Below are positions 1 through 64,000 of a DNA stretch of 64,000 bases, piece after piece. The DNA lies in assembly GCA_977017645.1 (NCBI GenBank), contig OZ360219.1:50158001-50222000 (forward strand), in the 5' to 3' direction. Under the pieces are notes generated by a model. It had not been told where the DNA came from. It made no database searches and saw nothing but the letters and a program-made list of their open reading frames with translations. Position numbers and translations under genes: made by a program. This DNA is from Torpedo marmorata. Its lineage: Eukaryota. Within the stretch, counting starts at the first letter, position 1; every line of letters starts with the position of its first letter.

Positions 1-147
1 AGATATGCTCATCTTTTTCTTTCTTTTCTGCGGGTGGTCATAGATAAGGTAAGATTCAAACGACATTGGTACTTTAAACTCATCAACAGCCACGGTATTT
101 GTAGAATCCTTCTGTAAAGAAGCAGGCTGACTCCACTTACGGCTCTT
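1..147 (-). pseudogene. ELOA: Captured Elongin A coding fragment (continues past window start)
   Basis: Manual minus-strand translation gives ...VAVDEFKVPMSFESYLIYDHPQKRKKKMSIS, matching the Elongin A motif [25 protein letters not shown] as I recall it. Upstream boundary approximate. Confidence 0.75.
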
Positions 148-735
148 ACAGATCTCTTCAACTAGAACTGCAGCCTTTTCAGCCACTGTGGTTTCTATTG
201 CCTTTTCCTGCAATTCCAGATCCAATTTTGCAACTTCCAATTCAGTCTCATTTTCTGACAGTTTATTTTGAAGCCTTTTATTAGATTCTCTCTCTGTATT
301 CAATTCTTTCAATAGGAAAGGAATTCTCCCATTATCTTCTGAGAAGTTAGTAACTTGACCTGGAGTGAAAGGGTCATGTGATGCATTTGGTACTTCTGCT
401 TTCAGCCCTGCTGTCGTAAACTCGAAGTGTCTGAATTTCTTCATCTTGCTCCTTACATTGTTGAAATGCAATATCTATTTCTTTCTGCATCGTTATTAGT
501 TGGGCCTTAAGGTACATCTTGATTGTTTTCTGTAGTCAGCTGTCTTGTGTTATTAACCAATGACTTGTTCTCTTTCAAAAGATGAATCTCCTCCTCCAAC
601 TGTATGCATCTTGATACGGCTGAAACCCTTTCCTCAATAACTGCATTCATTTCTTCAGCAGTTATTCTTTTCTTCCACTCTCTGGCTTTGCGAATTCTAT
701 CTAGAATTAAATTTCCATTCTTGTCAACTGCTCTT
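148..735 (-). pseudogene. MIPOL1: Intronless MIPOL1 retrocopy fragment with permuted exon order
   Basis: 735-411 encodes AVDKNGNLILDRIRKAREWKKRITAEEMNAVIEER...TTENNQ, then a frameshift near 515, then LKAQLITMQKEIDIAFQQCKEQDEEIQTLRVYDS. 410-148 encodes GLKAE...RIPFLLKELNTERESNKRLQNKL...LELQEKAIETTVAEKAAVLVEEI. These match recalled MIPOL1 segments IQKNGAIIVDRI...RITAEEMSALIEER...EEIQTLRVYYS and IAFLLKELD...KIAEKTAALVEEV. Confidence 0.85.
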
Positions 736-1261
736 TGGCCTTTTCTCTTGGTCACTTTCAAAACTGAAGAATCATTAGTTTCATTCCCATTTTTCTGAAA
801 ATCAGTTTTGTTTCCAAGTACAAAGTTAAAATCTTTCTGGTTACTGTATTCGTGATTATCCAATATTTCCAAGTCCCTTTTCTACATTTTGTTCTCTGAA
901 GGCAGTTGCACCAATTTTGCAGCCAATTGCTCCTTTATTCCATCAGTGCAATTTTCTGTGTTCACCAGTTTTGCAGCATCTTCTAATACTTCATTTTTAT
1001 CCATTTCTGATGAAAATAATTCCTTCAATGCTGGTTTAGATGCTTTTGATTTATTTTCGTCAGTATGATTTTCATTATTTTCACATTGATCTGTTTTCTT
1101 TTCTTCAGAAGTGGCTTTCTTATTTATAGTCTTTTGTTGCAGTGTTGACTTTTCCTTAACACGCGCTCTGAACAGAGGCTCTCCAGAAGAATCTGATTCA
1201 ATCTCAACATAAACAGAAGGAACATCTATTTTCTGCCTTTTATTTCCCTTTGTTCTCTCTG

Positions 1262-4060
1262 TTTCAGGTATGCATATTCCTCCTTTCTTTAAAGGTAATC
1301 CAATGCAATAATGGCCATCGACGAGCTTGGCAGATTTTGAGACTAAATCCAAGAACTGCTTGTCTTCTTTTGAAGATTCTTGGTCGTCACTGAGGCACTA
1401 AGGAAAGTCAGTTCTGAACTGCTGTTCACACAGCTCATCATGTTTTCACAACCGATGTCCTGTTGACACTTGTCACTGACTGCTCCTGAGTGATATTATT
1501 TCCTCCTAATGGTCCATTAATCGTCCAACCAAGCATGGTTTTGACAGTGTAAGGTCCGTCTCCCACACTCCGTATTACATCTAATGGTTCCAGAGCCTTT
1601 GGTACATCTGAGACAATCAGCATCTCTACATCAGAGCCAATTTCAGGGAGATGACCATTCCTCAGATGAGACCACTGATCGATATCGTTTTGATGTGGGA
1701 CGTTTCCTTCGTGCACAGGCATAGCCTTCTGAATGTATATGTCTGGGAGATCACAAAAATCGCTGCTGTCCAGTCCAGCAACCTCTAAGCCTGAAACAAT
1801 GCTGGTTTCAATGACCTTCCTTTGACCCATAGTTCTCAATAGAATCCTTGACCTTCTTCCCTAAAGATTAAGCTTATTCATTAGCCCCACTGTGCAAAAT
1901 GATGCAGTGCTACCTGGGTCAAGAAATGCATAAGTATGCACTGTTGCATTCCCCTTCCTGGCCTTGACTTGTACAGGCACTATTGAGAGTTTGCAGTTAT
2001 CCTCACCGGCCCCAGTAAGACCACTTGTCTGAACAGAGGCGATAGCACTGTTTTTAACTGCTTCCTTTGTTTCTGCTTTCTCATTTTCTGTTTCCTTCTT
2101 TCTTTGGTGAATATGCAGCATCCTAGGATGCTTTAAACCGCATATGTTGCAGCTGAGTCGCTTCCTGCAGTTTTTGCTGATGTGTCCTTTACACAGACAG
2201 CCAAAACATACTCCATTTTCTTTTAGGAAAGTGCTTTTCTCACTATGTGCCCTCTTTTCCAACTGTGGACACTTCTCCAAAGCATGTCCACCTCCACAGA
2301 ACAAACAGTTATTCACAGCAGGCAAACTCTCCTTTTCCTTAGTTCCTTTATCATTTTTCTTATCTGCAACTGTCACCGTGGTAGCAAAGATACTTTATTT
2401 TAATCTTGGATGAGGCTGTAACTTGGACCTCCTTCCATCTTTGCTCACTGTTTGAGTGTCTTTGATATCTCCAAATACCGTCTCTGTTGCAATCCTCACT
2501 TGCCTTACAAGGAAATCCACCATATCCTTAAAGGTAACCTTTTAATTGTGTTTTTCCTGGAATTCACAGACCACAGTTCTCCATATATCCCTCATTCGGT
2601 ATGGCAACTTCCTCATGATGACTAGCATATTAGCAGACATGTTAAGCTCATGCATGTAGTCGATATCTTCCATGGCATTACAACATCCTCTAAGAAAGAG
2701 TGTATATGCTTGTAGAGCCCTTGTGTCATCCGGTTTTATCGATGACCATGAAAGAGCTTTCTCCATATAAGCTGTAGCAATTTTATGCTCATTGCGAAAA
2801 TGCTCCTGCAGTAAAGACTTAGCCTTCCTGAATCCTCTGTCCGAGGCCATATGTAGGCAACTCCTTACAAGTTCCCTTGGCTGTTCACTTGTGTACTGTT
2901 CCAGATAATAGAGACAATCTCTGTGGTTTTTGTTCTTGCTTTCAATATTGTGTTCAAAGGATTTAATGAATGCTTGGTACTGAAGTGGGTCACCATCAAA
3001 AACTTGAACCTCCTTCTTGGGCATGGAAGAGAAACCCTGTAACTGAATTAATGATGCAGTGATTTCATTTTGCTTTCCATGACTGAGAATATGTTGCTCT
3101 GTTCACTGTTGCTTGTAGCAGGTAATGTAGCTGGAGATGTCACATGTGCATGTTCACCCGGATTTCTGATGCTTGACTGCAGTGTCAAGGGAGCTGCGGC
3201 GATAGACCAGACCCGAGCCGCAGCTCTGTCTGCGGTTGTTACCACTGGTGCTTGTGGATTGGTAACACCGTGCCTTGGGAGGATTTGTCCATGTGTATGC
3301 ATGTCTTGTAACTGTGGTACAAAAGGATCTGCCTTAACATTAAATGTTTTCCTTTCCTGTTTTCCTTTCTCAAGATATGAGTCCACACCATCAGACACTT
3401 CAGATAAGTTACTTTGAACACCGGATCTCTTTGAGGCTCCTAGTACCCTCGCCTTGGCCATAGTAGCAGCAATGTTTGCATCCAGCTCCAGCTGCTTTTT
3501 TTTCCTCCTTAGCTGCCTCCTTAGCTGCTCCTATTCCCTCCTTAGCTGTTCCTCTTTCCTCCTTAACTGCTCCTCCTGCTCTTCCTCTTGTTCTTCTAAG
3601 GAATATTTATCATCAAGCAATTTTTGTTGTGTAACAAGAGCAGCCACTTCAGCTTGAGCCTTTAAACGTGCAAATGTTGTACTGGAAACTCTGGAGCTTG
3701 ATCCAGAAGAACTTCATTTGCTTCTCCTGCTTCCAACATTTGACACACTGTCACCTGGTTGTATTTCATCCTGCATGTCAGATGTTGCCTTAATACTTGA
3801 CTCTTTCTCCAGTTTGAGTTGCATATCCTTTGCATCTTCATCTCTTCACCACCATTTTGTGAGACACCTTCAGCCATTTCCAAGTTGCTGACTTTAAATT
3901 CAGTCGATGTCTTCTGCAGTGGTTTTAATCGTGCCTCAGTGGCGATGTTGGTAGCAATGGCGGTGGCCATTTTACACTCTCCATCCAACTGTCCGCCGAG
4001 CTTGAGCACCAAGAGCGCACAACATGCGCACAAAATCAACGGTCCCCAATGGACAAGCAG
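1262..4060 (-). pseudogene. BEL/Pao gag-protease pseudogene, truncated before RT
   Basis: Fragmented ORFs: PKKEVQVFDGDPLQYQAFIKSFE (DUF1759-like gag), Cys/His knuckles (CLFCGGGHALEKC, CFGCLCKGHISKNC), protease AFLDPGSTASF, GPYTVKTMLGWTINGP, DGHYCIGLPLK; many stops and frameshifts. Confidence 0.9.
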
Positions 4061-4485
4061 CAGCACCTCAAAACTGTGTTCAAACTAAATAAATATACAG
4101 AAGGAGTCAACAAACGTAATCCTACCGCTTTTGATGGCTGTGATGCGCTGCTGTCAACGAGCCAGTTTCCACCGCGGCTGCAGCCAATGATATTGCTGTT
4201 TCTCAGGAAATGGCTCTACCAACGAGTCTATAGGATGTTCTGCTCTTGGACAAGCAGCTCTGGACCCCTCTATAGCTAACACTCGGACCGATGGAGGCAG
4301 ATTGCTGTCAGCAGCCTGCACTCAGCATTTCCAACATGGCCACCATATTGTGTTCAGTATCACTCCAAACCAAAGACTTTGTTAGGACTGTTTCCCCTCC
4401 AAATGTTTCAAATACATTTTCTGTTGACTAAATGTAGCGACTACTATCCATAAAAGCTGCTTGGAGGCTAGGTGGGGCTCTTTAC

Positions 4486-4977
4486 TGTGACACGTTTCGA
4501 TATAATCTACTACTAAGTCCAGATGAGTTTTTTAACGGTTTATTAATTAACACAAAAGGACTCGTAATGTCCGTGGTAACATTCTTAATAATATCGTAAC
4601 GTGCTTTCTAACGATAACATATAACGACCAGTCTCTTCGGTAACGTAACATTTAATCCCGTCGGCAACGGTCAACAGAAAATATGCGAGCCTCACTCACA
4701 CTCTTCGTCTCTATCGATAAAGAATTCACGCCCCAACACCCGCGCCTGCACCAACCTTCCCCAGTACATGAAAGCGAAATCCATCGCGCATGTGCCAAAC
4801 GTCCGAAGAGAATAGAGCATGCATGGATGCAACATGGCGCTGGAAAAGGGCAGCGTCGACGGGAACAGCAGCAGAAACGACGGCAGCAGCCGGACATCAC
4901 AGCCTTCGGACCCCGGGATGCCGCCGATGCCTGCAACCAACCCAACAGAGGTAAACAATGAGCCTTTGGCTCTTACA
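4486..4977 (-). repeat. Probable 5' LTR of the BEL/Pao element
   Basis: Minus strand reads TGTAAGA...GTGTCACA, followed by GTAAAG upstream of gag; GC-rich block. No second LTR in the window to confirm. Confidence 0.45.
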
Positions 4978-5542
4978 GAAAGTGTTTCAGAAAGATTGAG
5001 ATAACCAACTGCAGGAAGAGGATCAGCAATCAGAACTGAGGCAAACTCAATGAAGGAACTTGGAGCAGGGAATCGAATGACGATGACGGGGTGAATAATT
5101 GTGTAGACCTAGAGATAATTTAACCCATTTAGGAATTTGCCAACCAGGGAATTTGGCTCAAGGGAATTTTGCAAACAAAAAAAATCAATTGGCCAACCTA
5201 CAGTAGTGCAGGATTTCAGAGATTTGTTACAGTTGTCCTCAGTGCATGGAACTTGCTGCTGTTTCATCTAATTTGCACAAAATAATTCCTTCTGCACTCA
5301 CAGCTATAATTTATTGACTTTTTGCCACTCCAATGATAACATAATTACAGGTTTTTCTCCCTCATTGACGCGGTGCTCATTTGATGTATTACTTTGCTTT
5401 CAAATTAAGTTTTTGTATGATAATTGTGGAATAAATTGAATAAAGATTGTGTCCTCCTTTGGACTTTCCACCACAATTCCTCTCACCTCGTTGCACCAAT
5501 GACTCATATTGTATGGGCTGAAGGGCCTGTTTACACTGTAGT

Positions 5543-8500
5543 TGTGGTAAACCACTGTAAATACCTGTATATATGTTTATGGTCGTCTGGACACTCCCCT
5601 TACTGACTGTACCTGTGGCTCCTCCCACAGACCCCTGAATAAAGGCTATTGTGCCACAGCTCCCTCCCCAGTCCAGCTCAGACGACCACCAGGAGTGTAC
5701 ATCCATTCCAATGTGAATAAAAGCCTATCAGTTCTTGCCTAACTTCTAGTCTTTGGAGTTATTGATGGTGCATCAATTTTATTCACATTGCTTTCGATAA
5801 TGGATCAATATCTGAAGCCTGAAAAGTTGGAGCTAGACCCTCAATCATCCGAGGCATCCAACGGTTTTGAACATTGGTGCGTTGTTTCAAGTCATTCTTC
5901 AGGGCTTCTGCTGCTGTCGTTCAATCTGAGGACGACAAACTGCAATTGCTGCATTCCTGGGTCGGGCCCCTGGTGTACTCGATGATCAGGTACGCTGAAT
6001 CTTACCGGGAGGCCATGGACACACTGAAAGGCCAGTACCTGAAGAAGGTAAACGAGGTCTATGTGAGACATCTCCTGGTTACCCGAAAACAGCGACCTGG
6101 GGAGTCAAGTGATGAGTACCTACGAGCCCTGCGAACCCTCGGACGGGCCTGCAACTGCACGTCCGTTATGGCCGCGACGTACACAGAGGACCTCATAGGA
6201 GGTGCCTATGACGCCGGTATCCGATCGAACTACATAAGGCAGAGACTGTTGGAGCCAGGTGAGCTTGATTTACAGAGGGCCATGGACCTAGCCGGCATGC
6301 TAGAAGTGGCCTCCAAAACACGGACGCGTACTCTGCCAATAACGCAGCCGCTGCTGTCTTGGGACGCGGGAGGGCCGCAAGCCTGTGGAACATTGCCACG
6401 TTCCGTCAGCGACTCGATCACGGCTGCTATGACCCGCAATCAGCCGAAGTGCTACTTCCGCGGGCTGGATAAGCACCCCCGGAAACGCTGCCCAGCGAAA
6501 GACACGGTCTGCGCTAACTGCAGGAAGAAGGGACACTACGCGAAAGTCTGTAGTCCCAACCACCCTCTAGACACAGCAGCGCCGCATGCGAGCAGAGGGT
6601 GCCGCCATCTTGGGCACCGCCATCTTCCCAACCAGCAGCGCCGCGTGCGAACCATGGGGGCCGCCATCTTGGGTGCTGCCATCTTGGGACCGAACACCCG
6701 AACACCGCATCACCCCCACAGAATCCGACAGCGACTCCGCACTGACCTCCATCACACTGGACCAAGGGAGCCCCCATCAACTCTCCAGATCGATGATGGA
6801 CATTGAGGTGGATGGCCTCTTTGATAGTGGGAGCACAGAGAGTTTTATACACCCCGACACGGTACAGCGTTACCGCCGCGCGGTAATGCCGGTAAGCCAC
6901 AAAAGTCTCCATGGTGTCCAAGTCCCACACAGCAGAGGTCCGCGGTTACTGTATAGTGACCCTGACTGTACTGGGCATAGAATATAAACCTTTTAAATTA
7001 CTAATCATGTCACAGCTCTGCGCGGATGTGTTACTGGGACTAGACTTCCAATGTCACCCTAAAAGCGTGACATTGGAGTACGATGGACCCCACCCCCCTT
7101 AACCATCTGTAATGCGCAGTTTGTAAACCGCCCTTCACAACTCACCCACGGAAGCCTCCCAGTTTCCCCTCCCATCGCGTCCAGCCAGCGACTCATCGAT
7201 CGCACACCGCGCGCGACCTGCGGCCTTTCTACCCTCCGGATCACCCCCCCACCGCTGTTCTCTAACCTTACCCCCGATTGAAAACCCGTGGCCACCAAAA
7301 GTAGGCAATACAGTGCCGGGGACAGGGCCTTTATCAGGTCGGAAGTGCAGCGGCTATTGAAGGAGGGGATTATTGAAGCCAGCACCAGCCCCTGGAGAGC
7401 CCAAGTGGTGGTGGTAAAGAATGGGGAGAAGAACAGGATGGTCATCGACTATAGTCAGACCATCAACAAATATATGCAGCTTGACGCGTACCCCCTCCCC
7501 CGCATACCTGACATGGTAAACCAGATCGCCCAATACTGGGTGTTCTCCACCATCGACTTAAAGTCGGCATACCACCAACTCCCCATCCGACCGGAGGACC
7601 GCCAATACACTGCCTTCGAGGCAGATGGCCGCCTCTATCACTTTCTGAGGGTTCCTTTTGGTGTCACCAACGGGGTCTCGGTCTTCCAGCAGGAGATAGA
7701 CCAAATGGTCGACCAGTACGGGCTGCAGACCACATTCCCGTATCTGGATAATATCACCATTTGCGGCCATGACTTACAGGATCATTAAGCCAACCTCCAA
7801 AAATTCCTCCAGACCGCCAAGCTCCTCAACCTTACTTATAATAAGGATAAATGCGTCTTTGGCACAACACGCCTGGCGATCCTTGGCTGCTTCGTACAGG
7901 ATGGAGTAATTGCCCAGATCCAGCCCGCATGCGCCTCCTGTTGGAACTCCCCCTTCCCCACAGCCTTAAAGCCCTGAAAAGGTGCCTGGGCTTCTTTTCC
8001 TATTATGCTCAGTGGGTCCCCAATTATGCGAACAAGGCCCGCCCCCTCGAAAAATCCACCTCTTTTCCCCTGACGTCAGAGGCCTGTGCGGCCTTCATCT
8101 GCATCAAAGCGGACATCGCCAAGGCCGCGATGCATGCTGTGGACGAATCCAGTGTAGAGCGATGCGTCCGATTTCGCCCTGGCTGCCACCCTCAACCAAG
8201 CGGGCAGACCCGTAGCTTTCTTTTCCCACACCATCCAGGGCCCAGAAATCCGACACTCCTCAGTTGAGAAAGAGGCCCAAGTCATTGTTGAGGTGGTGCG
8301 GCACTGGAGGCACTACCTCGCCGGAAAATGATTCACCTTGCTAACTGACCAACGTTCAGTTGCGTTTATGTTCAATAACCAACAGCAAGGTAAAATTAAG
8401 AACGACAAGATTCTGAGGTGGAGAATTGAACTTTCCACCTACAATTGCGATATCTTGTAAACTCAATGAGCCCCCAGATGCTCTTTCCTGCAGAACATGT

Positions 8501-9919
8501 GCTAGCGCACAAATAGACCGCCAAGAAGCCCTCCTCAGCGACCTCTGCCACCCTGGGGTCACCAGATTCTTCCATTTTATAAAAGCCCGCAACCTTCCTT
8601 ACTCCATTGAGGAGGTCAGGACCATGACCAGGAACTGCCAGATCTGTGCAGAGTGCAAACTGCACTTCTACCGACCAGACAGAGCGCACCTGATAAAAGC
8701 CACACGCCCCTTTGAACGCCTGAGCGTTGACTTCAAGTGACCCCTTCCCTCCTCTGACCGCAACGTGTACTTCCTCAACATTATTGATGTGTACTCACAT
8801 TACCCCTTCGCCATCCCCTGCCCGGACATGACAACAGCCATAGCATTCAAGGTCCTACGCAACCTTTTCCCCCTATTCGGGTACCCCTGCTATATCCATA
8901 GCGGCCGGGAGTCCTCTTTTATGAGTGATGAGCTGCGTCAGTACCTGCTGGCCAGAGGCATCGCCACGAGTAGGACCACCAGTTATAATCCCCGAGGGAA
9001 CGGGCAGGTGGAGAGGAAGAACGCTACCGTTTGGAAGGCCACCCCCTAGCCCTAAGGTCAAGAGGTCTTCCAGTCTCCCGCTGGCAAGAGGTACTCCCCG
9101 AGGCACTCCATTCAATCAGATCACTCTTGTGCACAGCCACCAATGCCACTACACATGAGAGAATGTTTTCCTTTCCTTGGAAGTCTGCTTCAGGGACCAC
9201 GTTACCGTCCTGGCTGACGTCCCCAGGGCCGGTCCTACTCCAGAGGCATGTGAGGAGCCATAAGCATGACCCACTGGTCGAAAGGGTCCATCTCCTCCAC
9301 GCCAACCCCCAATACGCCTACGTGACGTACCCTGATGGGCAGGAGGACACAGTCTCCGTTCGGGATCTGGCGCCCTCGTGAGCCACTGACACCACTGACG
9401 ACCGTCCTGCCCCCTCCCCACCCACCGCCACCCACGATGCACCGTTACCATGACAAGTGAATGCAGCTCTGGGGGATGGCTTGTCAGATACTTCGCCGGC
9501 ACACATCCACCAACACAGAGCCAACAACAACACACAGGTGGTCCAATCAGGACTGGATGCAACAGCTGCGCCGCAGCCGGTACTACGACGGTCGCAGCGG
9601 CAGACCAGACCACCTGAAAGACTGAATCTGTGAGAACTTTAATTCACTTCACCCCGCAGGACTCTTTTTTAAAAAGGAGGGGTGAATGTGGTAAACCACT
9701 GTAAATACCTGTATATATGTTCATGGTCATCTGGACACGCCCCTTACTGGCTGTACCTGTGGCTCCTCCCACAGACCCCTGAATAAAGGCTATCGTGCCA
9801 CAGCTCCCTCCCCAGTCCAGCTCAGACGACCACCAGGATTGTGCATCCATTCCAATGTGAATAAAAGCCTCTCAGTTCCTGCATAACTTCTAGTCTTTGG
9901 AGTTATTGATGGTGCATCA
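5543..9919 (+). mobile_element. Ty3/Gypsy (Mag-like) element E1, full length, degenerate
   Basis: LTRs 5543-5775 and 9687-9919 (TG...CA, about 10 differences), TSD GTAGT, PPT AAAAAGGAGGGGTGAA before the 3' LTR. Confidence 0.97.
5800..9633 (+). pseudogene. E1 gag-pol (Gag/CCHC, PR, RT, RNase H, IN), disrupted
   Basis: CANCRKKGHYAKVC, LFDSGSTESF, YLDNI, HPGVTR and NGQVER motifs spread over frameshifted ORFs. Confidence 0.93.
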
Positions 9920-9939
9920 GTAGTGTTTTATGCTTTTAT

Positions 9940-10915
9940 GGATTAAGGTTGAGGGGTGATATGCAGAGGTATATAGTCATGATACGACACAGAGAAGGTG
10001 AATGATCACCTTTTTTTCCCCCACGGTAGGGGGAACTAGAGGGCATAGATTTAAGGTAAGAGGGAAGAGATTTAAAATGGACTTGAGAGGCAACTTTTTC
10101 ACACAGCAGGCAGTAGGTATGTGGATTGAGCTGTCGGAGGAAGTGAAAGTGACAGAGGCACATATAATTAGAACATTTAATAAACATTTAGATACAGGGA
10201 TAGGAAAGGTTTACAGATGGGATCAGCTTAGGTCGGCAACTTTGACAGCATGGATGTGTGTAGTGTGGATTGTGCAGGGTCACGTAGCCTCTCCGCCTGG
10301 AACCTAGTCGGCAGTCACCTCACCTGTCAATCAAGGTCAAGCCCTGCCCAGAGGTTGGTGAACACCTGGTCATTGGCCCCTTTAATTGCCTCATTGATAC
10401 TTGGGCCGGACTCTCAAGCTGATGACACTATGAAGCCCACCAAGTGTGAGCCATATGCCTCTTCCTCTTCGGGGTCGAAACCTAGCTCCACTCCAGGTTG
10501 TAAACCATGGGCGATGCCGAAGTGTCATTGGTAAGGTGTGCGCAGACAAAAGGTTGGGAGCTGTGTATTGTGTGTTTAGAAATCACTGTCCCTAGTTTAG
10601 AGTAGTTAAGAGCCGTGCCTGCAATATATCAAGGGGTGGCAGATATAGTATATTGTAACTTGATTATAAAGCTTTCTATCTCCGAGCGGTTGCGAGTGTG
10701 TCGTATAATCCAGCAAGCGTGTGGTGCATGTGGTGTGGTGCGTGTGGTGCATGTGTGTCTTTTATCCCTGTTGCGACTCCCCTACATGTGTAAATAAAAA
10801 CCTCTGTTCAGCCAGTCTGTGTTCAGCCTCGTTTCTCTGGGGACTCGTCGAACTTGTTTCTTCACACACTACAACGAGTTGGGCTGAAGGACTTTCTCCA
10901 TGCTGTACAACACAT
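9940..10915 (+). mobile_element. CR1-type LINE 3' fragment interrupted by a solo LTR
   Basis: TRGHRFKVRGKRFKMDLRGNFFTQ motif; tail GAGTTGGGCTGAAGG...GCTGTA resumes after about 10876. Confidence 0.75.
10255..10876 (+). repeat. Solo LTR
   Basis: Short terminal inverted repeats TGTAGTGTG/CACACTACA, AATAAA near 10793, shares CACCTGTCAATCAAGG with the solo LTR at 28800; splits a CR1 tail. Ends approximate. Confidence 0.65.
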
Positions 10916-11162
10916 TGAGTCTCTGACAGTGATCATGGGCTTTTGCATTACAGGTTTAATGTTCTTAAGATGCAACGTTAAACTGGATCTTCGGATTGAG
11001 GTTTAGGACATGATTAGAGAGATATTTATGGACTCACCACTCCGAAGTACGGATGGCAAGAAGTTCTTCCCCTCATGATGTGGAGCAATAGACCCACCAG
11101 TAAAAGATCTCAGCATATCAAGGCCCCTGCTGCTTGAATACTACATCAAGGTTGTTGTTGTT

Positions 11163-11406
11163 TGTAGCACGATCAATGTCCACTCACAGACACAAAGAAA
11201 GTGATCAAAGGCTTTATTGATCAGAAAGTTTGAGCATGCCGCCACATGCTGCTGGCTCACTTCCAAGGCAGGTATAAGGGAGGAGACTAGGGCTCTCAGC
11301 CTTTATTAGGGGATGTAATGGGGAGGGGCTACAGGTTAGCCCGGTGAGCCAGTGAGGACATGCCTGGACATGCCCGGACATACCCGCAGTACCGCGTTCC
11401 ACCACA
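11163..11406 (-). repeat. Solo LTR related to the E1-E5 Gypsy group
   Basis: Minus strand starts TGTGGT, two AATAAA-GC motifs, degenerate terminal hairpin, TSD TTGTT/TTGGT, about 244 bp like the E1-E5 LTRs. Confidence 0.65.
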
Positions 11407-11727
11407 TTGGTTTAAATCGGAGAACTAATTTAAGAGCTCAAGTGCATTCATGTTTGTCAGTGCTTACATATAAGTCAAGCAGCATGAGTCAACAATGAAA
11501 ACAACTAACATAATGAATCTGTGGCACTTTGGGAGCACGAAATCACGTCAGCTCTTCAGGGGAAGTGCAATAAGCTAGGCTAGAGTGAAGCCATAAGTTC
11601 AGTTTCTTGCAGATTGGCATTGAAAGAGTGGAGAGGGAGTTATGAATGAGAGGGAAATGTACACCCCACCACCACTCATCATGTTTCTCAAACAAAGACC
11701 TCCTAATCCTTGAGAAGGAGATAGAGA

Positions 11728-12528
11728 AAAAAATGGCGGCACTGTTGGAGCTGCTGAAACGACAGCGCTGTTGCTGGTACGATCCCCGGAGAGCGGAGAG
11801 TGGAGACACAGCGCTGTCCTGAGGGATTCAACCACCTGGTCCTATGCCGGCAGCTCTGTACAAGCTTTAGACGGCCTGTTAAAGGAGCCAACGGTGTTTG
11901 TAAGTAAAATTCTGCAACCGCAGAGGGCTGTGTCCAAGATAACGGCACCTGTGCTTGGCAGCGGTCTCGAGGGCTTGCAGACACAGGTGGGCAGCGGACA
12001 CCAGAAACAGGAAGAATCCCTCCCACCCCGTTGAGAAGTAGAGGAGATGACACTATAGGGAAAGTGACCATGGCAGCAGACCAGCGGGGTGCTCAGCCGC
12101 TGAGGGACCCACACAGGCTGCGGGCAACTTGCGGTCGGGGGACCCACATGGACTGCAGGCTGCTGGAGACTGGCTCATGGGAACCAGGTATCAGAGCTGG
12201 GATTTGAGAGAGTGCTGAGGTTAAGAAAGGCTCCCGAAGGGCCTTGTGCACTGAAGGCTTCCTGATTGTGTCGGAGGTTTGGATCTGGAGCTCGGGTTGC
12301 CGAATATGAGTCTGTGCAGCTGCAAAGGCTGCTGGAGCGCTGTGGGTGAATCCACGGACACTCAGTGACTCTGAAGGGACTCTCATGTTCTTCTCTTTCT
12401 CTCTGACAGTAAGGGGCGCTGGCAGTAATGGTGACTCTTTGTCTGCCTTGCAGCAGGCACAAGGCAATTTTGTGTAATATTCCATGTTCTGTACTATTAC
12501 GGACAATAAAGGAATCTTGAATCTTGAA
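11728..12528 (+). mobile_element. Probable non-autonomous retroposon (Rex1/L2-type ends)
   Basis: Starts AAAATGGCGG; ends ACAATAAAGG(AATCTTG)2; GC-rich non-coding interior. Confidence 0.4.
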
Positions 12529-12699
12529 GTGGACACCCAGGCACAATGAAGACAGTTGCCACAAGATTCAACTAACTTCTCACATTGACTGTCTGAGGCC
12601 ATTGAACCAGTGACAAAATAAATACCTTGACCTCACCACATAAATCAAGGTGAGAGATCTGAAATGTGGAACTGTACCACACACGCTGACTTCAGTGTC

Positions 12700-13350
12700 A
12701 ATACTCAGACCACTCAGCACCACTCCTGAAGACAAGCAGAATTATAGGTTCATGTGCACACATGTACCCATGTACAATAGTGCTTTCACAGATGTGCAAG
12801 TGACTTTTCTTCTTCATAGGCTGTCCCTCAGCATTGAAGATGTCTTTCTTCCACTCCAATTCTGTGGGTTCTGAGGTGGTTGATAAGGGTGGAGTGGGAT
12901 CTGCAGGCTTTGCCACAGTGGAGCAGAGAAGGAGGTTCTTGACAGGAAGGACTGATGGGTAATTTGGACGATGTTCTGCTTCTTCCACCATTTACTTTGG
13001 GCTTCTATGTGCTTTTAATGAACAGATTAAAGTATTCCGTACCATCTTTTTTGAGTGCTTATGAATTGGTGAGGATGATATACTGCTTTGAGTGTTTGAG
13101 GGAAGCAATGAACTTTTTCCTCTCTCCACCTGATAATCTCTTGCCATCAAGGTGCTTGGAGTAGAGTGTCTGTTTTGGGAGTCTGATTTCAGGTATGGGT
13201 ATGATAAAAGGAGCTGACTCAATGGAATTTAGATCCTGGAAAGCAGGGATGTTGGCCCAGGAAAGGTGGTGACTGGTTTGCTTATCATGCCAGAGGATCT
13301 GGATGTTTTTGCAGTGATAATGTTGGGTGTTATCTTTTCACACGGTTCCT
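12700..13350 (-). mobile_element. Old RTE LINE 3' remnant
   Basis: Minus translation IPEIRLPKQTLYSKHLDGKRLSGGERKKF resembles the RTE C-terminal RLPKQILYGEL..GKR..GGQRKRF motif. Confidence 0.6.
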
Positions 13351-13479
13351 TACTTTCATGCTGATGCTCAACTTGAACGCGGCACCTTCAATCGCCTGCT
13401 TGCTAGCTGCAACTGACTCTTATACTCTCTTCTGAAGAGGCCCCAAGGTCACGTGATCGCAGCTCCTGTAATCGTAATG

Positions 13480-15232
13480 ATGTTGGAGAAGTGGTAATGG
13501 GGAACAAAGAAATGGTGGATGTACCGGATAGGTATTTTGCATCACTCTTTACTGTGGAAGGCACCAGTGACATGGCAGAAATTTGAGTGTCAGGGGGTCA
13601 GAAGTGAGTGTAGTCACTTACTAAGGAGAAGGTGCTTGGGAAGCTGAAAGGGCTGAAGGTGGATAGGTCACCTGGACTGGATGGACTACACCGCAGTGTT
13701 CTGAAAGAGGTAGCTGAAGAGATTGCAGAGGCATTAGGTGTGATCTTCCAAGAATCGCTCAAGTCTAGAATGGTTCCAGAGGACAGGAAAATTACAAATG
13801 TCACTTCACTCTTTAAGAAGGGAGAGAGATAAAATACAGGTAATTATAGACCAATTAGCCTGACTTCAGTAAGATCCTAGAGTCCATTTTTAAGAATGAG
13901 GTTTCGGGGCTCTTGAAAGCACAAGATAAAACAGGCCAAAGTCAGCATAGTTTGCTTCAGGGGAGATTTTGCCTGAGAAATCAGTTGTAAATCTTTGAGG
14001 AGGTAATGAGCAGGACAGACAAAGGAGAGTCAATGGACATTGTTTACTTGGATTTTCAGGTCTTTGACAAGGTGCTGCACGTGAGGCCGCTTAACAAGAT
14101 AGGAGCCCATGGTAATATGGGAAAGGTAATACATGGATAGAAGATTGCCTAACTGGCAGAAGGCAAAGTGTGGGAATAAAGGGGGCCTTTTCTGGCTGGC
14201 TACCGGTGACTAGTGGTGTTCCTCAGGGGTCGGTGTTAGGTCTGATACTTTCCACTTTGTATGTAAATGATTTAGATGACAGAATTAAGGTCTTTGTGGC
14301 CAAGCCTGTGGATGATACAAAGATTGGTTGAGGGTGGGTAGCGTTGAGGAAGCAGGGATCTGCAGAGGGACTTGGACAGGTTGGGAGAATGAGCAAAGAA
14401 GTAGGAGATGGAATACAGCGTTGGGTAATGTATGGAAGTGTTGGGAAGTCACTTTGATCAAAGGAATAAAGAAGTAAACTATTTTCCAAATGGAGAAATA
14501 ATTCAAAAAGTGGAATCCCAAAAGGAACGAGAGTTCCAGTGCAGGATTTCCTGAAGGTCAACTTGCAGGTTGAGTCGATAGTAATGAAGGCAATGCAATA
14601 TTAGCATTTGCTTCAAGAGGACTAGAATATAAAAAGCAAGGATGTACTGCTGATGCTTTACAAGGTGTTGTTCAGACCTTATTTAAAGTATTGTGAGCAG
14701 TTTTGGGCCCCATATATAAAGCAGGACATGCTGGCGTTGGAGATGGTCCAGAGGAGGTTTATGAGAATAATCCCAGGGACGGGAGGGTTAACATATGAGG
14801 AGAGTTTGATGGCTCTGGGCCTGTACTTCTGGAGTTTAAAATATGAGGGGGGATCTCATCGAAAGCCACCGAATATTGAAAGGGTTAAATAGAGTGGATG
14901 TGGAGAAGATATTACCAGTAGTGGGAGAGTCTAGGACCAGAGTTCACAGCCTCAGAATAAAAGGATGTTCCTTTATAACAGAGATGAGGAGATATAGCAA
15001 GAGGGTGGTAAATCTGTGGAATTCATTGCCACAGACAGCTTTGGAGGCCAAGTCACTGGGTATATTTGAAGTGGAGGCTGATAGGCTCTTGATTAGTAAG
15101 GGTGTCAAAAGATAGGGGGAGAAGGCAGCACAATGGGATTGAGAGGAAAAATAGATCAGCCATGAGTTGAATGGCAGAGTAGACTAGATGGACCAAATGG
15201 ACTAATTCTGCTACTATGTTTTCTGGTCTTAT
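13480..15232 (+). mobile_element. CR1 LINE ORF2 fragment with 3' tail, degenerate
   Basis: KVDRSPGLDGLH, VPQGSVLG, RPYLKYCEQFWAP, VQRRFMRIIP, RVVNLWNSLP motifs. Confidence 0.9.
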
Positions 15233-16084
15233 GGAACGGCAGAGGAAGTGCTGTATCTTCCTGGTGTGCACCCATCCACCCTCTCTCATTCTCTGACTAA
15301 TATGTTTGTGCATTTGTTTATCACTCCCATAAATGGCCTCATAGACTGAATATAACGTATTTTATCATAAATGAAAAAAAGGCCCCTGATCCAAAACATG
15401 GACTATCCATTACTCTCCGTGGATGCTTTCTGACCCATTGATCCCTCTTGCTTCTCATTGTTTGCTCAAAGTTCTGCATCTGCAGTTTCTTGTGTCGATA
15501 ATAAATGCTGGTCTTGTTAGCAATAATTGTAGGAATAATTGAAGGAATAACCCCTACTTCGTCAGTGCCAGAACAGCCAATAGCCCTTGATCATTCCTTT
15601 CACAGACTGTTTCTTTCAATTGACATGTGTACTCTGCCACCAATTAGAATAACAGATGAACTGATGAAGATCTTGGTGATTTAACACATGTGATTGTAAC
15701 TAAGTACATAGATGATTTTGTATACTTGTGATAATATTAAGAAAAAAGAATATAGCTTTCTCTTCATTCTGACTCCCTCTCTGGCATTTAATTTTTGCAG
15801 TAGGTGGCAGTCTAAACAGATTCATTCAGCCTTGCTCCCAGAATCACACAATTGATAAAGTTTAAGAATGACTGAATTCTGATCCAAAAGACCAATTGGG
15901 GCTGCTATTCTGTTTGCAGTGATCTCCTTCCAAGACATATATGTAACAGGAAATTGCAGGAGCACCAAAACTTGTTAACTTTCTATTCATTTTGACAGGA
16001 TGTTTTGAGCAGTACTCACAGAATTCCCAATGGCCATGGTTGGTGGTGAAACTCCCAATAATCTAGCCTTATGTTTTGCAGGTC

Positions 16085-19000
16085 TGATGAGCCCATCAAT
16101 AACTCCAAAAGACAAGAAGTTACACAAGTACTGAAAGGCTTTTATTGGCAAAAGAATGGAGCTCCATTCGTGCTGGTGATCTGTCCCGGACTGGGGGAGG
16201 AGTGGTGGCACAATGGCCTTTATTCAGGGGGTCTGTGGGAGGAGCCACCGGGACAGTCAGCAGGGGCATGTCCAGACCTATCACCCAGTCCACATTGTTT
16301 ACCACATTCACCCATCCTTTTTAAAAGAGTCCAGCGGGGTGAAGTGTATAACAATATTTACAAAGAATTAAAATCACAAATCGAGTTGATCAGGCAGTCG
16401 AGTCCGCCGCTGTGATCGGCGCAGTACTTGTGGTGATGGGGCAGGTGGCGATGCTGCCTCCTGCCTGATTTGGGGCACCAGCACGTCTGGCAATCGCGAA
16501 ACCTCGGGTGAACATGCCGGTATGTTTGGTGTCATGTTTGAATTGGGTGGTGCCTCTTGTGTGTCCTTAATGTTAGGTAAGGAGGTAACAGTAACTACGG
16601 AGTGTTCGAGGGCAGCGGCGGGTCCCAGTGCTCCTGCGGTTGCCAGGTCCCGGATGGAGACCGTGTCTTCCCGCCCATCAGGAAAAACCACATAGGCATA
16701 CTGGGGGTTCACGTGTAATAATTGGACCCTCTCGACCATCGCGGCATATTTATTGCTCCTGACATGTTTCCGGAGCAGCACTGGCCCTGAGGACGTCAGC
16801 CATGCTGGTAGGGTAGTCCCGGTGGTCGACTTTCTGGGGAAGGAAAAGAGTCTCTCATGAGGTGTAGCATTGGTGGATTTGCATAGCAGGGATCGGATAG
16901 AGTAGAGTGCCTCGGGAAGGACTTCTTGCCAGTGGGAGACTGGTAATCCCTTAGACGTGAGGGCTAAGAGTGTGGCTTTCCAGACCGTGGCGTTCTCCCT
17001 CTCCACTTGTCCATTACCCCGTGGGTTATAGCTCATGGTCCTGCTAGTCGCGATACCTTTGGCCAGCAGGTATTGGCGCAGCTCGTCACTCATAAACGAG
17101 GACCCTCGGTCGCTATGGATATAGCAGGGGTATCCAAACAATGTGAAGAATTTGCAGAGGGCCCTTATGACTGAGGTGGTAGTGGTATCGGGGCAGGGAA
17201 TGGCGAAAGGGAACCGTGAGTACTCATCAATAACGTTGAGGAAGTACACATTGCGGTCGGTGGAGGGAAGGGGGCCCTTAAAGTCGACGCTTAGTCGCTC
17301 AAATGGGCGGGTTGCTTTTATCAACTGTGCCTTGTCAGGACGGTAGAAGTGCGGTTTGCACTCTGCGCAGACTTGGCAGCTGCTGGTCATCGTCCTGACC
17401 TCTTCCAGGGAGTACGGTAGATTACGAGCTTTCACAAAGTGAAAAAGCCTGGTAACTCCGGGGTGGCAGAGGTCACAGTGGAGGGCATATAACCGGTCGA
17501 TCTGTGCGCTAGCGCACGTCCCCCGAGATAGAGCATCGGAGGGCACATTAAGCTTCCCGGGCCGATACATTATATTTTAGTTGTAGGTGGAGAGTTCGAT
17601 TCTCTACCTCAGGATTTTATCATTTTTGATTTTACCCCGCTGCTGGTTGCTGAACATGAATGCGACTGAGCGTTGGTCAGTCAGCAGGGTAAACCTTTTG
17701 CCAGCGAGATAGTGCCTCCAGTGCCTGATAGCTTCCACTATGGCTTGGGCCTCTTTCTCCACCGCTGAGTGCCGAATTTCTGGGCCTTGAAGTGTACGGG
17801 AGAAGAACGCCACCGGTCTTCCCGCCTGGTTGAGGGTAGCAACCAGTGCGAAGTCGGACGCGTCACTCTCTACTTGAAAGGGAGTGGACTCGTCCACCGC
17901 GTGCATTGTTGCTCTGGCAATGTTCCCTTTTATGAGGCTGAAAGCCTCACGTGCCTCCGTTGTAAGGGGAAAAGTGGTGGACTTGACTGGGGGCAGGCCT
18001 TGTCAGCATAATTAGGGATCCATTGAGCATAGTAAGAAAAGAAGCCCAAGCACCTTTTGAGGGCTTTGAGGGTGTGGGGAAGCGGTAGTTCCAACAGGGG
18101 GCGCATGCGGTCGGGGTCGGGGCCGATGACCCCATTCTCCACAACACACCCCAGGATAGCGAGTCGGGTGGTTCCGAACACGCACTTATCCTTGTTATAG
18201 GTGAGGTTAAGTGCTTTGGCCGCCTGGAGGAACATCCGAAGATTGTTATCGTGGTCCTGGCGATCGTGACCACAGATAGTGATTTTATCTAAGTATGGAA
18301 AAGTGGCCTTTAATTTGCATTGGTCCACCATCTTGTCCATCTCCCTCTGGAAGACGGATACCCCATTTGTGACCCCAAAGGGAATGCGCAGGAAATGATA
18401 GAGTCTGCCGTCCGCCTCGAAGGCGGTGTAGGGGCGGTCCTCCCGGCATATGGGGAGCTGGTGGTAAGCAGATTTGAGGTCTATGGTGGAGAAAAGCTTA
18501 TACTGAGCTATCTGGTTCACTATATCTGCAATGCGTGGTAGAGGGTACGCGTCAAGCTGTGTGAACCTATTGACGGTCTGACTATAATCTACCACCATCC
18601 TGTTTTTCTCCCCGTTCTTGACGCCAACCACTTGGGCCCTCCAGGGACTTGTGCTCGCCTCGATGATCCCTTCCCCAAGTAACCGCTGCACCTCTGACTT
18701 AATGAATGCCTGGTCCCTGCGCTATATCTCCTGCTTTTGGTTGCCACGGGTTTACAACCAGGGGTCAGGTTGGCGAACAGCGTTGGGGGCGGGATCTTGA
18801 GGGTGGATAGACCGCAAGTAGTGTGGTGTGACAAAATATTTCTGCCGTTTTTAAGAAATTGGTGATTACCGACAGTAATCGGTGGGAGGGGCCCGTCATA
18901 CTCCATAGTCACACTTTGTTGTGGGGAAGCGGTAGTTCCAACAGGGGGCGCATGCGGTCGGGGTCGGGGCCGATGACCCCGTTCTCCACAACACACCCCA

Positions 19001-20716
19001 GGATAGCGAGTCGGGTGGTTCCGAACACGCACTTATCCTTGTTATAGGTGAGGTTAAGTGCTTTGGCCGCCTGGAGGAACATCCGAAGATTGTTATCGTG
19101 GTCCTGGCCGTCGTGACCGCAGATAGTGATGTTATCTAAGTATGGAAAAGTGGCCTTTAATTTGCATTGGTCCACCATCCTGTCCATCTCCCTCTGGAAG
19201 ACGGATACCCCATTTGTGACCCCAAAGGGAACGTGCAGGAAATGATAGAGTCTGCCGTCCGCCTCGAAGGCGGTGTAGGGGCGGTCCTCCTGGCTGTGTC
19301 GTGAGGCCACATCGCTGTACCATGTCTGGGTGGATGAAGCTCTCTGTGCTGCCTGTGTCGAACAGGCAGTTTGTTCTGTGTCCCTTGACCATGATGTCCA
19401 TCATCGACCTCGAGAGTTGGTGGGGTGCACTTTGGTTGAGTGTAACTGACGCCAACGTTGGGTCGCTGTCTTGATCCGACGCGATGGGGTGCCAGGTGTT
19501 CCGGGGTGGCGGCACCCTGTGTTGGCGCGATGGCGTGGAACAAAATGGCCGCTCCCATGACTCGCACGTGTTGGCCACGGGTAGGTAAGATGGCGGCGAC
19601 AGAAGTGACGACACACAAGATGGCCGCCCCCATACTTCGCACGTGTTGGCCGTGGCCGCGGGTAGGTAAGATGGCAGAGACGGAAGTGACGACACATAAG
19701 ATGGCCGCCACCAAGCCTCGCACGCGGCGCTGCTCGATCCCGCTCGCGGTTTTGATCTACAGACCTTAGCGAAGTGGCCTTTCTTCCCGCAGCTGGAGCA
19801 GGTCGCTTCTCGGGCCGGGCAACGTTTCCGGGGGTGCTTCTCAAGTCCGCAGAAATAGCATTTCTCGGGCTCGCGACTGATGGCAGCAGTGGTCGATTCA
19901 CTGGCATGGTGGGGGGTCGGCGGCATCCACGGAGCCTGCTGGAGATCGCACGCCTGGATAGCATCCAAGTTCTGTAGCGCGGCCTCCAGCGTATCGGCCA
20001 GCTCGATCGCGGAACACAAGGTGGCACACATACACTGACCTGGTCCCCGTAACGAAAGTGTCTCTCACTAGGAGCTCTGCGTGTTGTTCGGCCGTCAGTC
20101 CACGGCAGTCGCAGGCCCGCACGAGTGTTTGTAGGGCCCGTACGAACTCCGCGCTCGGCTCCCCGGGCCGCTGCTGCCACGTCGCTAGCCTGTGTCTCGC
20201 ATATACGGTATTCACAGGCCATATATACTGTCTTTTAAGGGCATTCATCACATCTTCATAAGTCTGCAGATCTCGGATCATAGAGTAGACTCGTGGGCTT
20301 ACCCTAGAGAGGAGGACCTTGCGTTTTGCGGCGTCTTCTTGCACTTTGATCTCCTCCAGGAACGATTCAAAACAGGCTAGCCAGAGTTCGAAGGCATTGC
20401 CAGCTTCCGGTGTTTGTGGGTCGAGGTCCAGTTTGTCTGGTCTCAAGACATTCTCCATGTTTACAATTTTGCCAATAAAATTGATGAGCCCATCAATAAC
20501 TCCAAAAGACTAGAAGTTACTTAAGAACTGAAAGGCTTTTATTAGCAAAAGAATGGAGCGACATTCATGCTGGTGATCTGTCCCGGACTGGGAGAGGAGC
20601 AGTGGCACAATGGCCTTTATTCAGGGGGTCTGTGGGCGGAGCTACCGGGACAGTCAGCAGAGGACATGTCCAGACATATCACCCAGCCCACAACCCATAC
20701 ATAGTGGTTTACCACA
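16085..20716 (-). mobile_element. Gypsy element E2, full length, internally rearranged
   Basis: LTRs 16085-16306 and 20482-20716; TSD AGGTC/AGTTC; PPT adjacent to 16306. Confidence 0.96.
16374..20458 (-). pseudogene. E2 gag-pol, disrupted, with duplicated RT segment
   Basis: ORF pieces for Gag (MENVLRPDKLDLDP), CCHC, PR (LFDTGSTESF), RT, RNase H and a 398-aa IN piece. Confidence 0.93.
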
Positions 20717-20871
20717 AGTTCACAGCCTAATATTCACATCTCTGTCACTGCACAACCATGTTGGTGATACCACTAAAGTTAAAAGGTTTTACCATCCTCA
20801 TGAATTTAAGTGATTGCATTGAAAAGCAGCCATTCATATTTCGTCAGTTCCTCTTGCGGCATATACACAAT

Positions 20872-21015
20872 CTTCTCTGTGGATTGTCACCTCGTCGTGT
20901 TGGAGAAGCTTGTGTGGTCCTGAGATCCCGAGAGCGATGCCGCCTGGAGCTATGCTCCTGGTAGGGCCACCCATGGCGGTAAGGTCGAGGGGAGGTCCCT
21001 GACAAAGAACAATCC
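20872..21015 (+). ncRNA. Candidate HDV-like ribozyme at the RTE 5' end
   Basis: GGATTGT (20881-20887) pairs with ACAATCC (21009-21015); CAC-CTCGTC-GTG stem-loop; TTCTCTG/TTGGAGAA as P1. Confidence 0.45.
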
Positions 21016-21334
21016 AACCAAGTCCTCAACGGTGGAACAGGTGGACGAAGTTACTTCAAACTCAATGGCTGTGAAGGCGGACGAAGGCTGCAACAAATCC
21101 ATCAGCTCCAATCGTCGTGGTTTTCATGCCATTGAAACTAGTTGGTTGATTTGTGAAGTATCGTGTGCTTCTTGGAGTGCAACATTAAGTACACATTAAA
21201 CAAATACACGCACAGGCGTCTTCGCTCGGTGGGCCAATTTCCAAGATTGGACTCTTAAGCCGCTTGAGAGCCCATAAATAGATCAATGGAACGAAGACCA
21301 TCATCCTCGACCTCGAGGGATAGCCACGATGACG
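20872..21334 (+). mobile_element. Non-autonomous RTE (Expander/Rex3-like) retroposon: 5'UTR plus 3' tail
   Basis: 11-bp TSD ATATACACAAT (20861-20871, 21335-21345); 5' part resembles RTE 5'UTRs (CACCTCGTCGTG...CTGGTAGGG); short GAT/GAC tail. Confidence 0.75.
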
Positions 21335-21595
21335 ATATACACAATTCATTGGCCATAACTTGAACTGATCTGGAATTCAATATCCATTAATTCAGCTGTG
21401 ATGATGAACACAGAAACAATTTGGAAATTCTTAGTAGGACCAAAGCTCAGAAGACTACGAGCCACAAAACACGGATGATGATAAAGCAAGTGGGATTAGC
21501 ATAAATCAGCGTGGACTCAATGGGCTGAAGGGCCAGTATTTGTGCTGTACGACATCATCGACGCCTCTCATTCTGAGTGCTAGTCTGCAAGCACT

Positions 21596-22474
21596 TCAGC
21601 ACTGCTCCAGTAGGTCAGCACTGCTCCAGTAGGTCTGCACTGCTCCAGTAGGTCTGCACTGCTCCAGTAGGTCAGCACTGCTCCAGTAGGCCTGCACTGC
21701 TCCAGTAGGTCTGCACTGCTCCAGTAGGTCTGCACTGCTCCAGTAGGTCTGCACTGCTCCAATAGGTCTGCACTGCTCCAGTAGGTCAGCACTGCTCCAG
21801 TAGGTCTGCACTGCTCCAGTAGGTCAGCACTGCTCCAGTAGGTCTGCACTGCTCCAGTAGGTCAGCACTGCTCCAGTAGGTCTGCACTGCTCCAGTAGGT
21901 CAGCACTGCTCCAGTAGGTCTGCATTGCTCCAGTAGGTCAGCACTGCTCCAGTAGGTCTGCACTGCTCCAGTAGGTCAGCACTGCTCCAGTAGGCCTGCA
22001 CTGCTCCAGTAGGTCAGCACTGCTCCAGTAGGCCTGCACTGCTCCAGTAGGCCTGCACTGCTCCAGTAGGTCAGCACTGCTCCAGTAGGTCTGCACTGCT
22101 CCAGTAGGTCAGCACTGCTCCAGTAGGTCTGCACTGCTCCAGTAGGTCAGCACTGCTCCAGTAGGTCTGCACTGCTCCAGTAGGTCAGCACTGCTCCAGT
22201 AGGTCTGCACTGCTCCAGTAGGTCAGCACTGCTCCAGTAGGCCTGCACTGCTCCAGTAGGCCTGCACTGCTCCAGTAGGTCAGCACTGCTCCAGTAGGCC
22301 TGCACTGCTCCAGTAGGCCTGCACTGCTCCAGTAGGTCTGCACTGCTCCAGTAGACCTGCACTGCTCCAGTAAGCCTGCACTGCTCCAGTAGGTCAGCAC
22401 TGCTCCAGTAGGCCTGCACTGCTCCAGTAGGCCTGCACTGCTCCAGTAGGTCAGCACTGCTCCAGTAGGCCTGC
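21596..22474. repeat. 20-bp minisatellite (GCACTGCTCCAGTAGG[T/C]C[T/A])n, left part, about 44 units
   Basis: Direct tandem repeats, no spacers. Confidence 0.98.
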
Positions 22475-25400
22475 TGTGGTAAACCACTGTTTGTGTATTG
22501 TATGTACTGCTGTCTGTCCCAGCGACTCCTCTCCCCTCCTTTGGGTGTCCAGGTAATCCCTCCCCTTTTCTCACCCGAATAAAGGCCTGTGTGCTACGGC
22601 TCCGCCCACACTCCGGGATAGATCTGCAAGTCCACTGTTGGTCTGTTTTATGTGTATTAAAGCCTATGGTTCGTTAACCCTCTCACAGTCTATTGAGTGC
22701 TAATTGATAGGCATATCAATTTAATACACATAAGAAAAATTATGGAAGGCGCCCTCCGACCGGACCGACTGGACATCGACCCTTTAGCTCCTGATGCTGG
22801 CCATGCATTCGAACACTGGCTACGCTGCCTCCGATCGTTCTCAAAGGAGGTCAAGGCCGAAAGCGACGAGCAGAAACTAGAGGTCCTCGTATCTAGGGTA
22901 AGCCCTCGGTTGTATTCAACCATCTGGAAATGCGAAACGTACGACGAGGCGATGGAGGCCCTGAGAAAGATCTATGTGACCCCTGTTAATGAGGTCTACG
23001 CAAGGTACAGACTATCGTTGCGAAAACAGCGGGCCGGGGAGTCAATAGTGGACTTTGTCAGGGACATCCAGTCCCTTGTGCGAGCGTGCGCCTGTAAAGC
23101 GCTGACTGAAGAACAACATGTTGATCTGCTGGAGAGGGACACCTTTATTATGGGGATGAGGTCAGTATACGTACGCCAGCGGCTGCTGGAGCACTCTGAC
23201 CTCGATCTCCGTTCTGCGGTGGCGATGGCTCGCACGCTGGAGTCCGCGCTGCAGAACTCCGACGCGATGCAGACGCGGGACCCCCAGGCTAATGCGTGGA
23301 TCGCCCCGTTCCCCAGCCCCACCAATCCAACAGTGGCCGCTGTGGCCCGCGACCCAATTGCTGCCGCCGCTACCCGCGACCCGACCGCTACCGACGCTAC
23401 TCTCACCGCCGCAGCTGTTAATCGCGAGCCCGAGAAGTGCTACTTCTGCGGGCTCGACAAGCATACGAGGAAACGCTGCCCGGCCCGCGACGCGACTTGT
23501 TCCAACTGCGGCAAGAAAGGCCACTTCGCGAAGGCCTGCCGCTCCAAGCCGCACGCGGGCCCGAGTAGTGCCGCGTGCGAGAGATGGGAGCGGCCATCTT
23601 GCAGACTGGCACTTCCGGTGCCGACCGCGTGTGAGGAGTGGAAGCGGCCATCTTTCATGCTGGCACTTCCGGCGCCGCCATCTCAGAGCAGTACCTCGTT
23701 ACTTCCTGCACTTCCGGCGCCGCCATTTTGTACAGAGACCTCCAGCGATACTTGCAACCCACGGGAGCGGCCATTTTTAAAGACCTCGGACCAAGACGAC
23801 TTCATCCCAACTTTGGCATCCATCACACTCGACCAGAACGTTCCCCACTAGCTGACAAGATCCATGATGGACATACTGGTCGAGGGACACAAGATAACGT
23901 GTTTATTCGACACTGGCAGCACTGAGAGCTTTATCCACCCGGATACTGTTCAACGCTGTGGCCTAACGATCATACCGGTAAGCCAGAGGGTGGCCATGGC
24001 GTCGGGGTCCCACACAACAGACATCCAGGGGGCGTGTGTGGCGAACATTGTGGTACAAGGGACTGAGTACCGGCAATTTTCCTTGTTTGTCATGAACCGT
24101 TTGTGTGCGCCGGTGTTACTGGGTTTGGATTTTCAGAGCCATTTGCAGAGCGTTACAATGCGGTATGACGGTCCTCTCCCCGCGATCACTGTAGCCAAAC
24201 ACCAGTTCCTGGATAGCACGCCCGAAACCACCTGTGGTCTCTCCACCCTTAAGATCTCGCCTCCGTCGTTGTTTGCGAACCTGACCCCGGACTGTAGGCC
24301 TGTGGCAACTAAAAGCAAGCATTACAGTGCCGAGGACAGAGCATTTATCAAGACGGAGGTGCAGAGACTGCTACAGGAAGGGATTATAGAGAAGAGTAAT
24401 AGTCCCTGGAGAGCCCAGGTGGTTGTTGTAAAAGGGGCCAAGAGCAGAATGGTGGTGGGCTACAGCCAAACCATTAACAGGTTTACGCTACTAGACGCAT
24501 ACCCGCTACCACGGATAGCAGAGATGGTGAACCAAATTGCCCAATACCGTCTCTTTTCCACCATCGACTTGAAATCGGCATATCACCAGCTCCCTATCCG
24601 TCGGGAGGACCGTTCATACACCGCGTTCGAGGCAGATGGCAGGCTGTTCCAATTCCTGCGCCTTCCGTTTGGTGTTACTAATGGTGTTTCTGTTTCAAGC
24701 GGGAGATGGACAGGATTGTGGACCATTACAAACTTAAAGCCACTTTCCCATATCTTGACGACATTACCATCTGTGGTTATGATCGTCAGGACCATGACAA
24801 CAACCTCCGGAGGTTCCTGCAGGCGGCCAAAGCTCTAAACCTCACGTATAACAAAGAAAAATGCGTGTTTGGTACCACTCGCCTCGCTATTTTGGGGTAT
24901 GTGGTCGAGAACGGGGTAATTAGACCAGACCCCGAACGCATGCGGCCCCTGCTGGAACTTCCGCTCCCCACCAATCCCAGAGCCCTTAAACGATGCCTCG
25001 GGTTCTTTTCCTATTATGCCCAATGGGTCCCAAATTATGCGGATAAGGCCCGACCCCTTGTGAAATCCACTGCATTTCCCCTTGCTTCGGAGGCACGTAA
25101 GGCGTTCGACCTTATAAAAGGGGACATTGCGTGAGCAACAATGCACGCAGTGGATGAGGAGACACCTTTCCAGGTGGAGAGTGACGCATCGGACTTCGCG
25201 CTGGCTGCTACCCTCAACCAGGCGGGAAGGCCGGTGGCATTTTTCTCTCGAACCCTTCAGGGCCCCGAAATTCGGCACTCAGCGGTGGAGAAGGAAGCCC
25301 AGGCCATAGTGGAGGCCATCAGGCATTGGAGGCACTATCTCGCCGGTAAGCATTTTACCCTGTTGACAGATCAACGCTCTGTGGCATTCATGTTCAACAA

Positions 25401-27070
25401 TCAGCAGCGGGGTAAGATCAAAAATGACAAGATCATGAGGTGGAGAATAGAGCTCTCCACCTACAATTACGACATCATGTACCAGCCCGGGAAGCTCAAT
25501 GAGCCCTCCGATGCTCTATCCCGGGGATCATGCGCCAGCGCGCAGGTCGACCGATTACACGCCCTACATGACGACCTATGCCACCCAGGAATTACCAGGC
25601 TCTTTCACTTCGTGAAGTCACAGTACCTGCCATATTCCCTGGAAAAGGTCAGGACAATGATCAGCAGTTGCCGGGTTTGCGCGGAGTGCAAACCCCAGTT
25701 CTACCGCCCCGACAAGGCACAGCTGATCAAAGCCACTCGCCCCTTTGAACGTCTCAGCATTGACTTCAAGGGGCCCCTTCCCTCCACGAACCGCAATGTG
25801 TACTTTCTGAACATTATTGACGAGTACTCGCGGTTCCCCTTCGCCATTCCCTGCCCCGACACTTCGGCTGCCTCAATCATAAAAGCTCTTCGCCAGGTAT
25901 TTACGCTGTTCGGCTTCCCGAACTACATTCATAGCGACCGGGGATCAGCTTTTATGAGTGAGGAGCTGCGCCAGTACCTGCTGACCCGGGGCATCGCCAC
26001 TAGTAGGACCACCGCATACAACCCCCGAGGTAATGGACAGGTGGAAAGGGAGAACGCCACTGTCTGGAAGGCGGCGCTCCTGGCTCTCAAGTCTATGGGA
26101 CTGCCGGTTTCCCGCTGGCAAGATGTTCTCCCCGAAGCCCTCCATTCGATACGGTCCTTACTGTGCACAGCCACCAATGTAACGCCTCATGAGAGATTTT
26201 TCTCCTTCTCTAGGAGGTCGAACACCGGAACCGCCCTGCCTGCCTGGCTGACGTCTCCGGGGCCGGTGCTGCTCCGCAACCACCTCCGGAGCAGCAAATA
26301 TGAGCCCGCGGTCCAGAGGGTGCAGTTAGCGCACGCTAACCCGCAGTACGCCTACGTGGTCTTCCCGGATGGGAGAGAGGACACGGTCTCAATTCGGGAC
26401 CTGGCGCCCGCGGGAGCGCCGGAGGAACCTCTCGACGGGCAAGACCACTCGCTGCGGCCCCTCCCTATTCCCTCTTCTACAACGTCAGACCAGGCACCCT
26501 CTTGAGTGCTAATTGATAGGCATATCAATTTAATACACATAAGAAAAATTATGGAAGGCGCCCTCGATGGAACCCACAATCCTGGCATCTCACCCAGCAC
26601 CACAGGAGGAGGCGACGGCCTTGCCATCTTCCCCTGCACCACAACCCGCACCCAGGGTACCCCCTGCACCACAACCCGCACCCAGGGTACTGCGCAGGTC
26701 ACAAAGGCGAGCCAAACCACCGGATCGCCTTGACCTGTAAATTATGACTGTAAATATTTTGAATTCCTGTAGCGATTGTATTGTGGCCACTTCACCCCGC
26801 TGGACTCTTTTAAAAGGAGGGGTGAATGTGGTAAACCACTGTTTGTGTATTGTATGTACTGCTGTCTGTCCCGGCAACTCCTCTCCCCTCCTTTGGGTGT
26901 CCAGGTAATCCCTCCCCTTTTCTCACCCGAATAAAGGCCTGTGTGCTACGGCTCCGCCCACAGTCCGGGATAGATCTGCAGCTCCACTGTTGGTCTGTTT
27001 TATGTGTATTAAAGCCTATGGTTCGTTAACCCTCTCACAATCTCTTGAGTGCTAATTGATAGGCATATCA
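22475..27070 (+). mobile_element. Gypsy element E3, full length, inserted in the minisatellite
   Basis: LTRs 22475-22718 and 26827-27070 (244 bp, about 7 differences); TSD CCTGC. Confidence 0.97.
22742..26740 (+). pseudogene. E3 gag-pol with two stops, one frameshift and an insertion in the IN tail
   Basis: Stops at 23849 and 25132, frameshift near 24697; YLDD, RNase H (ESDASDF) and IN (HPGITR, NGQVERE). Confidence 0.94.
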
Positions 27071-27211
27071 CCTGCACTGCTCCAGTAGGTCAGCACTGCT
27101 CCAGTAGGCCTGCACTGCTCCAGTAGGCCTGCACTGCTCCAGTAGGCCTGCACTGCTCCAGTAGGTCAGCACTGCTCCAGTAGGTCAGCACTGCTCCAGT
27201 AGGTCTGCACT
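27071..27211. repeat. 20-bp minisatellite, right part, about 7 units
   Basis: Same unit continues in phase after the E3 TSD. Confidence 0.97.
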
Positions 27212-27249
27212 TCTCATAAAGAAGGGAGGCTCAGAAAGGAGAAAAAAAT

Positions 27250-27640
27250 AAGAACGTCATTTTTTTTTACAGTTCCTTGCACCACCTCATGAGATCTGAA
27301 TCACTTGACAGCCAAGGAACTAGACATTTAAAAAGTAGGAATGGCATCATATATTTTTTGCAGAGCAATAATTTTCAAAAATGAACAACTAATTTATTCT
27401 TCAGGGTTGTAGGTTAAGCAATAAACAAATGCTCTGATAACCTTGTTTATCAGATGATGCGAATGGAGCTTATGCCCCCTACTAGGGAAGGTAAATGTGA
27501 GCTCAATTTAATGATCATCCAAAGGGCTGCATGGCACAACACTGTCTTAGTGGTCATCAGCCTGGATCTAAAGCTCAACTGTCTGTAACAGTACACAGGT
27601 CTATAGACTTCTGACTCAGCCGATGCGTTAGATTTCCTCA
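27250..27640 (-). mobile_element. Possible ancient DeuSINE remnant
   Basis: TTTAATGATCATCCAAAGG...TCAGCCTGGAT resembles the antisense Deu-domain as recalled; heavily diverged. Confidence 0.3.
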
Positions 27641-28062
27641 GCACAATTTAAAACAGGCCCCATGGTCAAACTGCCCATCCTAATGGCAGGATGTAATGAG
27701 TTTCATGACAGAAGTCTGACGACAATGGAGGAAGACGTTACTGGACTCAATATGACTGAATCACGAATGGAGTGTCCCATGCATTACAGAATGGATTGGA
27801 ATTCTGTCTTTGCAGCAGCATAAAGCAGGAATCAATAGTGTTTACTGATTTCCCATTCTGGTAGCTATGAAATTGCTGTAGCCCTAAAATAGGTACAAAG
27901 CAGCCTGAAACATTTAAAAGACCGTTGCAAAAGCAAAGAACCTGGAAGAAACAAAAAGACTGCAAGTCTTCGGGAACAATATCTCCGGTATTGTTCTTAG
28001 CGTAAATTTCCATGAGCAGCTCAGTCCTTGATCATTTTGGCTTGCCACTTTACATGAGAGTG

Positions 28063-28230
28063 AACTTGGGTTACAGTGTCGGAGCAGGTAGTGCTGCTGA
28101 TTCAAGGACCAACAGCCTGGGTTCAATCCTGATGCCCCTGATGTCTGTGTGAAGTTTGTGTGTTCTCTCTGCGTCCATTTGGGTTTCCCCTGGGGTGTTT
28201 TGGTGACCCACCCATCCCAAAGAGCATGAT
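28063..28230 (+). mobile_element. Degenerate tRNA-derived V-SINE
   Basis: B-box-like GGGTTCAATCC followed by V-domain-like GTTCTCTCTGCGTCC...GGGTTTCCCC. Confidence 0.55.
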
Positions 28231-28799
28231 CTGGATTCCTACAAAATAAGACTTGCAGTGACTTTGAACATCAGGCCAAATAATATTAGGATATCCATAT
28301 TTTTTGACAAGATTGAAGGAGATCATTCAAGGTCATTTCAGCCCATCGAGTCTGAACCAGCTCATAGAGCAAACCAATTCTTCACTAATTTTCCTTGAGG
28401 CACTTCAACCCACATTCCCATGAATTGCCCCCAGATTCCTCTGTCTCTGTCTTTATGTGCCCACACTTAATCCCATTAGCCTTTTGCTTTTTCACATCCA
28501 AATATAAACTCTTACGGTTCATTCTTATGTTGGTACTCTCATATTCCATTTTGCGTTTCTTCATCAATTTCTTGGTTCTTCTTTTCTGAGTTCTAAAATA
28601 ATTGTAATCCCCAGGTCCACTGCTGTGTCTGGCAACTTTATGAGCTTCTTGCTTTGATTTAAAACTTTTTCTTGTGAGCCATGGGTGAATCAATTTTCCC
28701 ATTGCATCCATGTGATTTGAAGGACTTTTTCTAGCAACATGTGCATTATTTCATAGAATGCTAATATTGCCTGTCCCCTCTCAAAACATTCAATGCATG

Positions 28800-29261
28800 T
28801 GTTGTATGTGGAGGAGACGTGGCCTCCCTGCCTGTCTGGAATGTGTGTATTGTGGGTGGTCATGTGTCCTCCCCGTCTGAAACATATTCGGAAGTCACAT
28901 CACCTGTCAATCAAGGTTGGACTCCGGCCACCCATTAGTGCACACCTTGCCGTTGGCTAATTTAAATCACCTGGAGAGCCGCACCCCGATAGGTACAGGG
29001 AACCGGGTGTGTGTAAGAGTCCCTGTTTGTAGTGTGTGTACTCGAGTGTGTCGAATATAGGTTCACTATTGTCGGAGTCCAACCTAGGACCGAGGTGAAT
29101 GTCTATATCGTTGCTTAAGTGAAATAGTAATCGTGTACCGTTTAACGTTCTCCCCTGTTTGTGTCCCGTGTGTTAATTAAAGTTACGTGTGATTGTAACA
29201 CTTGTGTCCAGACTCGTCTCTCTGTGAACCCACCGAACCTGAGACTCTTCCCAACACGACA
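28800..29261 (+). repeat. Solo LTR
   Basis: TGTTGT...ACGACA ends, TSD GCATG; homologous to 40778-40930 and 60050-60595. Confidence 0.85.
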
Positions 29262-29649
29262 GCATGCTCCCAATCAACCACAGCCACCTTCCCTCTCATG
29301 CCTTCAGTTTGCTTTGTTTAGATTTATGACCTTTGTTTGCTAATCACAACCCTTCTTTCATGCACAAAATGACTCAAAATAGCCGTTTCGCTCACTGATT
29401 CCCCAAAATCTTTTAACAAGAAAAAGGAGGGGAAATCATCGATGTTCACTTACTCTTTTAATGAAGATGGCAACCCTATTCAAGCAAAAGGGGCATTGCA
29501 AGACATTTTTCAACTAAATTAATTTCTATTTTATTTTTACTTTTCAAATGTTTTATCTCTTTTAATTGATAATACATTTTTTAATGATTTCCAAATGTCT
29601 CAGAGATACTTAGAACAGCTGCTAGGGGCAAAGGTAAGTCTTTGTGAAT

Positions 29650-30232
29650 TAAGACCATAAGACATAGGAGCAGGAATAGGCTATTCAGCCCGTCGAGTCT
29701 GCCCTGTCATTTAATCATGAGCTGATCCATTTTCCCACTCAGCCCCACTGCCCGGCCTTCTCACCATAACCTTTGATACCCTAGCTAATCAAGAACCTAT
29801 CAATCTCTACCTCAAATAAACCCAATGACTTGGCCTCCACAACCGCCAGTGGCAACACATTCCACAGATTTACCACCCTCTGTGCTAAGTGGATGCCCTT
29901 CAATCCTGAAGTTATGCCCTCTTATCCTAGATTTTCCCATCATGGGAAACAACCTTTCTACATCTACTCTGTCCGTGCCTTTCAACATTCTAAATGTTTC
30001 ACTGAGATCCCTCCTCATTCTCCTAAATTCCAACGAGTACAGGCCAAAGGCTGTCAAACGCTCCTCACCTGATCACCCTTTCATTCCCAGAATCATCCTT
30101 GTGAACCTCCTCTGAACCCTCTCCAATGTCAGAACATCCTTTCTTAAATCAGGACCCCAAAACTGCTCACAATACTCCAAGTGAGGTCTCACCAATGTCT
30201 TATAAAGCCTCAATATCACATCCCTGCTCTTA
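29650..30232 (-). mobile_element. CR1 LINE 3' fragment
   Basis: Minus ORF LYSLEFRRMRRDLSETFRMLKG...RGHNFRI plus TCTTATGG tail. Confidence 0.9.
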
Positions 30233-31358
30233 ATACCTATCTTTTAAAAAATATTTGAGTTTAGTCAAATATTTTAAGTATAAGATCACAAGAAATAGAC
30301 ATGGTAATAAATTAGGTGCCCATTTGACCTGCTCCACTATTCAATAAGATTTTTGGCTGAGGGCAAAGATGATTACGGCCATGGCCATTGGGTTTGGAGC
30401 TTGTGAAGGGGCTTCTAAAATGTCCTCCACCTGTCCTATGCAGAAGGCCATTCATTCTTCAGGAGATGAAGCAATCAATGAATGAGTGTGCTCAGGGCTG
30501 AGGGGTAAAAAGACTTTGAATGGAAGGCTCACGTTCCATCCTATAATGGCCCACCCACTGATCACAGCTACCACAGTGTTAGATTCCATTTTGGTGTAAA
30601 ATCTGCGATACTGTAAGGCAAAGCCTAAAGTAACAGATATGTTGGTAATCAAAATCAGGTCAAGGCTTGCAGGACTCGCTGAATTTGAAGCTAACAAATC
30701 ATGTAACAGCACCACAATGAGATGCCCTGTAACAGCAGTCCACTTACGTTTGCAGTGTATCCCTCCACACCATCTACAATTTCATTAGGGGTGAAATTCA
30801 TTCTCTCTTGTAAATAGTCTAGTAACATATAACTTCAGTTCCACTGAACATCAGTACTTAAACAAAGGATAACATTCCACCCGTTGAATCCAATGTGAAG
30901 GCCTGTTTGACTGCTCAAGCACTACTGGCATACTGCATCGGTGTCCAGCTGTGATGGGTGAAGCCAGCACTGATTGTCCATTCCTCTCCCTGCCTCCACC
31001 ATCTGCTCTGGAGCATGTTCAAAGTACGAGTCACCAGGAAAAGACCCAGCCACTAACTGCTGAGCTGAATCACCATCTGCGTGAGCCCTAAGATGGAGCG
31101 CAATTGGAAGTTTTCACCTCTTTTGAGAAACTCTCCACAATGAACCATAGAGATTTCAGCTGAATGTCGGAAAGGACCGGTTGAAAAGCAATGTCAGGGC
31201 AGCACACGAATGTTGCAAATTATCAAGGAGAAGGTCGACACTGTTGAAGATTTTTCAAGAAAGCTGAGTACCAAATGATATTCTGGTGCTGATGTTCAAT
31301 TGAGCTGTTAGGCTCTTGGGAGCACCTTGTCTCTCATCCTCCGACAACCAGTGCCAGG

Positions 31359-31750
31359 AGTAAAACACAAAAGTCTGCAGACTCTGTGTTAGAAGTAAAA
31401 ACATAATGCTGGAGAAACTCAGCAGGTCAAACAGTGTACTTAATGTAGCAAAGATAAAGATAAATAACCAATATTTTGGGCATGAGCCCTTCATGAAGGT
31501 ATGAGCAAAATGTAGGCAGGCACCCAAACAAAATGGTGGGGGGAGGGGCAGTGGAGGAGCAGAGTCTCACAGGCAGGAGGTAATAGGTGGATAAGGAAGA
31601 GAGGGCACAGCAGCAAACAGGGGGAGGGGGGAAGACTGTGAATGGAGAGGGAAGGGGGTGGAGAACTGGAGGAAAGAAGACAGAAGGAATGGGAAGAGAG
31701 GGAGAATGGGGAGTGGGCTAGCAGAAACCGGAGAAGTCAATGTTAATGCC
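31359..31750 (-). mobile_element. Penelope-like element 3' end
   Basis: AATGCTGGAGAAACTCAGCAGGTCAAACAG block shared with the 39817 and 43900 elements; degenerate antisense hammerhead-like motif near 31475-31500. Confidence 0.7.
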
Positions 31751-33879
31751 TCTTCTTGTCTCCTAATTTACAACAGATGACAATAAACTTGACTTGACTT
31801 GAATTTTCTTTAAAAATTGTTGTGCTCCTGCTTTGTGCCATCTGATCTCTCTCTGCATCTCTGCACTTCATTCTTACTTCCTGTGCAATGTATGAGATGT
31901 CTAACTGGTCTGCTCGCAAAACACTATCACTGCATCTTGGCACATTGACAATAAACCTGAACTTGAACTTGAGGTGGTGTTTGTGAGTAATTAAGATGTG
32001 TTTGCAATTGTTATAACCTCTCCTGATATGGTTAGTCATTGAAGATCTCCATCCATTAAAAGCACAAGTTAGCTGAACGTTCCTACCGCTAACCTCCAGC
32101 CTTGCTTCCTCGATATCACAGCTGGTTTATTTTTCCAAAGTTCCACTGTTTCTCTTTGTTTCTCATTGACTCCAAACACTACAACAGCTGATGATTCATG
32201 AAAATGTCTTTTCATGTCTTTGTGCAATTCACTGAACTTTGTGTTTCTTTGACAGAAAGTTTAACATTCATCTTCCATTGCCCCTTAGCTACTGGATTTG
32301 AGATAACAGCAACTGGTTTTCATGACTGCTTTTGTTCTGGACTGGTTAACGGATTTGAAACAACATCTTGATGAATTGGTTTAAAGTTCCTGAGGAACAT
32401 TTTGAACAAACATACATGTTTCCTATGCAATCCAAAATGTTCCACTCCTAATGTCTTCCTGAGTAAATATCAGTGCCACAGATCGGTTTAAAGGAGAAGG
32501 CATAACAGCTAGGAAGTACGAAAATACATTGTTTCAAATTTGACATTCCTAAAATCTGGTAAAATGAAACCAAATGAAGGAGAATAATTCTCATTGTTTA
32601 CTTTTTGGGCCAAAAAGATTCATTTTCAGATAGTAACAATTATCATTTGATTTCCCACATGTTGTGTATTCTAGGCTTAGAAATACACTAGCACACGGAG
32701 TCGTGCTGCTTCATTAATTCTTTATTGTAGTTCTAAAATGGATCCCCACAGCACACCATATATATACATGATGACATCACACGCTGGGCGTGATGACATC
32801 ATACGCACGCAGGCGTATATTCACAACACTCTTCCCCCCCCCACAAAATAAATTCTTCGTGAAAATAACATATAGGCAGCACTTATACTAAACTACGAAA
32901 GCTACATGGTGCACATGAACTAATGATGAGAATCATAATTACATGTTAAGCTGCCAAGTCACTGTACATAGTCCCTTAGGCGTTCTGGAGGACGTCTTTC
33001 CCTTTTGGATTTTCTTGGCGAGGTAGAATCTGCTGGTATACTTTGCGACTTCTCCGGACTCTTTGCCTTGTGGGGTAGTACCTCCTCCTCGGTTGGTGGT
33101 AAGGACTGTGAACTTAGTCTTTGGCGAGCCCCATTCAGACGTTGCATAGGACTGCGCTGCTGAGCAGGATGCAGTGTAGGACTGCTCTGTTGAGCCGGAC
33201 GTAGTGTAGGACTGCTCTGCTGAGCAGTCGACATCGAGCGGACATCATTTCCCGGAGATATTTCTGGAACGTCATCGGTGGCAGGAGCCCAAAATGGAAT
33301 CTCGTCGGGATCGTGAGCAGTAGGTGTGGTCATAGGATCATCCACCGCTCTTAACTGGTCAATGTGCCGTTTCCATATTTTAGTTCCCACCAGTATAGAA
33401 TAATAACAGGGATTTAGCTTTTTAAGAATCACGCCTCTCACCCACGGCTCCCTATTGTCTCGTTAGTCTCATACCAGTACTCGCTCTCATACTTCCAGAG
33501 GTCTGGTAGATTTACCTGGAGACGAGGATTGTTCCATGTGGAGGCCGATGTTCGGGTGCACTGTGGAAAGTCTTGTCCTTAAGTTACGCCCAAACATCAA
33601 TTCTGCTGGTGTTCGTTTGGTTGTAGAGTGCGGCGTGTTTCTATATCCTAACAGAAAATCTGCGATTTTGTGATTCCATGATATGTTTAGGATTTTCTTT
33701 GTCTTCATGGCCTTTTTAAAAGTTTGTACAAAACATTCCGCTTCCCCATTCGTGCTTGGGTGGTAGGGTGCGGATAAGATGTGTCGTATATTGTTATTAC
33801 GTAGGAACACCTTAAAAGCATCGGATACATATTGCGACCCATTATCGGAGACTAGTTCTATAGGTAATCCATATGATGC

Positions 33880-35664
33880 GAGGGACAAAATTGGTCCCTT
33901 AGAGAATCAGAGCGGAAAACTGTGTGTGGAGCCCAGAGAAATGGGGGAGATATTGAACAGTTTCTTTTCTTCGGTATTCACCAAGGAGAAGGATATTGAG
34001 ATATGCCAGATAAAAAAAGCAAATTGGGTAAATATGGAGAATATAGGGATTACGAAAGATGTAGTGTTAGGGCTTTTGAGGCATATAAAGGTGGATAAGT
34101 CTCCGGGACCCGACGGGATCTTCCCCAGGACCTTGAGAGAAGTAAGCGAAGAAATAGCAGAGGCTCTGACGGTGATTTTCCAAATGTCATTAGAGATGGG
34201 GATAGTGCCGGAGGATTGGCGTATTGCGCATGTGGTTCTGTTATTTAAAAAGGGTTCAAGGAGGAAGCCTGGCAATTATCGGCCTGTAAGTTTGATGTCT
34301 GTGGTAGGTAAATGAATGGAGAAAGTTCTTAGAGATAGTACTTATAAATATCTGGATAGACAGGGTCTGATCAGGAACTCTCAACACGGATTTGTGAGCG
34401 GAAGGTCCTGTTTGACCAATCTGATTGAATTTTTTTTTAGGAATGTGGATGAGGGTAGCGCGGTGGATGTTGTCTATATGGACTTCAGTAAGGCCTTCGA
34501 TAAGGTTCCGCATGGAAGGTTAGTTAGGAAGGTGCAGTCTTTAGGTATAAATTCTGAGATAGTCAAATGGATTGAACATTGGCTGGAAGGGAGAGGCCAG
34601 TGAGTGGTAGTGGATAATTGTCTGTCAGGTTGGAGGCAGGTGACCAGCGGTGTGCCTCAGGGATCTGAATTGGGCCCGTTGTTGTTTGTTATATATATCA
34701 ATGATCTAGATGATGGGGTGGTAAACTGGATTAGTAAATATGCAGATGATACTAAGATAGGTGGAATAGTGGATAATGAAGAAGGTTTTCAAGGATTGCA
34801 GAGGGATTTGGGCTGCTTAGAAAAGTGGGCTGAAAAATGGCAGATGGAGTTTAATGCTGATAAGTGTGAGGTGCTTCATTTTGATAGGAAGAATCAGAAC
34901 AGGACATATGTAGTAAATGGGAGAGCATTGATGAATACAGAAGAGCAGAAAGATTTAGGAATAATGGTGCATCGTTCCCTGAAGGTGGAAACTCATGTGA
35001 ACAGGGTGGTGAAGAAGGCTTTTAGTATGCTGGCCTTTATCAATCATTGCATAGAATATAGGAGTTGGGAAGTGATGTTGAGATTATATAAGGCTTTGGT
35101 GCGGCCTAATTTAGAGTTCTGTGTGCAGTTCTGGTCGCCAAATTATAGGAAGGATATCAACAAGGTGGAGAGAGTGCAGAGAAGGTTTACCAGAATGTTA
35201 CCTGGGTTTAAGAATCTAGAGTACAAGGAGAGATTGAGCAGATTAGGTCTTTATTCTTTGGAGCGTAGAAGGTTGAGAGGGGATTTGATAGAGGTATTTA
35301 AAATTATGAAGGGGATAGACAGAGTGGATGTGGATAGACTATTTCCATTAAGAATAGGAGAGATTGAAACAAGAGGACATGAGCTAAGAGTTAAGGGGCA
35401 GAGGTTTAGAGGTAACATGAGGGGGAACTTCTTTACTCAGAGAGTGGTAGCGGTGTGGAATGAGCTTCCGGGAGAAGTAGTGGCGGCAGAGTCAATTTTA
35501 TTATTTAAGAAAAAGTTGGACAAGTATATGGATGAGAAGGAAGTGGAGGGTTATGTGCAGGGTGCAGGTAGGTGGGACTAGATAGGAATGTTTGGTTCGG
35601 TGCGGACTGGAAGGGCCTAATGGCCTGTTTCCGTGCTGTAATTGTTATATGGTTATATGGTTAT
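33880..35664 (+). mobile_element. 5'-truncated CR1 LINE in G6 integrase
   Basis: VDKSPGPDGI, QHGFVSGRSCLTN, VPQGSELGP, KYADDTK motifs; (TTATATGG)n tail. Confidence 0.95.
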
Positions 35665-35863
35665 ATGCAAACATATTTCGTAGTCTTTCAATTGTCTGGT
35701 CTGTTGTTGTTGTTCGCATGTGTGACACTACTGGCCATTTAGAGAGTGCATCGACAACAATAAGGACGTTTTCTCCCATAAAGGGACCAGCGAAATCTAC
35801 GTGAATCCTGTGCCATGATCGCGATTGCCATTTCCATGGGTTAGCTTCAGCTTGAGGTGCTTT

Positions 35864-36052
35864 GAAGTGGTAGATGCAGGTTCAATTTTAATGTTTAAGG
35901 AAAAGTTGGATAGGTATATGGACGAGAGAGGTGTGGAGGGTTATGGGCCGGGTGCGGGTCAGTGGGACTAGGTGGGAGAATGTGTTCAGCATGGACTCGA
36001 AGGGCCGAACTGGCCTGTTTCTGTGCTGTAAATGTTATATGGTTATATGGTT
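35864..36052 (+). mobile_element. Short CR1 3' end, same family, in G6
   Basis: Homologous to the tail of 33880-35664, including TTATATGG repeats. Confidence 0.85.
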
Positions 36053-38202
36053 TTATGGGTTGCATCTCCTGACAAATGCAACATCTTCTCACTGTCTGTT
36101 TTATATCGATGTCCATTGATGGCCACCAGACATGCATATGTGCCAAAGCTTTCATTCGAACCATCCCTGGGTGATTATTGTGGAGCTCTGATAACATGGC
36201 AGCCTGCCATTTGGTAGGAATGATTGTCCTGGTTCCCCATAATAAACAACCTTCTTCAATTGATATTTTATTGCGTCGTGTATAATAAGGTTTCAGTTCG
36301 GGAGAAATAGCTTCGGCCTCGGGCCACCCATTTAATGTGAAATGTAGGACCTTTGACAGTGTAGCTTCTTTCCGTACTTCTTTGCTGATAGTTTTTGCTG
36401 TAATTGGTAAGCAATGAAGTTGTTCTTGATTAATAGCTGTAGCTTCCACCGTCCATTTAATTATCTCGTCTTTCTGTTCAGTTTCAGGTAGAGGTAAGCG
36501 AGATAGGGCATCAGCATGGCCGTTTTGAGTTGCTGGTTTATGTTTCAAATCGTAATCATATGCGGCGAGCTGTATGAATTCTTGTTGCAGCTAGCACTGG
36601 AATCCCCTTTTTAGGACCAAGAATCAAACTCAGTGGTTTGTTGTCTGTTACCAAGGTAAACTTCCTAAGATATAAGTATTGGTGAAATCGTTTGACATCA
36701 AATATTATGGCGAGTCCTTCTTTTTCCAGTTTTGCATAATTACGTTCACAAGCCGTCAAAGATCAGGAGGCATAAGATATCAGTTGTTCCCCCTTTTCTG
36801 TTACTTGTGACAACACTGCACCTAAGCCCACTGGCGAAGCATCCACCGCCAGGGTCACTTCCTTTTCTGGGTCATAGTGGACAAGAACATTATCACTTGA
36901 TGTCAGCAGTTCTTTCAAACGATTGACCACATTACTTGTCTCTTCATTCCAGCACCATTTCTGTTCTTTTCTTAACAATTGGTTCAGCGGGCTGCACAGC
37001 GTTGACATATTTGGAATGTGTTTCCGATAATGGTTAACCAAACCCAACAATGATTGCAATTTGGCTTTATTAAATGGGTAGGGTGCTCTGCGGATGGCCT
37101 CGGTACCAGCGGTATCCAGTCGGACTCCTTCACTATTAATTGTAAATCCTAAATATGTTACGGAAGGTACCATAAATACACACTTGTCCTGGCGCAGACG
37201 GATGTTTGCTTGTTGCAATTGGGCTAGGACCTTTTCCAGGTTTGATAGATGCTCTGAGTCATCTCGACCTGTAATTATGATGTCATTGAGGTAGCATCCT
37301 ACATTTATGCCGTGCAACAATTTGTCCATGATCGCTTGAAATATCGCTGGGGCTGCTGATATTCCATATGGCATTCGGCTATAGGTGAATAACCCCAAGT
37401 GAGTATTGATGGCCACATATTTCATCCAATTCGACTTGCTGATACGCCTGAGATAAGTCCAGTTTCGTGAATTTTCTACCCCCATTCAGGGCCTGAAATA
37501 ATTCCTCCGCTTTGGGCATAGGATGTTCAGGTATTTGCAGAGCCTGACTAACGGTGACTTTGTAATCACCACAAATTCAGATTTCTCCATTGGCTTTTCT
37601 GACTGGTACGATGGGAGCTGCCTAGTCACTGTATTAAATTCTTTCCAGGATTCCTTTGTTTTCCAACCTGTTAAGTTCATATTCAATCTTTCCTTTTATT
37701 GCAAACGGTACCGTCCTGGGCTTATAGAACCGGGGTTCAACACTGGGTTTCAAGTGTAACTTCGCCTGGACTCCTTGCATTTTTCCCAGGCCTTTTCCGA
37801 AAATCGTCTGATACCTCTTAAGCACTTGCTCCAGTTTTGGCTTGGCCTCATGCTCCAGGCACACGTTCATTATGGATCCAATTTCCATCCAATCTAGTTG
37901 GATGTGTGATAACCAGTTTCTTCCGAACAACGCCAGCCCCTTGGTGTCAACGATGTAGAGGGATAATCTTTTTGGTGTCTGTCCTTTATATTCAACGTTT
38001 ACTTTGCATTTTCCAAACACCTTGACTTTCTCCCCTGTGACCGTTTTCAACACCATGTCGGACTCTTTAATGGTGAGGTGGGGTAGCAGTCGTGTTTTTA
38101 ACTTTAGTGGCATTAACGACACTGCCGCTCCTGTGTCTAATTCCATTCAAAGAGGTTCGTTGTTGATTTTCACAGGGACATAGATTTCCGATTTCTTATC
38201 CT

Positions 38203-39384
38203 TCATCCCCTCAAAACTGATCAGCAGACTCTAAGACCTAGGAGTTAACACCCCACTGTGTAATTGGATCATGGATTTCCTCACCTCCAGACCACAATCA
38301 GTGAAGATTGGTAAGAACTTCTCCTCCACAATCTCCATCAGTACTGGAGCACCACAGGGCTGTGTTCTTAGCCCCCTGCTCTACTCACTTTACACCTACG
38401 ACTGTGTAGCTCGGTACGACAATAACACCATCTACAAATTTGCCGATGATACCACGGTAGTAGGTTGTATAAAGGTAGGGGACGAGTCAGCATACAGGAT
38501 GGAGATTGAAAACTTGGCTGAATGGTGCAACAACAACAAACTTGCACTCAATGTCACCAAAACTAAGGAGCTGATTGTTGACTTCAGGAAAGGAAAGCCA
38601 GAGGTATACAATCCGGTGATCATTGGAGGATCATAGTTGGAGAGGGTGAGCAAATTTAGGTTCTTGGGAGTCACTATCTCGTAGGATCTTTCCTGGACCC
38701 AACACACCAATGGCAGCGTGAAGAAAGCACGTCAGCGCCTCTACTTCCTCAGGAGTTTGCAGAGGTTTGGTATGACACCAGAAACCCTGGCAAACTTCTA
38801 CAGATGTGTGGTGGAAAGTGTGCTGACCGGCTGCATCAGAGTCTGGTATGGGAACACCAATACCCCTGAGTGTAAAGCCCTCCAAAAGGTAGTGGACACA
38901 GCGCAGGACATTACTGGCAAAACCCTCCCCACTACTGAGTACATCTACAGGGAACACTGCTGTCGGAGGGCAGCAGCAATCATCAAAGACCCACACCACC
39001 CAGCACAAGCTCTGTTCTCACTGCTGCCATCAGGAAAGAGGTATAGGTGCCACAAGACTCGCACCACCAGGTTTAGGAACAGCTGCTACCCCTCTACCAT
39101 CAGAATCCTCAACGACAATGTCAAATCAGAGACTCATTTAAGGACTCTTACTCGTGCACTTTATTGATTTTTCTTTGCTCTCTCTGTATTGCAAAGTCAG
39201 TTTCATTTTCAATTTCAGTTTCATTCGTTACCTGTTAGCAGTTCTTTTGATTGTTTACATGTTTACGCTGTGTACAGTTTACTTTTTGCACTACCAATTT
39301 GTGGTAATTCTGCCGCGCCCGCAGGAAAAAGAATCTCAGGGTTGTAGGTGACATCATGTATGTTCTCTGACAATAAATCTGAAA
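38203..39384 (+). mobile_element. Rex1/Babar LINE 3' fragment in G6
   Basis: [54 protein letters not shown] motifs; ends ACAATAAATCTG. Confidence 0.9.
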
Positions 39385-39816
39385 TATACATTACTTTCCC
39401 TGCTTTGTCTTCCTCCGAGTCGTTCGTTTCACTGCAAGGCGTTTCATCCTTCTCCTCTACGGTTTTTACTCCGGAGGGCTGTTTTTTGTATTTAGGTCTT
39501 CGCTTTTTCTCCTTTTTTCTCTTGTTGACACTTTCTTTCTTTCTTGGACACTTGGCTCTGATGCGTCCCTCTTTGTTACATAGATGACATCTAGATTTAC
39601 TGAAATAACAATTATCTGGACTGTGGTTGCTTTTTCCGCAGCGAAAACATTCTTGGCTGGAAAATTTTCCCACCACCTGTGGTTCAACTTGGCCAATGTC
39701 CAAGTTGTTATTGACATTTCAAAACTCAAGGCTGTGTCATACGCCAAATTCAGGGTTACATCTTTTGTACTTAGCAATCGCTGTCTGGCACTGCGGTCAG
39801 CTAAACCCATTATTAA

Positions 39817-40100
39817 GTAATAAAACATGAAAATCTGTAGACACCGTGGTTGAAGTAAAAAACACAAATGCTGGAGAAACTCAGCAGGTCAAACAGTGTC
39901 CCCTCCCTCCTTTCTCCACCTATCATCTCCTGCCTTTGCCATCCCCCTTCCCCCCTCACTCCTTTGTTCGGACGCCTGCCGGCATTTTCTCATACTTTGA
40001 TGAAGGGCTCAAGCCCGAAACGTCGGTTATGTATTTCTACCTTTGCTACATAAAAGACACTGTTTGACCTGCTGAGTTTCTCCAGCATTTGTGTTTTTTA
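39817..40100 (+). mobile_element. Short Penelope-like insertion with inverted 5' tail copy, in G6 gag
   Basis: 16-bp TSD CTAAACCCATTATTAA; 39858-39900 is the reverse complement of 40056-40099. Confidence 0.85.
39991..40031 (+). ncRNA. Minimal hammerhead-ribozyme-like motif
   Basis: TTGATGA-A-GGGC-TCAA-GCCC-GAAA-CGTC: variant core, stem II and short stem III. Confidence 0.6.
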
Positions 40101-40636
40101 CTAAACCCATTATTAACTGGTCTCTTAATGATTCGTTTAAGAATGCACCAAACTCACATGTTTCTGACAGTCTATGTAATTCAGCCAAAAATTCGCTTAT
40201 GGATTCACCTGTTTTCTGTTTTTTGAAGTAAAATTTTTGTATTTCTGCGATGACTAATGGTTTGGGGCATAGATTTGTCCCTATTAGAGCACACAATTCT
40301 GCATAAGTTTTTGTGCTTGGTCTTTCCGGTGCTAAAAGAGATTTCATCAGTTTAAATGTCTCGCTTCCCACTTGGCTCAGAAACAGTGCCCATTTCTGGT
40401 TCAAAAGTGGTGTGTCACTAATATTATGGGCAAGTCAGTGTTGATCAAATCTTTCGACATAGTCATACCAGTCTTCTTCTGAGTCAAGAAATTTTCCAAA
40501 CTGTCCTTCTGCCATTTTGAGTCTTCTTTCCTTTGTTTTATGTGCTTGAGCCTGTGAGGCTCACTGTGGTGACAGACTTGCGTTTCCCTTTTAAATCTTC
40601 ACTCTAACGTTCGGAGCATAGAGGGAGTTTGTTTCG

Positions 40637-40649
40637 ATCCTCGTCGCCA
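40637..40649 (-). promoter_or_regulatory. Primer binding site of G6 (tRNA-Ser(GCU))
   Basis: TGGCGACGAGGAT three nt after the 5' LTR, complementary to the ...AUCCUCGUCGCCA tRNA-Ser 3' end. Confidence 0.8.
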
Positions 40650-40777
40650 ATCTGTTCTTCATTCATTCTTTATTGTAGTTCTAAAATGGTTCCCCCACAG
40701 CACACAATATATATACGTGATGACGTCACACGCCGGGTGTGATGACGTCATACGCACGCAGGCGTATATTCACAACA

Positions 40778-40930
40778 CTTTTATAAATTGTGCACGTGTG
40801 TGTTTTATTCCCGCTACGATTTTCCCACGCTCTTCTATTAATTGTTGGGTGTTAATAAAAGTGACGTTTGATTGCAAACCCTTGTGTCCAGACTCGTCTC
40901 TCACGGATCTGACACTTTCTCAACACACCA
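40778..40930 (+). repeat. 3' remnant of a 28800-family LTR
   Basis: CTTGTGTCCAGACTCGTCTCT shared with 29200-29221. Confidence 0.7.
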
Positions 40931-41894
40931 ATGACCAGTGCGGGGACTGACAGCGTTACTGTCAGCGTTACTCACCATTATCACCCTAATTTCAACCTGG
41001 CATATAAGACCGGGGGAATATTTTTGAGCCATGTTTTGGGAAAAACAAGTGGGTCTAACATGCTGTCAAATATGGTATGTTATACGTGACACTAGACGCA
41101 GACGCCGAGGCTGTTGAGTTACACGTCCCGCCCCTTTTGTTCGTGGAATGCCGGCTTGCTGTGTAAAAAAGCCACACTGACCCAGAAAAATGCTGGCTTT
41201 GTTTGTTTCAGTGTGAATGACCAAAGCCGGCTTATTATCGCAGAAATATCGCAGAATTTCTGTGTAAAATACATATTAGATTGATCTCTGTAAATCTTCC
41301 CTCCAACCTCATGGGCTTATCGCTACCCATAATCTGCTTTGCCTCTTTTTCAAAGTCCACAACCAGAACTGTTTCCATTGTTTTAACCCCTTCTTTTCTC
41401 ATGGAAACATTTTTGAACTCAACTTTGCTCCCTTTCTCTCTTTCCCCTTTCACCCTCAACAGTTTCCCGCTTCCTGACCCTAACCAGCTCATTTCCTCAT
41501 GATTTTCCAATCCTTGGAAGACTGTTGCCTGAGGACTGTCTACTTTCTCCTTTCTCCTATCCAGCCCCCATTCACCACTCCCCTTCTCTGCCGGGAATCA
41601 ATACTCACACGTGCCACCAAGTTGCTGGGAAACTGCATAGAATCAAACTTTTCCTTCCTCATTGTATGATTTGTGGTCCTTCCTTTCCATTTCCAATAGG
41701 TTGAGGACAGTATAGGTGTCACATCCTTCTCTCACCATGGACTGGAAAATATCATCACCAAGATTGTTTTATAGAATTTCACTGAAATTGTATATTGTAC
41801 TCGTGTGTAAACTCTCATCTCATCATCTCCTTCCGCAACCTTCAGATGGTTCATCTCTCGTTCTTCCCTTCCATGATTATCAATGTATCTGGGT

Positions 41895-42120
41895 TTGGCT
41901 GCTGAGCAATATCAAACAAAAGCAAACTGACTACTCTTTCTCCCACCCCACATTGTCTCAGGATTCTATTCCATTCTCCCTTTTTCTAAGACTCTGTGGC
42001 AACTGATCTGATGATACAACCCTTCAAATCAGTGTGAGCCATGTGTCTCCCTTCTTCCTCAAACAAGGACACACTCCACAGTACTTGTTAGGGCTCTTGA
42101 CCATATTTATTCCATTATTC
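41895..42120 (+). mobile_element. Penelope-like RT C-terminal remnant
   Basis: DYSFSHP...DSIPFSLFLRLC motif. Confidence 0.55.
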
Positions 42121-42571
42121 TATCATATTGGTTTCAAATTTTTAAAATCTATCATTCTTTTCTTCTTTCCTCCATCATTCAGAATATTCTTTTCTTTTAC
42201 TTTCCATTAATATACACTTGAGCAGGTAAATTAGGAGTCCGACTAGGCCTCTCAACCCTGCTCCACCATCTAATAAGAACACAGCTGGACTGATTGTAAT
42301 GTCAACTCTGCATTCCAAAGTAATTTTTCATCACCAACAACTCTCCCTCCACACCACACCCCTCCCTCCCCGCTTATCAATAGTCCTTTGTCCTTTGCCT
42401 TAAGATTCTGCTTCTACATTCTTTTGAGAAACAGAGTTCAAAGACACATGGCTTTCTGAGAAAAAAAAAATACCTCATCTGTCTTAAATAGGTGAAGCTT
42501 TATTTTCAAACAATTGAATTGTTTATTGCCACATGCACTGAGAAGCAGTGAAATACACTCTTTTGCATGCT

Positions 42572-43633
42572 ATGATGTTCCACAGGGGTCGGTGTTGGGA
42601 CCGCTTCTCTCTATGTTGTATATTAATGATTTGCATTTTGGAATGAATGGTTTTGTGGCCAAGTTTGCAGATGATTGGAAGGTAGGTGAAGGAGCAGATA
42701 GTGTTGAGGAAACAGAGGCTGCAGAAGGACTTAGATTAGAAGAATGGGCAGAAGAGTGGCAAATGAAATACAATGTCGGCAAATGTACGGTCATGCACTT
42801 TGGTAGAAAAATTAAACGGGCAGACTATTTTCTAAATGGGGAGAAAATTGAAAATACCCAGATGCAAAGGGACCTGGGAGTCCTTGTGCAAGATAGCCTG
42901 AAGGTAAACTTGCATGTTGAGTCGGTGATGGAGAAGGCAAATGCAATGCTGGTATTCATTTCAAGAGGAATAGAATACAAGAGCAGGGATGTGATGTTGA
43001 GGCTTTAAGGCACTGGTGAGATCTCACCTGGAGTGTTGTGAGCAGTTTTGGGCTCCTCATTTAAGAAAGGATGTGCTGACGTTGGAGAGGGTTCAGAGGA
43101 GATTCACAAGGATTATTCCAGGAATGAAAGGGTTATCATATGAGGAGCGTTTCACAGCTCTTGGCCTGTACTCGTTGGAATTTAGGAGAATGAGGGGAAT
43201 CTCATTGAAACATTTTGAATGTTGAAAAGCATGGACAGAGCAGATGTAGAAAGGTTGTTTCCCATGGTGGGAGAGTCTAGGACAAGAGGGCACAATTTCA
43301 GGATTGAAGGGCATCCATTTAGAACAGAGATGTGGAGGAATTTATTTAGCCAGCGGGTGGTAAATTTATGGAATTTGTTGACACAGGTGGTTGTGGAGGC
43401 CAAGTCATTGGGTGTATTTAAGGCAGAGATTGATAGATTCTTTTTTTTTTTTTTTTTTTTTAAATATTTTATTGATAGATTCTTGATCAGCCAGGGCATC
43501 ATAGGTTATGGGGAAAAGGCTGGGCAGTGCGGCTGAGTGGGAAAATGGATCATCTCATGATTAAATGGAAGGCAGACTCGATGGGCTGAATAGCCTGTTT
43601 CTGCTCCTATGTCTTATGGTCTTATGGTCTTAT
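42572..43633 (+). mobile_element. CR1 LINE 3' fragment
   Basis: VPQGSVLGP, AKFADD, VQRRFTRIIP, RVVNLWN motifs; (TCTTATGG)n tail. Confidence 0.92.
43443..43470 (-). mobile_element. Extremely 5'-truncated L1 tail
   Basis: Antisense poly(A) plus AAAATATTT between 14-bp TSDs ATTGATAGATTCTT. Confidence 0.7.
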
Positions 43634-43899
43634 CCAGGCAAGTCGATCTATTTGAATGCAACAGGAGGTGAAAAGTAAAACAAAAATTCAATTTATATTG
43701 TTAGAGAGAAAAAGTTCAATTAAAACTAATGTATTGGCAGCATCATTTTACTAATGAGACATCTGTTCAATAATCTGATAACAGCAGGGAAGAAACACTC
43801 CTTGAATCTAGTGGTGCATATGTTCAAATTCATGTGTCCACCACCTGACAGAAGGGAAGAGGAGAGTTTGACCAGGATGGAATGGATCTTTTAATATGT

Positions 43900-44083
43900 A
43901 AAACACGAAAATCTGTAGACACCGTGGTTGAAGTAAAAAACACAAAATGCTGGAGAAACTCAGCAGGTCAAACAGTGTCTTTTATGTAGCAAAGGTAGAA
44001 ATACGTCAGGTATTTCTACCTTTGCTATATAAAAGACACTGTTTGACCTGCTGAGTTTCTCCAGCATTTTGTGTTTTTTTATT
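43900..44083. mobile_element. Palindromic Penelope-like insertion
   Basis: 17-bp TSD TGGATCTTTTAATATGT; about 70-bp inverted arms with a 5-nt spacer. Confidence 0.85.
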
Positions 44084-47000
44084 TGGATCTTTTAATATGT
44101 TGGCTGCCTTCCCGAGATAGCGGGAAGTGTAGTTGGAGTTTATGGAGGGGAGGTTAGTTTATATGATGGCTTGTGCTGCATTCACAACTCTCCACAATTT
44201 CCTGTGATCTGGGGTAGAGTAGTTCCCATGCCCAGCTTTAACACATCTGGATAGGATACTTTCTATGGTGCAAATCTAACTTAAGAAACGGTGGGGAACA
44301 GAGATCCCTAACTCGTGATTCTCTCGAGAGAAATCTAGTCTGTGAAGACCTCTCAGGGACTTGAATATTTCAATTGATTTCTTTACTTCTCCCTTTTTGC
44401 TAAAATTACATTATTTATATATACTTTTTATTCAATTAGAATGGTTCCCTGCAGATTCTGTTTACCTTTATAACCACCAATCTCATTGAGTCCCAGTTTT
44501 TGTGACTTCACAACTGTCTTTCAGGTAATTTGAAAGTAAACCAATGTATCTCTGAGCAGACACACTGCACACTGTCTAGCTTCTCTGAAACAACATGTGT
44601 CCCATTTAATGATTCTTGGCATGTGGATCTGCAAATCAGTAACTTTCACATTACTAACTTGAGTATTGCTTTCAAGAACATAATCAAATTTTGAAGGAAA
44701 GACAGGAAGAAATCACAGAACCCAGCAGAATTCCCAAACAGAAGCAACAGTGTAATGAAACATAATACAATTGTGAAAAATTAAATTCACTTTGAAATTG
44801 GCCTTGCATACCACACACAAACACAATGAAGAGGGATTATTTGCTGTCCTCATGAAATAACATGCTTTTGTTCCAAGCTGATTTTGAAATATCAATTTCA
44901 TAATATGACATGACAGCATATTTTAACAAAATCTCAGTTAATTTAGCATGCAGGATATAGTGTTTGTGGTAATGCAATAGAAAAATAGTTGTATTACTTG
45001 TAGATGAATTTATCGATTGAATTGTGACCTGAATATCTCTCCTTTTGTTTTCGGCTTCATATCCGTGAGATGTAACTGCTATAAATATAAAGGAAACATT
45101 TTCTAAATAAATACATTCTCTAAAACAAAGCTGGTATGATTGTTGTGTTGAATGTACAGCTAAATATTTGAATAAAAAATGCTCAATCAGTAAAAGTCTC
45201 TCACTCCTCTATTAGCGACATGTACTGGGAGCATTGCTTAAATAGGGCTCAAAGAATTATAGAGGACCCTTTCCATCTAGCACAAAGTAACTTTGACTGA
45301 TGAACAGTATCCTGTAACTGAGTAAATCATCCTAAAAAATCCAATTTTAAATTATATCTTTATGTATATATGTGATTATTATGTACTGTATATTTTGTGT
45401 GAACGTGTATGCATCGTGGTCTGTTTTGTCTGGTTGTATACAGAATGTACAGTCAGATGTTACTCTTTACTACACAATGAATTCTTGATTTCCTTTGACA
45501 TATTCAGGAATAGCAAATTAAAAATCCAACGGATGAATGGTCTTCAACCTGAAATGTTAACTCTGTCTCCCTTTTCATAGATTCTGTCTGAGCTGCTGAG
45601 TGTATCTGGCATTTTCTATTGGGAAACCCATCTGGTTCAATAATATACTTTAGGGAAGGAAATCTGACATATCAGCAAGTCTTGCCTGAATGAGACTCCA
45701 GACCCCACCAATGTGGTTGACTGTTAAGTGTCTGTTCAGAAATGTCGATCCAGCACAACCCAATGTCCATAACCCATGAAAGAATCAATAAAAGGTGACA
45801 TGGGAACACTGAGAAAAAATGCGTTCATTACATTGATGGCAAAAGAGTGAAACTCAGCCAGAAGGCAAAGCAAAATACAATGAATGGGAAGACACTAGTG
45901 GTGCAGAGGAACAAAGAAACTTTTGAGTGTATGCCTATAAATCCTTAAATATAGTCAGGCGGATGGGTGGGGTGGTTATAAAAGTCATACAGAATGCTTA
46001 CCGTTATTAGCCAAGGCTCAGAATATAAGAGCCGGGATGACCACTCAGGCCACACATTGCATATGATAGGAAAATGTGATTCCAAAGGAAAGGTTGCAGA
46101 GGAGATTTGTAAGAACTGAAAAATTATAGCTCTGAGGAATGATCGGATAATCTTGTGTTGTTTTATTTGGAACAAAGAAAGATAAGGTAAGACTTAAATA
46201 AGCAACAGAAAATTATTGTTAGACCTATAGAACATAAAGAGGAAAGACATAGCAGAGAGGCTAAATACTACAGGGAGTAGATTTAAAGAAATTGGTTTAA
46301 TGATTAGAGGGGAGCTGAGGCAAAGTTTTTATGTCCAGCCAATGGGGTAGCTGAGGTCCTAAATGCACTGCTGGAAAGGGGAAGGTAGGTCAGGGATGAG
46401 GAGAGGTTTGGATGCAGAAACCTTCATCACATTTAACCGTACTTGCATGGGTGCCTGAAGTGCTGTGGACCTGCTGCTTGGAATTGGGATTAGGTTGTTC
46501 AGTTTGATTTTGACCAGCAAAGACACAATGGACCAAATTCTGGACTAGCAAGTGGAATACTTGGTAAAGCACCAGAATAGATTAAAAGTATTAGCAGCAA
46601 GGGAGAAATAACAACAATATAGTCAGTTCAATTGAAATAAAATTACAGGGAGACAAATGTGGAAGTGACAAAATAAAAAGGGACAAATTGTTTGTAATGA
46701 AACACCAGTTGACCAAACTCTTTTCATGCACCAGCTGGATGATTAGAGAATTGAATCCCATTCAGTTCTACTGCAGGGCGGAGTTTACATGTGGTGGCTC
46801 TGGGAGATTGGATTGCCAACATTGTAATTCAATAATAAAGGACGTTGTGAGTGGAGCACAATGTTATGGAATGGACATTTCTTTTGCCTCACTAAAAAGG
46901 ACTATGGTGGCTTCTGAAACAATCATGTTTGGAATTTATGAACAATGAATAGTTGTCAGCCAACAATTAAGTTTAAGTGATAGATGATTCCTGAAAATAG

Positions 47001-48244
47001 CATTGCTGGGAATTGGAGAGTTGACTTCCTGTTGCTAAAAAGGTGTTCTGCCATGCAAGAATAAGTGAAGGTATGAGCTGGAGTGTAAGCCCAAAGTAAC
47101 TGCATTGGTGGTCAGACCAGAGACTGTAGTCTGCACCCCATGTTTCTGGCAGGCATTAGCTGTGCACACACTAAGGTCCCAGTGCAATACCCTGCCAGAA
47201 AGTACATGTGTGCTGCAGCTGCTTCTTTGGAGCTCTCAAGTCACTTGTTGTCCAAAAAAAAACGAGAGCAATAAAGTGCTGTTTTCTTCAACTTCTCCTC
47301 TTATTCCCTTACTAAAGTTTGAACCTTTAGTTCCCTAGACCAGGAATGTCCTACCTAAATGTTTCTATCTCTCTTTATTATTTCAAACCTTTTTCAGAGC
47401 CCAGATCTTTGACCACACTTCACGTAAACCCCTCCTCATCTTTCTTTTGTATTAATATTATGTTGGTTTGTGCTACCAAATTAATTCAGATGCTTTATTT
47501 TCTTTAAAATTACGCTCTGTAATTCTGTTGGGAAATCAAATGCTCACACACTGGCAAATTAAGAAGTATGAAAATAAATGTGTCAAATTTAAATCATACA
47601 CCATGATATTGGCTGAGAGATTTCTTCATTGATCTAAGGCATGTAGAATTTTTTAAAAAGCTGAAAAATTGATAGCTGGTGTGGTTTGTATTTCTAAAAA
47701 TTTTTATTGCCATGGAATAGCAAAGAATTACCAAATAGAAATACATTTGCAGAGTATTCCAAATTGGAAATGGTTGGTTCCCTTGGGTGCCTCAGTTTTC
47801 CGCCTTTGAACCTTGGATCATCTGCATGTAAATCAATAGGAGGTTTAACCGGGGCAATTATCAAGAATTAGCTAATTTGTGAATAAGAGAAATGAATCCA
47901 ACTTGCACATGCCAAATTTGACTTTGCTTCTTGTTTAATAGATGAGTATCTCAAAACATAGCAAGTGACACAGGAAACAGATTTTCTGGAAATAAAAAGA
48001 GCTTCGGCAACCCAAGGGATTTCTAAAGATTGAGAGAACTGAAGTGTTACACATTAATTGATGGATAAACATCAGAGTTATGTATTTAATTTAAGGGAAG
48101 TACTGGGATACACAGCAATATCTCGAATATGTTCAAATATCCCATCATTCCATGCAATAGTCTCCTACAAAGAAAAGCACATGAGCAAAACTTTCTTGTT
48201 ATCAATGCAGTGAATTTGAGAAAATAGAAAGAATATTAAAAAAA

Positions 48245-48500
48245 GGGCGGCACGGTTGGCGTAGCGATTTGCGCAGTGCCTTTACAGCGCCAGCGATCGG
48301 GACCGGACCTGCGTTCGAATCCCGCACTGTCTGTAAGGAGTTTTTACGTTCTCCCCGTGTCTGCGTGGGTTTTCTCCGGGGGCTCCAGTTTCCTCCGACC
48401 CTTCAAAACGTACTGGGGGTGTAAGTTAATGGGGTGTAAATTGGGCGGCACGGAGTCGTAGGGCCGAATTGGCCTGTTACAGTGCTGTATGTCTAAATTT
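48245..48500 (+). mobile_element. tRNA-derived V-SINE (HE1-like)
   Basis: A box TGGCGTAGCG, B box GTTCGAATCC, V domain GTTCTCCCCGTGTCTGCGTGGGTTT, CR1-derived tail GGCCTGTT..GTGCTGTA. Confidence 0.85.
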
Positions 48501-48948
48501 AAAAAGAATAGATTTAAATCCAGAGAGGAACAGAGTGGCAGAATATATTGATAGGTAGTTCTTATAATCACCAAATGAGAGAGTGCGTTCAATCCAATTA
48601 TCATTAATATCAGGCCACAATGTGATCAAACCTTTTCCCTATTTAAAGCAATGAACTTAGAAAGGAAATTGGAAGAAGTGTTGAACCAGATGTTAAAGGA
48701 TCTTTAGTCAAGAGTGTAGGTGGGAGAAAATATACAAAGGAATGATCAATGGGGAATATACAAAAAGAGCAAATAGGATATAGAGCTTGGTGTTGTGGAA
48801 TAGGGATTCTAGAGTGGGAATATAAATCTGGAACTCGTTTTGACGGGGCAAGGAAAATTCAGGGTTAGATTTAAAACTAGTTATAAGAACTTAACCAAGG
48901 TAATGTCGATAGGGAATCTATTGGTATGGCAAAATCTGATAGGCAAAG

Positions 48949-51900
48949 TGATAGGCCTATCAATAAACACTCGAAGGCTATGAGCGTGAGTGAACCATAG
49001 ACTTTTATTACCTTAGAACTAAGCAGTACTTTCCAGCAGATCTGACCCGGACTGGAGGAGTGGCCGTGATAACAGTGGCCTTTATTCAGGTGAGGAAAGG
49101 GGAGGGATTACCTGGACATCCAAGGGAGGGGAGGGAGTAGACATCGGGACAGCCTGCAGTACATACCTACACCACAATACACAAACAGTGGTTTACCACA
49201 TTCACCCCTCCTTTTTTAAAAAAGAGTCCTGCGGGGTGACGTGACCACTCTAATTAGTTACAGAAAACACACAGTAAATATAATACAGAAATATATATAC
49301 AAGCCCTTTTTACAGGTCAAGGCGATCCGGCGGTCGAATTTGCCGCTGTGACCTGCGTAGTGGCGGGGCGGGTTGTGGTAATGGGGGAGATGGTAGGGTT
49401 GTCTGTGCAGTCGCCTCCTGCCTGGCCTCTTGGAATGTCTGTGGTCCCGGCGAGGGGGCTGGGTCTGGCACACTGGGTGGGGAATTAGAATTAGAGGGGT
49501 TTTGCAGCAGGTGGTAATTAGAGGGGTTTTGCAGCAGGTGGTCTTGCCCGTCGGAATGTTCTGCCGGTGCCCCAGCGGGCGCCAGATCCCGAATCGAGAC
49601 AGTGTCCTCTCGCCCATCAGGGAAGACCACGTACGCATATTGTGGGTTGGCGTGCGCTAACTGCACCCTCTGGACTGCCGGCTCATATTTGCTGCTCCGA
49701 AGGTGATTGCAGAGCAGCACTGGTCCCGGGGACGTCAGCCAGGCAGGTAGGGCGGTTCCGGTGGTCGACTTCCTGGGGAAGGAAAAAAATCGTTCATGAG
49801 GGGTTGCGTTGGTGGATGTGCACAGCAGGGACCGGATAGAGTGGAGGGCTTCGGGGAGGACCTCCTGCCAGCGGGAAACCGGCCATCCCTTGGACTTGAG
49901 AGCCAAGAGCGCGGCCTTCCATACAGTAGCGTTCTCCCTTTCCACCTGTCCATTCCCCCGGGGGTTGTATCCGGTGGTCCTGCTAGTGGCGATGCCTCGG
50001 GCCTGCAGGTACCGTCGCAGCTCCTCACTCATAAAAGCTGCTCCCCGGTCGCTATGTATGTAGTTTGGGAAACCAAACAGCGCGAATACCTGGTGGAGAG
50101 CTTTTATGGTTGAGGTAGCCGAAGTGTCGGGGCAGGGGATGGCAAAGGGGAACCGCGAGTACTCATCGATAATGTTTAAGAAGTACACGTTGCGGTTCGT
50201 GGAGGGAAGGGGCCCCTTGAAGTCAATACTGAGACGTTCAAAAGGGCGAGTGGCTTTGATCAGCTGTGCCCTGTCGGGGCGGTAGAACTGAGGTTTGCAC
50301 TCCGCGCAAACTCGGCAACCTCTGATCAATGTCCTGACCTCTTCCAGGGAGTATGGCAGGTTCTGTGACTTCACAAAGTGAAAGAGCCTGGTAATCCCTG
50401 GGTGGCAGAGGGCGTCGTGTAGGGCATGTAATCGGTCGATCTGCGCGCTGGCGCATGATCCCCGGGATAGAGCATCGGAGGGCTCATTGAGCTTCCCGGG
50501 CCGGTAAAGGATGTCGTAATTGTAGGTGGAGAGTTCTATTCTCCACCTCATGATGTTATCATTTTTGATCTTACCCCGCTGCTGGTTGTTGAACATAAAT
50601 GCCACCGAGCGTTGGTCGGTCAGCAGGGTAAAATGCTTGCCGGCGAGATAGTGCCTCCAGTGCCTGATTGCTTCCACTATGGCCTGGGCTTCTTTCTCTA
50701 CCGCGGAGTGCCGAATTTCGGGGCCTTGAAGGGTCCGTGAGAAAAACGCCACCGGCCTTCCCGCCTGGTTGAGGGTAGCAGCCAGCGCGAAGTCCGATGC
50801 GTCGCTCTCTACCTGAAAAGGTATCTCCTCATCCATCGCGTGCATTGTTGCTCGAGCAATGTCCCCTTTTATAAGGTCAAAGGCCTTACATGCCTCCGAA
50901 TCAAGGGGAAATGCGGTGGATTTCACCAGGGGTCGGGCCTTATCAGCATAATTTGGTACCCACTGCGCATAATATGAGAAGAACCCGAGGCATCATTTGA
51001 GTGCTTTGGGAGTGGAGGGAAGTGGAAGTTCCAGCAGGGGCCGCATGCGGTCGGGGTCGGGCCCAATCACCCCGTTCTCTACCACATACCCCAAAATAGC
51101 GAGGCGTGTGGTACCAAACACACATTTTTCTTTATTATATGTCAGGTTTAGTGATTTGGCCGCCTGCAGGAACCTCCGGAGGTTGTTGTCGTGGTCCTGA
51201 CGATCCAGCCCACAGATGGTAATATCGTCCAGGTACGGGAAAGTGGCCTTAAGTTTATAGTGGTCCACAATCCTATCCAACTCCCGCTGAAACACAGAAA
51301 CTCCATTAGTAACCCCGAACGGAACCCGCAGGAAATGGAACAGCCTACCATCTGCCTCGAACGCAGTGTACTGTCGGTCCTCCCTTCGGATAGGGAGCTG
51401 GTGATATGCGGATTTCAGGTCTATAGTGGAAAAGACCCTGTATTGGGCGATCTGATTAACAATATCCGCTATTCGTGGTAGCGGGTATGCGTCCAACTGT
51501 GTGAATCGATTAATCGTCTGACTGTAATCCACCACCATCCTACTCTTGGCCCCTTTTACTACGACTACCTGGGCCCTCCAGGGACTATTACTCCTCTCAA
51601 TAATCCCCTCCTGTAATAATCTCTGCACCTCCGTCTTGATAAACGCCCTGTCCCCCGAACTGTATCGCCTGCTCTTGGTTGCCACAGGCTTACAGTCAGG
51701 GGTCAGGTTGGCGAATAGCGACGGAGGCGAGATCTTAAGAGTGGAGAGGCCACAGGTAGTTTGGGGCGTGTTATTCAGGAACTGGTGGTTTACTACAGTG
51801 ATCGCAGGGTGGGGACCGTCATACCGCATCGTGACACTCCGTAAGTGACTCTGAAAATCGAGTCCTAATAAGACAGGTGCACACAACCGATTCATAATAA

Positions 51901-53487
51901 ACAAAGAGAATTGTCGATACTCAGTCCCTTATACAACAATATTCGCCACACAAGCCCCCCGGATGTCTGTTGTGTGAGCCCCAGACGCCATGGCCACCCT
52001 CTGGCTTACCGGTATGGTAGTGAGGCCACAGCGCTGGACAGTGTCCGGGTGGATGAAACTCTCCGTACTGCCCGTATCGAAGAGACAGGTGGTTTTGTGC
52101 CCCTCCACCAGGATGTCCATCATGGATCTCGATAGCTGGTGGGGAACACTCTGGTCAAGGGTGACTGAGGCAAGGGTTGAGATGTAGTCATCTTGATCCT
52201 CTGCTGTTGTCAAAGATGGCCGCTCCCGTAGATCGCACGTGTCGCTGCTGCTCGCGCTGCAAGATGGCGGCGGTAGTAAGGCCGTAAGTACAGATGCGGA
52301 CGGTGGCGCCGGAAGTGCCAGCATCAAAGATGGCCACCTCCACTCTTCGCACGAGGTCGACGCCGGAAGTGCCCACATCAAAGATGGCCGCCCTCGCAGC
52401 TCGCACGCGGCGCTGCTCGGACCTGGGCGCGACTTGGAGCGGCAGGCCTTCACATAATGGCCTTTCTTGCCGCAGCCGGAACAAGTCGCGTCACGGGCTG
52501 GGCAGCGTTTTCTCGGGTGCTTATCGAGCCCGCAGAAGTAACACTTCTCGGGCTCGCGGTTGACGGCAGCGGCGGTGAGGATCGCGGTAGCGATCGGATC
52601 ACTACGGACGGCGGCGGCAGTCAGCTCGTTGGCAGGGCTGGGGGATGGGGATGACCACGCTGCGGGCTGGGGGTCGCGTACCTGCATGGCATCGGAGTTC
52701 CGCAGCGCGGACTCCAGCATGTGGACCACCGCTACCGCCCCACGAAAGTCCAGGTCGGCGTGCTCCAACAGTCTCTGGCGCACATATACCGACCTGATCC
52801 CCATGATGAATGCATCTCTCTCCACCACTCCAACGTGTTCCTCAGCAGTTAGGGCTTTACAGTCGCACACTCGAGCCAGCGACTGTATGTCCCTGACGTA
52901 CTCCACGGTCGACTCCCCGGCTCGCTGCTTTCGCGAAAAGAGTCGGTACCTCGCGTAGACCGCGTTGACAGGCGACAAGTAAATCTTTTTCAACGCCTCC
53001 ATGGCCTCCGTGTAGGTTCTACAGTCTCTCACTGTTGTGAAAACCCGAGAGCTCACCCTGGAGATGAGGACTCTCAGTTGCTGCTCCTCACTTTCGGCTT
53101 GGACGGTGATCATAAAAGATTCTAGACATTGTAGCCAGTGTTCGAAGGAGTTACTGGCATCAGGAGCTAGGTGATCGATGTCCAGGCGGTCCGGTCTTAG
53201 TGCTCCTTCCATCAGATTTTACTAAGGTAATAAAATTGATAGGCCTATCAATAAACACTCGAAGGCTATGAGCGTGAGTGAACCATAGGCTTTTATTACC
53301 TTAGAACTAAGCAGTACTTTCCAGCAGATCTGACCCGGACTGGAGGAGTGGCCGTGATACAGTGGCCTTTATTCAGGTGAGGAAAGGGGAGGGATTACCT
53401 GGACATCCAAGGGAGGGGAGGGAGTAGACATCGGGACAGCCTGCAGTACATACCTACACCACAATACACAAACAGTGGTTTACCACA
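48949..53487 (-). mobile_element. Gypsy element E4, full length, young
   Basis: LTRs 48949-49200 and 53237-53487 (about 2 differences); TSD CAAAG. Confidence 0.98.
49310..53212 (-). pseudogene. E4 gag-pol, single frame with two nonsense codons
   Basis: Three ORFs in the same frame, stops at 51929-51931 (TAA) and 50993-50995 (TGA); all domains present. Confidence 0.95.
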
Positions 53488-54224
53488 CAAAGGACAAGTT
53501 AAATGTGAGCCAAAGGGATTTGATCACAAAGGGCAGGTGGGGTTAGGGAGACCAGGAGAGAAAAGGTATGGTGGGGATATGGCAGTGAACATCAAAGAAA
53601 TAAGGCTCAAGTTCATAGAGTTCTGCTTTGAGGACAGGGATGACGGCAATGCTTTAGGAAAGAAATGATTTTGTACCCAAGAACAGAGAACGATTGACCA
53701 CACCGTTTAACTCGAATTGGGGACCAAGAATGAGAATTGAATGGGAACATTGAAATATGTGTCAACATGCATTCAGTTGAAGTGCACTCACCTCTGACAT
53801 AGAAGGAGACAGATTTGTGTCTCACTGCAGAAACCTCAGTACAAAATGCATCCTCACACTTCAGCACTGTCCTGCTGCAAGTATTTTTTTCCACATAAGA
53901 CTTTAAAATGAGGGTGTTTTATGCAATCACTTTATGATAAGAATGCTTTATGTGTTTTCAAAGAAGAACAGAGCAGCTTCCCTGTTGACACAGTCAATAT
54001 TTATCCTGTAATCACACTCTATGGCAAAGTATCTGCTCGTGGGCAAATTGGTTGCAATTTCCTATCATACGAATGACTAAACTTAAACATATTATTTGCC
54101 TGCAGAGTGCGTTGGGAAATCCAAGATTGCAAAATGTTCCAGAAATACTATTTTTTTCACTTGGTTTTAAGAAAGATAAATTTGGAGAGAGCAGGAAAAT
54201 ACCTTTGGAGAAATTGCAGCGAGC

Positions 54225-54720
54225 TTGGAACACAAGGCTAGATTGCAATTTCTGCCACCTACAACATGATCCCACCACCAAACACATCTTCTCCTCCCCA
54301 GAGGAATCCCTCTCTCCATGACTCCCTTATTCACTCGTCCCTTCCCACCAATCGCCCCTCTGAAATACTTCACTTGCACCCACACCTCCCCCAAACAGTA
54401 CTTCAAAGTGAAGCATCACTTCACCATTTACTGCATCTGGTGCTCCCGCTGCGGCCTCCCTTATATCGTAGAGACTGGACGCACATTGAGAGATCACTTT
54501 GTTGAGCCTCTTCGCTCTGTCTGCTGCAACAGCAAGGACCTCCCAGTGGCCAACTGCTTTATTCCACATCCCATTCCCACACAGATTTGCCTGTCTATGG
54601 CCTCATATACTGCCAGTTAAACAAGTAAACTGGAAGAACAACACATTAAATTCAGTCTCAGCCGTCTCTAACCAGACAGCATCAATATCAACTTCTCCAA
54701 TTTTCAGTAACCTCCTCCTT
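54225..54720 (+). mobile_element. Penelope-like GIY-YIG endonuclease remnant
   Basis: IYCIWCSRCGLPYIVETGRTLRDHF motif. Confidence 0.8.
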
Positions 54721-55154
54721 CTGTTCTCCTGTTTTTTTCTTCCCTCTCACTTTCCCTCATCCCTCGGATCCTTTTCCTTTTTTCCCTGCTTTGTCACACA
54801 CAAACACACACACACACACACCTTCCTTCCTCCAGCTCTCCACACCCTTCCCTTCTTTTCTCATGTTCACAAGATCAGAAAATATGTAGCAGAAGTAGGC
54901 CAATGGGCCCATAGAGTCTGCTCTGACATTTTATCATGAGCTGATCCATCCTCCCACTCAGCCCCACTCCCAGCCTTCTCGCTGTAACCCTTGATGCCCT
55001 GACTAATCAAATACCTGTCAATCTCTGCCTTAAAGACACCCAATGACCTCTCTTCCACAGCCGCCTGTGGCTACATGTTCCACAGACTCACGACCCTCTG
55101 ACTAAAGAAATGTTTCCACATCTCTGTTTTAAATTAACGCTCTTTTATCCTGAT

Positions 55155-58100
55155 TGATATACCTATCAATGACAGACGCGAGTCTAGAAGTGCAGGAATT
55201 AATAGGCTTTTATTACCAGAATCAAAGCCAGGGCTAATACACCTTGACCTGATGATCCCTGCTGGATTGTCCCGGAAACTGGGGGAGGAGTAGCTGGCTC
55301 AAGGCCTTTATTCCATGTAAAGGGGGAGGGGTCACCGGGACAGACAGACAGGTCATGGTCATACTTGCCTCAGGCCACAATACATGCAAAGTGGTTTACC
55401 ACATTCACCCCTTCTTTTAGAACAAGTCTGACGGTGGGGGGGTGAAGTGGATACGTAGAGAAAAAAATACAAATATACATAGATAATATACAGTCTTTAC
55501 AGATCGAGTTTCACCGGCGGCCGGATTTGCCGCCGTGACCTGCGTAGCGCCAGCGGTGATGGTAGTGGTTGTGGAATGAGGGTACGAGTGAGAGTACGTG
55601 ATACCTGCGGAGACGGTTGTGGTTGTGGAACGGGAGTAGGTACAGTAGGGTGGATCTGGGTCTGGTTCGCCTCCTGCCTGGCTAGTGGCCTGTCCAGCTG
55701 TGACGGGGACAACGCCGTGCTGGGAGGCGGATGGGCCGGAGGGGGCAGCTGCGACCCGGCGTTCCCGCTGTCGGGGACCTCTTCTGACGCTCCTGCAGGC
55801 GCCAGGTCCCGTATTGACACCGTGTCTTCCCGCCCGTCGGGGAAAACCACGAATGCGTACTGCGGGTTCGCATGGATCAGCTGCACCCTCTCAACTAAGG
55901 GCTCGTACTTGCTACTCCGAAGATGTTTGCGGAGTAGCACCGGCCCCGGGGACGTCAGCCAGGCAGGAAGTGTAGTCCCGGTGGTCGATTTTCTGGGGAA
56001 GGAAAAGATACGTTCGTGAGGGGTAGTGTTAGTGGCGGTACATAAGAGGGATCGTATAGAGTGGAGGGCGTCCGGGAGAACCTCCTGCCAGCGAGCCACT
56101 GGCCACCCTTTTGCTTTCAGGGCCAGTAGTGTCGCTGTCCATACTGTGGCGTTCTCCCTCTCCACCTGTCCGTTCCCCCGTGGGTTGTATCCCGTGGTCC
56201 TGCTGGTAGCGATGCCTCGGGTCTGCAAGTGCTGTCGCAGCTCCCCGCTCATGAACGCGGACCCCCGGTCGCTATGGACATAGCTGGGGAACCCGAACAC
56301 GGTGAAAACCTGGTGGAGAGCCTTGATAGCCGACGCCGCCGAGGTATCTGGGCAGGGGATGGCAAAGGGGAACCGCGAGTACTCATCGATGATGTTGAGG
56401 AAGTACACATTGCGGTTCGTGGAGGGAAGGGGGCCCTTGAAGTCTATACTGAGACGTTCGAACGGGCGGGTGGCCTTGACCAGCTGTGCTCTGTCGGGGC
56501 GGTAGTACTGCGGTTTGCATTCCGCACAGACTCGGCAGCTGCTGGTCATGGTCTTGACCTCATCCAGGGAGAAAGGCAGGTTCCGTGCTTTAATGAAGTG
56601 GAACAGCCTGGTAACTCCTGGGTGGCAGAGGTCATTATGTAGGGAGTATAACCGGTCGATCTGCGTGCTGGCGCACGATCCCCGGGATAGAGCGTCAGGG
56701 GGCTCGTTGAGCTTCCCGGGCCGGTAAAGGATGTCGTAATTGTAGGTGGAGAGTTCTATTCTCCACCTCATGATTTTGTCATTCTTAATTTTACCCCGCT
56801 GCTGGCTGTTAAACATGAAAGCGACGGAGCGCTGGTCCGTCAGCAGGGTAAAATGTTTTCCGGCGAGATAGTGCCTCCAGTGCCGGACAGCCTCGACAAT
56901 GGCCTGGGCCTCTTTCTCTACCGCGGAGTGCCGAATTTCGGGGCCTTGAAGGGTGCGGGAGAAAAACGCTACCGGTCTTCCCGCCTGGTTGAGGGTAGCA
57001 GCCAGTGCGAAGTCCGAGGCGTCACTCTCTACCTGAAAAGGTTCCGACTCATCCACCGCGTGCATCGCTGCTCGGGCGATGTCCCCTTTTATGAGGTCGA
57101 AAGCCTCACGTGCCTCCGCTGCTAGGGGAAACTTGGTGGATTTGACGAGGGGTCGGGCTTTGTCCGAGTAGTTTGGGACCCACTGTGCATAATACGAAAA
57201 AAACCCGAGGCATCGTTTAAGTGCTTTGGGGGTAACGGGGATCGGAAGTTCCAACAGGGGGCGCATGCGGTCGGGGTCGGGTCCAATCACCCCGTTTTCC
57301 ACGACGCACCCCAGGATAGCGAGTCGGGTAGTCCCGAACACGCATTTCTCCTTGTTATAGGTGAGGTTCAGCGTCTCGGCCGCCTGTAAGAACTTCCGAA
57401 GGTTCCTATCGTGATCCTGGCGATCATGACCACAAATGGTGATGTCGTCCAGGTACGGAAAGGTGGCAGTGAGCTTGAACTGGTCAATGATCCTGTCCAT
57501 CTCCCTTTGGAACACGGATACCCCATTTGTTACCCCGAAGGGGACGCGCAGAAAATGAAATAATCTGCCGTCCGCCTCGAAAGCGGTGTATACTCGGTCC
57601 TCCCAGCGGATTGGGAGCTGATGGTAAGCCGACTTAAGGTCGATGGTTAAGAACACTTTATATTGAGCAATCTGGTTGACCATATCCGCGATCTTTGACA
57701 GCGGATAGGCGTCCAGTTGCGTGAACCGGTTGATGGTCTGGCTATAGTCCACCACCATCCGGCTCTTAGCCCCGTTCTTTACCACGACTACCTGTGCTCT
57801 CCAGGGGCTATTACTGGGTGCAATGATCCCTTCCCCCAGTAAACGCTGCACCTCCGCCTTAATAAATGCCCTGTCCCCTGTACTGTATCGCCTACTTTTA
57901 GTTGCGATGGGCTTACAGTCAGGGGTCAGGTTGGCGAAGAGTAGCGGGGGTTGGGTCTTTAGCGTGGAGAGACCACAGGTAGTCTGGGGCGTGTTAGTTA
58001 AATATTGGGGGTTAGTCACAACGATTGGTGGATGGGGCCCATCATAGTGCATGGTGACGCTACGCAGGTGGCTTTGGAAGTCCAATCCCAGCAATACAGG

Positions 58101-59883
58101 AGCACACAAACGGGGCATGACCAACAATGAAAACTCCCGATATTCCGTGCCCTGTACCACTATATTCGCCACACAACCCCCCCGGATGTCTGTTGTGTGC
58201 GTTCCAGACGCCATGGCCACCCTCTGGCTTACCGGTACAATGGTGAGGCCACAGCGCTGGGCAGTGTCTGGGTGTATAAAACTTTCGGTACTGCCTGTGT
58301 CGAACAGGCAGGTGGTCTTATGCCCCTCAACGAGAATGTCCATCATTGATCTGGACAGTTGATGGGGCGCGCTCTGGTCCAGCGTCACGGATGCCAGGGT
58401 CGAGACGAAGTCTTGGTCTTGATCCGGTGGCAGCTCCCGTAGCTCGTACGTGTCGCTACGAGAGGGTGGAGCCGGAAGTGCTGGAAGTGCTGCGGTGAGG
58501 TTATAAAATGGCCGCGCCGGAAATGTGGAGGTCGGAAGTGTGGACCAAGATGGCCGCCTCCAGTCCTCACACGAGGTCTCCGCCGGAAGTGATGTCAGGT
58601 AAGATGGCCGCCCCCTCCCGTCGCACGTGGCGCTGCTGGAAACCGGAAGTGCTGCGCGCTGTGATGGCCGCCTCCAGACCTCGCACGAGGTCTCCGCCGG
58701 AAGTGAAGTCGAGTAAGATGGCCGCTCCCGTACCTCGCACGCGGCGCTGCTCGGACTCGTGCGCGACTTGGAGCGGCAGGCCTTAGCATAGTGGCCTTTC
58801 TTGCCACAGCTAGAACAAGTCGCGTCTCGGGCCGGGCAGCGCTTGCGCGGGTGCTTGTCGAGCCCGCAGAAGTAACACTTCTCGGGCTCCCGGGTGATAG
58901 CGACGGCGGTTAACTCACAGGTAGCGGCGGGTTCTCGGGCAGCGGCGGCAGCAGCCAACTCACGGATAGCGGCGGCGGCGGCGAGCGGGTCCCGGTAGAT
59001 GGCAGCGGCCGTTGCGTTGCTTGCAGGGCTGACGGTTGGGGCGATCCAGGAAGCAGGCTGCGCCTGCATAGCGTCAGCGTTCTTTAGGGCCGAGTCCAGA
59101 TTAAGGATGTTCTGGACGGTCGATTTCAGGGTCAGGTCGGCGTGTTCCAGCAATCGCTGGCGGATGTAGCCCGACCTGATCCCCTTTATGATTGTGTCCC
59201 TTGCCAGTATTTCGGAGTGTTGCTCGGCCGTCAGGGCTCGACAGTCACACGCCCGCACCAGGAGCATCACGTCCTGGATGTATTCGGAGACCGACTCTCC
59301 GGGTCGCTGGTAACGCTGCGATATCCGGTGCCTTGCGAAAATCTCGTTCGCTGGCGTCATGTACAGCTTTCGGAGGGCTTCCAAGGCATTATCAAAAGTC
59401 ACACAGTCCCTGACGGCGCCATACACTCGCTTGCTTACCCTGGACATGAGGATATCGAGTTTCTGTTCGTCGGTGACTGCTCCGGACGCCCTCATGTAGG
59501 CTATGAAGCAGCGTTGCCAAAGATCGAAATCGCTTGCAGCGTCTTGGGCCAGGGGGTCGATGTCTAGCTTATCCGGCTTTAACAAATTCTCCATCGATTG
59601 CTCAATTCGGATATTCTTGATTCTGGTAATAAAATTGATATACCTATCAATGACAGACGCGAGTCTAGAAGTGCAGGAATTAATAGGCTTTTATTACCAG
59701 AATCAAAGCCAGGGCTAATTCACCTTGACCTGATGATCCCTGCTGGATTGTCCCGGAACTGGGGGAGGAGTAGCTGGCTCAATGCCTTTATTCCATGTAA
59801 AGGGGGAGGGGTCACCGGGACAGACAGACAGGTCATGGTCATACTTGCCTCAGGCCACAATACATGCAAAGTGGTTTACCACA
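55155..59883 (-). mobile_element. Gypsy element E5, full length, coding-intact
   Basis: LTRs 55155-55403 and 59636-59883 (about 3 differences); TSD CTGAT. Confidence 0.98.
55497..59594 (-). CDS. Gag-Pol polyprotein, 1365 aa (Gag-2xCCHC-PR-RT-RNase H-IN)
   Basis: Uninterrupted ORF: CYFCGLDKHPRKRC, CSSCGKKGHYAKAC, LFDTGS, YLDD, ESDASDF, HNDLCH..CRVC, SDRG, NGQVERE; no chromodomain seen. Confidence 0.97.
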   Translation of the reverse strand: MENLLKPDKLDIDPLAQDAASDFDLWQRCFIAYMRASGAVTDEQKLDILMSRVSKRVYGAVRDCVTFDNALEALRKLYMTPANEIFARHRISQRYQRPGESVSEYIQDVMLLVRACDCRALTAEQHSEILARDTIIKGIRSGYIRQRLLEHADLTLKSTVQNILNLDSALKNADAMQAQPASWIAPTVSPASNATAAAIYRDPLAAAAAIRELAAAAAAREPAATCELTAVAITREPEKCYFCGLDKHPRKRCPARDATCSSCGKKGHYAKACRSKSRTSPSSAACEVRERPSYSTSLPAETSCEVWRRPSQRAALPVSSSATCDGRGRPSYLTSLPAETSCEDWRRPSWSTLPTSTFPARPFYNLTAALPALPAPPSRSDTYELRELPPDQDQDFVSTLASVTLDQSAPHQLSRSMMDILVEGHKTTCLFDTGSTESFIHPDTAQRCGLTIVPVSQRVAMASGTHTTDIRGGCVANIVVQGTEYREFSLLVMPRLCAPVLLGLDFQSHLRSVTMHYDGPHPPIVVTNPQYLTNTPQTTCGLSTLKTQPPLLFANLTPDCKPIATKSRRYSTGDRAFIKAEVQRLLGEGIIAPSNSPWRAQVVVVKNGAKSRMVVDYSQTINRFTQLDAYPLSKIADMVNQIAQYKVFLTIDLKSAYHQLPIRWEDRVYTAFEADGRLFHFLRVPFGVTNGVSVFQREMDRIIDQFKLTATFPYLDDITICGHDRQDHDRNLRKFLQAAETLNLTYNKEKCVFGTTRLAILGCVVENGVIGPDPDRMRPLLELPIPVTPKALKRCLGFFSYYAQWVPNYSDKARPLVKSTKFPLAAEAREAFDLIKGDIARAAMHAVDESEPFQVESDASDFALAATLNQAGRPVAFFSRTLQGPEIRHSAVEKEAQAIVEAVRHWRHYLAGKHFTLLTDQRSVAFMFNSQQRGKIKNDKIMRWRIELSTYNYDILYRPGKLNEPPDALSRGSCASTQIDRLYSLHNDLCHPGVTRLFHFIKARNLPFSLDEVKTMTSSCRVCAECKPQYYRPDRAQLVKATRPFERLSIDFKGPLPSTNRNVYFLNIIDEYSRFPFAIPCPDTSAASAIKALHQVFTVFGFPSYVHSDRGSAFMSGELRQHLQTRGIATSRTTGYNPRGNGQVERENATVWTATLLALKAKGWPVARWQEVLPDALHSIRSLLCTATNTTPHERIFSFPRKSTTGTTLPAWLTSPGPVLLRKHLRSSKYEPLVERVQLIHANPQYAFVVFPDGREDTVSIRDLAPAGASEEVPDSGNAGSQLPPPAHPPPSTALSPSQLDRPLARQEANQTQIHPTVPTPVPQPQPSPQVSRTLTRTLIPQPLPSPLALRRSRRQIRPPVKLDL

Positions 59884-60049
59884 CTGATGTTGTGCCCTCT
59901 TGTCCTAGACTCCCCTACCATGGGAAACAACCTTGCCACATCTACTCTGTCCAGGCCTTTCAGCATTCGAAATGTTTCTATGAGGTTCCCCCTCAGTTTC
60001 TGTACTCCAACGAGTACAGTCCAAGAGCCGACAAACATTCGTCATATGC

Positions 60050-60595
60050 TGTTGTGTTTGGAAAGTATCAGGTTTGGTGGGTTCACAGAAAGACGAGTCT
60101 GGACACAAGTGTTACAAGCAAAGGTAATTTTATTGAGCACACGGGAGACAAACAGGGGAAGACGTCAAACGATACTTAATTACTCTACTACTAAACAACT
60201 ATATGGACATTCACATCGGACCCAGGTTGGACTCCAATACCAGTGACCGCCTATCTTCTACACGCCAACGCACGTGTACACACTTCACAGACAGGGACTT
60301 TCAAACACACTCCTGATATCCTGTACCAACGGGGGTGCGGCTCTCTGGAAGCACTGATCTATCGCAGTACTACGGTTCAGCTTAAGTGTAGTTCACACCT
60401 TACCCGCGACTCCTCTAGCGATGTCCACAGTAGCGACCTGGCGTAGAGCAATGTCCGGGGCTTGGAGCACGAGGCAGAGAGAGAGAAATGTGGTGTGCAT
60501 CGATGTGTTATACTGTTCTGAGCTAGGCGTCTGCCCAATGATGACACTGAATCATTTAAATGAGCCAACAGTAAGGTGTGCACTAATGGGTGACC
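60050..60595 (-). repeat. LTR of the 28800 family, 5'-truncated, with about 200 bp extra
   Basis: Reverse complement aligns with 28930-29261 (CCCATTAGTGCACACCTT, GGAGTCCAACCT, GTGTCCAGACTCGTCT). Confidence 0.8.
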
Positions 60596-61142
60596 AAACA
60601 TGGTTGTTGTGTTCCTGATGGAGCAGGGTGCTATGGGAACTGCTCCCCAGTGTGAGAGGTGAGGGAAGAAAAAGAAAATTGTCTGTTCACTGACTTGCAT
60701 GCCTGGTTTCTCCGGCTTAGCTGGCATATGTGTGCACCTTTACCACCAACGTCTGCGAGCAGGCAGTGCAAGGTCATCCATAAGGTGCCAAAGCCCTCTC
60801 TTGGCTCGCGCATCCTGCACCTTGGATTCACATTTGGGTGCTCCCTGGGCACAGAGCCCATATGCCCGTTGCCATGCTATCCCGTGGTGAGGCGGGGACA
60901 GGCTGGCAGGTGTGCATCTAGGGTGTACCCATATTCTCGTGAGAGCGCTCCATTTTTCTGGACTGCGTCTGACACCAGGATGCTGTTCCTGCTCGCGTTC
61001 CCTTTAAAGGAGCGCCACAAGTGCCTGTGTTGGTACCCTGTAATGATAGCAAGGAGGAGGCAGCACTGAAAGTTGGCCAAATTAGTAGCTTTTAAATGAA
61101 AGCTCCTGAAGCACCCACCCCATGAGGAATTAGTTTCTGTTA

Positions 61143-62703
61143 GTTCATTTGGAGAGGTAAGGTAGCCAGAGTCACCAATGAAAAATTAATATGGAGATAT
61201 GAACTGGGAGGTTTACAACTCCCAGATTTCAAAAAATATTATTGGGCAGCCCAAATGAAATTTGTCACGTCCTTCTTTAAAGGGGGAGACAAGCCTTCCT
61301 GGGTAAAGATGGAACTGCATAAGGTGGGAGAGAGGATAGCAGAAGACTTTATATACAAATGGGATAAAAAATTAATATCCGGTGTGAAAGAAACCCCCCT
61401 GTTGAAACACATAATTGATACCTGGTATAAAATAAATTATCAAATTGGGAATAAGGGGAGGTTATCTCCAAAAACGCCCCTGGCTCAAAGTAGGCTTATA
61501 CCTTTTACAATGGATAATAAGATCCTGGACACCTGGTCCCGAAAAGGGATCAGATGTGTCGAGGATTGCTATGAGCAGGGACAATTTATGTCATTTGAAC
61601 AATTAATAAATAAGTATGGTATTATGAATAATACACTCTTCTGCTATTTCCAGCTGAGATCTTATTTAAGGGATAAATTGGGCCCATCAGTGAAGTGCAG
61701 ACTTTGATTCGATAGGGGATCACAAAGAAGTTTATTTCAGCAGCCTATCTTTTACTACAAAAAGGAACCCCTAAACAGGGGCTACATAGATCTAGACAGA
61801 GATGGGAATCAGACTTGGATATAATAATTAATGAACAAAACTGGTCCGACTTATGACGGTACAGTATGAAAAACACAATAAATGTGAGATACAGACTGGT
61901 ACAATATAATTTTTTGCACCAGTTGTATCTCACGCCGCAAAAATTGAATAAATTTAAATCAGAAATATCAGATAAATGTTTTAGATGCGGCAAAGAAATA
62001 GGAACGTTTTTATATTTAACCTGGTCATGCCCCAAAGTAAAACCCTTCTGGATGGACTTAGGGAAACTCTTAGAACAAATTACAGAAATTCAGTTCCCAC
62101 AACGCCCAGAATTATTTCTATTGGGCAATATCTCCGGCGTAAGACCTAAGATGAGGCTGTCAAAATTTAAAATAAAATTTGTAGAGATCGCATTGGCAGT
62201 GGCCAGGAAATGTATAGCGGTCACATGGAAGTCTGATTCCCATCTAGGTATGACAAGATGGAATGAGGAAATGTACAGTTGTGTTCCCCTTGAGAAGATA
62301 ACCTATAATCTTAGAAATAGATATGATATATTTTTAAAGATTTGGACTCTATATTTACAACACATGGCTGTAAATCTATAACCAGGCCCCCCCCTCGCCT
62401 CCAGGACCTATGTCCATTTCCTCTTCAAGAATCCGAGTATGCCAAGTAATTTAAGCCTGCGGGGTGAACGACGAACCTCCAACGTCTTCTTTCCTTTTCT
62501 ATTTCAACCTTTTCTTATTCTATTTCTCTCTTTTTTTTCCTTTTAGGGGGGAATTGGGTGGGTGGGCTTTTCTTTGTTTATAATTTTGTTGTTGTTTTTC
62601 AATATAATAGTCAACAGATGAATATTATATTTGATGATGTATTATTTTTGTTATTGATAATATGTTTGGCTTTAAAAATACAAATAAAATATTCCCAAAA
62701 AAA
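61143..62703 (+). mobile_element. 5'-truncated L1 LINE (ORF2 C-terminus, 3'UTR, poly(A))
   Basis: FIWRGK, GGLQLPDFKKYYWA, CFRCGKEIGTFLYLTWSC knuckle; AATAAA plus poly(A); 18-bp TSD AGGAATT[A/T]GTTTCTGTTA. Confidence 0.93.
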
Positions 62704-63349
62704 AGGAATTTGTTTCTGTTAATGGGAGGACTGGGGGACACTGTCATTGCCGAGTGGTTACAAAATATATACAATATTTCCTGCTTGTGGATGATCTATA
62801 ACATTGCAATTAAAATCTGAAACTTCAATTTCCTGAGAGTGTGCTGAGAGACATTAGTGAAGAGTATATACCACAGCTCAGGGTTCAATTAAAAAGGTCC
62901 ATTACAAAGGCTGTAATTGAAAGGTGCATGACAAAGGTTGTGAACGTTGTTAAGCTGGAATTTCCTATGATAATGTGTCCATGGCAACAGCTCTTGCTTG
63001 TCTGCTAAAAGTTTTCTGCATATATCATGACAACAGCTCCCAGCTCCTGCTACTTAAATGAGCTGGTGCTGATGGCTGGAATCAGTGATGGGATCGCAGT
63101 AGTCTGTTTTGACGAGTGTTTTGTAGACCTTCACCGAGAAGAGAAACAGCTTGAAGGGTAGTCTTCTCCTATGGGGGGTGGGGGGGGGTTTGGGAGAGCT
63201 CAAAAGATAAATTAGTCAGGGGCCACCTCCAGTGGGGGAGGATGAGAGGGGAAGCTGGTCCAGGTCAGAGTGAGTGGCGCACAGGAAGCTCCACCCTCAC
63301 GGGGCTTCCCCCTGCAATGCTCTGTGAGTCACCGGCATGGTGACGTCAC

Positions 63350-63990
63350 TGAACTTCGCCTCAGCCCTGCAAACTTGAGTGGATGCTCCCTGCTCCATGT
63401 ACTCCAATCCCTCCAGGAGGGTAATGGCTTCCCGGACTGTTTTCCCGGTTGCCAATCCCATGAGGGGCAAGACCACCCCTCTAACGTCGGGGCGTGCGGT
63501 GGTAACTAAATAGCCCGCCAAGGCTCCAATCACCTTTGTGCTCCTGGGAAGTTGTGCTCGCGGGTCATCCCGTAGACACCCATGATCAGTGCTCACTCCC
63601 TAACAACTTGTGTCCCCTCGCCAACGATGTGCCACTGCGGCCGGCCGTGTCGGCCCCATTCTCGGAGGGCAGGGAACCTGGCCCAGACCACAGTCACCAC
63701 CCATTCCCATAGGATGGTGCCGTCATCGACCTCTTCTGGCGGCGCCCACAAGGCACTGCCAATCATCTGTTGTTCAGGCAGACCGCCCAGGGCGCTCGCT
63801 TCCCGATGAGAGAGGCGGACTTTGGGGGCCCCCTCGTCCCACAGCCGTAGCAGCGGCATGGCTAGGTGTTCGCCCGGCCGCTGGTGGTATTGGTCCCCTA
63901 GCCCGGTTAGCTCCTTGGCGGAGTAGTCCCGGGTCTCCATTATCTCACAGTGTGCCCAGCCGAGGTCCTCCCATATTCGGCTACCTTTCC
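63350..63990 (-). pseudogene. ERV-L-like (class III) gag fragment
   Basis: YSAKEL..YHQRPGEH..LLRLWDEG...LWEWV...RFP...WHIVGEGTQVVRE resembles ERV-L gag YTPKEL..YRQKSGEH..WILRVWDNG...W.NVEEGIQRLRE as recalled. Confidence 0.7.
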
Positions 63991-64000
63991 ATTTTGGAGG

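Follow-up and report, generated by a model that had tools for sequence, protein, structure and literature searches.

A decayed BEL/Pao element in Torpedo marmorata carrying BRCA1, Elongin A and reversed-order MIPOL1 sequence in place of pol

BEL/Pao retrotransposons are described in the source passages as LTR elements whose gag carries DUF1759 and three Cys/His knuckles and is accompanied by a DUF1758-type protease (PMC3118150). The LTR-mediated retrocopies treated in the main text of Tan et al. (2016, PMC5131818) include a two-gene chimera in the Pao element BATUMI, a BEL18_AG retrocopy and a mouse "Super" retrocopy built from four genes, and the same text gives a template-switch model and its hallmarks. 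In passages on maize Bs1, fragments of three host genes form a chimeric gene within an LTR element, with switch points common to all copies (PMC5131818, PMC13317346). In mouse, 33 circRFWD2 pseudogene copies have a non-colinear exon-exon join, no poly(A) and adjoining LTR sequence, MMERVK10C-int (Dong et al. 2016, PMC4897178). How circRNAs return to genomes was left open in that work.

Here we describe an element at one end of a 64-kb stretch of Torpedo marmorata DNA (64,000 nucleotides, referred to as the window) in which host-derived sequence, including a reversed MIPOL1 exon join, takes the place of most of pol.

BEL/Pao backbone of the element

All features of the element lie on the minus strand. 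A candidate 5′ LTR of a BEL/Pao element was found by sequence reading at 4488..4901 (414 bp, TG...CA, AATAAA near its 3′ end; 46% GC, 32 CpG), and no second copy of it was present within the 64-kb window. A decayed gag-protease region with the start of pol occupies 1264..3830 and is broken by stops and frameshifts. DUF1759 of gag was detected at about 3000-2566 (PF03564, E = 9.4e-9), three Cys/His knuckles were read in frame at about 2307-2110, and a DPGS protease motif was read from the frames at about 1920-1909. The protease region gave no match in a direct Pfam scan but matched DUF1758/Asp_protease clusters in the Atlas at 0.92-0.94, the family being assigned to 11-28% of cluster members. 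We take DUF1759, a DUF1758-type protease and a triple Cys/His knuckle together to be hallmarks of BEL/Pao. No tRNA gene was present in the window, and a primer-binding site was not identified.

The original prediction placed the end of BEL homology at about 1262, and two lines of evidence now set it at 1264. A related BEL pol protein (P0057) is 78% identical over 1441-1860 and 63% identical from there to about 1265, its alignment reaching ...LPLK..CIP at the BEL end. Likewise, 31 contigs of sequencing run X5 diverge from the window at 1264 and continue into pol, and their hand translation matches P0057. Reverse transcriptase (RT), RNase H and integrase are absent from the visible element, and 1263-1 consists of host-derived cargo. 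Since these three domains are replaced by host sequence, the element is classed as a BEL/Pao derivative and not as an autonomous member. The cargo runs off the window at position 1, so that a single candidate LTR is in view. Elsewhere the window is vertebrate DNA dense in repeats, mostly Gypsy-type elements and RT fragments, and LINE-type RT fragments are among its contents.

Host-derived cargo and the reversed MIPOL1 join

Along the element, the cargo consists of BRCA1, MIPOL1 amino acids (aa) 444-553, MIPOL1 aa 295-380, a 30-nt filler and Elongin A (ELOA). Alignments to each fragment bore out the expectation that all pieces are sense relative to the element. The closest protein matches for all three genes came from the electric ray Narcine bancroftii. 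A Pfam scan of the cargo, whose pieces are disordered or of coiled-coil type, gave no family name.

The cargo begins with a join of about 19 nt at 1245..1263, which is in frame and represents either the start of BRCA1 or filler. The sequence that follows had been predicted to be an unidentified coding-like block; it is coding-like, but it is identifiable as BRCA1 (E = 2.7e-32). This fragment (about 735..1244) corresponds to aa ~204-412 of P0051 and aa ~166-390 of P0052, is 63-78% identical by part and lies in the same frame as pol. It had no PDB match, and in the window copy it is interrupted by a stop codon at 882-884. About 47 codons present in both of these ray BRCA1 proteins are missing from the cargo, in frame, and a 10-nt repeat (970..979) lies at the deletion. 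Contigs have loose ends at the same place: in X5, 22 break off at 970 and 18 at 979, and in run X1, 100 break off at 972. Forms with and without the 47-codon deletion both occur in X1 and X5, and listed pieces 7, 23, 28 and 29 cross the site.

MIPOL1 was recognized in the original prediction, and a protein search confirmed its presence (E = 3.6e-34), but its division into two pieces in reversed order had been missed. The later part of the protein comes first. The downstream piece (411..737; P0001 aa 444-553) is 85% and 94% identical to its parent, contains a frameshift near 508-516 in the window copy and stops at an exon end. It is followed by the upstream piece (151..410; P0001 aa 295-380), which is 91% identical over 79 aa and has a frameshift near 387. 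Exon joins at 486/487 and 521/522, located from isoform pairs, are crossed by the downstream piece without introns, indicating a spliced RNA as its source. The evidence for lost introns in the cargo comes from MIPOL1.

The two MIPOL1 pieces meet in frame at 408..412, where an exon-end AG (412-411) is followed by CAG (410-408) in the long form of a tandem (NAGNAG) acceptor. Among near-identical isoform pairs, 6 of 37 skip an exon right after aa 552 (after YY), which sets the exon end at the AG of 412-411. The intron side of the acceptor was deduced from isoforms. Direct alignment of P0011 and P0013, isoforms from one shark species, showed a one-Ser difference just before RAE, the mark of a tandem acceptor, and CAG 410-408 of the window reads Ser. 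In run X11, parental-type sequence (one contig for each end) parts from the window at 410, where the next MIPOL1 exon follows, and at 409, where the preceding exon is found; the hand translation of each loose end agrees with P0001 in 10 of 10 residues. The result is a reversed exon-exon join at splice sites, as in the criterion of Dong et al. (PMC4897178). Judged by these exon boundaries, the reversed MIPOL1 join is a back-splice signature, and the captured templates most likely included a circular RNA where an mRNA had been assumed.

An unlikely alternative keeps the LTR capture but gives the reversed join a linear origin, either through a jump between two MIPOL1 mRNAs at their common AG(C) or through a trans-spliced or exon-repeat transcript. 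Contig loose ends show 2-3 nt common to both parental MIPOL1 sites, and passages of Tan et al. report that template switches prefer microsimilarity and that one recurrent switch site lies near exon junctions (PMC5131818). Non-colinear joins can also have other causes (PMC4897178), and a linear exon-repeat transcript would yield an identical join. Against a random jump, the chance that both ends lie no more than 2 nt from an exon boundary is about 3e-4 to 9e-4 (for 7 to 12 boundaries), and the join has the long tandem-acceptor form. Moreover, the outer MIPOL1 ends (aa 444 and 380) coincide with no exon boundary found from isoform pairs, and both fall inside the presumed circle of aa 295-553, with a copied length of less than one lap. 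The pieces cover only aa 444-553 and 295-380, with no parental MIPOL1 from outside the presumed circle. A circular template is the reading we prefer for this join.

A filler of 30 nt (120..149) separates MIPOL1 from ELOA. It comprises ten codons without a stop and preserves the frame; no source for it was found in the window, and the best other match was 18/30. The ELOA fragment (1..119; P0049 aa 378-415) is 77% identical to its parent and one codon shorter. That Elongin A is part of the cargo, as first proposed, was supported by a protein match at E = 2.9e-6 and a match to Elongin-A in PDB at E = 0.0085. A parental-type contig leaves the window at 119, its hand translation agreeing with the P0049 sequence, and 27 X5 contigs extend beyond position 6 into sequence that reads as ELOA on hand translation. 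An in-frame fusion of MIPOL1 to ELOA had been predicted from a frame open from 408 to 1. The frame is indeed kept, but the filler at 149-120 means that the two genes are not directly joined. The open frame itself extends further, over 474-1, but equals MIPOL1 only from 387 down because of the frameshift near that position.

No A-run of at least 6 was found on the element strand within 1-1400. This result answers a check for poly(A) on the fragments that was proposed with the original prediction, and it disfavors independent LINE insertions. Such insertions, as processed pseudogenes nested within a BEL copy, might be entertained because the window has LINE-type RT fragments in other places and repeat-dense regions gather insertions. 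The cargo fragments, however, are all internal and lack the 3′ end at which LINE copying begins; all are sense and in frame, and their joins recur in other organisms. Nested LINE-made pseudogenes are thus largely refuted, and we consider them very improbable.

Copies in public sequencing runs and the reading frame

Contigs of four public runs were aligned to positions 1-1600 at 82% likeness, giving 13,118 contigs for X1 (organism A), 2,846 for X5 (organism C), 265 for X10 (organism D) and 216 for X11 (organism C). Joins were counted in 32 listed pieces out of 16,696, a join being scored as bridged when at least 31 letters lay on each side. Among these 32, the BEL/BRCA1 join was bridged in 3 (X5, X11), the BRCA1/MIPOL1 join in 7 (X5, X10, X11), the back-splice join in 5 (X10, X11) and the MIPOL1/filler/ELOA join in 5 (X1, X5, X11), the last being the sole join bridged among the X1 pieces listed. 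Taken as a set, the runs of A, C and D, which are related organisms, bridge all four joins, and in the bridging pieces the secondary copies have their switch points in common. None of the runs listed as sharing words with the window is on record as RNA, although X11 may be an RNA run.

These contigs also bear on whether the chimera is real. An assembly chimera or chance similarity could be suspected because the share of the window's words found in any one run is at most 0.34, so that the exact window copy has no independent sighting. Every join is nevertheless bridged in independent public runs, which refutes an assembly chimera, and E-values reach 1e-34; we give an artifact almost no weight.

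The same runs indicate that the chimera is not a single locus. Variants inside the filler at 140 and 146 were seen in 34 and 22 contigs, respectively, in X1 and in 43 and 35 contigs in X5. The filler is absent from all parents, and tens of variant contigs over it exceed by far what a single locus would yield. The listed pieces of X1 and X5 diverge from the window by roughly 8-16%. In X1, 47 contigs represent a form that skips from 183 into later ELOA sequence. Depth in this run is very low over 1135-1242, and five contigs diverge at 1124 into sequence with no match within the window. In X1 bins the summed depth goes up to 2 million, compared with 14-49 for listed single contigs; it is not a copy number, but it hints at a much larger subfamily. 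A search of JGI metagenomes gave 351 pattern matches, 0 of them confirmed. By these counts the chimera has been amplified into a family found in several species and does not represent one locus.

Amplification might in principle have followed one capture through tandem or segmental duplication of a satellite-like kind instead of retrotransposition. The summed X1 depth differs between bins by a factor of about 2000 and on parts of the cargo greatly exceeds that on BEL; this would suit such a history, as would the lack of a 3′ LTR in the window, where the cargo runs off the edge. In contrast, X5 and X11 depths are of like order over BEL and cargo, the candidate LTR is single within 64 kb, and a deletion at a 10-nt repeat is typical of reverse transcription. 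Duplication is therefore judged improbable, and spread by retrotransposition is preferred.

The reading frame is continuous across fragments of different genes. By tblastn, pol, BRCA1 and the beginning of MIPOL1 lie in one frame, and the back-splice and filler-ELOA joins also preserve the host frames. All breaks of the window copy within the cargo (the stop at 882-884 and the frameshifts near 508-516 and 387) fall inside fragments. A letter other than that of the window is found at 883 in more than 98% of aligned depth in all four runs, and at both frameshift sites many contigs depart from the window; the breaks thus seem to have arisen through decay of the window copy at a later time. Naively, three cross-gene joins would all be in frame by chance in 1 of 27 cases; the true chance is higher because microhomology between coding sequences favors frame. 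The 47-codon BRCA1 deletion, the one-codon ELOA deletion and the X1 skips at 183 and 1075 (hand-read) are also in frame, while single contigs with small frame-breaking indels occur as well. This pattern suggests selection for an open frame in the element family.

No fusion protein was found in the protein databases: the 50 matches obtained from 551 candidates were 49 MIPOL1 proteins and 1 ELOA protein. Searching from the BRCA1 side, 3 of 242 candidates matched, all of them BRCA1 and none chimeric, and a further search of 1535 candidates gave 5 matches (4 MIPOL1 and 1 BEL), again none chimeric. For 31 representative proteins, every match fell within query residues 1-92, which is the MIPOL1 part, and none was chimeric. 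An open frame may have stabilized or packaged the element RNA, or a fusion protein may have had some role.

Proposed origin and comparison with known systems

The original prediction invoked serial template switching onto cellular RNAs. Template-switch capture is still the best explanation, because the MIPOL1 introns are gone, no A-run of at least 6 is present, pol is replaced in place and all pieces are sense. The prediction is modified in that one template was likely a circRNA and not an mRNA and that the product is an amplified family in several species and not a single locus. We therefore consider it probable that this is a non-autonomous BEL/Pao family of rays that arose, in a single round or in more than one, as BEL reverse transcriptase switched to RNA templates packaged with it, including a circular one, and that the family then spread in trans.

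According to this model, RT in a BEL particle of an ancestral germ line would have left the element RNA just past the protease/pol linker and then switched successively to a spliced BRCA1 mRNA, a MIPOL1 circRNA, the 30-nt filler and an Elongin A mRNA. The MIPOL1 circle would have been copied for less than one lap, across its back-splice join. RT, RNase H and integrase would thus have been replaced, while the LTR and the gag end were retained in the chimera; a return to the 3′ LTR is presumed to have occurred beyond the window. Intact relatives could then have mobilized the chimera in trans, subfamilies with differing internal deletions would have arisen, and the window copy would since have decayed. 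At BRCA1/MIPOL1, microhomology of 4-5 nt was deduced from proteins rather than from parental DNA. The BRCA1 deletion has its 10-nt repeat; evidence of microhomology is confined to these two places and does not extend to the BEL/BRCA1 join or the filler.

A bolder and more doubtful reading is that the family was a vertebrate counterpart of Bs1 with a circRNA part. A single gag-protease-BRCA1-circMIPOL1-Elongin A frame would have been under selection while the element was active, and in some rays the family would later have multiplied to very many copies, with BRCA1 and Elongin A sequence spreading along with it. Its structure would then be direct anatomical evidence of circRNA reverse transcription in LTR particles.

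A back-splice join flanked by other captured fragments in the place of pol would tie the return of a circRNA to template switching in LTR particles, making the question left open for circRFWD2 testable. The element may likewise preserve a fossil record of how back-splicing took place and which tandem acceptor was chosen in the germ line of an ancestral ray. Small RNAs directed at BRCA1, MIPOL1 and ELOA could arise from a family that carries coding sequence of all three, and in ray data its copies will imitate circRNA reads and mislead annotation. More generally, the uniform frame is a hint that non-autonomous elements may be selected to keep their frames open.

In the literature searched, we found no report of the ray element, a BEL/Pao-borne circRNA, a back-splice join within a multi-gene LTR chimera or a later mechanism for circRFWD2; most subscription journals and the supplementary case lists of PMC4897178 and PMC5131818 lay outside its scope. 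The single ingredients have precedents in Tan et al., Bs1 and circRFWD2, and we did not find their combination in print.

Like BEL/Pao elements as the source passages describe them (PMC3118150), the ray element has the LTR, gag and protease features, but RT, RNase H and integrase are missing from its visible part, as befits a non-autonomous form. Bs1 is a plant element with 1-5 copies that is transcribed and translated, and its source passages report no circular template (PMC5131818, PMC13317346); copies of the ray element are far more numerous and are known from sequence alone. With circRFWD2 (PMC4897178) the ray element shares a non-colinear exon-exon join, the lack of poly(A), many copies and LTR element sequence alongside. 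For circRFWD2 the mechanism was called mysterious, and the LTR link is an enrichment in flanks. In the ray element, by contrast, the presumed MIPOL1 circle, read from its join in the DNA, lies between two other host fragments and replaces BEL/Pao pol in a cartilaginous fish. The ray element also resembles the retrocopies in the main text of Tan et al. (PMC5131818). Both have partial mRNAs of several parents, in sense orientation and without poly(A), in place of an internal ORF, and both show secondary retroposition as a non-autonomous element; the intronless state of MIPOL1 agrees with this retrocopy pattern as well. The cases in that text are young and single or few-copy, and the word "circular" does not appear in it, whereas the ray element has a back-splice join and forms a many-copy family in several ray species.

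Depth drop and a possible subfamily

The BEL/Pao chimera carrying BRCA1, MIPOL1 and Elongin A cargo was met in public sequencing runs of organisms A (X1), C (X5), and D (X10). Over window positions 1135-1242, contig depth was ~1000-fold lower in X1 and zero in X10. At position 1124, five X1 contigs depart into sequence that does not occur in the window. The family may include a derived subfamily with a different upstream part or further cargo.

BRCA1 parent models

Two ray BRCA1 proteins were matched to the cargo fragment. At 1050-1130 the window and P0052 share two short segments, of ~4 and ~5 residues, that are missing from P0051. Some pieces from X5 and X1 have 14 to 17 gap letters within this same interval. 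In P0051, which is the public model of Narcine BRCA1 isoform X2, the RING domain is replaced by Gypsy gag sequence over residues 1 to 185. This gag start could reflect either an error of gene annotation or genuine exonisation of an element.

Gypsy-type elements and other repeats in the window

A complete-looking Gypsy-type element on the plus strand (5543-9919) lies upstream of the candidate LTR of the BEL/Pao element, at a distance of ~640 bp. Its paired LTRs are 233 nt each and 96% alike, and it retains an RT match with broken ORFs. In the spacer that separates this element's LTR from the candidate BEL LTR (4902-5540), the plus strand looks coding-like near 4897-5100; a Pfam scan of one minus-strand frame of the spacer returned no match.

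Four other Gypsy-type elements with paired LTRs (16085-20692, 22475-27071, 48945-53487, and 55153-59883) are 73 to 83% alike, and their LTR pairs are 92 to 99% alike. A 375-nt internal duplication lies inside Gypsy pol (18073-18447 versus 18920-19294; 97.6% alike). The element at 22475-27071 is flanked on both sides by a tandem array with a 19-nt period (21596-22474 and 27070-27215), into which it was apparently inserted. Elsewhere, a near-perfect palindrome of 145 nt (96.6%) occupies 43935-44079. In the Gypsy-type element at 55153-59883, a single intact frame of 1397 codons (55500-59690) comprises protease, RT, RNase H, and integrase.
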